From Desulfotalea psychrophila LSv54 (GTDB lineage Bacteria > Desulfobacterota > Desulfobulbia > Desulfobulbales > Desulfocapsaceae), in contig NC_006138.1 of the NCBI RefSeq assembly GCF_000025945.1, forward strand, positions 1,140,001 to 1,172,000: a DNA stretch of 32,000 nt, given 5' to 3'. A model generated the notes under the pieces. It searched no databases, was not told where the DNA came from, and was given only the letters and a program-made list of their open reading frames with translations. Shown here one piece after another: positions 1 through 32,000 of the stretch; positions within the stretch are counted from its first letter, which is position 1; the number at the start of each line of letters is the position of its first letter. A program made the position numbers and the translations under genes.

Positions 1-731
1 GCTACTATCATAATAATATTACGGGAACCTTGGTTCTCTGTGGTCTTATGGCTAAACATGGGGTGAAGAATATCATCTTCAGCTCTTCGGCTACGGTTTA
101 TGGTGATCCGGCAAGGGTTCCCATAACCGAGGACTTTCCTCTTTCCTGTGCCAACCCCTACGGTCGAACAAAGTTGATGGTGGAGGAGATTCTTGCCGAT
201 CTTCATGGGGCAGATCATGAGTGGAACGCCTGTCTGCTTCGCTATTTTAATCCGGTTGGCGCCCATAAAAGTGGCCGGATAGGGGAAGATCCAGATGGCA
301 TTCCTAATAATCTTATTCCCTATATCGCTCAGGTTGCCATTGGTCGCCTTGACTGTCTCTCGGTTTTTGGTAATGATTACCCAACGGTTGATGGCACGGG
401 GGTACGGGACTATATCCATGTGGTTGATCTGGCCAAGGGTCATGTCTGTGCTGTGAAAAAGGTTCTTGAGGGTCGGGGTGTCACAACCTACAACTTGGGC
501 ACGGGCCTTGGTTATAGTGTGCTTGAGATAGTGGATGCCTTTTCCCGGGCCTGCGGACGTGATATTGCCTATAAGATCGTGGCGAGGCGAGCTGGTGATA
601 TAGCAGCGTGCTATGCGGATTCCGCCAAGGCTCTGACAGAGCTTGGTTGGTCGGCCTCTCTGGGGCTTGCGGAGATGTGCGAAGATACCTGGCGTTGGCA
701 GGAAAATAATCCTACGGGATATCGCTCATAG
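1..731 (+). CDS. galE: UDP-glucose 4-epimerase, 5'-truncated by the window edge
   Basis: The frame is open to position 3 ([12 protein letters not shown]...). Extended-SDR epimerase motifs are present: [13 protein letters not shown] (YxxxK), [23 protein letters not shown] stop at 729-731. Confidence 0.9.
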
Positions 732-748
732 GAAATCTTGAAAAAACC

Positions 749-825
749 GGTAAATTCGATAAGAAACAGTCTCGATTGCTGTGCCTATGCTGTAGGCACA
801 GAGATCATTTATTTCGAATTTTACC
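749..825 (+). terminator. Nested inverted repeats downstream of galE (possible compound terminator)
   Basis: Outer arms GGTAAATTCGA (749-759) and TCGAATTTTACC (814-825) enclose the inner hairpin CTGTGCCT/AGGCACAG (779-801). A/T-rich sequence follows, but there is no clean U-tract. Confidence 0.3.
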
Positions 826-1169
826 TACCTTTATAATAAATTTTATTTAAAGGTTAATACTTTGTAGTAAGGGACGTTAAACGTTTCCCGACAGAGGAGG
901 TAAAACTCCTGAATTCCCCTCTGATTTGATCTTTTCCCGTAGTGGCTTCTTGCCTCTCTAAGGGAATCTGCTTTGATAAAAATAAACATCGTTTTAAAAT
1001 TATCTGCTCAACTTATCTGAGAAAAATGTAAATGAGGACCGGAATGGCTGTTATTTGAAAAAGCTATATCTGGTAAAGCTTTTTTCTTATTTTGTTTAGT
1101 AAGTGATAATGGTAGGTTCTGAAAATATATTAAGTATAAGGCAAAGTAATATTAACTATAAGGTAGGGT

Positions 1170-1661
1170 ATGTCTTTGAAAAAGTGTTCTACAATGATTT
1201 TTGGTTGCGGCAATATAACCATGGGGGATGATGGTTTTGGTCCCGCTGTGATTGATGAGTTGCATGCTCATTATGAATTGCCCGAGGGGGTACAGGCCAT
1301 CGATGCGGATACCGGTATTCGCGAGTATCTTTTTGATTATCTTCTCTCTGAAGAGGATCGGCCTGATCGTATAATTGTCTTAGATGCAGTTGATTTCCCT
1401 GATAGAAATCCTGGCGAGGTGTTCTATATCGCGCCCGATAGCATTCCTTCCCAAAAGATTCATGACTTTTCGCTTCATCAATTCCCTACAGTAAATATGT
1501 TATTAGAGTTGGAACAGTATACAGGAATGGAAATAAAGATATTGGCAGCCCAAATAGAGTGTATTCCGAAAGAAATTGCTCCTGGGCTGTCGGAACCAAT
1601 GTCAAAAGCTGTTCCTGCGGCATGTGAGATGATCTCACAAATTCTTTTAGAAAAAAGCTAA
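1170..1661 (+). CDS. NiFe-hydrogenase maturation endopeptidase (HybD/HycI/FrhD family)
   Basis: N-terminal FGCGNITMGDDGFGPAV matches the GxGNxxxxDDGxG signature of hydrogenase C-terminal processing proteases. Size is about 160 aa. It is the first gene of the hydrogenase operon, with AAGGTAGGG upstream of the ATG. Confidence 0.85.
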   Translation: MSLKKCSTMIFGCGNITMGDDGFGPAVIDELHAHYELPEGVQAIDADTGIREYLFDYLLSEEDRPDRIIVLDAVDFPDRNPGEVFYIAPDSIPSQKIHDFSLHQFPTVNMLLELEQYTGMEIKILAAQIECIPKEIAPGLSEPMSKAVPAACEMISQILLEKS

Positions 1662-1676
1662 ATGAGGTGACCTTTT

Positions 1677-3164
1677 ATGAAGTATGAATTTAAAGTCAGC
1701 GAAATAGCAGAGGAATTTGGTGTTCATTCGACGACCATAAAAAATTGGATTAAATCCGGTTCTCTTTCTGCAAAGGAAGGGCCTGGATCCAAATATCTTA
1801 TGGAGTTTAGTGACTATCAAGACTTTTGCGATCGGTTTGGAGTTGAACCAAGTGTTCGACCTCTGAACCATGTACACAAGGATCCGTGTACTATTCAACA
1901 GGAAGCACAACCTATACTTGAGCCGATGACGCTTGATGGTAAAAAGAGTGCGCTTGCAGTTGATCCATCATGGGCGTCATCCTGTCTAACCTGCGGCACC
2001 TGTGCTGCCGCCTGCCCTATTGCTGGTGTCGATGGGCTTGATCCACGTAAGATAGTGCGCATGGCAGTTTTGGGTATGGATGAGGAGTTGATAAATTCGA
2101 CCTGGCCATGGAAGTGTACCATGTGTGGCAAGTGCGAGGAGTCCTGTCCTGCAGATATTCAAATTACAGCCCTCATAAGAAAAATTCGCGGAGCCCGTGA
2201 AAGAGATCTTGTTCCAGGTCCTATTCACAAGGGTGTGATGATGTGTCTTGAGCGTGGTAACAACCTTGGTATTCCAAAGGATGACTTTGTCTTCCTTCTT
2301 GAAGAGCTTGGTGAAGAGCTTGCTGAGGATTGCTGTCCTGGTTTTGTAACTCCCGTTGAGGTTGAAGGCGCTCGGGTGATGGTTACCGTGAACTCCAAAG
2401 AACCCTTTGGTGAGCCCGATGATATGAAGTGGTGGTGGAAGATTTTTTATGCCGCGGGAGAGTCCTGGACTATTCCATCTGAGCATTGGGAAGGTGTTAA
2501 CTGGGGACTGTTTTCCGGTGACGATGAGTCACAAAAAAAGATTGTTGGTCGACTCGTAAATAATATGAGACGGCTCAAGTGTAAGGTACTGTTGCTACCC
2601 GAGTGAGGCCATGCATATTTCGCGACCCGGTCTGGGTTGCTCAAATGGTTTCCTGAAGCACTTGAAGAATTTAAGATTGTTACAGTGTTTGATCTCCTCC
2701 TCGAGTATCTCCACGAAGGAAAAATTAAGCTTGATAAAGAGCTTCATCGCAATATTCCAACCGCATATCACGATCCCTGTAACTATGGTCGTAAGTCCCT
2801 GAAGGCTTTTGGACAGGCATATTTTGAAGAGGGGCGTGAAGTAGCAAGTGCCTGTTGTGATGATCTTCGCGAGTTGAATCCAAATAGAAACGGTGCATAC
2901 TGTTGTGGTGCTGGTGGCGGTACATGGGCCTTACCGTATAGTGAAGAGCGTATTTATTATGGTCGAACCAAGGCACGACAGATTGAAGAGTCCGGGGCAA
3001 AGCTTGTTGTAGCTCCATGTCATAACTGTCGCGATCAGATTATGAAGTCCCTGAAAAAAGAGTATAGCCTTGATATTGAGGTGAAGTATCTTTGGGAACT
3101 CATTGCTGATTCTTTGATTATGCCAGGTAAGGATAAGGCAGAGCCAGTTAAAGAGCATTACTAA
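1677..3164 (+). CDS. HTH (excisionase/MerR-like) - HdrC-like (2x[4Fe-4S]) - HdrB-like (CCG domain) fusion, selenoprotein with UGA-Sec at 2604-2606
   Basis: ORF-track pieces 1677..2606 and 2637..3164 are in the same frame (both coordinates are 0 mod 3), and the only stop between them is TGA 2604. The joined reading is ...KVLLLPE-U-GHAYFATRSGLLKWFPE.... N-terminus: KVSEIAEEFGVHSTTIKNWIKSGSL (HTH). Middle: CLTCGTCAAACP and CTMCGKCEESCP. C-terminus: HDPCNYGR, CCGAGGG, APCHNCRDQ (CCG domain). GAGGTGA SD lies 6 nt before the ATG. Confidence 0.75.
2618..2645 (+). promoter_or_regulatory. SECIS-like hairpin downstream of UGA 2604
   Basis: UUU-c-GCGACCC[GGUCU]GGGUUGC-uc-AAA. The core stem is 7 bp with one G.U pair. 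The apical loop GGUCU starts 25 nt after the U of the UGA and resembles the GGUC loop I recall from E. coli fdhF SECIS. Confidence 0.55.
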
Positions 3165-3269
3165 AGTATGCATATCTATTTGGGCCTTTTGGAGCCAAAT
3201 ATTGACCAGGAATGATCTGTAAGATATTTACAGACTATCTATATTATTAATCGAGAGGAGACACCTGTC

Positions 3270-6200
3270 ATGCTGGACAAGAAGAAGGTTGGGTCGGTAA
3301 TGATTGTGGGAGGTGGAGTAACGGGCATGCAGTCAGCCCTTGATCTCGCTGATGCCGGATATTTCGTCTACCTGATTGAAAAATCAGGTGCTATCGGCGG
3401 AGCCATGGCTCAGTTGGATAAAACTTTTCCTACCAACGATTGCTCGATGTGAATTATCGCGCCTAAATTGGTTGAGTGCGGTCGGCACTTAAATATAAAG
3501 TTGATGACTCTCAGTGAAGTAACTAATATCGCAGGTTCTGCGGGTGACTTTACTGTAACTGTAAAAGAATCTCCACGTTATGTGGATATGGATAAATGTA
3601 TTGCCTGTGGTGCATGTACTGATAAATGTCCGAAGAAGGTCGATAGCGAGTATGACGAAAAGACCGGAAAGCGTAAGGCCATTTTTGTAAAGTATGCCCA
3701 GGCGGTACCACTTAAGTATCAAATTGATCCTCTGAACTGTCTGCGTCTTACCGCCATGCGTAATGGTAAGGAAAAACTTCCCTGTGGATTTTGTGAGCAG
3801 GTTTGTGACGCTGGCGCTATTAACTATAACGATACCGAAAAGACTCATGAGTTGAACGTAGGTGCTGTTGTTTTGGCTCCTGGCTTTGAGTCCCATGATC
3901 CCACCGGAGATGGTGTTTGGGGTTATGGCGTATATCCAAACGTTATTACCGCCATGCAACTGGAGAGATATCTCTCTGCCTCTGGGCCAACCGAGGGCCA
4001 TATAGTTCGTCCTTCCGATGGACAGAAAGCGCGAAAAATAGCATTTTTGCAATGTGTTGGCTCTCGTGATCAGAATCTCTGTGATAATGGTTACTGCTCT
4101 TCTGTCTGTTGTATGTATGCGATAAAAGAAGCTGTTATGGCCAAGGAACATGTAGCAGGGCTTGAAACAGACATCTTCTATATGGACATGCGTACCCATG
4201 GCAAAGAGTTTGATAAGTACATGGAGAAAGCCAAAGAGAAATCAGGCGTACGTTTCGTCCGATCTCGGGTAAATGGCGTTGAACCTCAGGGTGAGGCCGG
4301 TGATCTTCGTTTGAAGTATATGAACGAAAATGGTCATCAAATAGAAGAGTGTTATGACATGGTTGTCCTCTCTGTGGGCCTTCAAACTCCAAAGCATGTG
4401 TTGGAGCTTGCCAAGACTGCGGGTATTGAGATCACTAAGGATAACTTTGCCAAAACGCCAGATTTTGCTCCGGTCCAAACCTCTCGTGAGGGTGTTTTTA
4501 CCTGTGGTGCCTTTGCCGGTCCTAAGGATATTCCTCAGTCTGTTGTTGAGGGTTCAGCGGCAGCTGCAGCGGTTGCTGAACTGCTTGCCCCATCCCGTAA
4601 CCAGTTTACCCACTCGGTAACCTGGCCAGCAGAGCGTGATATTCGTGAGGAAGAGCCGAAGGTTGGTGTCTTTATTTGTCATTGTGGTTCTAACATTGCC
4701 GGTGTGGTTGATGTGGCAGCGGTTGAAGAGTATGCCGCAACCCTTCCTCATGTGGCCTATGTTGAGAGAAATCTCTTCTCCTGTTCTCAGGATGCTCAGG
4801 AAAAAATTGCGGCAACCATTAAGGAACAGGGTCTTAACCGTATTGTTATTGCCGCCTGTACGCCACGAACCCATGAGCCTCTGTTTCGTGAGACTCTGAA
4901 GGCAGCAGGGCTGAATGAATACCTCGTTGAGATGGCTAATATTAGAAACCATGACTCCTGGGTTCATTCCGATAACCCTAAAATGGCAACGATTAAGGCC
5001 AAGGATCTGATACGGATGGCTGCTGCCAAGGTAGTCTTTGGTGAGTCTCTTAAGCCTATCTCTGTACCCATTAACCAGACAGCTCTGATTATCGGTGGTG
5101 GTGTAGCTGGAATGACTTCTGCCCTGAATCTTGCCGAGCAGGGTTTTAATGTTAATCTTGTGGAAAAAAGCGATACCCTTGGTGGTGCTGCTTTGAAGAT
5201 TAAGCATACCTGGTCCGGTGAAGATGTTGCCTCTCAGGTGGCGACCCTTGTCGATAAGATCACCTGGAACGACAAGGTTACCGTTTTCAAAGAATCTGAA
5301 GTTGTTGCATCCGAAGGTTTTGTCGGTAACTTCAAGTCAACCATTCTCCATGGCGGTGAAGATTACAACGTTATCAAGCACGGTGTTGGTATTGTGGCAA
5401 TTGGTGGAGTCGAGTACAAGCCAAACGAGTACGGTTACGGTGAAATTGCCGGGGTAAAGACCAGTACTGAGTTTGATAATACTCCCCTCAGCCCGTCTGC
5501 CAAGACCTTTGTCTTCATTCAATGTGTTGGTTCCCGAGAGGGAGACAATATGTACTGCTCTAAGGTTTGCTGTACCCATTCTGTGCAGTCTGCCATTGAG
5601 CTGAAGGAAGCTGATCCGGCGCGTAATGTTTATATTCTCTATCGTGAGATGCGTACCTACGGTCAGCGTGAGGCATTGTATCAAAAGGCTCGTAAACTTG
5701 GTGTTATATTTATCAATTACGAGAGTCACGGTAAACCTGTGGTAAGTACGGTTGATGGTGCTATTCGAGTGGATGTTTGGGATCATGTCTTGAACTGTCC
5801 GCTGAAGATTATGGCAGATAATTTGATCCTGGCTACAGCCGTTCGGCCAAGTACTGATGCCGGAGCTATCTCTAAGCTGTACAAGGTGCCTGTTGATGCC
5901 GATGGCTTTTTTCTTGAGGCCCATGCCAAGTTGCGTCCCGTTGATTTTTCAACGGATGGAATGTATGTCGCAGGTATGGCCCATTATCCCAAGCCTATTG
6001 AAGAGTCTGTGGCTCAGGCACTTGCCGCAGCTGCCCGGGCGGCAACGGTTCTCTCTAAGACCGAGGTAACACTTGATGCTGTGAAGGCCACCGTTGATCC
6101 CGACTTTTGTGATGGCTGTGCCCTCTGTGTGGATGTTTGCCCATACGGTGCCATTACCCTTGGTTCCCGTTCGGATGATCTGCCTAGTCGTATTATCAGC

Positions 6201-6326
6201 GTTAATGAGGCGAAGTGTAAAGGCTGTGGCTTATGTCAGGCGACATGTCCTAAGAGAGGCGTCTATGTTGCTGGATTTACCATGCAACAGATAAGCAGTC
6301 AGATTGCTGCCGCTCTTGAGGTCTAG
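3270..6326 (+). CDS. hdrA: Heterodisulfide reductase subunit A-like flavoprotein, tandem (double) HdrA of about 1018 aa, selenoprotein with UGA-Sec at 3450-3452
   Basis: Pieces 3270..3452 and 3468..6326 share a frame. The joined reading is [23 protein letters not shown], which matches the HdrA FPTxDCSMCI motif with U in place of C. There are two GxGxxG FAD folds: [10 protein letters not shown] near 3300 and [10 protein letters not shown] near 5090. Other elements are an inserted ferredoxin ([12 protein letters not shown]), the internal motif [17 protein letters not shown] (the HdrA N-domain type) and a C-terminal 2x[4Fe-4S] ([24 protein letters not shown]). GAGAGGAGA SD. Confidence 0.85.
3472..3492 (+). 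promoter_or_regulatory. SECIS-like hairpin downstream of UGA 3450
   Basis: UUGAGUGC[GGUCG]GCACUUAA forms an 8-bp stem with one G.U pair. The loop starts 30 nt after the U of the UGA. Confidence 0.5.
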
Positions 6327-6377
6327 TCGTTACCTGTACATAAAATGAACATGAGGATTAAATAAGGAGTAGATCAC

Positions 6378-6800
6378 ATGAGTTTTGAGCCTAAAATCAT
6401 TGCATTTTGTTGCAACTGGTGCTCATACGCCGCAGCTGATCTGGCGGGAGTGTCCAGGATGCAGTATCCGCATAATGTACGGATTATCCGTGTTATGTGC
6501 TCAGGTATGGTTCATCCTGAATTTGTTATGGATGCCCTGCACCAGGGTGCAGACGGTGTCATGGTACTTGGCTGACACCTCGGTGAATGTCATTACCTGG
6601 ATGGTAATTATATAGCAGAGACCCGTTCTGATATGATCACGAGCATGTTGGAAGACATGGGATATGAGAAAGAACGATATGGTGTGAGTTGGGTATCTTC
6701 AGCCGAGCCGGATAAGTTTGTTAAGGCTGTGACTGAGATGACTGCCCGTATCAAGAAACTTGGACCTGTCCAAACTGAAAGCCCCGCTCAGGCGGTGTAA
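6378..6800 (+). CDS. mvhD: MvhD/VhuD-type hydrogenase delta subunit ([2Fe-2S] electron-transfer protein), selenoprotein with UGA-Sec at 6573-6575
   Basis: [36 protein letters not shown]...[22 protein letters not shown]. This is the MvhD signature GCHxGxCHY with U replacing the first Cys. The frame continues with no other stop to TAA 6798-6800. AAGGAG SD. Confidence 0.85.
6592..6608 (+). promoter_or_regulatory. SECIS-like hairpin downstream of UGA 6573
   Basis: AUUACC[UGGAU]GGUAAU forms a perfect 6-bp stem. The first loop G is 26 nt after the U of the UGA. Confidence 0.45.
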
Positions 6801-6810
6801 AGGAGGCGAT

Positions 6811-7752
6811 ATGGGTGTGAAAACAGCTATGGAATGGTTGAGCTCATGTTCTGGATGCGAAATCGCTATCCTGAATATAGGTGAAGATCTTATTCCAATT
6901 ATTACTGAAGCGTTGGATATTGTTCATGCACCGGTACTTATGGATCATAAGTACTTTGGACAGACCGGTGAGGGCCTGACCCTGGAAATACCAGAGGCAA
7001 CTATTGGTATTGTTAGCGGTGGCGTAGCCAATGAAGAGCATATCGAAGTGCTTGAGGAGATGAGAAAGAAATGTACTATTCTTATCGCCCTTGGAACCTG
7101 TGCAACCCATGGTGGTATCCCCGCTCTGATGAATGGGCAGGATCGAGCCCAGAGTTGGAAAGAGATTTATCAAACAAAGACCACCGATCCCGGGGGAGAA
7201 GTTCCCAATGTGGAAGTTCCTGCTCCTCTTGACCGTGTTTATGCCTGTGATGAGAAGGTAAAGATTGATCTGCAGTTGCCAGGATGTCCTCCAAATCCTG
7301 CCCATATTGCCGAGGTGATCTTTTCTCTTCTTGAGGACCGACCACCGGTTCTTCCTGGTAAGAGTGTTTGTGATACCTGCCCGACCAAGCGTGAGGGTAA
7401 GGGTGATGTAAGTAAGCTGAGACGTTTTCTTACAAACGCTGAATTTGAGCCAGGCGAACCTATTGATGAAATGCGCTGTCTGCTTGAGCAGGGATACCTC
7501 TGTATGGGGCCGGTAACTGCTGCAGGCTGTGCAAGAAATGGTGCTCCTAGCTGTATTGCTGCTCGCGTTCCCTGTCGTGGTTGCTTTGGGCCTGTTCGTG
7601 GCGCTGGTAATCAAATGTTGGATATGATGAACGCATTGGCAAGTAATGGAATTGATTGTAGTTCTGTTATTGATCGTCGCTCTATGTTACGCTTTTCAGG
7701 TGCGCATGGAATGCTACGGCCTGTAAAAAAAATGGTTGTTAAGGAGGACTAA
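6811..7752 (+). CDS. mvhG: Group-3c NiFe hydrogenase small subunit (MvhG-like)
   Basis: Start chosen at ATG 6811, just after AGGAGG (6801-6806) and 10 nt after the mvhD stop. The sequence MGVKTAMEWLSSCSGCEIAILN is the small-subunit proximal-cluster motif, with further Cys clusters (GTCATHGG, CPPNP, CRGCFGP). Confidence 0.85.
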   Translation: MGVKTAMEWLSSCSGCEIAILNIGEDLIPIITEALDIVHAPVLMDHKYFGQTGEGLTLEIPEATIGIVSGGVANEEHIEVLEEMRKKCTILIALGTCATHGGIPALMNGQDRAQSWKEIYQTKTTDPGGEVPNVEVPAPLDRVYACDEKVKIDLQLPGCPPNPAHIAEVIFSLLEDRPPVLPGKSVCDTCPTKREGKGDVSKLRRFLTNAEFEPGEPIDEMRCLLEQGYLCMGPVTAAGCARNGAPSCIAARVPCRGCFGPVRGAGNQMLDMMNALASNGIDCSSVIDRRSMLRFSGAHGMLRPVKKMVVKED

Positions 7753-7753
7753 G

Positions 7754-9202
7754 ATGGGAAAGGTATTAACGATTGCACCTGTTACCCGTATTGAGGGTCA
7801 CGCAAAAATTGCCATTCATTTAGATGATACGGGCAATGTGGAAAATGCATTTTTGCATATTCAGTCCCTGCGCGGATTTGAGAAGTTTATTGAGGGGCGT
7901 CCTGCAGAGGAAGTGCCTCGTCTGGTAAATAGAATTTGTGGTATCTGTCCTTGGATGCATCACATTGCCTCCAATAAGGCAGTTGATCGTTGTTTCGATG
8001 TAACCCCTACGGCAACCGGTTATAAGTTGCGTGAGTTGTGTCAGGTTTTGGCTCATGTCAACGATAAGATTCTTCACTTCTTCTTTTTGGCGGCCCCGGA
8101 TTTTGTTCTTGGACCAGATGCAGATCACTCTGTACGTAATGTTATGGGCGTTGTTAAGGCGGCTCCGGAACTTGCGTCCAAGGTTGTGAAGATGCGTCAG
8201 CTTGGTCAGATGATGTTGGAGAAATTTGCTGGCAAGGCTATTCACCCAATTGCCGGTGTTGTCGGTGGTTTTTCCAAGCCAATGGTTGAAGAGGAACGTA
8301 AGGAGTTGCTGGAAGGTGCCCGTACTCTGCTTGACTTCTCCACCTATGCCCTTGATTTTGCTATTAACAATGTATTTTCAAAGTACATGGACGTTATTGG
8401 TGAGCTTGGCGTTATTAAGACTGGTTTCCTCGGTACAGTTGATCGTCAGGATGGATCACTTCGTCTCTTCGATGGTAACCTGCGGATGATGAAGGCAGAT
8501 GGTAGCTTTGAAGAGTTTCAAAACCGTGATTATGCTGACCATATTGGTGAGCATACGGTGCCTTGGGGCTATTCTAAAATGCCATATGCCAAGTTTTGGA
8601 ATGAGGGCTTTGATATGAGCCTTGGTGCTCCAAAGGGTATTTATCGTTCTAATACCCTGGCCCGTATCAATGTTTGTGACAAGATCTCCACTCCAAAGGC
8701 CCAGGCAGCACTTGAAGCCTTCCGTGAGTTATTTGGTCGTCCTGCCCAACAGACTCTGCTTTATCATTATGCTCGCCTGATTGAGATGGTTTATGCCTGT
8801 GAGCGAACTATTGAGCTCCTCGAGTGGGATGGTATTACCGATCCTCATGTTCGTGCGGAGGTTACCCCGCGGGCAGGTCGTGGTGTGGGTGTGGTTGAGG
8901 CCCCTCGTGGTACTCTTATTCATGATTACACAACCGATGATGATGGCTGTGTTACCAGTGCAAATCTTATTGTGGGTACCACCCACAATATTGCGCCGAT
9001 GAATATGTCTGTGAGACAGGCGGCAAGTTCACTCATCAAAGATGGAAAATATGATGAGGGCATTCTTAACAGGGTAGAGATGGCTGTTCGGGCCTATGAC
9101 CCCTGAATGTCTTGCGCTACCCACCGCCTGGATGGCGGTCTTCCAGTAACTGTATCTATTATGGATAAAGAAGGTGTAGAAATTGACAGAATTGTCAAAT
9201 AA
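7754..9202 (+). CDS. mvhA: [NiFeSe] hydrogenase large subunit (MvhA/VhuA-like) with UGA-Sec at 9104-9106
   Basis: Start at ATG 7754 after AAGGAGGA. The N-terminal Ni-ligand motif is RICGICPWMH (RxCGxCxxxH). The track ORF ends ...VRAYDP at TGA 9104. The same frame continues MSCATHRLDGGLPVTVSIMDKEGVEIDRIVK to TAA 9200-9202, giving DP-U-MSC-ATH, the DPCxxCxxH C-terminal Ni-ligand motif with Sec at the first Cys. Confidence 0.9.
9123..9139 (+). promoter_or_regulatory. SECIS-like hairpin downstream of UGA 9104
   Basis: ACCGCC[UGGAU]GGCGGU forms a perfect 6-bp stem. The first loop G is 26 nt after the U of the UGA. Loop and offset are the same as in the mvhD hairpin. Confidence 0.5.
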
Positions 9203-9259
9203 TCTTCGGTAGGTTATCCTTGTCACCGTGTCATATTTGCCGTGGCGGTTTATTGAAAA

Positions 9260-9295
9260 GGCAACAGATTCTAAAACAATCTGTTGCCTTTTTTT
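9260..9295 (+). terminator. Rho-independent terminator of the hdr-mvh operon
   Basis: Perfect 11-bp stem GGCAACAGATT/AATCTGTTGCC with a 7-nt loop, followed by T7 (9289-9295). Confidence 0.75.
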
Positions 9296-9402
9296 ATGTT
9301 GTTGCGGTAAAGTGTTGGTCGGTTGTTGTTTTTTGTGGAGAGCATTGATCCTGTCCGGGTCGATATTGTAGATTGGCTCCATGGTAAATTAGAAAGGAGT
9401 AG

Positions 9403-10509
9403 GTGGACGTGATAAACCAACTTCCAAGCCCAGAAGCATTGCTTGAAGAGCTGCATCGTGTTGTAAGTAAGCCCATTCGTTTAATGGTTGTTTGTGGTAC
9501 CCATAACCGAGCCATCCTTCGGTATGGAATCAGAGAAGAGTTACCCGATTTTATCGAACTTGTTGCTGGACCTGGTTGTAGCGTCTGTGTGATGCCGACG
9601 GGACATGTTGACGCCTTTGTTAAGGTTGCCCGCCAGCCGGACGTTATTACTGCCACCTGTGAAGACCTGTTGAAGGTACGCGGGAGCAAGGAGTCTTTGG
9701 CCGATGTCCTCAATGAGGGAGTGCACCGTGTTGAAATTATCTCTTCTCCTCGTCAGGCCCTTGAGCTGGCCTATGTAGAGGAGGATAAGATTGTTGTTTA
9801 TCCTGCCGTGGGTTTTGAGGCTACGGCTCCCAGTATTGCCGAGACTATTTTAGAGGCGGCCCAAAATGGGGTGGGAAATTTTTGTGTTATTCCTTCCATT
9901 CGCCTGCTTCCACCAACCATTGATGCCCTCCTCCTTGATCCCCAGTTGAGTATTCAGGGATTGCTCTGTTCAGATCATATCAATACCATTTCTGACACCG
10001 AAGCCTATGCCGATCTTGCCCGTAAACATAGCCTGAGCTGTTGTATTGCAGGTTTTGAAAAGGCAGAGATTCTACAGGGGATTCTCAGCATGGTTAAGCA
10101 GATCCATCGTGGTGAATCCATGGTGGATGCCAGTGGTGCCATGGTTTATTCAATGGAAGAGACAGCCCGGGCCCGGAGGGTGGTGGAAGAGGTTTTCTTT
10201 CCAACGGAAACGGCTTGGAGAGGTTTGGGCTCTATTGCTGAGAGTGGTTTTGTTATCCGTGATGAGTTGGCCCTCTATGACGCCACTAAACGTTTTAATG
10301 TTCGTTTTGCTGAGGGTACGGATCAATGCATGTGTCACTGTAATGAAATTATTTCTGGACGCGCCCTGCCGCCTGACTGTCCTGCCTTTGGTATGGCCTG
10401 TACCCTGCAGAATCCCGTGGGGCCCTGTATGATTTCCAATGAGGGCATTTGTGCTGCATACTTTAAGTATAAGTTGGAGTCTTCCAGATTTTCCCGTTTA
10501 GATGTCTAG
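9403..10509 (+). CDS. hypD: Hydrogenase maturation factor HypD
   Basis: VCGTHNRA (the CGxH motif), GPGCSVCVMP (GPGCPVCV motif) and a C-terminal Cys-rich region. GTG start at 9403; GTG 9409 has better spacing to the AGGAG at 9395-9399. Confidence 0.9.
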   Translation: MDVINQLPSPEALLEELHRVVSKPIRLMVVCGTHNRAILRYGIREELPDFIELVAGPGCSVCVMPTGHVDAFVKVARQPDVITATCEDLLKVRGSKESLADVLNEGVHRVEIISSPRQALELAYVEEDKIVVYPAVGFEATAPSIAETILEAAQNGVGNFCVIPSIRLLPPTIDALLLDPQLSIQGLLCSDHINTISDTEAYADLARKHSLSCCIAGFEKAEILQGILSMVKQIHRGESMVDASGAMVYSMEETARARRVVEEVFFPTETAWRGLGSIAESGFVIRDELALYDATKRFNVRFAEGTDQCMCHCNEIISGRALPPDCPAFGMACTLQNPVGPCMISNEGICAAYFKYKLESSRFSRLDV

Positions 10510-10528
10510 TCTTATTTAGAAGGATATT

Positions 10529-10774
10529 ATGCACGAGTTTTCTCTTGCCCAGGGCCTGCACGATCAGTTGCTTGACCTTGCCCATGAACATGAGGCCCAG
10601 AGGGTGCAAAAGGCTGAAATCTGTATCGGTGAAAATGCCGGTATTGTTGTGGAATCATTTCTCTTTGGCTTTGATGTCCTTGCCAGTCAAAATGATATTA
10701 CCAGAGATACCGAGCTGGTCGTTGAGAGAGACGATGGCAGAGATCTCATCCTGATGCGTCTTGAGCTTTCTTGA
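10529..10774 (+). CDS. hypA: HypA-like nickel metallochaperone lacking the zinc-finger domain (81 aa)
   Basis: It has the N-terminal MHE Ni-binding motif (MHEFSLAQGL...), a HypA-like core (ICIGENAGIVVESFLFGFDVL) and a HypA-like C-terminal strand (LILMRLELS). There are no CxxC...CxxC motifs. AGAAGGA SD. Confidence 0.65.
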   Translation: MHEFSLAQGLHDQLLDLAHEHEAQRVQKAEICIGENAGIVVESFLFGFDVLASQNDITRDTELVVERDDGRDLILMRLELS

Positions 10775-10847
10775 GATTTTCTTGCCTGCAGTGGAGGATG
10801 TATAGGGAGAAGCGATTATTGAACTTATTGATATCTGGATTAACTAT

Positions 10848-10876
10848 TTGACTTATATACCTAATTATTAAAGAAT
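10848..10876 (+). promoter_or_regulatory. Candidate sigma-70 promoter for the mauE-rhodanese pair
   Basis: TTGACT (10848-10853), a 17-nt spacer, then AAGAAT (10871-10876), about 40 nt upstream of ATG 10919. This rests on sequence pattern only. Confidence 0.25.
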
Positions 10877-10918
10877 AGCAACTTGTTGAGGTTGTTAAAC
10901 TATTAATACGGGTGAGGT

Positions 10919-11413
10919 ATGTCTGCCAGATATCAAGATAAAAAGTACCACTATATAGACAGATCCTGTTGTTGCCTGTTGGCTGTGGTTTTTTTCTATG
11001 CAGGCATCCCCAAGTTGTTCCATCCAGTCGATTTTGCCCTGACCATTGAGGCCTATGGCATGTTGCCCGACATGCTGGTCATACCTGTTTCCTATCTCCT
11101 GCCCCTTTTTGAAGTTGTTTTAGGTCTTGCCCTCTTGCAGGGGCGGGTGGAGGGGGTATGGGCTGCCCTTTTTCTGCTCATCTCTTTTATTTTGATTTTA
11201 AGCTACGCCCTCTATCTCGGGCTTGATATTGACTGCGGTTGCTTTGGCCCCGAAGATCCGGAGCAGGCTGCCTTTTCGGGCATACGTACAGCCCTGATCC
11301 GTGATTTTCTCCTTCTTATTCCTGTCATTATCCCCCTTACCCTGCGAAAAGCATATGCGGAGCTTTGGCTGCCGCTTTTTTTAAATCCATTATTCCTTAA
11401 GGAGAAGAAATGA
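10919..11413 (+). CDS. MauE/DoxX-family integral membrane protein
   Basis: It has four hydrophobic segments and the motif DIDCGCFG, typical of MauE-type proteins. The stop overlaps the next start (ATGA). Confidence 0.65.
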   Translation: MSARYQDKKYHYIDRSCCCLLAVVFFYAGIPKLFHPVDFALTIEAYGMLPDMLVIPVSYLLPLFEVVLGLALLQGRVEGVWAALFLLISFILILSYALYLGLDIDCGCFGPEDPEQAAFSGIRTALIRDFLLLIPVIIPLTLRKAYAELWLPLFLNPLFLKEKK

Positions 11414-11934
11414 ATATTAAAGTATCGGCATTGGTTTTTGCCCTCTGTCTGGCAGTTGCAGGAAACTGTTTTGCCTTTGGTAGCTCTAAGTTTAAAAAAG
11501 AGGTAGAAAAGGAAACAGGGGCGGTCAAGCTTGTGCGTGAGGTTCAGCGTGGTGGTTACGATCTGCTCACTACAGATGAGTTGAAGAAGATGATTGATGG
11601 GGGCCAGAAGATGGTCATCGTTGATACCATGCCCTATGAGTCCAGTTATAAAAAGGCCCATCTTCCCGGTGCTGTCCAGTTTCTCTTTCCTATTCCAGAT
11701 ATGAATATCTGGGATAGCGCCGAGACAGCCGGTAAGACAGAGGCGGATTATAAGGCCCTCTTAGGTAGTGATCTGGATGCTACTATTGTGGTTTACTGTG
11801 GCTTTGTTAAGTGTACTCGCAGTCATAATGGTGCTGTCTGGGCGAAAAAATTGGGTTATAAAAACGTCTATCGCTATTCAGGTGGTATCTATGCCTGGAA
11901 GGGTGCCGGTTGTTCTGTGGCCAAGGTTAAGTAG
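11410..11934 (+). CDS. Secreted rhodanese-domain sulfurtransferase-like protein
   Basis: Signal peptide MNIKVSALVFALCLAVAGNCFA. The rhodanese fold ends in VVYCGFVKCTRSHNGAVWAKKLGYKNVYRYSGGIYAWKGAG (active-site Cys loop). Confidence 0.7.
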   Translation: MNIKVSALVFALCLAVAGNCFAFGSSKFKKEVEKETGAVKLVREVQRGGYDLLTTDELKKMIDGGQKMVIVDTMPYESSYKKAHLPGAVQFLFPIPDMNIWDSAETAGKTEADYKALLGSDLDATIVVYCGFVKCTRSHNGAVWAKKLGYKNVYRYSGGIYAWKGAGCSVAKVK

Positions 11935-11956
11935 ACTTAAGGTGTGAATGTAGTGG

Positions 11957-11984
11957 AAATGGCAGCTTGAGCTGCCATTTTTTT
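11957..11984. terminator. Hairpin plus T-tract between convergent genes
   Basis: ATGGCAGC-TTGA-GCTGCCAT is followed by a T-run to 11984, so it is strong for the + strand. On the - strand only a short U-run follows. Confidence 0.6.
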
Positions 11985-11993
11985 GTGGCCCGT

Positions 11994-12524
11994 CTATATT
12001 TCCCGTAGGTAGTCGTTTTTCAGGGTGACATAGCTTTGGGCAGACTCTTGCAGATAGTCAAGCTCATCCTCTCTCAGGGGTCTGGCCTTTTGGGCCGGGC
12101 TGCCCTGATAGAGGAAGCCGCTTTCAAGTCTCTTCCCCGGGGTGACCAGAGAACCCGCTGCCAGTAGTACATCGTCCTCTATGATGACTCCATCAAGGAC
12201 AATAGCTCCCATACCAATAAGTACCCTGTTGCCTATCTGACAGCCGTGCAGCATGGCCTTGTGACCGATGGTAACATCTGTGCCAATATCGATTCGAAAA
12301 CCATTGGGTTTTATCTTGCTCTTGCGACTGACGTGGAGGACACTTCCCTCCTGAATATTGGTGCGGGCGCCGATGGTAATGGTGTGGACATCACCGCGTA
12401 TTGCCACCAGTGGCCAGATATTGACATCGTCACCCAAGCGGACATCACCGATAACAACAGAACTGCTATCTACATAGACATTCTTGCCAACAGTGGGCAG
12501 GACTTTTAGAAATGGGCGTAGCAT
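11994..12524 (-). CDS. Gamma-class carbonic anhydrase-like / left-handed beta-helix hexapeptide-repeat protein (YrdA/PaaY-like)
   Basis: Hexapeptide repeats run throughout (VVIGDVRLGDDVNIWPLVAIRGD..., IGHKAMLHGCQIGNRVLIGMGAIV). Start chosen at ATG 12524, preceded by TAGGAG; the track extension starts at a TTG. Confidence 0.85.
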   Translation of the reverse strand: MLRPFLKVLPTVGKNVYVDSSSVVIGDVRLGDDVNIWPLVAIRGDVHTITIGARTNIQEGSVLHVSRKSKIKPNGFRIDIGTDVTIGHKAMLHGCQIGNRVLIGMGAIVLDGVIIEDDVLLAAGSLVTPGKRLESGFLYQGSPAQKARPLREDELDYLQESAQSYVTLKNDYLREI

Positions 12525-12702
12525 AATACTCCTAGGTCTCTGACTTTTGCTCAAGGAAAATCTTATCTCTTGCCTCCAGAGTATCCGTCCGGTGGCATCA
12601 TGACTATATAATATAAATTCAGGTGAAGACGAAGGGAAATATGCATCCCTCCTATTTTGGGTGGTGGTCTTGTTTGCTCATGAGCTGTCAACTGCCGGGC
12701 AC

Positions 12703-12733
12703 AAAAAAAGGCGACGGGGATATCCCCGTCGCC
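12703..12733 (-). terminator. Rho-independent terminator of the lactate-utilisation operon
   Basis: On the - strand: GGCGACGGGGA-TA-TCCCCGTCGCC followed by T7, 32 nt after the lutBA stop. Confidence 0.75.
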
Positions 12734-12764
12734 TTTTCACTAGCTTTCTGCTAGAGAGGTGTCT

Positions 12765-14915
12765 CTATTTTCTGCGCTTGGCCAGCATCTCAGCGATGTG
12801 GCGTACCTCAATATTAAGACCGTGCTTTTTCGCACCACCACGGATCTGCATAACGCAACCAGGGCAGTCTGTGACGAGAATATCGGCCTTTGTCTCCTGG
12901 ATGTTTTTTAGCTTGTTTTCAAGAAGCTGACCGGAAATTTTAGGAAACTTAGCAGAGTAGGTGCCACCAAAGCCACAGCAGACGTCTTCCTCGGCGCATG
13001 GCACATAGTCGAGCCCCGCCTTAACCATAAGTTCGCGTGGGGCATCTTTCACCCCAAGGCCACGACAGAGATGGCAGGGGGCATGGTAGGTGACCTTCTC
13101 ACCCTTGGTGGTGATGAAATCTTCCCTCTTCATCTCGATAACATCGTTCATAAAGGAGCTGTAATCAATGAACTTGTCGGTGATCTTATCCACCCGGCTG
13201 GCGTAGATAGGATCGTCGCCAATAATCTTCTTGTAGTTGTGCTTAAAGTGAGAGACACAGGAGGCACACATACTGAGGATATAATCGCAGTCACACTTCT
13301 CAAAGGCTTCCAGATTCTGAATAGCAATCTCTTTTGCAGCCTGCATCTCGCCGAGCATCTGCATGGGCAGGCCGCAGCAGGTCTGCTCCATTGGGAACTC
13401 TACGGAAACCCCCTTGTCTCTAAAGCTCTCAATGGTGGCAACGGATTGTTCCGGATAGACAAAATCCTGAACACAGCCGGCAAAGAAGGCAATCTTAATC
13501 TTGGGCTTAGCAGGGTTTTTACCGATTCTCTGCCAGATATCTCTGAAAGGTTCCTTGGCCACGGTGGGCAGGGCCCTGAAGTCATGGCTGGGGAAGAAGA
13601 CCATGGGCAGATGACGCATGAAGCCGTCTTTGCCCTTGAGAGGTTTTTGGGCGGTCTGGGCGATGCGGAGGAACTTGTGGAAGAGTTTACGGTTCTTCAG
13701 CATCTTGCCGGCCAGGGCAGAGTAGAGCGGATGTCCTGCCTTGTCCTGAATTCTGATGTGAATCTCTTTGATCAGGGCTGGCAGGTCAATGCCGGCTGCA
13801 CATACCTCCTTACAGGCGCCACAGTTGATACAGTTCTGGACCAGATTTTTGGCCTTCTCTTCACCGTGGAAGAAATAGGTGAGGATGAGACCGATGGCAC
13901 CGATATAGATATGGCCCATCTTGTGTCCGCCAACCATTCGGTATACGGGGCAGACATTGGCACAGGCCCCGCAGCGAACACAGGCGAGTACCTGAGAGAA
14001 CTGAGGGTCTTTGGCCATGGCACTACGACCGTTATCGAGGAAGATATAGTGCATCTTCTTGCCGGTGTCGGTGCTGGCACATTCATTGGCACCGGTTACC
14101 CAGGTGACATAGGAGGTGAGACCCTGGCCGGTGGCATTACGGGGGAGGGCCTTGAGGATGCGCAGGGCATCGTGCATATTTGCGGTAAGCTTTTCAAGTC
14201 CCATCAGGGCAACGTGAACGCGTGGCACGGTACTTGCCATTCGGGCGTTACCTTCGTTGGTGACAATGCCGATGGTACCGGTTTCAGCAATGGCAAAGTT
14301 ACCACCGGAAAAACCCATATCGGCCTTGACGAATACGCCACGAAGTTCCTCACGGGCCACCCTGACAAGGGTTGTAATATCATCATTTTGCTTCTTGCCA
14401 GTAACATCACTGAAGAGATCACGCACCTGGTAGCGAGAGAGGTGGATGGCAGGCACAACCATGTGGCTGGGGCCCTCGTGGCGGAGCTGGATGATGTATT
14501 CGCCAAGATCACTCTCTGTTACCTCAAAACCCTCGTCTTCGAGGTAGTGAGTAAGGAGGGTTTCCTCGGAGGTCATGGACTTAGCCTTAACCACCGACTG
14601 GCAATTTTCATCTCTGGCGATCCGGGCAATCAGCTCATTTGCTGCCTGGGCATCCTTTGCCAGGTGAACAACGGCACCGTTTTTCTCGGCGTTCTTTTTA
14701 AACTGGGCGTAGAGCGCGTCAAGGTTTTTTACAGCCTCTTTTTTGGCGCAGGCGATTTCGCCTATGAGCTTTTTGTCATCGATGCCGGCAAATGCCTTGT
14801 GTCTGCTCTCCTTATAGGAGATGGCAAATTTGTCCATCATGCTTCTGAGAAAGTCATCGTTAAGGGCTTCGTCGAGCTCTGTTCTGTACTGGGATAGGTT
14901 TTTAGCAGTTTGCAT
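12765..14915 (-). CDS. Fused LutB-LutA (LldF-LldE) lactate-utilisation iron-sulfur protein, 716 aa
   Basis: Start at ATG 14915 (MQTAKNLSQYR) after GGAGGAAG. LUD/DUF162 region: SDLGEYIIQLRHEGPSHMVVPAIH. Two ferredoxin motifs: CVRCGACANVCP and CINCGACKEVC. Then two CCG domains: FFAGCVQDF, CCGLP, YHAPCHLCRG, CCGFGGTYS, DCPGCVMQ. This is the same architecture I recall for the roughly 717-aa Desulfovibrio LldEF-type protein. Confidence 0.85.
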   Translation of the reverse strand: MQTAKNLSQYRTELDEALNDDFLRSMMDKFAISYKESRHKAFAGIDDKKLIGEIACAKKEAVKNLDALYAQFKKNAEKNGAVVHLAKDAQAANELIARIARDENCQSVVKAKSMTSEETLLTHYLEDEGFEVTESDLGEYIIQLRHEGPSHMVVPAIHLSRYQVRDLFSDVTGKKQNDDITTLVRVAREELRGVFVKADMGFSGGNFAIAETGTIGIVTNEGNARMASTVPRVHVALMGLEKLTANMHDALRILKALPRNATGQGLTSYVTWVTGANECASTDTGKKMHYIFLDNGRSAMAKDPQFSQVLACVRCGACANVCPVYRMVGGHKMGHIYIGAIGLILTYFFHGEEKAKNLVQNCINCGACKEVCAAGIDLPALIKEIHIRIQDKAGHPLYSALAGKMLKNRKLFHKFLRIAQTAQKPLKGKDGFMRHLPMVFFPSHDFRALPTVAKEPFRDIWQRIGKNPAKPKIKIAFFAGCVQDFVYPEQSVATIESFRDKGVSVEFPMEQTCCGLPMQMLGEMQAAKEIAIQNLEAFEKCDCDYILSMCASCVSHFKHNYKKIIGDDPIYASRVDKITDKFIDYSSFMNDVIEMKREDFITTKGEKVTYHAPCHLCRGLGVKDAPRELMVKAGLDYVPCAEEDVCCGFGGTYSAKFPKISGQLLENKLKNIQETKADILVTDCPGCVMQIRGGAKKHGLNIEVRHIAEMLAKRRK

Positions 14916-15508
14916 TACACTTCCTCCAAAAGAAGAATATGGAGATAGAGGGGGCCATGGGCGCCAACGGTAAGAACACGCTCGACATCTGCGGTACGAC
15001 TGGGTCCGGTGATGAAGGCTGTGTAGTCTGCCTTTTTCATCCAACCCGTGAGGATGTCTTCAATATCGTAGGCGTCAGCAACAATTTTTGCTACGGGGAG
15101 AACGGCAATATGTGCTTCGCTTACCATGGTGGCAAGGCGTAACTCTTCGTTTGGGCAGTTGAGAACAATTGTGCCTGTGTCGATAATACCGTAGTCGGCA
15201 AAGGTGAATCCGATGTCAACGCCACCGAGGTAGGAGCGCATATTGTTCTTGATAAGCTTAAAGTCCTTAGCATCAGCTAGGCCTTTAAGGCTTGCAAACT
15301 GGTCATCGCTCAGGGTCGGGGCAGCAATAATTTTACCTGGTTTATTGGAAAGATCCTTCGGGCATCCGGGAAAAGGCTTACGCTCTTCCTTTTCAGCACA
15401 GAGGTCTACAGCATATTTATATGCTTCTTCCATTGAAGAGACCCTGGCCACTGAGGCATGAACTGCCTCAGCCCTGTCGCTGAAAAGTTGTATGTCTTTT
15501 TCTGTCAT
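14915..15508 (-). CDS. lutC: LutC/LldG-type lactate-utilisation protein (LUD domain)
   Basis: 197 aa, with a LUD-domain-like sequence. The stop overlaps the downstream ATG (TAATG), which implies translational coupling to lutBA. Confidence 0.75.
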   Translation of the reverse strand: MTEKDIQLFSDRAEAVHASVARVSSMEEAYKYAVDLCAEKEERKPFPGCPKDLSNKPGKIIAAPTLSDDQFASLKGLADAKDFKLIKNNMRSYLGGVDIGFTFADYGIIDTGTIVLNCPNEELRLATMVSEAHIAVLPVAKIVADAYDIEDILTGWMKKADYTAFITGPSRTADVERVLTVGAHGPLYLHILLLEEV

Positions 15509-15632
15509 TTTTGTTTCCTTGTACGCGAGATAATTTTTTGTTGCGGCGATACCTGACCCTATCCTATCTTTAGATGAGGCCTGTTTTTCGTCCCTGGATC
15601 AGAGTGTCTTTTGAAGGCCGCACTGATTCGGG

Positions 15633-15660
15633 AAAACTCCCGCTAAACTGATAGCGGGAG
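15633..15660 (-). terminator. Hairpin plus short U-run between glcF-like and lutC (attenuator or partial terminator)
   Basis: Perfect 9-bp stem CTCCCGCTA/TAGCGGGAG with a 6-nt loop, followed on the - strand by TTTT. It begins 9 nt after the glcF-like stop. Confidence 0.4.
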
Positions 15661-15668
15661 GGGTACTG

Positions 15669-16964
15669 CTATGGTAATGATTCTGCGTAAATTTCTATAA
15701 CGTGACGCACCTCGACTCCTCCACCCGATTGGGAGAGGACATCGGCAAGTTGCATCATGCATGCCGGGCAACCGGTACTGACCACATCTGCCTTAACCGC
15801 CCTTATATTGTCGGCCTTATGCATACCTATCTGCTTTGAAAGGTCGTAGTGGAAGAGATTAAAGGTGCCACCATTTCCACAGCACTTATTGGCATCGGTC
15901 ATTTCCTTGAACTCATAGGACGGATTCAACTTGAGCAGGGTCCGTGGTTGGCTGGTAACCTTAAGGGACTTGGCCAGATGGCATGGGTCATGGTAGGTGA
16001 CGACCTTGCCGCCGACTGGTTTTTCAGCAGGCTCCTTAACACCGAGGACATTAACAATAAATTCATTGATATCCATGGCCTTGGCTGCAAGACGGGTTAC
16101 CTTTTCTTTGAAGATGGCATCTTCATCGTCAATCATCTTGATCCACAGCTCTTTTATGGTATCTGTACAGGTGCCGCAGGGGGTGATGATATAGTCAAAA
16201 TCTTTGTTGTCAAAGGCCTGAACATTTTGTCTCATCAGGGCAATAAAGGCCTTGGTCTCTCCGGAGGCGAGGGTGGGGATGCCACAGCAGGCCTGACCTT
16301 TTGGTAAAAATACGCCAACACCATGATGCTTAAAGATCTTCATGGCAGCATGACCGATATGGGGGCTCATCTTGTCCACAACGCAACCGGGGAAGAAGGC
16401 AATCTTCACCCCGCTTTTGCCCGCCGGGGTATCCAGCTGTGGATAATCCAGTCGAAAGGGTCGCTTGGCCAGAGAGCCGAAGTGTCTTTTGCCCAGTAAC
16501 GGAGTGAGGAGGCTACAGCTGTTTGTGGCTGCAGCCGCATCTTCCTTATGAACAAAAATGTTTTGAAACTGTGCACTTACCAAGGTAAGAAAATCAAAGA
16601 GTTTTGGGCGGGTTAAAAACCCTCGGAATATGATCTTCTTCAGCGGATGGAGACCCTTGTAGGTGGTGACAATAACGCGGGCATTGATAAAGATGTCCAT
16701 GATATGTACGCCACTGGGGCAGGCCGCTGCACAGGAGCCACAGAGGAGGCATTTGGTCAGTTTCTCATTCACCTGATCTGAATCCTTGATCATTTCACGA
16801 GCAAGTTGCTCAAGTAATGCGATCTTGCCCCGAGTAACATCACCTTCATGCATGGTTTCAGCAAAGACTGGACAGACCGCTTGGCACATGCCGCATTTCA
16901 TGCAGGAGGCCATCTGGTCATCGAGTTCCATGAGCTGATCGGCTAATTTTTTAAGATCAGACAT
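15669..16964 (-). CDS. GlcF-like Fe-S subunit (2x[4Fe-4S] plus 2 CCG domains) of a lactate/glycolate dehydrogenase
   Basis: CMKCGMCQAVCP and CLLCGSCAAACP, then FFPGCVVD, CCGIP, YHDPCHLAKS, CCGNGGTF, GCPACMMQ. Confidence 0.85.
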   Translation of the reverse strand: MSDLKKLADQLMELDDQMASCMKCGMCQAVCPVFAETMHEGDVTRGKIALLEQLAREMIKDSDQVNEKLTKCLLCGSCAAACPSGVHIMDIFINARVIVTTYKGLHPLKKIIFRGFLTRPKLFDFLTLVSAQFQNIFVHKEDAAAATNSCSLLTPLLGKRHFGSLAKRPFRLDYPQLDTPAGKSGVKIAFFPGCVVDKMSPHIGHAAMKIFKHHGVGVFLPKGQACCGIPTLASGETKAFIALMRQNVQAFDNKDFDYIITPCGTCTDTIKELWIKMIDDEDAIFKEKVTRLAAKAMDINEFIVNVLGVKEPAEKPVGGKVVTYHDPCHLAKSLKVTSQPRTLLKLNPSYEFKEMTDANKCCGNGGTFNLFHYDLSKQIGMHKADNIRAVKADVVSTGCPACMMQLADVLSQSGGGVEVRHVIEIYAESLP

Positions 16965-16969
16965 TTTTA

Positions 16970-18352
16970 CTAACCTCCAATGATCTTGCCGGGGTTTAAG
17001 ATTCCCTTGGGATCAATAGCTTTTTTCATGTTTAGTGAGTAATCAAGAGTAGCTCTTGAGGTTTCTTTTTCCATCCATTTAGACTTAGCGATACCGATGC
17101 CGTGCTCTCCAGAGAGGGTGCCTTTTAGAGAAAGGGCAACGTCAAATATCTCATCAATTGCCTCTTCAACTCGGGCAAATTCCTTTTTATCCCGGCGATC
17201 ACAGAGAATGGTTGGGTGAAGATTGCCGTCACCGGCGTGGCCAAAGGTGCCTATGGAAAGGTTATGCTTTTTCGCAATATTATTAACCCCACGAATCATT
17301 GCAGGAATCTGGCTACGGGGAACCGTAGCATCTTCAAGTACTGTTGTTGGGCGGGCTCGGGCCAGAGCGGGGAGGGCATTACGACGTGCAGTCCAGAGGC
17401 TTTCTCGTTCCGCTGCAGTTTCTGCCGCCTGAACATAGGTAGCACCGATTTTTTTACAGAGCTTAACAATCTTTTCTGCATCTTCGGCAACTTCTGCCGG
17501 ATGGCCATCTACCTCGATGAGCAAAATTCCCTGGGCATCGGTTGGTAGACCGGCCTTGGTGTAGTCTTCAACATAACGAATAACAGCGTTATCGAGTAAC
17601 TCAAGGGTACAGGGAACGATGTGGCTTGCAATAATTCCAGCCACAGCTTCTGAGGCCTTATCAATATCATCGAAAACAGCCATCATAGCCTTGGAGGCCT
17701 TTGGGGGTGGGACAAGCTTAAGGATGATGTTGCTGAAGATGCCGAGGGTGCCCTCGGAGGCAATCATTAAACCGGTGAGATTATATCCTGTTACGCATTT
17801 GACTGTGCGGGAACCGGATTTGATGAGATCGCCATTGACGTCATAGAAATCTATACCCATTACATAGTCTTTGGTGACACCGTATTTGAGACCCCGGAGT
17901 CCACCAGCATTCTCAGCGACGTTACCGGCCAGGGTGGAGACGGCTTGACTGCCTGGATCAGGCGGGTAAAAGAGATTACGTTTTGCCACCTCGTTGGCAA
18001 ACTGAGCGGTGACTACACCGGGCTCTACTACGGCATAGAGATCCTCTTCGTTAATCTCAAGTATCTTGTTCAGACCATTGGTGAGAAGAACGACTCCGCC
18101 GGGATGGGGAATTGTTCCACCCGAGAGGTTGGTGCCGGCACCACGTACGGTGACGGGAAGGCCAAGATCATTACAGAGCCTGGTTACGGGACCTATTTCC
18201 TCGGTGGTGCAGGGCTTGACAACCAGAGCAGGAACCGACGGGGTAAGTACTGCCGAGTCGTATGAGTAGGTATGGAGATCGCTCTCCGTGTGCAACACGT
18301 TTTTTGCACCAACGATTGCCGCAAACTCTTTGGCTAATTTGGAATTGGACAT
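16970..18352 (-). CDS. FAD-linked oxidase, GlcD-like (D-lactate dehydrogenase catalytic subunit)
   Basis: FAD_binding_4-type N-terminus (VVKPCTTEEIGPVTRLCNDLGLPVTVRGAGTNLSGG) and a C-terminal GlcD-like region (GTLSGEHGIGIAK, DPKGILNPGK). AGGAGAAAAG SD. Confidence 0.9.
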   Translation of the reverse strand: MSNSKLAKEFAAIVGAKNVLHTESDLHTYSYDSAVLTPSVPALVVKPCTTEEIGPVTRLCNDLGLPVTVRGAGTNLSGGTIPHPGGVVLLTNGLNKILEINEEDLYAVVEPGVVTAQFANEVAKRNLFYPPDPGSQAVSTLAGNVAENAGGLRGLKYGVTKDYVMGIDFYDVNGDLIKSGSRTVKCVTGYNLTGLMIASEGTLGIFSNIILKLVPPPKASKAMMAVFDDIDKASEAVAGIIASHIVPCTLELLDNAVIRYVEDYTKAGLPTDAQGILLIEVDGHPAEVAEDAEKIVKLCKKIGATYVQAAETAAERESLWTARRNALPALARARPTTVLEDATVPRSQIPAMIRGVNNIAKKHNLSIGTFGHAGDGNLHPTILCDRRDKKEFARVEEAIDEIFDVALSLKGTLSGEHGIGIAKSKWMEKETSRATLDYSLNMKKAIDPKGILNPGKIIGG

Positions 18353-18434
18353 CTTTTCTCCTGTAAAATATATGATAATAATAACGTTGCCGGCAGGGAT
18401 AGGTGGCTAATCCTGCCGGTTGGTGAGTTTTTAA

Positions 18435-20147
18435 CTAAAAGACTCCTGGAAAGAAGACAAATGACAGAAGGTAGACCATAATTCCGACAACCAGGCCGTA
18501 GACAAGGAAGGGTAAGGCTGTACGTTTAAGGATTGCGCCCTCCATGCCAGAGAGTCCAGCCACAGCACATACTGCCACAATGTTATGGATGCAGATCATA
18601 TTACCCATTGCTCCGCCAACGCCCTGGGCAGCAATGATGATTTGATGAGGGAGATTAAGGCTGGATGCTACGCCCCACTGAAATTCTGCAAAGAGAAGAT
18701 CGGAAACCGTATTGGAGCCGGTGATAAAAGAACCGAGACCGCCAACAAATGCGGCAAACATCGGCCAGGTCTGTCCTGCCAGTCCGGAAACCGCCTCGGC
18801 AAGTGCCAGAGGCATTGATGGGTAGTTATTTGGATTCAGGGCAGCATCAACGATTCCGGAACCCTTGAAGATGGAGACGATGGAAACAGAGAAGAAGAGG
18901 GCAATGGCCGGGCTCTTCATCTTGCTAATAGCCTCCTTCCAGGCAATAGCTGCCTTGGCGGCGGGCATTCTGTGGAGGAAGATGGTAAGGATGGCCACCA
19001 GAGCAAAGGGGATGGTTCCTGGAAGATAGAGGTACTTTATGCTGGCGTCAACGGACTCAAAACCGAGGATATCGGTAAAGGGAATAGAAACGCCTGCAAG
19101 TATCCCTTTCAGGCCGAGGGATGGGATACGGGTTACGACAAGAATGAGGCCAATGAGAATATATGGGGCCCAGGCCCGGAGCTGGCTCATATGGGCTTTG
19201 AATTCACCTGCATTATCGGCGCTGACAAGACCTGTCCACTCTTTATCCCACTCCGATGCGGGACCGAAATCCCAGCTTTTCTTAGGCATACAGAAATTAT
19301 TTTTAGCGCCAAAAACAACGATGCCAAGTCCAACAAGACCACCGATAAGGGAAGGAAATTCCGGGCCTACCAGCCATGCTGTCAGGAGGTAGGGAACGGA
19401 AAAGGCTACGGCGGAGAAAATACAGAACTTCCAAGCGGCAAATCCTTCACTCCACTTGCGGTTTTTACCGAAGTAGCGGGTCATAAAGCCGAGCATAAAG
19501 ATGGGAAGGATGAAAATCATGGGCAGGTGCATCAGGGTAGACCACTGGGTAACAAGCTGGTTAAAGCCCTCCATGGAGGTGAAATTTACTCCGGGAGCGC
19601 CCACTAGAACTGCTTCATCCACCATACCTGTGAGATAACTAAAACCAAGAACAACAGGGGTACCAACAGCTCCGAAGGTTACTGGGAAGGAGTTAAAGAC
19701 AAGGCACATGACCACCGCACAGAGTGGGGGAAAACCAAGACTTAAGAGCAGTGGTGCGGCAAGGGCTGCCGGGGTACCAAAGCCTGCTGCACCTTCAATA
19801 AAGGCTGCAAACATATAACCAATGATAAGCACTTGGATACGGCGATCACGGGTAATATTTTGGAAGCCATATTGAATGGTTTCCATGCCACCACTGTACT
19901 GCAGGGTGTAGAGGATGATAATCGCACCAAAAACAATAATAAGAATACCTATTGCTGTGACGAGTCCCTGGAGTGTGAGGGCCGCGACATAGGCCGCGGG
20001 AAGTTGCCAGACTGCGATTCCTCCAATAACACAGGAGAGCCAGGCAACGGGCATAGCCTTGGTGGCAGGCCAACGGAGGCCGACCATGAGCACCAGGGCC
20101 AGCATGAGGGGGACGAGCGCCACAAGGGCTAAAATTCCTACGGACAT
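18435..20147 (-). CDS. lctP: L-lactate permease (LctP family), 570 aa
   Basis: Polytopic membrane protein with LctP-like sequence throughout. Start chosen at ATG 20147 (MSVGILALV) after AAGGAGAAAAC. The 39-aa track extension lacks an SD. Confidence 0.85.
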
Positions 20148-20298
20148 GTTTTCTCCTTGACTAGTAATCGTGAACTGTCTGTTACAGTGAAGCATTTTCA
20201 CCAGGATAAAAGCCTGTGTATTCTTTAAGGTGCCAATAAAAGAGAATGCTTTTCTGCCTGTCACTCTGTGTAAATATAGAGAGCTTATGCTCTATCTT

Positions 20299-20313
20299 TC
20301 AATAAGCATGCCA
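20299..20313 (-). promoter_or_regulatory. Candidate sigma-54 (-24/-12) promoter for the lactate operon
   Basis: The - strand reads TGGCATGCTTATTGA against the consensus TGGCAC-N5-TTGC. The GG is present and the -12 element reads TTGA, not TTGC. It lies about 150 nt upstream of the permease ATG and next to a sigma-54-dependent activator gene. Confidence 0.3.
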
Positions 20314-20520
20314 ATAGAGTTGATAAGTTTTACTTATCTGTTATTACAGCATATTTTATTTTCAGAGGTAGGCGGGAGATGAAGGAGGGGAGGGCTCTGT
20401 CTGAAAGAAAGGACAGGGTTATGGGGAATGGCCAGAGGTGGGTGGGGGCTAGCTACTTTTCTTTTTGACCTTTAAAATCATTGGCCATCGGTAACACCCC
20501 TTTATTTAAGGAGAAAACAG

Positions 20521-20562
20521 TGTCCGGAAAAAAAGACCGGCCGTAGTCTGTTTTTTCGGACA
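20521..20562. promoter_or_regulatory. Long A/T-cored palindrome (possible enhancer-binding-protein site, or the terminator of the regulator gene)
   Basis: TGTCCGGAAAAAAAGAC-cggccgta-GTCTGTTTTTTCGGACA: 17-nt arms with two mismatches or bulges. It lies 47 nt downstream of the regulator stop and about 210-260 nt upstream of the candidate -24/-12 element. Confidence 0.4.
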
Positions 20563-20608
20563 GGTCCGTTTGGTAAATGGAGGGCTTGGTGGAAAGTACC
20601 GGGGGAGG

Positions 20609-22033
20609 CTATGGCTGAATATTATGTTTTTTGAGGAGGGCGTAGAAGTGTGACCTGGAGAGGCCCGAAATTTTAAGGCATTCATGGGTATTATCCAGGT
20701 ATCTTTTCGTCAGTTCCTCTAGGTATTTTTTTTCTGTCTCATCCTTGAAAACCTTAAGGGTTGGCAGTGTATCCATGGCTAGTTCAGCGTCCTGCGCTCT
20801 TGCCGTCGATCCCTGTTGAGGAGCATCCTCTGCGGGGGCTGGCTGTTCTTTCTTCTCCAGATTTGACCTGGCCATGCTGACGCGCAGGTCGGGGGGGAGA
20901 TGCATGAGGTATATGGTTTCGCTATTACCTGCGGCAATAAATGCTCGTTCAATGACGTTGAACAGCTGGCGGACATTGCCCGGCCAGTCGTAGTTGTTCA
21001 GTACCTCATAAAAATCGGAGTTGACTGCCTTTGCTTCAAGTTGATACTGCTCACTGAGCTGCTGTAGTTTGAATTTGGTGAGTTCACGTATATCGCCTGT
21101 TCTTCTCCGCAGGGGGGGGAGACAGAACTGGATGGTGTGTATGCGATAGAGCAGATCCTGGCGGAAATCTCCTTCTGCCGCCATGATCTTCAAATCTCTG
21201 TTTGTTGCGGCAATGAGGCGAAAATCGCTTGTGTATTCGCGTGATTCTCCCACCGGTCTGTAGCTGCGTTCCTGGAGGACCCTAAGAAGAGATTTTTGCA
21301 CCGAGATGGGGAGCTCACCGATTTCGTCCAGGAAGAGGGTGCCCTTGTCGGCGAGCGGAATCAGGCCCTTTTTGTCGGTCTGGGCCCCGGTGAAGGCACC
21401 TTTGACATAGCCAAAGAGGGTGCTTTCAATGAGGGTTTCGGTTAGGGAGGCACAGTCGACTACGACAAACTCTCTGCTGGCACGGGCCGAGTTATCGTGA
21501 ATTGTCCGGGCAAAGAGTTCCTTGCCGGTACCCGTTTCGCCGTTAATGAGGATGTTGGCATCGGATCTTGCCGCGTCAGCCACCAGTTCATAACAGGTTC
21601 TCATCTGCGGGCTCTCCCCTATAATCCGATCCAGGTTTAGGGGGTCACTGGTCAGCTGATCCTTTTTATAGTGATGGAAATTAAGGGCCTGTTTCATAGA
21701 GAGTGTGATCTGTTCTATGGAGGTGGGTTTAACCAGAAAATCCCAGGCACCATCCTGAATGGCCTGCTCTGCCCCGTGGACATCACTCTTGCCTGTTAAG
21801 ATAATGACCTCTGGTTGGCCAACGGACTCCTTTATTCTGGTTAAAAAGGTCAGACCATTACCGTCGGGCAGGGATACATCGAGGAAGACCAGGTCGAATT
21901 TGACGCTCTGCAGTAACTCAAGGCCACTGGCAATGGTATGGGCAGCAGTGCACTGGTGCTTTTGGCGTATAACAAGGCTGGCGATTGTTTCGCAGACGTG
22001 AACATCGTTGTCGATGATGAGAATGTTATTCAT
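20609..22033 (-). CDS. Sigma-54-dependent response regulator (NtrC family)
   Basis: Receiver domain (ILIIDNDVHV...DLVFLDVSLPDGNG), AAA+ domain with GETGTGKELFAR and the GAFTGA loop, and a C-terminal Fis-type HTH (ISGLSRSHFYALLKKH). Start at ATG 22033 overlaps the kinase stop (ATGAATAA). Confidence 0.9.
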   Translation of the reverse strand: MNNILIIDNDVHVCETIASLVIRQKHQCTAAHTIASGLELLQSVKFDLVFLDVSLPDGNGLTFLTRIKESVGQPEVIILTGKSDVHGAEQAIQDGAWDFLVKPTSIEQITLSMKQALNFHHYKKDQLTSDPLNLDRIIGESPQMRTCYELVADAARSDANILINGETGTGKELFARTIHDNSARASREFVVVDCASLTETLIESTLFGYVKGAFTGAQTDKKGLIPLADKGTLFLDEIGELPISVQKSLLRVLQERSYRPVGESREYTSDFRLIAATNRDLKIMAAEGDFRQDLLYRIHTIQFCLPPLRRRTGDIRELTKFKLQQLSEQYQLEAKAVNSDFYEVLNNYDWPGNVRQLFNVIERAFIAAGNSETIYLMHLPPDLRVSMARSNLEKKEQPAPAEDAPQQGSTARAQDAELAMDTLPTLKVFKDETEKKYLEELTKRYLDNTHECLKISGLSRSHFYALLKKHNIQP

Positions 22034-24668
22034 TGGAAAACTCCGATTTTGCAATGGCCTGGCGTATGGTGGTGGCCAGGGCTGTTTTGCTATAGGGCTT
22101 CATAAGGACATTTATGACATTGGGGGCCTTGGCCGCATACTCGGTGATATTTCGTCGCCCTGAAACAATCATAAAGGGTATGTGTGGGGCAATTTTTTCT
22201 ACTTTTTTAGCAAGTTCTATGCCGTTCATCTCCGGCATATCGTAATCGGAAACCACCAGATGGAAGTACTTGGGGGCGTCTGTGATGAGCTTATAGGCGG
22301 CATTGGGGGAACTTGCCGTGGTTATTTTGTAGCCAAGGGTTTTGAGAATTCTCGGAGTTGTCTCAAGCTGTTCCTGGTCATCCTCGATAAAGAGAATATG
22401 CTCATCGCCTACTGGGAGAAGATCATGGTTCTTTATCTTCAGTTCATTATCAATCTCTTTTATCGGTAGATAGATTTCAAAGCTGGTACGAATGTTGGGT
22501 AGACTTGAAACGGTAATGGCTCCGTTGTGGCCTTTTATCAGGCCATGGACAACGGCAAGGCCCAGACCTGTTCCCTCCGTCTTTCCCTTGGTGGTAAAAA
22601 AGGGATCGAATATTTTATTAATTATATCCGCGTGGATGCCGGGACCGTTATCGCGGATTTCAACGTTTAGGTATCTGCCGGCAGAGACCCCTATGAGCTG
22701 TGCCGCTTCCTCTTCAAGCTCTATCTGCTTCAGAGAAAGTCTGATTGTGCCTCCCCGGGCCCGGAGGGATTGGAAGGAGTTGGTGCAAAGATTCATGATG
22801 ATCTGTTGAATCTGGGTGGGATCAGCCATTATTAGCGGGGTATCCGTTGGTAACTGGCATTGGATGTCGATATTTTTTGGCAGGGAAGAGGTTATAAAAT
22901 CGATTGTTTCTCGGATGACCTCTATAATATTGGTGGGTTTAAAACCCTCCTGGGAGAGGCGGCTAAAGGTTAAAATCTGCTTTACCAGTCGGCTTCCCCG
23001 ATATGCTGCTTTTCTTGCTCTATCCAGATCTGTCCATGTCATGGACTCTTTTTCGATATCGGTGATGGCAAGTTCAACAGAGTTCATGATAGAAGTGAGA
23101 ATGTTGTTGAAATCATGAGATATTCCACCAACCAAGGTGCCCACTGCCTCCATTTTTTGCGACTGGAGCAGCTGTTTTTCAAGGCTGATTCGGCGGGTGA
23201 TGTCCTGGGCAGTTGAGAGTGTCCCCATGACCCGTCCTCCTCCATCGTAGAGAGGTACCTTGTTGATCTCCAGCCAGATGGGTTTGCCCTTGCCATTGCT
23301 GACCGTCCAGCTGATGCGTAAACGGGGATGGCCGGACTCTATTACCTCTCGATCCCAGGTGGCTGCGTGTCTGGCAAAGTCCATATCCAGTTGTAGTTTC
23401 CGGTCGTTGGAGCCGATGATAGTTTGGGGATTCCCCAGGCCAAAAAAATCGGTGAAGGATCTATTGGCCCCAAGATATTTTTGATTTTTATCCTTCCAGA
23501 AAACCAGGAGGGGGATGGTGTTCATTAAAATTTCCTGGAAGGAGAGTTGGGCCTTAATTTCCTTTTCTACCCTACGTCGTTGCAGGACTGAGATGATAAG
23601 GAGGACAAGGATGAAGGTGAGGGTGACCAACGAGACTATAATTGTCCAGAAGAATCGTTTGTTCAGCTTATAGAAGGATGTTGGACCATTGATAACAGTG
23701 CTTCCCGTGGGAAGGAGTTTTTTGTTTATCTTGAATTTTTTCAGTACCTTGTCGTCAAACATGTAGCGCTCGATGGGGGAGGGCATGATGCGTTCAGTAG
23801 GGAAGGACCCGGTTTGGAATAGATTAATTGCAATATTGGCAGCCTGTTGGCCCTGGTCATGTCCTGAGACTAGTTTTCCGCCTACGGTGCCATGGCCCAG
23901 TAAGAACTGCCAAACTGTAAAGGTCATCACCGGGCTGTTTTGGTAAATTATGTTGAGGATCTCCTCGGCAGAGTAGGCCTCATGGTGTGACTCTGTGTAA
24001 AAGGGGGTATAGAAAACAACCTCATCTTCTTGCAAATTTCTGATTTTAAAGAGGAGGTCGGCCAGGGAGTAGTCGACCCAATAGTCAAAGATGATCTCTC
24101 CTTTAAAGGATTTTCCCGCCTTATCTATTTCTGCCATGATCGCCTGGGATGTGACCGAGCTGTTGCCAATGACAACAAACTTTTTTAGGTGAGGCTGGAA
24201 TCTTAATGCCAGTCGTATGTTTTCTTTTATATCAGGGCTTTCAAGAACACCGGCATAGTTCATCTTCTTTTCAAGTAACTGTGGTTTGAAGTTATTTATA
24301 CCACAGAAGATAACGGGAACCCCCGGGAAGAGATTGTCGTGATGGCGAAGCATAAAATCAAGGGCGTTGTTATCAGAAACAATTATGGCTGAGAAGGTAT
24401 AGTCCCTGTATTTAAGGCTGTAGTGTTTGCTTATATTGCTTAAGTATTCAGGGCTATTGAACCTCTTTGTGTCCATATATTCAATGTGGAGTTCGATGGG
24501 CATTCCGCTTTTGCTAAAGACATCCCGGGCACCTTCAACGATTTTATCTGACCAGGCGTAGCCGTTTTGGTAGGAGTTGAGGAAGAGTACATTCTTTTTC
24601 ACCCCCTCGGCCATGGCCAGGGAGGGGATGATTGTGAGGAGTAGTATAAAGAAGAGATAATTTTTCAT
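22026..24668 (-). CDS. Hybrid sensor histidine kinase with a periplasmic substrate-binding-protein-like sensor domain
   Basis: Signal or TM1 segment (MKNYLFFILLLTIIPSLAMA), then a periplasmic domain of about 300 aa resembling ABC_sub_bind-type modules (VLFLNSYQNGYAWSD). TM2 is FFWTIIVSLVTLTFILVLLIISVL. These are followed by a PAS region, the HisKA H-box (GGISHDFNNIL), HATPase (GTGLGLAVV) and a C-terminal receiver (ILFIEDD...DYDMPEMNG). Confidence 0.9.
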   Translation of the reverse strand: MKNYLFFILLLTIIPSLAMAEGVKKNVLFLNSYQNGYAWSDKIVEGARDVFSKSGMPIELHIEYMDTKRFNSPEYLSNISKHYSLKYRDYTFSAIIVSDNNALDFMLRHHDNLFPGVPVIFCGINNFKPQLLEKKMNYAGVLESPDIKENIRLALRFQPHLKKFVVIGNSSVTSQAIMAEIDKAGKSFKGEIIFDYWVDYSLADLLFKIRNLQEDEVVFYTPFYTESHHEAYSAEEILNIIYQNSPVMTFTVWQFLLGHGTVGGKLVSGHDQGQQAANIAINLFQTGSFPTERIMPSPIERYMFDDKVLKKFKINKKLLPTGSTVINGPTSFYKLNKRFFWTIIVSLVTLTFILVLLIISVLQRRRVEKEIKAQLSFQEILMNTIPLLVFWKDKNQKYLGANRSFTDFFGLGNPQTIIGSNDRKLQLDMDFARHAATWDREVIESGHPRLRISWTVSNGKGKPIWLEINKVPLYDGGGRVMGTLSTAQDITRRISLEKQLLQSQKMEAVGTLVGGISHDFNNILTSIMNSVELAITDIEKESMTWTDLDRARKAAYRGSRLVKQILTFSRLSQEGFKPTNIIEVIRETIDFITSSLPKNIDIQCQLPTDTPLIMADPTQIQQIIMNLCTNSFQSLRARGGTIRLSLKQIELEEEAAQLIGVSAGRYLNVEIRDNGPGIHADIINKIFDPFFTTKGKTEGTGLGLAVVHGLIKGHNGAITVSSLPNIRTSFEIYLPIKEIDNELKIKNHDLLPVGDEHILFIEDDQEQLETTPRILKTLGYKITTASSPNAAYKLITDAPKYFHLVVSDYDMPEMNGIELAKKVEKIAPHIPFMIVSGRRNITEYAAKAPNVINVLMKPYSKTALATTIRQAIAKSEFSNE

Positions 24669-24836
24669 GCTCTCTGTTCCTGTTGGTATGATATAATATG
24701 GCTTAAAAACTCGTTGGTGAGCTATTACCGTTGGTCGTCATCATCTTATCTCTGGCTAGGGAAGGTTGTTGCAGGTAGGTTGTTTGAGGGCTCTCTGTTC
24801 TGCCCATGCTGGCCTGCCATTCTTGAGATTGATCAC

Positions 24837-25250
24837 TTAGGGTGAGATTCTATACTCATGCATCTGCTTGAGCTCTGCTATTCGTACCTTTTGCTCCTGG
24901 ATAACGCAGTCTCCATAGGCAAGACCTTTGTGGCTGCCGCCACGATAGGAATCTGCCAAGAAAATGCATTTGGTGCAGATCTGCTTTTCCCAAGCTGTTT
25001 GGTTGCTTTTAAGGAGGGTGATGGCCTGTTGGTCGAGGTCACGGTTGATCTTGATCACTACCTCATCGATTCTGGAATCAAGGCTATGCATGGCCTCGGC
25101 GGCCCTTGCTTGCATGCTGTAATTATCCTCTGCGCCATCAATAAAGTTTTGCCAGTCCTGTTTTTCAGCGGGTGGAACTGTGATAAGCTCTTCAGCTTGG
25201 GCAGGAAGGGCAAATAAGAGGAAGATGCAGAGGAGAATTCTTTTTTTCAT
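24837..25250 (-). CDS. Secreted DUF1311/LprI-like protein
   Basis: Signal peptide MKKRILLCIFLLFALPAQA. The C-terminal pattern QTAWEKQ..C....ADSYRGGS......C......R...L resembles DUF1311. The assignment is from memory of the family pattern only. Confidence 0.5.
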   Translation of the reverse strand: MKKRILLCIFLLFALPAQAEELITVPPAEKQDWQNFIDGAEDNYSMQARAAEAMHSLDSRIDEVVIKINRDLDQQAITLLKSNQTAWEKQICTKCIFLADSYRGGSHKGLAYGDCVIQEQKVRIAELKQMHEYRISP

Positions 25251-25592
25251 GGGAAATCCATTTTAAATTAGAGATAGTTGTGACTTCTTTGTACTGTATA
25301 AGGTGAATTAAGGCAAATTTTGCCTGTTCAGTAGAGGGGATAGGGCCTCCGTGGGGAAGCTTGTGTCTGGCTGTCTCTTCTATCTATCTGCATGTTTTTT
25401 TGTTCTAAGAGTTCCATCTTGGGCGAACAATATTGCAAAAAAGTGGAATGTATTCTATTTTGTGGTGCAGACATGCTGCTTTGTTCGTTTCTGCTTTTGC
25501 CTCTTGAGAATAATTACGCCAAGTATAATTTGTAACACTCGTGTAAAAGTAGCAGGGCAAACTTTTATATAAAAAATATTAAGGGAAAATTA

Positions 25593-26387
25593 ATGGGTAT
25601 TTTAACAGGTAAGAAAATATTGATTGCGGGTATTGCAAGTGAGAGATCTATTGCAACTGGTATTGCGGATGCAATGTATCAACAGGGTGCGGAACTTGCC
25701 TTTACATACCTTAATGAAAAGTTGAAAAGCCGTGTGGAAAAAGTGGCGGAGCGTTGTGGCTCTACCCTGCTCTACCCCTGTGATGTTGCCTCCGATGAAC
25801 AGATAAAGGATCTTTTTACCGATCTTGCTCAGGAGTGGCCAAAGTTTGATGGCTTTGTTCATGCAATCGGTTTTGCCCCTAAGGAGACCCTCGTCGGTGA
25901 CTATGTGAATGCGGTTACCCGTGAAGGGTTTCAGGTAGCCCATGACATCAGCTCTTATAGCTTTGTTGCCATGGCTAAGGAGGCTCGTCCCTATCTTAAT
26001 GAAAAATCTTCTCTGATAACTCTGACCTATCTTGGCGCTGAGCGGGCTTTGCCAAATTATAATGTCATGGGGCTTGCCAAGGCATCTCTGGAGGCCAATG
26101 TACGTTATATGGCTGCTAGCCTTGGCCGTGAGGATATTCGTGTCAATGCCATTTCAGCAGGGCCTATTCGTACCCTTGCTGCCGCGGGCATCTCAAATTT
26201 TCGTAAGATGCTGACTCAGTTCGAACGGGCAGCTGCTATCAAGCGTTGTGTAACCATTGAAGAGGTCGGTGGTAGCGCGGCCTTTCTGGCAAGTGATTTG
26301 GCTGCAGCGGTGACCGGTCAGGTCCTGCATGTTGATAATGGCTTTTCCATTACCACAATGCCAGGTACGGAGACAGAGGAGGAGTAG
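25593..26387 (+). CDS. fabI: Enoyl-[acyl-carrier-protein] reductase (NADH), FabI
   Basis: [21 protein letters not shown]-x6-K region ([14 protein letters not shown]) and [13 protein letters not shown], all typical of FabI. 264 aa. Confidence 0.9.
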
Positions 26388-26406
26388 GTAGTCCTCTTTA
26401 TAGAAT

Positions 26407-26449
26407 AAAAAAAGCCCGTTAGAGTCTGACTCTAACGGGCTTTTTTTTT
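26407..26449. terminator. Bidirectional rho-independent terminator
   Basis: A7, then the perfect 11-bp stem GCCCGTTAGAG/CTCTAACGGGC with a 5-nt loop, then T9. It sits between convergent fabI (+) and the ABC permease gene (-). Confidence 0.8.
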
Positions 26450-26464
26450 ATCTGTTGGTAGGCT

Positions 26465-27130
26465 TTATTTGACAATGCCAAAACCGGGGATTTCAAGCCG
26501 TTTTTCCACCCTCTTTAGAATGTAGCTGGCGATGGTGACCAGGATAAGATAGTAGCAGGCGACAACGGTGAAGGCCTCGGTGAAGCGAAAGGTTTGGGAT
26601 GCTATAGCCCGGGCTTCACCGGTGAGCTCAATACAGCTGACAATATAAGCAAGAGAAGAGTATTTTATCAGGTAGATAACCTCATTGCCGCATCCTGGTA
26701 GGGCCTTGCGAAAGGCTTGGGGAATGACGATCCAGACAATGGTTTGTACCTTGCTCATGCCAAGTGCTGCTCCAGCCTTAAGCTGGCCGCTTTTGATTGC
26801 TTGCAGTGCGCCCCTGATATATTCAGAATTGTAGGCGGAACTACAGAGAATAAATCCAATGACTGCGGCACCATAGGCGTCTAGATAGATGCCGATATTG
26901 GGTAGGCCGTAATAGAGGATAAAGAGCTGGACCATAAGCGGAACACCCCGAAAAACAGAGGCGTAAATATTGAAAAGACGTCGAACCGGGGCATTGCCGA
27001 AGACCCGGAGGGTGCCAATGACAACGCCGCCCAGCAGGCCGAAGATAGCCGAGGGGACGATGAGCATTACGCTGGTAATGAGTCCACGGTTGAGGGCGGG
27101 AATAAGTTCCTGGCTATAAAAGGGATCCAT
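26465..27130 (-). CDS. Polar amino-acid ABC transporter permease (HisM/GlnP type)
   Basis: 221 aa with 5 hydrophobic segments. EAA-like loop: GALQAIKSGQLKAGAALGMSKVQTIVWIVIPQAFRKALP. Confidence 0.85.
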   Translation of the reverse strand: MDPFYSQELIPALNRGLITSVMLIVPSAIFGLLGGVVIGTLRVFGNAPVRRLFNIYASVFRGVPLMVQLFILYYGLPNIGIYLDAYGAAVIGFILCSSAYNSEYIRGALQAIKSGQLKAGAALGMSKVQTIVWIVIPQAFRKALPGCGNEVIYLIKYSSLAYIVSCIELTGEARAIASQTFRFTEAFTVVACYYLILVTIASYILKRVEKRLEIPGFGIVK

Positions 27131-27136
27131 ATTCAG

Positions 27137-27892
27137 TTATTCCTCGTCGATAGACATTTCAAGGCGTGCACAGAAATCACCTGTTCTCGTCTTGCTTCCC
27201 TCCCTCAGGAGTTCTGCAGGGCTTCCCTGCTCGATAATTTCGCCATCCTGCATAAATACGATCTCATGGGCAAGGGCGCGGGCAAAGTCCATCTGATGGG
27301 TGGCCATGACCATGGTAAGTCCTGCCTTGGTCAGATCTCGAATAACTGAGAGTACCTCGCCTACCAGCTCAGGATCAAGGGCAGAGGTGGGTTCGTCAAG
27401 GAGGAGGACGGTGGGGTCCATTGCCAGGGCTCGGGCGATGGCCACTCGTTGTTTTTGGCCTCCGGAGAGTTCTGCCGGGTAGAGATCTCCCTTCTCTTCC
27501 AGACCGACCCTTGTTAGTTCTGCCATGGCTCGGATATTGGCCTCGCTTTTTTTCATTCCCTTAACCTTGCGTAGGGCAATGGCAACATTATCTATGGCGT
27601 TGAGATGGTCAAATAGATTGAAATCCTGAAAGATCATTCCCACCTGTTGACGGTAGGCATAGAGTTCTTTTTTGTTGTCAACATCAACGACTTTGCCATG
27701 GAGCTCAAGCTTGCCGCTATCGTAGGGGATGAGGTAATTGAGGGTCTGGAGAAAGGTTGATTTACCGGCACCGGAGGGGCCGATAAGTACCTTAAGAGAG
27801 CCCTTGGGCATATTCAGAGATACATTTTTGAGTATGGGGTTGCCACCTAGAGTAACATTTATGTTACGGGCAAAGAGTACTGGGCTTGTCAT
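27137..27892 (-). CDS. Polar amino-acid ABC transporter ATP-binding protein
   Basis: Walker A GPSGAGKST, signature LSGGQKQRVAIARAL, Walker B LLLDEPTSALD, H-loop ATHQM. Start chosen at ATG 27892 (MTSPVLFARN), downstream of the preceding permease stop. Confidence 0.9.
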   Translation of the reverse strand: MTSPVLFARNINVTLGGNPILKNVSLNMPKGSLKVLIGPSGAGKSTFLQTLNYLIPYDSGKLELHGKVVDVDNKKELYAYRQQVGMIFQDFNLFDHLNAIDNVAIALRKVKGMKKSEANIRAMAELTRVGLEEKGDLYPAELSGGQKQRVAIARALAMDPTVLLLDEPTSALDPELVGEVLSVIRDLTKAGLTMVMATHQMDFARALAHEIVFMQDGEIIEQGSPAELLREGSKTRTGDFCARLEMSIDEE

Positions 27893-27908
27893 AATATTGT
27901 GATGCCTT

Positions 27909-28580
27909 TTACGCTGTGTAGCCAGGAATATGTAGCTTCTTTTCAAGTCTGGCGAGTACTTTTACGCCGATAACGGTGATGATAAGGTAAAGAAGACCGA
28001 CAAAAATAAAAAGAGTTAAATGTTCATAGGTTCGGGAGGCGACAAAGTGGGTGCGGGTAAACATATCCATGGCACCAACCACATAGGCAAGTGCCGAATC
28101 TTTTAATATGATTGAATATTCATTTGACCAAGCAGGGATGGAGACTCGCATAGCCTGAGGCAGGACAATGGAACAGATGGCCTGGGGCCGATTCATGCCC
28201 AGTGCCTCTGCTGCCCGGATCTGGCCATGGGGAAGGGAGAGAATAGCACCTTTGAAAATTTGGGATTGGTAGGCGGCGCTTGTCATTCCCAGCACCAAGG
28301 CTGTGGTGGTGAGGGCTGAAAGGTTTAAACCCAGTAGCTCAAACACTCCGAAGTAAAACAAGAACATCAGGATAAGAATTGGTACCCCGCGAAAGAACCA
28401 TACGTATAAACTAATGAAATAACGAACGGGGCGGGGGCCATAGACCTGGCCTAGGGCAAAGGGGATTCCCAGAGCAAGGCCCAAGCACATGGCGCCTCCA
28501 ACAATAATGAGAGTGACGCCTGCCCCTTGAAGGATATACGGTAGGGCATCAAGAACAACGGATAATTTTTGCAGTAACAT
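27909..28580 (-). CDS. Polar amino-acid ABC transporter permease (second subunit)
   Basis: EAA-like loop: GAILSLPHGQIRAAEALGMNRPQAICSIVLPQAMRVSIP. Start at ATG 28580 (MLLQKL) sits 9 nt after GGAG. The track start at 28595 is a TTG. Confidence 0.85.
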   Translation of the reverse strand: MLLQKLSVVLDALPYILQGAGVTLIIVGGAMCLGLALGIPFALGQVYGPRPVRYFISLYVWFFRGVPILILMFLFYFGVFELLGLNLSALTTTALVLGMTSAAYQSQIFKGAILSLPHGQIRAAEALGMNRPQAICSIVLPQAMRVSIPAWSNEYSIILKDSALAYVVGAMDMFTRTHFVASRTYEHLTLFIFVGLLYLIITVIGVKVLARLEKKLHIPGYTA

Positions 28581-28673
28581 TTTCCAATCTCCCAACGAAA
28601 AAAGAGCGGTGTGTACAGGGTAGACACCGCTCTTTGTGTATCTTCGTTTATTGCTAAAAGCAGTTGTGTCTAA

Positions 28674-29426
28674 TTATTTAGAAGCAAAGTACTTTTGTTT
28701 AAGCTGCTCATAGTATGGATCAGCCATGAGATCTTTCAAGCCTTGGTTGATGATTTTTAAGAGTTCTTTGTCATCGTAGCGGACGGCAACACCAAAGTCT
28801 TCGTGCTCACCGATGTTTCCTGCAATCTTAACAGGTACACCCTTGGAAATTGCATCGTGGGCAGGAGTCATGTTCATCTCACCTGCAAGAAGTCGACCGT
28901 TGAGTACTTCAGATATGATCTGTGGGGAGGAGTCGTATTGGCGTAATTGAAGTCCCCAACCTTGAGCCTTATTTTCTTTGTCGAGCCATTTGCCGTCGCT
29001 GGTTCCTGTTTGATACCCTACACGGCCCTTAGATGCAAGGATAGAATCGGTGGTGAGCTGACTATCTTTCTTGACTACAAAGACATTTTTTACAGACCAG
29101 TAAATGTCGGAGAAGTTAACCTGTGCTTTGCGTTCCGGGGTGATGGTCATGCCGGACATAACGGTGTCAATTTTTTTAGAAGCAACGGCCTGGACAATGG
29201 TGGACCACTCCATGGGCTTATGTATAACCTCAAAATCCATGTGTTTGGCAATCCAGTTCATGCTGTCAACGTCAAAGCCTGCAGGTACACCGTTTTTGTC
29301 TACATAGGCAAAGGGGGGATAGTTCGCATCAATGCCGTTGACGACGGTACGGGCAAGGGCGCTGGTGCTGAGGCTGAAGCTGAGGGCTAAGGTAACAATG
29401 AGACCTGTGATCAATTTTTTAGACAT
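28674..29426 (-). CDS. Periplasmic amino-acid-binding protein (SBP family 3)
   Basis: Signal peptide, then GIDANYPPFAYVDKNG...GFDVD and MSGMTITPERK, typical of family-3 binding proteins. Start at ATG 29426 after CAGGAG. Confidence 0.85.
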   Translation of the reverse strand: MSKKLITGLIVTLALSFSLSTSALARTVVNGIDANYPPFAYVDKNGVPAGFDVDSMNWIAKHMDFEVIHKPMEWSTIVQAVASKKIDTVMSGMTITPERKAQVNFSDIYWSVKNVFVVKKDSQLTTDSILASKGRVGYQTGTSDGKWLDKENKAQGWGLQLRQYDSSPQIISEVLNGRLLAGEMNMTPAHDAISKGVPVKIAGNIGEHEDFGVAVRYDDKELLKIINQGLKDLMADPYYEQLKQKYFASK

Positions 29427-29476
29427 GCTAACTCCTGGCAAAAAGTTGTTAGGTTTTTCTCGGTGAGGGGCCGGAA

Positions 29477-29501
29477 CTTAGTCGTTTGGTAAACGATTAA
29501 G
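29477..29501. promoter_or_regulatory. Palindrome in the divergent promoter / 5'-UTR region of the ABC operon
   Basis: CTTAGTCGTTT-GGT-AAACGATTAAG, with 10 of 11 arm positions complementary. It lies 50-75 nt upstream of the binding-protein ATG. Confidence 0.3.
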
Positions 29502-29700
29502 CAATAATCTTGTTCAAAAGAGAAAATAATTAGCAAAAGTTTACAAATTTATCAAGCAAAGAGAGGAGACCTGTACAGAATTGTCTGCAAAAAAGAGAGA
29601 AAGTGCTGTTAAAAATTTTGTTGCTGGATTATTAAATAAAGTATTGTTCTGATTATTTGTAGATATACAATTTTTTTGTTTTTTTCTTGGGTGTGACGCT

Positions 29701-30324
29701 ATGAATCTTTCTCTTCTTTCCCTCTTTGTTCCTACCTTTATCATTGTCTCGGCAACCCCTGGGATGTGTATGACTCTCTCCATGACTCTGGGGATGACCA
29801 TTGGCGTTCGCCGCACCCTGTGGATGATGGCGGGGGAGTTGGTGGGGGTTGGACTGGTGGCCATTGCGGCTGTTGTGGGCGTTGCCTCGATAATGCTTCG
29901 CTATCCTTCTGTCTTTATGGTTTTGAAGTATATTGGCGCCACCTACCTCTGCTGGCTCGGTATTCAGCTCTGGCGGAGTTGTGGGCGGATGGCCGTTCAT
30001 GAGTTTGGCGATGGGGGACAGGCTAGTTCCGGACGAAAAGAGCTGGTGGTTCAGGGCTTTGTCACAGCCGTTGCCAATCCTAAGGGTTGGGCCTTTTTTG
30101 TCTCTCTCTTGCCGCCCTTTATCGATGCCAGCCAGCCTCTTACGCTTCAGCTGAGTATGCTTGTCTCTTTTATTCTGATCATTGAGTTCTGCTTTCTCCT
30201 CTTCTATGCTCAGGGCGGTAAGACCCTGCGCAAGTTTTTGCAGAAGAGGGGCAATGTGCAACGGATTAACCGTCTTGCCGGAGTGATGATGGTGGCTGTT
30301 GGCTTCTGGCTGGCCCTGGGCTAG
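29701..30324 (+). CDS. LysE/RhtB-family amino-acid exporter
   Basis: 207 aa with 6 hydrophobic segments. N-terminal IIVSATPGM (PGP-type motif) and a mid-protein NPKGWAFF motif, both characteristic of the LysE family. Confidence 0.8.
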   Translation: MNLSLLSLFVPTFIIVSATPGMCMTLSMTLGMTIGVRRTLWMMAGELVGVGLVAIAAVVGVASIMLRYPSVFMVLKYIGATYLCWLGIQLWRSCGRMAVHEFGDGGQASSGRKELVVQGFVTAVANPKGWAFFVSLLPPFIDASQPLTLQLSMLVSFILIIEFCFLLFYAQGGKTLRKFLQKRGNVQRINRLAGVMMVAVGFWLALG

Positions 30325-30339
30325 TACAGTATAACAGTT

Positions 30340-30517
30340 AACCACAGAGAGCACTGAGGACACAGAGGGAATTAATTAAAAAGCAACAGCGAAGCGTAGC
30401 GAAGTGGCGAAAAGCGAAAAACGGTTAATCAGATAGAGGAAAAAATTGTAGCCGCTCTTACTCGCTAACTAATTTTATCTCATACAAAAACTCCGTGTTC
30501 TCTGTGCTTCTGTGGTT
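30340..30517. repeat. Inverted-repeat-bounded intergenic element with an internal GCGAA repeat tract
   Basis: Left arm is AACCACAGAGAGCACTGAGGACACAGAG (30340-30367). The reverse complement of the right arm (30491-30517) is AACCACAGAAGCACAGAGAACACGGAG, matching at about 24 of 28 positions. The core contains GCGAA four times within 30389-30418. T6A7 follows the right arm. Confidence 0.45.
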
Positions 30518-30541
30518 TTTTAAAAAAAGTCCGACAGACTC

Positions 30542-31864
30542 CTAGGGCTTTTTCTTGAGTTGTTCTGCCTTCAGTGCCTGCCACCAGTCCAGGCGTTTCT
30601 GGATATCTTTTTCAAAGCCGAAGGATGAGGGCTTGTAGTACTCCTGTTCCTCCATTTCCTCTGGGAAGTATCGTTGGTAGCTGTAGCTGTTTTCGTAGTC
30701 GTGGGAGTAGCGGTAGTTCTTCTTGTATCCCAGTTCAGCCATAAGTCTGGTGGGGGCGTTGCAGATATCCAGAGGCACCTTGTGTTGTCCGGTTTTCAGG
30801 GCATCTTCCCGAGCCTGGAGGTAGGCAATTTCAACCCGGTTGCTCTTTGGGGCGGTGGCCAGATAGATAACCAGTTGGGTCATGACCGTATTGGCCTCCG
30901 GCATGCCCAAGAAGTGGACTGCATCTTTGCAGGCCACGGCTTGAACAAGTGCCTGTGGGTCGGCAAGGCCAACATCTTCCGTGGCGATTCGAACCAGCCT
31001 GCGGGTGATATACATGGGGTCTTCCCCCGACTCTAACATTCGGGCCAGCCAGTATATTGCCGCCTGTGGGTCACTGCCACGGATGGATTTCTGTAGGGCG
31101 GAGATGAGGTTGAAGTGCTCCTCTCCCCGTTTATCGTAAAAGAGTGATCGCTGCGAGATTGCCTGTATCGCCTTTTCTATGTCAATACTGTCTCCCGTCG
31201 CTCCGCTCCTGGCAACTGTTTCCAAGTGGTTGAGGGCCTTGCGTCCGTCTCCTCCGGATTTTTCGGCAAGCATTGTTAGGGCCTGATCGCTTATATGAAT
31301 CTCTCTGGGGATCTCTTTTAGGGCTCTGGTCATGATGGATTTTATATCTTCAATAGAGAGTGGCTGAAGGGTGAAGACATGGCAGCGGGAGAGAAGGGCG
31401 GAGATTACCTCAAAGGAGGGGTTTTCTGTGGTCGCCCCTAAAAGAACAATGGCACCTGATTCCACATAGGGAAGAAAGGCATCCTGTTGTGATTTGTTAA
31501 AGCGGTGAATTTCATCGACAAAGACCAGAGTCTTTTGCCCTTCTGCCTGTAGGCGAAAGCGGGCCTGTTCCATCAGGGCCTTTACCTCGGCAATTTTAGT
31601 AAGGACGGCACTGAGAGAGGCGAAGATATGTTTGGTGTGGGTTTCGATGAAGCGGGCGATGGTGGTCTTGCCGGTGCCGGGAGGGCCCCAGAGAATGAAG
31701 GATGAGTAGTCATCCTGCTCTATCATGGAACGTAGGATAGAACCTTTTTCCAGTAGCTTGTTCTGGCCATGGATCTCTTCAAGTTTCTGTGGACGGGCGC
31801 GTTCTGCGAGGGGGGCCTTGGTTGATGCGGGTATAGAATCAACCAGGCTGAACTGTTTTGACAT
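30542..31864 (-). CDS. rarA: Replication-associated recombination protein A (AAA+ ATPase RarA/MgsA)
   Basis: RPQKLEEIHGQ..., Walker A LWGPPGTGKTT, Walker B VFVDEIHRFNK and GATTENPSFEV, plus a MgsA C-terminal domain (FYDKRGEEHFNLISALQKSIRGSD). AGGAGG SD. Confidence 0.9.
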   Translation of the reverse strand: MSKQFSLVDSIPASTKAPLAERARPQKLEEIHGQNKLLEKGSILRSMIEQDDYSSFILWGPPGTGKTTIARFIETHTKHIFASLSAVLTKIAEVKALMEQARFRLQAEGQKTLVFVDEIHRFNKSQQDAFLPYVESGAIVLLGATTENPSFEVISALLSRCHVFTLQPLSIEDIKSIMTRALKEIPREIHISDQALTMLAEKSGGDGRKALNHLETVARSGATGDSIDIEKAIQAISQRSLFYDKRGEEHFNLISALQKSIRGSDPQAAIYWLARMLESGEDPMYITRRLVRIATEDVGLADPQALVQAVACKDAVHFLGMPEANTVMTQLVIYLATAPKSNRVEIAYLQAREDALKTGQHKVPLDICNAPTRLMAELGYKKNYRYSHDYENSYSYQRYFPEEMEEQEYYKPSSFGFEKDIQKRLDWWQALKAEQLKKKP

Positions 31865-31897
31865 GGCGCAAACCTCCTGTAGTGTACAGCAGAAACA

Positions 31898-31931
31898 GCA
31901 ATGCCCAGTATGAAAACATACTGGGCATTGC
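31898..31931 (-). terminator. Perfect hairpin between the tRNA and rarA (probable tRNA terminator or processing structure)
   Basis: GCAATGCCCAGTATG-AAAA-CATACTGGGCATTGC forms a 15-bp perfect stem. On the - strand it is followed by TGTTTCTGCTG, a weak U-tract. Confidence 0.45.
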
Positions 31932-31941
31932 GGATAATTTC

Positions 31942-32000
31942 TGGTGCACCCGAAGGGATTCGAACCCCTGACACCCAGGTTCGAAGCCTGGTGCTCTATC
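31942..32000 (-). tRNA. tRNA-Arg (anticodon UCG), 5' part lies beyond the window edge
   Basis: The - strand reads ...GATAGAGCA CCAGG CTTCGAA CCTGG GTGTC AGGGG TTCGAAT CCCTT CGGGTGC A CCA. This gives the anticodon stem-loop with TCG at positions 34-36, a T-arm with TTCGAAT, the acceptor 3' half and an encoded CCA. Confidence 0.85.

Follow-up and report, generated by a model that had tools for sequence, protein, structure and literature searches.

Gene content of the operon

The window, meaning the whole 32,000-nucleotide stretch of DNA that was analysed, carries a group of Hdr-like and hydrogenase genes with maturation genes on both sides. The assignments were as follows.

1170 to 1661, forward strand: gene for a HycI-type hydrogenase maturation endopeptidase, directly 5' of the operon (Pfam PF01750, E = 2e-22)
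1677 to 3164, forward strand: gene 1, a predicted 'GlpC'/HdrD-like Fe-S oxidoreductase selenoprotein (495 aa, U310; Pfam)
3270 to 6326, forward strand: hdrA, tandem HdrA-like flavoprotein (1018 aa, U61; Pfam and PDB matches)
6378 to 6800, forward strand: mvhD (FlpD family), connector subunit (140 aa, U66; PF02662, E = 2.8e-54)
6811 to 7752, forward strand: mvhG, [NiFe] hydrogenase small subunit (Pfam PF01058; no TGA, no Sec)
7754 to 9202, forward strand: mvhA, predicted Mvh/Vhu-type [NiFeSe] hydrogenase large subunit (482 aa, U451; PDB matches)
9403 to 10509, forward strand: hypD, [NiFe] hydrogenase maturation gene and syntenic 3' neighbour (Pfam PF01924, E = 4e-119)

The order hycI-gene 1-hdrA-mvhD-mvhG-mvhA-hypD was kept across related loci, with hycI preceding gene 1 in almost every orthologous locus and hypD located 3' in most. 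It is highly probable that the locus is the glpC-hdrA-frhD(mvhD)-frhG(mvhG)-frhA(mvhA) operon of a member of the Desulfobulbales (Desulfotalea/Desulfocapsaceae-like) and that its four in-frame UGA codons encode selenocysteine (Sec) with the help of bacterial SECIS elements (bSECIS). Judged from the encoded proteins, the operon would produce a cytoplasmic Mvh/Vhu-type [NiFeSe] hydrogenase that is coupled to the flavoprotein HdrA and to an Fe-S protein of the HdrD-like kind.

HdrA matched 5odc_A (E = 5e-119, 431-residue alignment) and 9sfi_A (E = 3.5e-115), and Pfam and 5odc_A placed in it Fer4 domains and a thioredoxin-reductase-like FAD domain with the FPTxDC-x-x-(C/U) motif. It scored 947 bits against HdrA2 (NF040770, cut-off at least 1100) and 677 bits against HdrA (NF041778, cut-off at least 1400); this HdrA-like bacterial protein has a duplicated module and is related to the methanogen enzyme without being its equivalog. 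MvhD scored 182.8 bits against PF02662 (gathering cut-off 22.3) and matched PDB 8rvu_F and 5odc_D with E values of about 1e-46. MvhG reached 208 bits with NCBIfam VhuG, which is under the cut-off. MvhA matched PDB 9sfi_g, 9sw2_F and 5odc_F with E values of at most 1e-110 and has the motifs of a [NiFeSe] large subunit, the N-terminal one being RICGIC (aa 60-65) and the C-terminal one DP-U-MSCATH (aa 449-457). Its NCBIfam matches were VhuA over aa 1-429 (score 480, cut-off 800) and VhuU over aa 434-459 (37.6, cut-off 70), both under the equivalog cut-offs; mvhA is the fused equivalent of VhuA and VhuU. None of the operon proteins reached an NCBIfam equivalog cut-off, and VhuA/D/G, HdrA2, HmcF, TmcB and DsrK were rejected as names for them on this ground.

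In-frame UGA codons and downstream hairpins

Four genes of the operon contain an in-frame TGA, listed here as predicted Sec codons.

2604 to 2606, forward strand: gene 1, residue 310, context LLLPE-U-GHAY
3450 to 3452, forward strand: HdrA, residue 61, C58-x-x-U61 pair in the first HdrA module
6573 to 6575, forward strand: MvhD, residue 66, context VMVLG-U-HLGECHY
9104 to 9106, forward strand: MvhA, residue 451, first position of the DPCxxCxxH Ni-ligand motif

As the first-pass annotation had described, the TGAs at 2604, 3450, 6573 and 9104 each join two same-frame ORF fragments without another stop. It had also placed each U at a conserved Cys, and for HdrA, MvhD and MvhA the U indeed aligned with a Cys of characterised homologues with solved structures. 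The residue facing U61 of HdrA was a Cys in both 5odc_A and 8rvu_a and an 'X' (Sec197) in 9sfi_A, an HdrA selenocysteine that has been reported (PMC13518236). U66 of MvhD corresponds to the first Cys of GGC-H(L/I)GDC-HY in 8rvu_F, 5odc_D and 8rvv_F, and U451 of MvhA aligned with the Cys of RAYDPCLSCATH in 9sw2_F and 5odc_F. With gene 1 included, the UGA of all four genes aligned with Cys or Sec of homologues, as in bacterial selenoproteins.

Gene callers split these genes, as had been anticipated, and database entries of relatives end exactly at the same codons; the gene 1 homologues P0054, P0107, P0113 and P0117 are annotated as fragments of 309-310 aa ending exactly at the U310 codon. Split annotations of this kind would fit sequencing or assembly errors or inactivating mutations that leave four pseudogenes. 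This explanation was weighed with 80 related Desulfobulbales genome loci from distinct species, which were found by tblastn, a search that reads through stops. One of the search patterns allowed only C or S where the Sec stands, and TGA-bearing loci were not lost by it, as most loci carry TGA. The same codon was TGA in 67/80 loci for gene 1, 66/79 for HdrA, 61/72 for MvhD and 59/59 for MvhA, that is, in 59-67 independent genomes of different species; the identity of gene 1 to the closest genome locus was 80%. Downstream of the TGAs same-frame amino-acid conservation persisted in the relatives. The first-pass annotation had named the Ni ligands of the large subunit and a CCG domain as essential residues encoded there, and essential motifs do follow the codons: MvhA has its CxxH behind the TGA, gene 1 its complete CCG domain and HdrA almost its entire sequence. 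Judged by this cross-species conservation, errors or pseudogenes are effectively refuted as an explanation and have next to no probability left. Gene 1, HdrA and MvhD switched from Sec to Cys or Ser in a coordinated fashion, and the hydrogenase stayed Sec throughout.

Behind the UGA codons the following hairpins were found.

2622 to 2640, forward strand: predicted SECIS hairpin of gene 1, GCGACCC-GGUCU-GGGUUGC, 7-bp stem, 22 nt past the UGA, -10.7 kcal/mol
3472 to 3492, forward strand: predicted SECIS hairpin of hdrA, UUGAGUGC-GGUCG-GCACUUAA, 8-bp stem, 27 nt past the UGA, -9.2 kcal/mol
6592 to 6608, forward strand: predicted SECIS hairpin of mvhD, AUUACC-UGGAU-GGUAAU, 6-bp AU-rich stem, 22 nt past the UGA
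9123 to 9139, forward strand: predicted SECIS hairpin of mvhA, ACCGCC-UGGAU-GGCGGU, 6-bp GC-rich stem, 22 nt past the UGA, -10.5 kcal/mol

The earlier claim of a hairpin with a G-containing loop behind each UGA held for 4/4 codons, with GG in a 5-nt loop 22-27 nt downstream. The hairpins were compared with the bSECIS criteria of PMC13188914 (Fig. 2A), namely a loop of 3-9 nt, a stem of 4-16 bp, G in the first two loop positions, a spacing of 16-37 nt and an MFE of at most -7.5 kcal/mol. The gene 1, hdrA and mvhA hairpins agreed with all of these. The mvhD hairpin agreed in loop, stem and spacing and was borderline in energy (-4.7 kcal/mol for the upper stem alone, -7.3 with the lower stem at 6587-6613), missing the -7.5 kcal/mol threshold in every species. 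This agreement exceeds chance, as only 134 of the window's 6137 in-frame codons (∼2.2%) are followed by a hairpin that satisfies the published criteria; a stricter, post-hoc definition selected 4/4 TGAs, but only 1/83 Cys codons and 0.6% of positions overall. When each hairpin was folded as a single sequence and compared with shuffles, the z-scores were not significant (-0.5 to -1.35); thermodynamics alone is therefore insufficient to establish SECIS elements, and an Rfam gathering scan of the window returned no SECIS family, only a partial tRNA.

Since the hairpins are nearly invariant, synonymous-site entropy and the contrast between TGA and non-TGA loci were used and not covariation counts. 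The hairpin was present in 67/68 TGA loci for gene 1, 67/67 for hdrA and 61/61 for mvhD, versus 0/13, 0/13 and 0/11 of the respective non-TGA loci (for mvhD, Cys loci). The bSECIS criteria were passed by the gene 1 hairpin in 66/68 TGA loci and 0/13 non-TGA loci and by the mvhA hairpin in 60/60 sequences. Third-codon-position entropy was 0.17 bits within the hairpin and 1.10 outside it for gene 1, 0.04 and 0.93 for mvhD, and 0.30 and 1.51 for mvhA, and the drop at synonymous sites inside the hairpin was limited to TGA loci. In one related locus (L032) the hdrA hairpin kept its structure with a different stem sequence. TGA orthologues and hairpins are thus conserved together, and hairpins kept only with TGA, even at synonymous sites, and missing where the codon specifies Cys or Ser, are a clear SECIS signature. 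By this comparison each hairpin is shown to be a bacterial SECIS element for SelB, within the coding sequence.

A further explanation is that UGA is a true stop and that the downstream parts are re-initiated as separate polypeptides, as in Methanococcus VhuA/VhuU. Residues 434-459 of MvhA match the model of a separate archaeal VhuU peptide, and 9sfi_g (VhuA) stops short of the corresponding region. It had been claimed that each downstream fragment begins at a forced non-ATG start; this held for gene 1 and hdrA but not for mvhD, which has an ATG at 6633, or mvhA, in which the ATG at 9107 directly abuts the TGA, and these two ATGs would allow re-initiation. The gene 1 and hdrA fragments, however, have no ATG and no obvious ribosome-binding site, the next in-frame start being a TTG 10 and 5 codons on, respectively. 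Furthermore, the UGA residue itself is the conserved Cys/Sec of each motif, archaeal VhuU has its Sec inside the peptide so that a stop at UGA would remove it, and a hairpin kept only with TGA suits SECIS and not re-initiation. We therefore regard re-initiation as very improbable.

Similarly low is the probability of a selenium-free decoding, in which read-through or reassignment of UGA would insert a standard amino acid (Cys, Trp or Gly). TGA is rare as a stop in the window (1/26 genes), as reassignment would have it, but it is still a stop, because a mauE-like gene terminates at a TGA that overlaps the start codon behind it. In known selenoprotein families the positions that correspond to the four sites are specifically those of Cys/Sec, SECIS-type hairpins are conserved together with the TGA, and PMC1794560 documents the Sec-decoding trait for Desulfotalea psychrophila, all of which speaks against reassignment. 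A crude count of stop codons in the related loci was distorted by the very TGAs that encode Sec. Within the 32-kb window, searches for selA, selB, selD and tRNA-Sec returned none; ARAGORN found no tRNA, and the partial tRNA at the window edge is tRNA-Arg(UCG), not tRNA-Sec. Taken together, Sec decoding at all four TGAs appears strongly supported, because U aligns with Cys, the TGA is conserved across species and the hairpin occurs only with the TGA.

The 'GlpC'/HdrD-like protein

By Pfam and by sequence and structure comparison, gene 1 comprises an N-terminal HTH_17 domain, which is universally conserved, an HdrC-like 2x[4Fe-4S] domain, a degenerate CCG domain with U310 and a complete C-terminal CCG domain (C368, C409, C410, C448, C451). 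By hhalign against an in-window GlcF-like protein, the U310 position, the first Cys of CxxC, is the only one left in the N-terminal CCG domain. The first-pass annotation had placed U310 in an HdrB-like CCG region; a functional HdrB-type cluster site could not be upheld there, as the other four ligand Cys of the domain are absent, and gene 1 does not have C...CCG...CxxC in both CCG domains. The AlphaFold model of P0001, a Cys homologue 73% identical to gene 1, retained the overall HdrB fold and matched the folds of EtfD, LutA, HdrB and HdrC. The PDB sequence matches of gene 1 were HdrC and EtfD.

That U stands at a conserved Cys position was likewise true of gene 1, but here Cys is the majority residue and not invariant: the U310 column of 116 full-length homologues contained Cys 90 times (78%), Ser 16 times (14%) and other residues 10 times. 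Because Ser or other residues occur in ∼22% of full-length homologues, the Sec of gene 1 may be dispensable, and Sec may not be essential at this position.

The best NCBIfam matches of gene 1 were HmcF, TmcB and DsrK, with scores of 208, 179 and 132 against cut-offs of 750, 735 and 400. With these proteins and with M. smegmatis EtfD (9ojn), which was the best structural match of the P0001 model, gene 1 shares an architecture in which CCG domains come after a ferredoxin-like 2x[4Fe-4S] domain; it differs from them in being soluble, in its HTH_17 domain and in the Sec within a cluster-less first CCG domain. A true GlpC, subunit C of the anaerobic glycerol-3-phosphate dehydrogenase, was rejected on scores of 37 bits for TIGR03379 (cut-off 280) and 47 bits for NF008369 (cut-off 278), and 'GlpC' is only a COG-style label for gene 1. 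The protein has the features of the 'GlpC' selenoprotein family, the PE-U-GH-AY motif, ferredoxin and CCG domains and a place directly 5' of hdrA-mvhDGA; a 'UGH' motif is given for the GlpC selenoprotein in PMC13188914.

A further-reaching reading, which we consider doubtful, is that U310 is a non-ligand and the sole survivor of a cluster-less CCG domain, that the HTH domain makes the protein a DNA-binding redox or selenium sensor, and that three genes form a Sec relay. If so, gene 1 would reduce a disulfide or trisulfide by one cluster and a Se-S intermediate, unlike the two-cluster HdrB, and would act as a DNA-binding redox or selenium sensor of its own operon, and the joint Cys/Ser switching of gene 1, HdrA and MvhD would mark one functional selenium-dependent relay.

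Electron path and relation to known systems

Homology with archaeal Mvh/Vhu-Hdr complexes of known structure suggests the following path. The Ni-Fe site, at which U451 takes the first-Cys place of the C-terminal DPCxxCxxH Ni-ligand motif, would cleave H2. Electrons would pass through the MvhG clusters to MvhD, in which U66 takes the place of the first Cys of GGC-HxGxC, and on to the FAD of HdrA, where C58-x-x-U61 would be the same Cys/Sec pair that M. maripaludis HdrA has between its cluster A3 and the FAD. From there, probably by flavin-based bifurcation, they would reach ferredoxin and gene 1, and gene 1, in which a single CCG-type cluster site is intact and U310 stands alone, may use the two to reduce a putative disulfide or trisulfide acceptor. 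DsrC is the usual disulfide/trisulfide candidate in sulfate reducers.

The archaeal systems compared were the Methanococcus Vhu hydrogenase with HdrA(U) in the Hdr-Vhu-Fwd assembly (PDB 9sfi, PMC13518236) and MvhAGD-HdrABC (5odc). HdrA, MvhD/VhuD, MvhG/VhuG and MvhA/VhuA+VhuU are homologous, with subunit matches of E 1e-45 to 1e-124; the HdrA Sec stands at the identical CxxU place, the hydrogenase Sec is first in DPUxxCxxH, and a Sec/Cys paralogue pair occurs here too, like vhu/vhc. In contrast, SECIS elements are bacterial and in-frame here and archaeal and in the 3'-UTR there, VhuA and VhuU are fused here, and HdrA is a 1018-aa tandem protein that lacks the archaeal N-terminal domain. In place of HdrBC there is a fused HdrC/HdrB-like protein with only one intact CCG site and a Sec, and the substrate cannot be CoM-S-S-CoB.

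Desulfobacterium autotrophicum HRM2 has Sec-HdrA1, Sec-HdrD4, Sec-MvhD and Sec-MvhA2DG (PMC2702500). Likened by description, the two have in common a cytoplasmic Sec-Mvh hydrogenase clustered with Sec-HdrA, a Sec-HdrD-type protein (HdrCB fusion), Sec-MvhD, and Sec and Cys paralogues in one genome; HRM2 belongs to another family (Desulfobacteraceae) and its cluster includes a periplasmic HysAB.

Closest is the glpC-hdrA-frhD-frhG-frhA operon with four selenoprotein genes that Zhang et al. (2006, PMC1794560) describe in D. psychrophila and Syntrophobacter fumaroxidans and for which a 2026 review (PMC13188914) uses the term 'four-selenoprotein-gene operon'. The gene order, the four Sec genes, the small subunit without Sec, the 'UGH' motif of gene 1, the bacterial SECIS within coding sequence and the order Desulfobulbales, to which D. 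psychrophila belongs, are the same. The first-pass annotation had singled out the density of Sec codons as the point of interest; as a novelty this is not supported, because the four-selenoprotein operon was already published in 2006. What the window adds is comparative detail only, namely the ∼60-species spread, the coordinated switching from Sec to Cys/Ser and the cluster-less CCG domain. The HTH domain, the degenerate CCG domain and the spread over ∼60 species are apparently not discussed in the consulted parts of PMC1794560 and PMC13188914.

For annotation, eight ORF fragments become four merged selenoprotein genes. For the biology, the operon ties cytoplasmic H2 oxidation and an Hdr-like electron relay to selenium in widespread sulfate- and sulfur-cycling Desulfobulbales, a dependence already recognised in the 2006 study.

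In-frame UGA codons of the hydrogenase-Hdr operon

Four in-frame TGAs (2604-2606, 3450-3452, 6573-6575 and 9104-9106) each break a reading frame into two ORF fragments; the frame is the same on either side, and no further stop lies in between. The first-pass annotation had placed all four codons exactly and was right about the shared frames. Its statement that the downstream fragments have only non-ATG starts was incorrect for two of them: the mvhD fragment starts with an ATG at 6633 and the mvhA fragment with one at 9107, which directly abuts the TGA. Joined across the TGAs, the region reads as follows:

upstream of gene 1: HycI-type maturation protease gene
1677-3164: gene 1, a 'GlpC'/HdrD-like Fe-S oxidoreductase gene; 495 aa, in which an HTH_17 domain, weak but found family-wide, precedes an HdrC-like 2x[4Fe-4S] domain and a CCG domain
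3270-6326: HdrA-like flavoprotein of 1018 aa, a tandem of two HdrA-like FAD modules
6378-6800: MvhD/FlpD, joined across TGA 6573-6575
6811-7752: MvhG, the small subunit, without TGA
7754-9202: [NiFe] hydrogenase large subunit (MvhA), joined across TGA 9104-9106
downstream of mvhA: hypD

The first Cys of a C-terminal DPCLSCATH-type motif is the classical [NiFeSe] position, and in alignments to solved structures U451 of MvhA was found opposite the first Cys of the DPCLSCATH motif; MvhA residues 434-459 also matched the VhuU selenopeptide model of NCBIfam. U66 of MvhD was located opposite the first Cys of GGC-HxGDC-HY. U61 of HdrA corresponded to a Cys of M. thermolithotrophicus HdrA (5odc_A, FPTNDCSICILAPKM) and to the 'X' of a second archaeal complex (9sfi_A, FPTDDCAMXILAPKM), a residue described as Sec197 that lies, together with a partner Cys, between cluster A3 and the FAD (PMC13518236). 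The second HdrA module, beginning at ~aa 600 (~nt 5070), repeats the CVGSR...CC motif and lacks the CxxU pair. For gene 1 no close solved structure was found. The column of its U310 held Cys in 90, Ser in 16 (14%) and other residues in 10 (9%) of 116 full-length database homologues, so the gene 1 Cys is not invariant. Database entries for four close homologues (82-95% identical) stop after 309-310 aa, exactly at LLLPE, which indicates that the same TGA cut them short.

Species-representative genomes were scanned for related operons, and the Sec codon was located by tblastn in each of 80 loci among the matches listed (325 matching loci). All 80 belong to the Desulfobulbales (Desulfopila, Desulforhopalus, Desulfotalea, Desulfoprunum, Desulfosediminicola, Desulfofustis, Desulfocapsa and many MAGs), and the best genome match to gene 1 among the matches listed was 80%. 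TGA occupied the homologous codon of gene 1 in 67/80 loci, of HdrA in 66/79, of MvhD in 61/72 and of MvhA in 59/59, and the gene order epimerase-hycI-gene1-hdrA-mvhD-mvhG-mvhA-hypD was conserved. Sequencing error and pseudogenisation were therefore ruled out. Cultured relatives with TGA throughout the operon include Desulfopila aestuarii DSM 18488, Desulfosediminicola flagellatus and Desulfoprunum benzoelyticum. Sec was lost jointly in seven loci (L064, L066, L067, L070, L074, L077 and L078), where gene 1 carried Ser or Cys and both HdrA and MvhD carried Cys; the only mixed case was L057, in which MvhD alone had Cys. The MvhA codon stayed TGA in every scorable locus, although the other three genes had switched in some.

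Six further loci (L058, L059, L060, L063, L068 and L071) were Cys/Ser-type paralogous gene1-hdrA-mvhD modules without hycI and with unrelated neighbours, and they lacked mvhGA where the contig was long enough to judge; L068 stops inside hdrA, so that only gene 1 and hdrA are visible. Four of them shared a MAG with an all-Sec operon (L035 with L059, L029 with L060, L017 with L063, L006 with L068), an arrangement reminiscent of the Sec/Cys pairs of Methanococcus vhu/vhc.

Hairpins downstream of the UGA codons

Downstream of each TGA lay a hairpin whose 5-nt loop contained GG (GGUCU in gene 1, GGUCG in hdrA, UGGAU in mvhD and mvhA), and this loop began 27 nt after the TGA in hdrA and 22 nt after it in the other three genes. 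Folded singly, the 60-nt sequences had energies no better than those of shuffles (z -0.5 to -1.35 at all four sites), and other tests were therefore relied on. The bSECIS criteria of a 2026 review are a loop of 3-9 nt with G in its first two positions, a stem of 4-16 bp, a spacing of 16-37 nt and an MFE <= -7.5 kcal/mol (PMC13188914). The hairpins of gene 1 (-10.7), hdrA (-9.2) and mvhA (-10.5 kcal/mol) satisfied them, against a background of ~2.2% of in-frame codons. The AU-rich mvhD hairpin reached -4.7 kcal/mol, or -7.3 with its lower stem, short of the threshold.

Using our own 6-bp definition, a hairpin was detected in 67/68 (gene 1), 67/67 (hdrA) and 61/61 (mvhD) TGA sequences, and in none of the Cys/Ser-codon sequences (0/13, 0/13 and 0/11, respectively). 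With the published criteria the counts in TGA versus non-TGA loci were 66/68 versus 0/13 for gene 1 and 45/67 versus 1/13 for hdrA; mvhA passed in 60/60 and mvhD in 0/61, and with the energy cut-off loosened to -4.5 mvhD passed in 59/61 TGA versus 0/11 non-TGA loci. Third-codon-position entropy inside the hairpins of TGA loci was 0.17 (gene 1), 0.35 (hdrA), 0.04 (mvhD) and 0.30 bits (mvhA), compared with 0.9-1.5 bits outside them. Where the codon was not TGA, the hairpin positions varied like their flanks (1.1-1.5 bits). Selection that acts on the RNA solely alongside a UGA codon is what a SECIS element would be expected to show. The mvhD hairpin (6587-6613 in the window), whose upper stem has only -4.7 kcal/mol in every species of the 61 loci, was the most invariant of the four at synonymous sites and may represent a weak or atypical bSECIS class. 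In locus L032 the hdrA stem differed (GGAGGCC-GGUC-GGUCUCC), with the architecture unchanged and the GGUC loop retained; this hdrA (L032:4736-7883) is divergent (48% identity), and the assembly has an NN gap within the mvhD SECIS region.

Taken together, the alignment to Cys or Sec, the conservation of TGA across loci and the retention of hairpins only with TGA bear out the proposed recoding, and we conclude with high confidence that all four TGAs are decoded as Sec.

Architecture of gene 1

The window's GlcF-like protein carries two canonical CCG domains; in a profile-profile alignment gene 1 matched it with 98.5% probability, and U310 fell opposite the first Cys of the CxxC in the N-terminal CCG domain. 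The best NCBIfam matches were HmcF, TmcB and DsrK, all far under the cut-off, and a true GlpC was rejected on negligible scores. The closest Cys homologue, modelled with AlphaFold (pLDDT 80), resembled M. smegmatis EtfD, LutA, HdrB and HdrC. Gene 1 therefore encodes an HdrD-type HdrC/HdrB fusion in which one cluster site is intact and a single Sec/Cys occupies the place of the second cluster. The C-terminal CCG domain is complete; in the N-terminal one (2300-2640, aa ~215-320) four of the five ligand Cys are missing family-wide and the Sec/Cys310 position remains. The 'HdrB-like CCG region' of the first-pass annotation was hence correct as to the fold and not as to the cluster site. Because these ligands are lost and the position itself can be Ser (14%) or another residue (9%), the Sec probably acts alone as a redox residue rather than ligating a cluster.

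The first 55 residues (1677-1830) carry an excisionase/MerR-type HTH_17 domain, in which A11, G15, H17, T20, N23 and W24 are invariant across the homologues. A DNA-binding-type domain is unusual on a soluble Fe-S redox subunit, and no mention of it was found in the accessible portions of the selenoprotein papers.

Genomic surroundings and proposed electron path

The remainder of the window included:

10919-11934: MauE/DoxX-like membrane protein gene and rhodanese-domain gene, overlapping by ATGA, just 3' of hypD
12765-20264, minus strand: lactate-utilisation cluster with a LutB/LutA-like LUD + 4Fe-4S + 2xCCG fusion protein, a LutC-like LUD protein, a GlcF-like CCG protein, a GlcD-like FAD oxidase and an L-lactate permease
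31945-32000, minus strand: 3' part of a tRNA-Arg cut by the window edge, anticodon loop CUUCGAA

The rhodanese active-site loop (CTRSHNG) carries Cys, not Sec, and the true start of the 759-aa ORF at 12765-15044 is probably further in, at the Met of 'MQTAKNL'. No selA, selB, selD or tRNA-Sec was found within the 32-kb window; the edge tRNA has an encoded CCA end, and its anticodon UCG excludes a tRNA-Sec. TGA was the genuine stop of one of 26 window genes (mauE-like, 11411-11413, overlapping the next ATG), the others ending in TAG (13) or TAA (12), which may reflect UGA-stop avoidance in a selenoprotein-rich organism; a rough stop-codon census in related loci was confounded by the Sec codons themselves.

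By homology, the Ni-Fe-Se site would oxidise H2 and electrons would pass via MvhG and MvhD to the HdrA flavin, where the CxxU pair could serve as the kind of selenenylsulfide relay put forward for Methanococcus. From there they may flow to ferredoxin and to the HdrD-like gene 1 protein, which would reduce a disulfide. For related Hdr complexes of sulfate reducers, DsrC has been suggested (PMC5947623).

The four-Sec operon is already known. Zhang et al. list its selenoproteins as GlpC, HdrA, FrhD and FrhA, and the 2026 review describes 'a four-selenoprotein-gene operon' with an Fe-S oxidoreductase-like motif 'UGH', noting the functional link among the subunits as unclear (PMC13188914); the D. 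autotrophicum genome is reported to encode Sec-containing HdrA1, HdrD4, MvhD paralogues and MvhA2DG (PMC2702500). The Sec density that stood out in the first-pass annotation is therefore the published hallmark of this operon. Our additions are modest: a CCG domain that keeps a lone Sec but no cluster, a conserved HTH fusion, a weak yet invariant mvhD SECIS, a joint three-gene switch from Sec to Cys/Ser beside a hydrogenase Sec retained in 59/59 loci, and Cys-type modules without hydrogenase.

Follow-up and report, generated by a model that had tools for sequence, protein, structure and literature searches.

A selenocysteine-containing HdrD-type subunit with an N-terminal winged helix-turn-helix domain in a hydrogenase/heterodisulfide-reductase operon of Desulfotalea psychrophila

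The operon and its selenocysteine codons

The window, by which we mean the whole 32,000-nt stretch of Desulfotalea psychrophila LSv54 DNA that was analysed, contains a six-gene operon on the forward strand (hycI, hth-hdrD, fused double hdrA, mvhD, mvhG and mvhA), of which four encode selenoproteins. The first gene (1170–1661) encodes a HycI-type hydrogenase maturation protease (Pfam HycI, E 2e-22); its true start may be the ATG at 1194, which is conserved in loci L084 and L085. The second gene, hth-hdrD (1677–3164), is described below. Translation of the third (3270–6326) gives a fused double HdrA with a selenocysteine (Sec) TGA at 3450–3452 (DCSM-U-I) and a hairpin after the UGA. It is followed by an MvhD/FlpD-type [2Fe-2S] adaptor (6378–6800), whose Sec TGA at 6573–6575 also has a hairpin on its 3´ side and whose orthologues match Pfam FlpD. 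The last two genes encode an MvhG-type [NiFe] hydrogenase small subunit (6811–7752; orthologues match Pfam Oxidored_q6) and an MvhA-type [NiFeSe] hydrogenase large subunit (7754–9202; orthologues match NiFeSe_Hases), the latter with a TGA at 9104–9106 (DP-U-MSCATH) and a hairpin after the UGA. The HdrA flavoprotein, the MvhD adaptor and the small and large [NiFe(Se)] subunits are thus co-encoded as an MvhADG-HdrA-type gene set, and no membrane cytochrome b or NrfD-type partner is encoded in the operon. This synteny is kept in about 70 species genomes of the Desulfobulbales, Syntrophobacterales and Desulfarculales. The HycI gene precedes hth-hdrD in most orthologous loci, and the double HdrA gene follows it in every locus that bears the helix-turn-helix (HTH) domain.

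The hth-hdrD gene is one frame of 495 codons with a single internal stop-type codon, the TGA at 2604–2606, and a terminal TAA at 3162–3164. A Shine-Dalgarno sequence (GAGGTGA, 1664–1670) lies 6 nt 5´ of the ATG. Relatives keep either a tgaggtga Shine-Dalgarno sequence or an ATGA stop/start overlap with the upstream HycI gene, and amino-acid conservation among them starts at residue 1, the residues from there on being conserved or invariant. A preliminary description of this DNA had proposed a genuine HTH-Hdr fusion whose translation begins at the HTH, and had named a start at or after Met84 as the alternative. The conserved start at 1677 and the conservation from residue 1 confirm the fusion, and all of the quoted motifs (CLTCGTCAAACP, CTMCGKCEESCP, CCGAGGG, PCHNCRDQ and PE-U-GHA) are found on translation.

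The in-frame UGA specifies residue 310 (PE-U-GH), as judged from the translation, the orthologous codons and the Cys found in homologues. At this position 53 of 75 species loci have a TGA codon, so Sec is the majority state; since gene callers split most members at this codon, the family is systematically mis-annotated. Cys occupies position 310 in 89 of 114 homologous proteins and Ser in 16, and His312 is present in 112. About 20% of homologues have Ser or a different residue at this position, which suggests that Sec or Cys is not indispensable here. Homology with relatives runs on past the TGA. A SECIS-type hairpin (GCGACCC-GGUCU-GGGUUGC, 2622–2640), predicted by RNA folding, starts 18 nt after the UGA; it is kept with compensatory changes in all 54 TGA orthologues and for the most part missing from the 22 that lack Sec (mean dG of -10.2 and -5.9 kcal/mol, respectively), and no Rfam model matches it. 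The hairpin and the homology across the UGA support the earlier assignment of a Sec residue within a degenerate first CCG half. The selA, selB, selC and selD genes were not found within the 32-kb window; the three further Sec genes of the operon argue, indirectly, for the presence of the Sec machinery.

Fe-S modules and relation to known Hdr-type proteins

HTH-HdrD begins with an HTH_17 winged helix, which a linker of about 40 aa separates from two [4Fe-4S] motifs; a degenerate CCG half follows, and a complete CCG domain comes last. Pfam matches cover residues 6–45 (HTH_17), 100–161 (Fer4_8) and 363–455 (CCG). The HdrC-like module (1974–2159; Fer4_8, E 1.4e-11) carries two CX2CX2CX3C motifs, and all eight cysteines (C103/106/109/113 and C147/150/153/157) are invariant among 114 sequences. 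HdrC structures in the PDB match at E values of about 1e-17 to 1e-18. The degenerate N-terminal CCG-like half (2229–2621) contains C190, C220, C302, Sec310 and H312, a pattern that resembles the N-terminal CCPAPG ... TECNGC of HdrB and also the (T/G)ECGH of DsrK, HmcF and TmcB. Column counts (C190 in 103/114, C220 in 96/114, U/C310 kept) give no second complete CCG motif; the second Cys of CX2C is missing, and C219 occurs in only 5 of the 114 sequences. The C-terminal CCG domain (2763–3041; Pfam CCG, E 1.2e-9) is complete. Its cysteines, C368 ... C409-C410-G411 ... C448-x-x-C451, form an invariant CXnCCGXmCX2C motif in the 114 sequences and are predicted to hold a non-cubane [4Fe-4S] cluster. 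This domain aligns to the C-terminal CCG of HdrB and to EtfD, and Foldseek returns EtfD, LutA and HdrB.

The gene encodes a 495-aa selenoprotein, the HdrD-type (fused HdrC and HdrB) Fe-S subunit of a predicted hydrogenase/heterodisulfide-reductase complex. The best NCBIfam matches are HmcF (E 2e-61), TmcB (9e-53) and DsrK (2e-38), and similarity to HdrC is seen as well. The equivalog cut-offs of the first three are missed by a wide margin (208 bits vs 750, 179 vs 735 and 132 vs 400, respectively), so the substrate of HTH-HdrD cannot be read off from them. The fusion of the two enzymatic modules is itself not exceptional. HdrD, DsrK, HmcF, TmcB and BamD form a large class of fused proteins, which corrects the earlier statement that HdrB and HdrC are normally separate.

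The methanogen HdrD and HdrB+HdrC proteins likewise have two cubane motifs followed by CCG domains, with matches in both sequence and fold, and MvhADG-HdrABC likewise pairs an HdrA flavoprotein with MvhADG. Compared with methanogen HdrD/HdrB, HTH-HdrD has only its C-terminal CCG complete and carries the Sec and the HTH in addition. From the N-terminal CCG of HdrB it keeps C190, C220 and U310, while C302 and H312 are added. CoM-S-S-CoB is not expected in the bacteria that encode HTH-HdrD. DsrK, HmcF and TmcB have one CCG motif and a conserved (T/G)ECGH Cys that is proposed to be catalytic (PMC10861901). HTH-HdrD shares this single-CCG and ECGH layout (LLLPE-U-GH); the comparison is a motif match rather than a residue-level alignment, and by motif Sec310 probably takes the place of the (T/G)ECGH Cys. 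In contrast to these proteins, HTH-HdrD is encoded with a soluble HdrA-Mvh partner instead of a membrane cytochrome b, and the HTH is added. A further counterpart, compared by description only, is BamD, which a preprint describes as an HdrD-like protein bound to the fused double HdrA BamE beside the Sec-containing, MvhD-like BamF. The distal non-cubane cluster of BamD is often disrupted by Cys-to-Ser changes according to the preprint, and these parallel the Ser310 of 16/114 HTH-HdrD homologues. No HTH is reported for BamD, which passes electrons to ETF and has BamGHI in place of the hydrogenase.

A glpC-hdrA-frhD-frhG-frhA operon with a Sec-containing "GlpC" gene was published for deltaproteobacteria in 2006 (Zhang et al., PMC1794560), and a 2026 selenoproteome review lists an Fe-S oxidoreductase (GlpC)-like selenoprotein with a UGH motif, the role of which is given as unclear (PMC13188914). 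Passages of these papers on the protein describe the same family and operon, with four selenoprotein genes, Syntrophobacter and Desulfotalea as hosts and the U-G-H motif; these passages deal with the protein solely as a selenoprotein of unclear role and do not mention an N-terminal HTH. HTH-HdrD is a member of this catalogued family. The HTH architecture is common, with more than 100 full-length clusters carrying a precomputed PF12728 match and at least 504 matches in species genomes. Members are autoannotated as "excisionase family DNA binding protein" or "helix-turn-helix domain-containing protein". The question of whether the architecture is a common, already annotated family therefore has a divided answer: the family is common and autoannotated and its Sec gene has been in print since 2006, but the HTH seems to be unstudied, and a literature search found no paper on it.

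The HTH domain and the phased TGTGC repeats

Residues 1–55 (1677–1841) form a winged HTH of the HTH_17, BldC/Xis-like type, and the excisionase/MerR-type HTH expected by the preliminary description is borne out by AlphaFold2 (AF2) and Foldseek. The HTH_17 score straddles the Pfam gathering score of 27, with 27.8 bits for the domain alone and 24.4 bits within the full protein. The TIGR01764 excisionase domain matches with an E value of 7e-5 (23.1 bits against a cut-off of 28.8), and homologues carry precomputed PF12728 matches. In AF2 models of P0001 and of residues 1–65 of HTH-HdrD, residues 1–54 adopt a beta-alpha-alpha-beta-beta-alpha fold with a pLDDT of about 90. The best Foldseek matches are Xis (4j2n), BldC (6ama/6amk) and RacA (5i44), together with NmlR, gpNu1 and MerR-type winged HTHs; BldC/Xis-type folds are matched with a probability of 0.99–1.0 and a TM score of up to 0.76. 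The NCBIfam HTH_BldC model gives 17.4 bits where its cut-off is 77, so HTH-HdrD does not belong to the BldC family by sequence. H17, T20, W24 and C51 are invariant across the family, and the residues of the recognition helix and the wing are invariant or nearly so in the 114 sequences. Across the family the median pI of the HTH is 9.0, and its helix plus wing carries a net charge of +4. A variable linker (residues 56–95, 1842–1961), predicted to be disordered from its low column identity and low pLDDT (<50 at model residues 63–78), connects the HTH to the Fe-S modules and ranges from 30 to 43 aa across homologues.

Only genes located in the HycI / HTH-HdrD / double-HdrA / MvhD / MvhG / MvhA operon carry the HTH. 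Close paralogues without an HTH, whose core is 65% identical, are located elsewhere, outside the HdrAA-Mvh operon.

Direct repeats of TGTGC, phased at exactly 9 bp, occur within 450 nt upstream in 61 of 68 orthologous operons, where about 6% would be expected (loci with the HRNT helix; a repeat pair with at most one mismatch). The TGTGCA hexamer is enriched 9-fold within 400 nt upstream of the operons. Same-strand TGTGC pairs are spaced by 9 nt 28 times and by 18 nt 6 times, and by any other distance at most 3 times; phased pairs of this kind are present in 25 of 63 upstream regions, compared with 0.1 expected from shuffles. In 1.13 Mb of flanking sequence there are 41 exact phased pairs, and 39 of them fall in the 450 nt that precede the operon. 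The operon is not accompanied by a conserved regulator gene, and its upstream neighbours vary among loci. The phased TGTGC element is a new result; no earlier description turned up in the papers searched.

The window belongs to a lineage that departs from this pattern. Its recognition helix (GVHSTTIKNWI) reads HSTTIKNW in place of HRNT(I/V)RNW, which is otherwise invariant. The changes R18S, N19T, R22K and R38S accompany an HTH pI of 5.19, the lowest of 114. Phased TGTGC/GCACA pairs are absent from 732–1200 of the window, and all three loci with the altered helix (the window and two clade-mates) lack the repeats. A search for an alternative phased repeat common to the three upstream regions of the clade found none, and a promoter consensus scan upstream gave chance-level matches only. 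A promoter-like block, CTTATTTTGTTTAG ... GTGATAATGGTAGGTTC (1085–1118), lies upstream of the operon without a TGTGC array; it is conserved in all three loci of the clade and aligns with the cTTGCAC ... TGGTATTTT block of near relatives. In the window, TGTTCTACAATG stands where the relatives have TGTTTGCACAATG at the homologous site. The preliminary description had pointed to 732–1169 as the target of the HTH, and a recognisable operator was not found there. The DNA target in this lineage thus appears to be either different or lost. Since the co-variation of helix and repeats rests on a single lineage, it counts as one evolutionary event.

Proposed function and alternative roles of the HTH

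In the best explanation, HTH-HdrD is an HdrD-type Sec subunit with an autoregulatory HTH that acts on the TGTGC repeats, and its target has changed or been lost in the lineage of the window; we give this explanation about an even chance (a probability near 0.5). By homology, MvhAG would oxidise H2 and pass the electrons via MvhD to the HdrA flavin, where bifurcation would take place. The high-potential electron would move through the two cubane clusters of HTH-HdrD to the non-cubane cluster in the C-terminal CCG domain, at which a disulfide or trisulfide substrate would be reduced, a DsrC-type substrate being the usual guess. Sec310 may act as a reactive chalcogen at the (T/G)ECGH-type position or, alternatively, as a cluster ligand. 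The HTH, on its flexible linker of about 40 aa, would most likely serve as a DNA-binding module and autoregulator of its own operon, predicted to bind head-to-tail on the 9-bp-phased TGTGC repeats that lie just upstream in about 90% of orthologous operons.

This autoregulatory role as a "trigger enzyme" is favoured by the 9-bp phasing of the repeats together with the binding mode of BldC, each subunit of which occupies a 9-bp site in head-to-tail direct repeats. BldC and Xis share the fold of the HTH, and the coiled-coil dimerisation helix is absent in them as it is in HTH-HdrD. They differ from HTH-HdrD, in which a 400-aa Fe-S enzyme is attached to the HTH, and the BldC core is AATT-N4-C compared with the TGTGC core of the candidate sites. 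PutA is a flavoenzyme with an N-terminal DNA-binding domain (ribbon-helix-helix) that represses its own operon and is thus a trigger enzyme. HTH-HdrD resembles PutA in joining a redox enzyme to a small N-terminal DNA-binding domain, with a candidate operator before its own operon, but the fold and the chemistry are different and the regulatory link is inferred only. Several points weigh against an autoregulator. The repeats could belong to an unlinked regulator. The use of a catabolic, presumably abundant enzyme subunit as a specific transcription factor would be unusual. Furthermore, 29 of 36 repeat arrays have one orientation, a bias that would also be expected from an RNA-level element in the 5´ UTR. 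The earlier autoregulator proposal therefore holds best at the level of the family, where the repeats (61/68) and the BldC/Xis-like fold support it; the window is the exception, with an altered recognition helix, an acidic HTH and no repeats.

It is rather unlikely, though a serious alternative, that the HTH serves protein-protein contact or assembly, docking the subunit onto the double HdrA or MvhD or recruiting a protein substrate, with TGTGC as the operator of an unlinked regulator. A docking domain would likewise be found strictly in the HdrAA-Mvh context and be missing from stand-alone paralogues, and a winged helix forms an interface in a related complex, BamF-BamI of class II benzoyl-CoA reductase. 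Cys51 is invariant and is not an HTH_17 feature. The clade of the window keeps the HTH (78–97% identity) with neither the repeats nor the basic charge, so a non-DNA role would also fit. However, the family as a whole keeps the DNA-contact hallmarks of HTH_17 (basic recognition helix, RRY wing, net charge of +4), and the nearest folds are all DNA binders. The HTH sits on a disordered linker of 30–43 aa and is not rigidly packed, the 9-bp phasing of the repeats fits the BldC binding mode, and no further regulator gene is found consistently with the operon.

For the lineage of the window only, there is a small chance that the HTH is a decaying or repurposed remnant, the circuit having been lost and the domain persisting for folding or assembly. 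The missing arrays (3/3 loci, against 61/68 with arrays elsewhere), the altered homologous site, the four substitutions with the lowest pI and the want of a substitute repeat common to the three upstream regions would all be expected of a remnant. In this clade the domain has nevertheless changed no more rapidly than the catalytic core (78–97% vs 82–95% identity) and keeps H17, T20, W24, G28, G37 and C51, and a new operator would be undetectable with three sequences only.

A redox-gated transcription factor is an improbable but far-reaching version of the autoregulator, in which a bond between Cys51 and Sec/Cys310, or reduction of Cys51 by the non-cubane cluster, would let electron flux through the bifurcating hydrogenase-Hdr complex control head-to-tail polymerisation of the HTH on the TGTGC repeats of its own promoter. 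Cys51 sits on the last HTH helix, and the bond envisaged with residue 310 would be a disulfide or a selenenyl-sulfide. RacA is among the nearest structural and sequence neighbours of the HTH, which recalls RacA-like localisation, with the HTH anchoring the hydrogenase-Hdr complex on the nucleoid or chromosome and having no transcriptional role; this is very improbable, since within the 1.13 Mb of flanks the repeats keep to the operon's own upstream region, as expected of a local operator but not of scattered anchoring sites. An artefact in which no fusion is made, through a mis-joined frame, a pseudogene truncated at the TGA or an internal-Met start, would account for the 309-aa products of gene callers that split the gene at the UGA (P0061, P0108, P0114 and P0117), but is almost certainly excluded by the homology past the UGA, the SECIS with covariation 3´ of it, the three further Sec genes in the operon and the conserved Shine-Dalgarno sequence, start and N-terminal residues.

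Sulfate reducers, syntrophs and sulfur disproportionators have few redox modules as numerous, or as little understood, as the complexes of the HdrA/HdrD-like type. That Sec occupies the (T/G)ECGH site favours this residue over a second non-cubane cluster as the seat of thiol chemistry in DsrK-like enzymes. Should the HTH bind the TGTGC repeats, a widespread complex would be self-regulated through its own catalytic subunit, and an Fe-S/selenoprotein would join the short list of trigger enzymes. If the redox-gated version is true, the Hdr family would have its first Fe-S/selenium trigger enzyme, and flavin-based electron bifurcation would be tied directly to transcription. Autoregulation through the HTH would also provide an experimental handle on when cytoplasmic hydrogen-dependent bifurcation is deployed.

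Domain composition and operon of HTH-HdrD

The hth-hdrD gene (1677-3164, + strand) is one 495-codon frame with a single in-frame TGA (2604-2606) and a TAA end. An SD sequence (GAGGTGA, 1664-1670) lies 5´ of the ATG, and this start is kept in the relatives with either the same SD sequence or an ATGA overlap with hycI. A Pfam HMM search on the joined 495-aa protein, proposed in the preliminary description, matched an HTH_17 domain (residues 6-45), a 2x[4Fe-4S] ferredoxin module (residues 100-161) and a CCG domain (residues 363-455), and every motif cited in that description was found. The HTH_17 match reaches 27.8 bits for the domain alone and 24.4 bits within the full protein, with a gathering score of 27. 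In NCBIfam, HmcF, TmcB and DsrK, which are fused HdrD-like proteins, score best but remain well under their equivalog cut-offs; HdrC comes next. The premise that HdrB and HdrC are normally separate does not hold, as fused HdrC/HdrB is the ordinary HdrD architecture. A structure model of a homologue (P0001, 73% identical to the window protein; pLDDT 89) gave Foldseek matches to M. smegmatis EtfD, LutA, HdrB and HdrC.

The gene is the second of a six-gene operon on the + strand, which comprises a HycI-type maturation protease (1170-1661), hth-hdrD, a fused double HdrA (3270-6326), MvhD/FlpD (6378-6800), MvhG (6811-7752) and a [NiFeSe] MvhA (7754-9202). HypD and a short HypA lie downstream; the HypA-like ORF (10529-10774, 81 aa) covers positions 1-68 of the 112-position HypA profile and may be missing the metallochaperone's C-terminal region. 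Directly 3´ of the hyp genes, 10919-11934 encodes a MauE-family membrane protein and then a rhodanese-domain protein whose N-terminus resembles a signal sequence. Two starts, 1170 and 1194, are conceivable for HycI; the two clade-mates of the window (L084 and L085) share the ATG at 1194 together with the AAGAAGTGTTCTAC in front of it.

Across about 70 species loci, double HdrA always directly follows HTH-HdrD, MvhD is next wherever the contig is long enough, MvhA is present in most loci and HycI usually precedes. HdrAA-Mvh does not follow the closest HTH-less homologues, which are Sec-containing proteins of Desulfobacteraceae whose core is 65% identical. The HTH occurs only in HdrAA-Mvh loci and is absent from the closest paralogues; therefore, it goes with the hydrogenase-Hdr operon. 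The HTH-less paralogues (L074-L083) are lone genes with the same PE-U-GH motif and SECIS, one of which (L079, 9995-11296) adjoins a divergent rnf cluster where an RnfB-like gene carries a fused GltD-like module.

Selenocysteine at position 310

The UGA at 2604-2606 encodes selenocysteine (U310). Homology continues past this codon in the homologue alignment, and the aligned residue is Cys in 89 and Ser in 16 of 114 full-length homologues. The codon itself is TGA in 53 of 75 loci from species-representative genomes. Sec is the majority state at position 310 across species loci, which is hidden in protein databases because gene callers split the gene. The SECIS hairpin is kept in all TGA genes (54/54) with compensatory stem changes (for example, ACCCGG/CCGGGT, GACCAGG/TGGTC and GACTAGG/TAGTC). 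The mean hairpin dG is -10.2 kcal/mol in the 54 TGA genes compared with -5.9 kcal/mol in 22 non-Sec genes, from which the hairpin is mostly gone, although a few of them retain fossil hairpins. In four loci (L048, L049, L059 and L071), Sec is replaced by Cys, Gly, Leu or Thr but a SECIS-like hairpin is retained downstream, which implies fossil SECIS elements and a recent loss of Sec.

The three other operon UGAs are located in double HdrA (3450-3452, DCSM-U-I), MvhD (6573-6575, VLG-U-HLGEC) and [NiFeSe] MvhA (9104-9106, DP-U-MSCATH). About 18-20 nt past each of the four UGAs lies a hairpin whose apical loop carries GGU or GGA. An Rfam scan of 1-12000 (E<=1) returned no match, so no curated SECIS or leader model is present there. 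This operon is the four-selenoprotein operon of the literature. Zhang et al. (2006; PMC1794560) describe an operon glpC-hdrA-frhD-frhG-frhA with a Sec-containing 'Fe-S oxidoreductase (GlpC)' from Syntrophobacter fumaroxidans and Desulfotalea psychrophila, and a 2026 review (PMC13188914) mentions a GlpC-like selenoprotein with a UGH motif, the role of which is termed unclear. A Sec-containing HdrD is also found in Db. autotrophicum.

The C-terminal CCG motif (C368, C409-C410-G and C448xxC451) is complete and invariant among 114 sequences. The N-terminal CCG half is degenerate; it retains C190, C220 and U310, has no second Cys of CX2C, and gains C302, which never varies, and H312, which almost never does. 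The PE-U-GH motif lines up by pattern with TECNGC in the N-terminal CCG of HdrB and with (T/G)ECGH of DsrK, HmcF and TmcB. Barbosa et al. (PMC10861901) suggest that the cysteine of the latter motif serves these one-cluster proteins as catalytic thiol. BamD, an HdrD-like protein that partners the fused double HdrA BamE, shows a comparably eroded distal cluster, with a Cys-to-Ser change. Because of the DsrK analogy, we favour the reading that U310 may be a free reactive selenol over that of a distal-cluster ligand (C190/C220/C302/U310). From homology, U310 would be the reactive chalcogen of HTH-HdrD, which would reduce disulfides as the high-potential output subunit of a bifurcating complex of the MvhADG-HdrA type.

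Two more CCG-domain proteins are encoded in a lactate-utilisation cluster on the - strand (12765-20264): an LdhH/LutB-LutA-like fusion (LUD + 2x[4Fe-4S] + 2xCCG) and a GlcF-like Fe-S subunit. LutC, a lactate permease and an FAD oxidase of the GlcD type are encoded there as well, and the adjoining stretch (20609-24668) carries a PAS hybrid histidine kinase and a sigma-54 response regulator.

The HTH domain and phased TGTGC repeats

The excisionase/MerR-type HTH noted at the N-terminus is borne out by the predicted fold. Residues 1-65 of the window protein are predicted as β-α-α-β-β-α (pLDDT 86.6), and the nearest PDB folds in Foldseek are mycobacteriophage Xis, DNA-bound BldC, RacA, a MerR-family regulator and lambda gpNu1, with which the sequence-level PDB matches are consistent. 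In the 114-sequence alignment, nine positions never vary (A11, G15, H17, T20, N23, W24, G28, G37 and C51), and R18, N19, R22 and Y40 hardly do. The linker that follows (residues 56-95) is variable, at 30-43 aa, and predicted to be disordered. Orthologues do keep the domain, as PF12728 has a precomputed match in over 100 full-length homologues, which are 50-73% identical. Searches of species genomes confirmed at least 504 relatives, ranging over Desulfobulbales, Syntrophobacterales, Desulfarculales and Desulfacinum. The architecture is thus common, and some members are automatically named 'excisionase family DNA binding protein' or 'helix-turn-helix domain-containing protein'; full-text literature searches found no paper describing an HdrD-HTH fusion. 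Both the gene with its Sec and the operon have been described before, and domain databases include the HTH.

With the HTH alone as query, the word-indexed protein search yielded nothing but fragments. One (L086) comes from an assembly full of frameshifts. In another (L087, 5001-5300, a Desulfobulbus-type MAG), a TAA in frame directly after Cys51 separates a 51-aa HTH from the HdrD core and the TGTGC array upstream is kept; this may reflect a true split, a pseudogene or a faulty assembly. The exhaustive representative search yielded family fragments and multi-HTH_17 repeat proteins, and no other enzyme fusion was noticed among its matches. The best matches outside the family (P0135, P0139, P0143-P0152 and others) are 200-1300 aa long and contain 4-9 HTH_17-like stretches in tandem.

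The 400 nt upstream of the operon are 9-fold enriched in the hexamer TGTGCA/TGCACA (4.8 vs 0.54 per kb). Same-strand TGTGC pairs occur 28 times at 9-nt spacing, 6 times at 18 nt and at most 3 times at any other spacing. A 9-bp-phased pair is present in 25 of 63 upstream regions compared with 0.1 in shuffles. The loci analysed total 1.13 Mb and hold 41 exact phased pairs, of which 39 fall in the 450 nt that precede the first operon gene. With up to one mismatch (background of 0.142 per kb), a phased pair is found upstream in 61 of 68 loci, where about 6% are expected. The arrays occur in several orders with flanks that differ between groups, and 29/36 run antisense to the operon. One Desulfobulbus-type locus has its array just downstream of a -35/-10-like pair, a putative operator-over-start position. 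BldC, the closest fold, takes a 9-bp site with each subunit, and its sites are arranged head-to-tail as direct repeats, which is the same kind of target as the TGTGC arrays. No description of these repeats was found in the literature examined, and the conserved cis element is a new result. A metagenome scan with TTGTGCGANNTGTGCAT gave 120 loci, of which only L110 is the operon; the others (seawater, gut, soil) look like chance matches in unrelated samples, so the scan is uninformative on operator specificity.

The window's lineage and the role of the HTH

The window's lineage is an exception. Its recognition helix reads HSTTIKNW compared with HRNT(I/V)RNW in 68 other loci, its wing SKY compared with RRY in the family, and its HTH pI of 5.19 is the most acidic of 114 (family median 8.98). 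The preliminary description had named the upstream region as the HTH target; no phased TGTGC pair was found upstream in the window, L084 or L085, and no 9-11-bp phased repeat common to these three loci replaces it. Near 1194, more distant relatives carry TGTTTGCACAATG, a TGTGC-type site, at the place of AAGAAGTGTTCTAC, and the window reads TGTTCTACAATG at the position homologous to TGTTTGCACAATG. Across the whole window, TTGTGCACAA with up to 2 mismatches has 12 matches against 15.7 expected; the sole one near the upstream region (1870, 2 mismatches) lies inside the hth-hdrD coding sequence. The co-variation of helix and repeats, a single evolutionary event, fits an HTH that reads the repeats.

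Other upstream elements were also inspected. A sigma-54 promoter at GGCACTGTTTGCA was rejected because its GG-to-GC spacing is N8 rather than the required N10, as was a DnaA box at TTGTGCACA (6/9 matches to TGTGGATAA). Sigma-70 and terminator consensus scans of 700-3400 gave matches at chance level only. A 22-nt tandem direct repeat (1127-1170, ATATTAAGTATAAGGCAAAGTA / ATATTAACTATAAGGTAGGGTA) adjoins the annotated HycI start and is absent as a conserved element from L084 and L085. An inverted repeat (774-806, GATTGCTGTGCCTA / TAGGCACAGAGATC) just after a truncated galE-like gene is probably its terminator; it holds one TGTGC and one GCACA as a palindrome and no phased direct repeat.

Alternatively, the HTH may be a subunit-docking module, in agreement with the constant double HdrA neighbour, and the repeats may serve another regulator; no conserved regulator gene lies beside the operon, and the upstream genes vary between loci. 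The acidic domain of the window's lineage may be a decaying remnant, a reading confined to this clade. Tethering of the complex to the nucleoid is a less likely reading; RacA is among the nearest folds, but the phased pairs concentrate upstream of the operon itself. An artefactual fusion is at odds with the homology across the UGA, the SECIS hairpin and the conserved start. As the favoured reading, the fold and the cis element suggest that through its HTH the HdrD subunit would regulate its own operon, as a trigger enzyme of the PutA kind, and that in the window's lineage this autoregulatory circuit may have been altered or lost.
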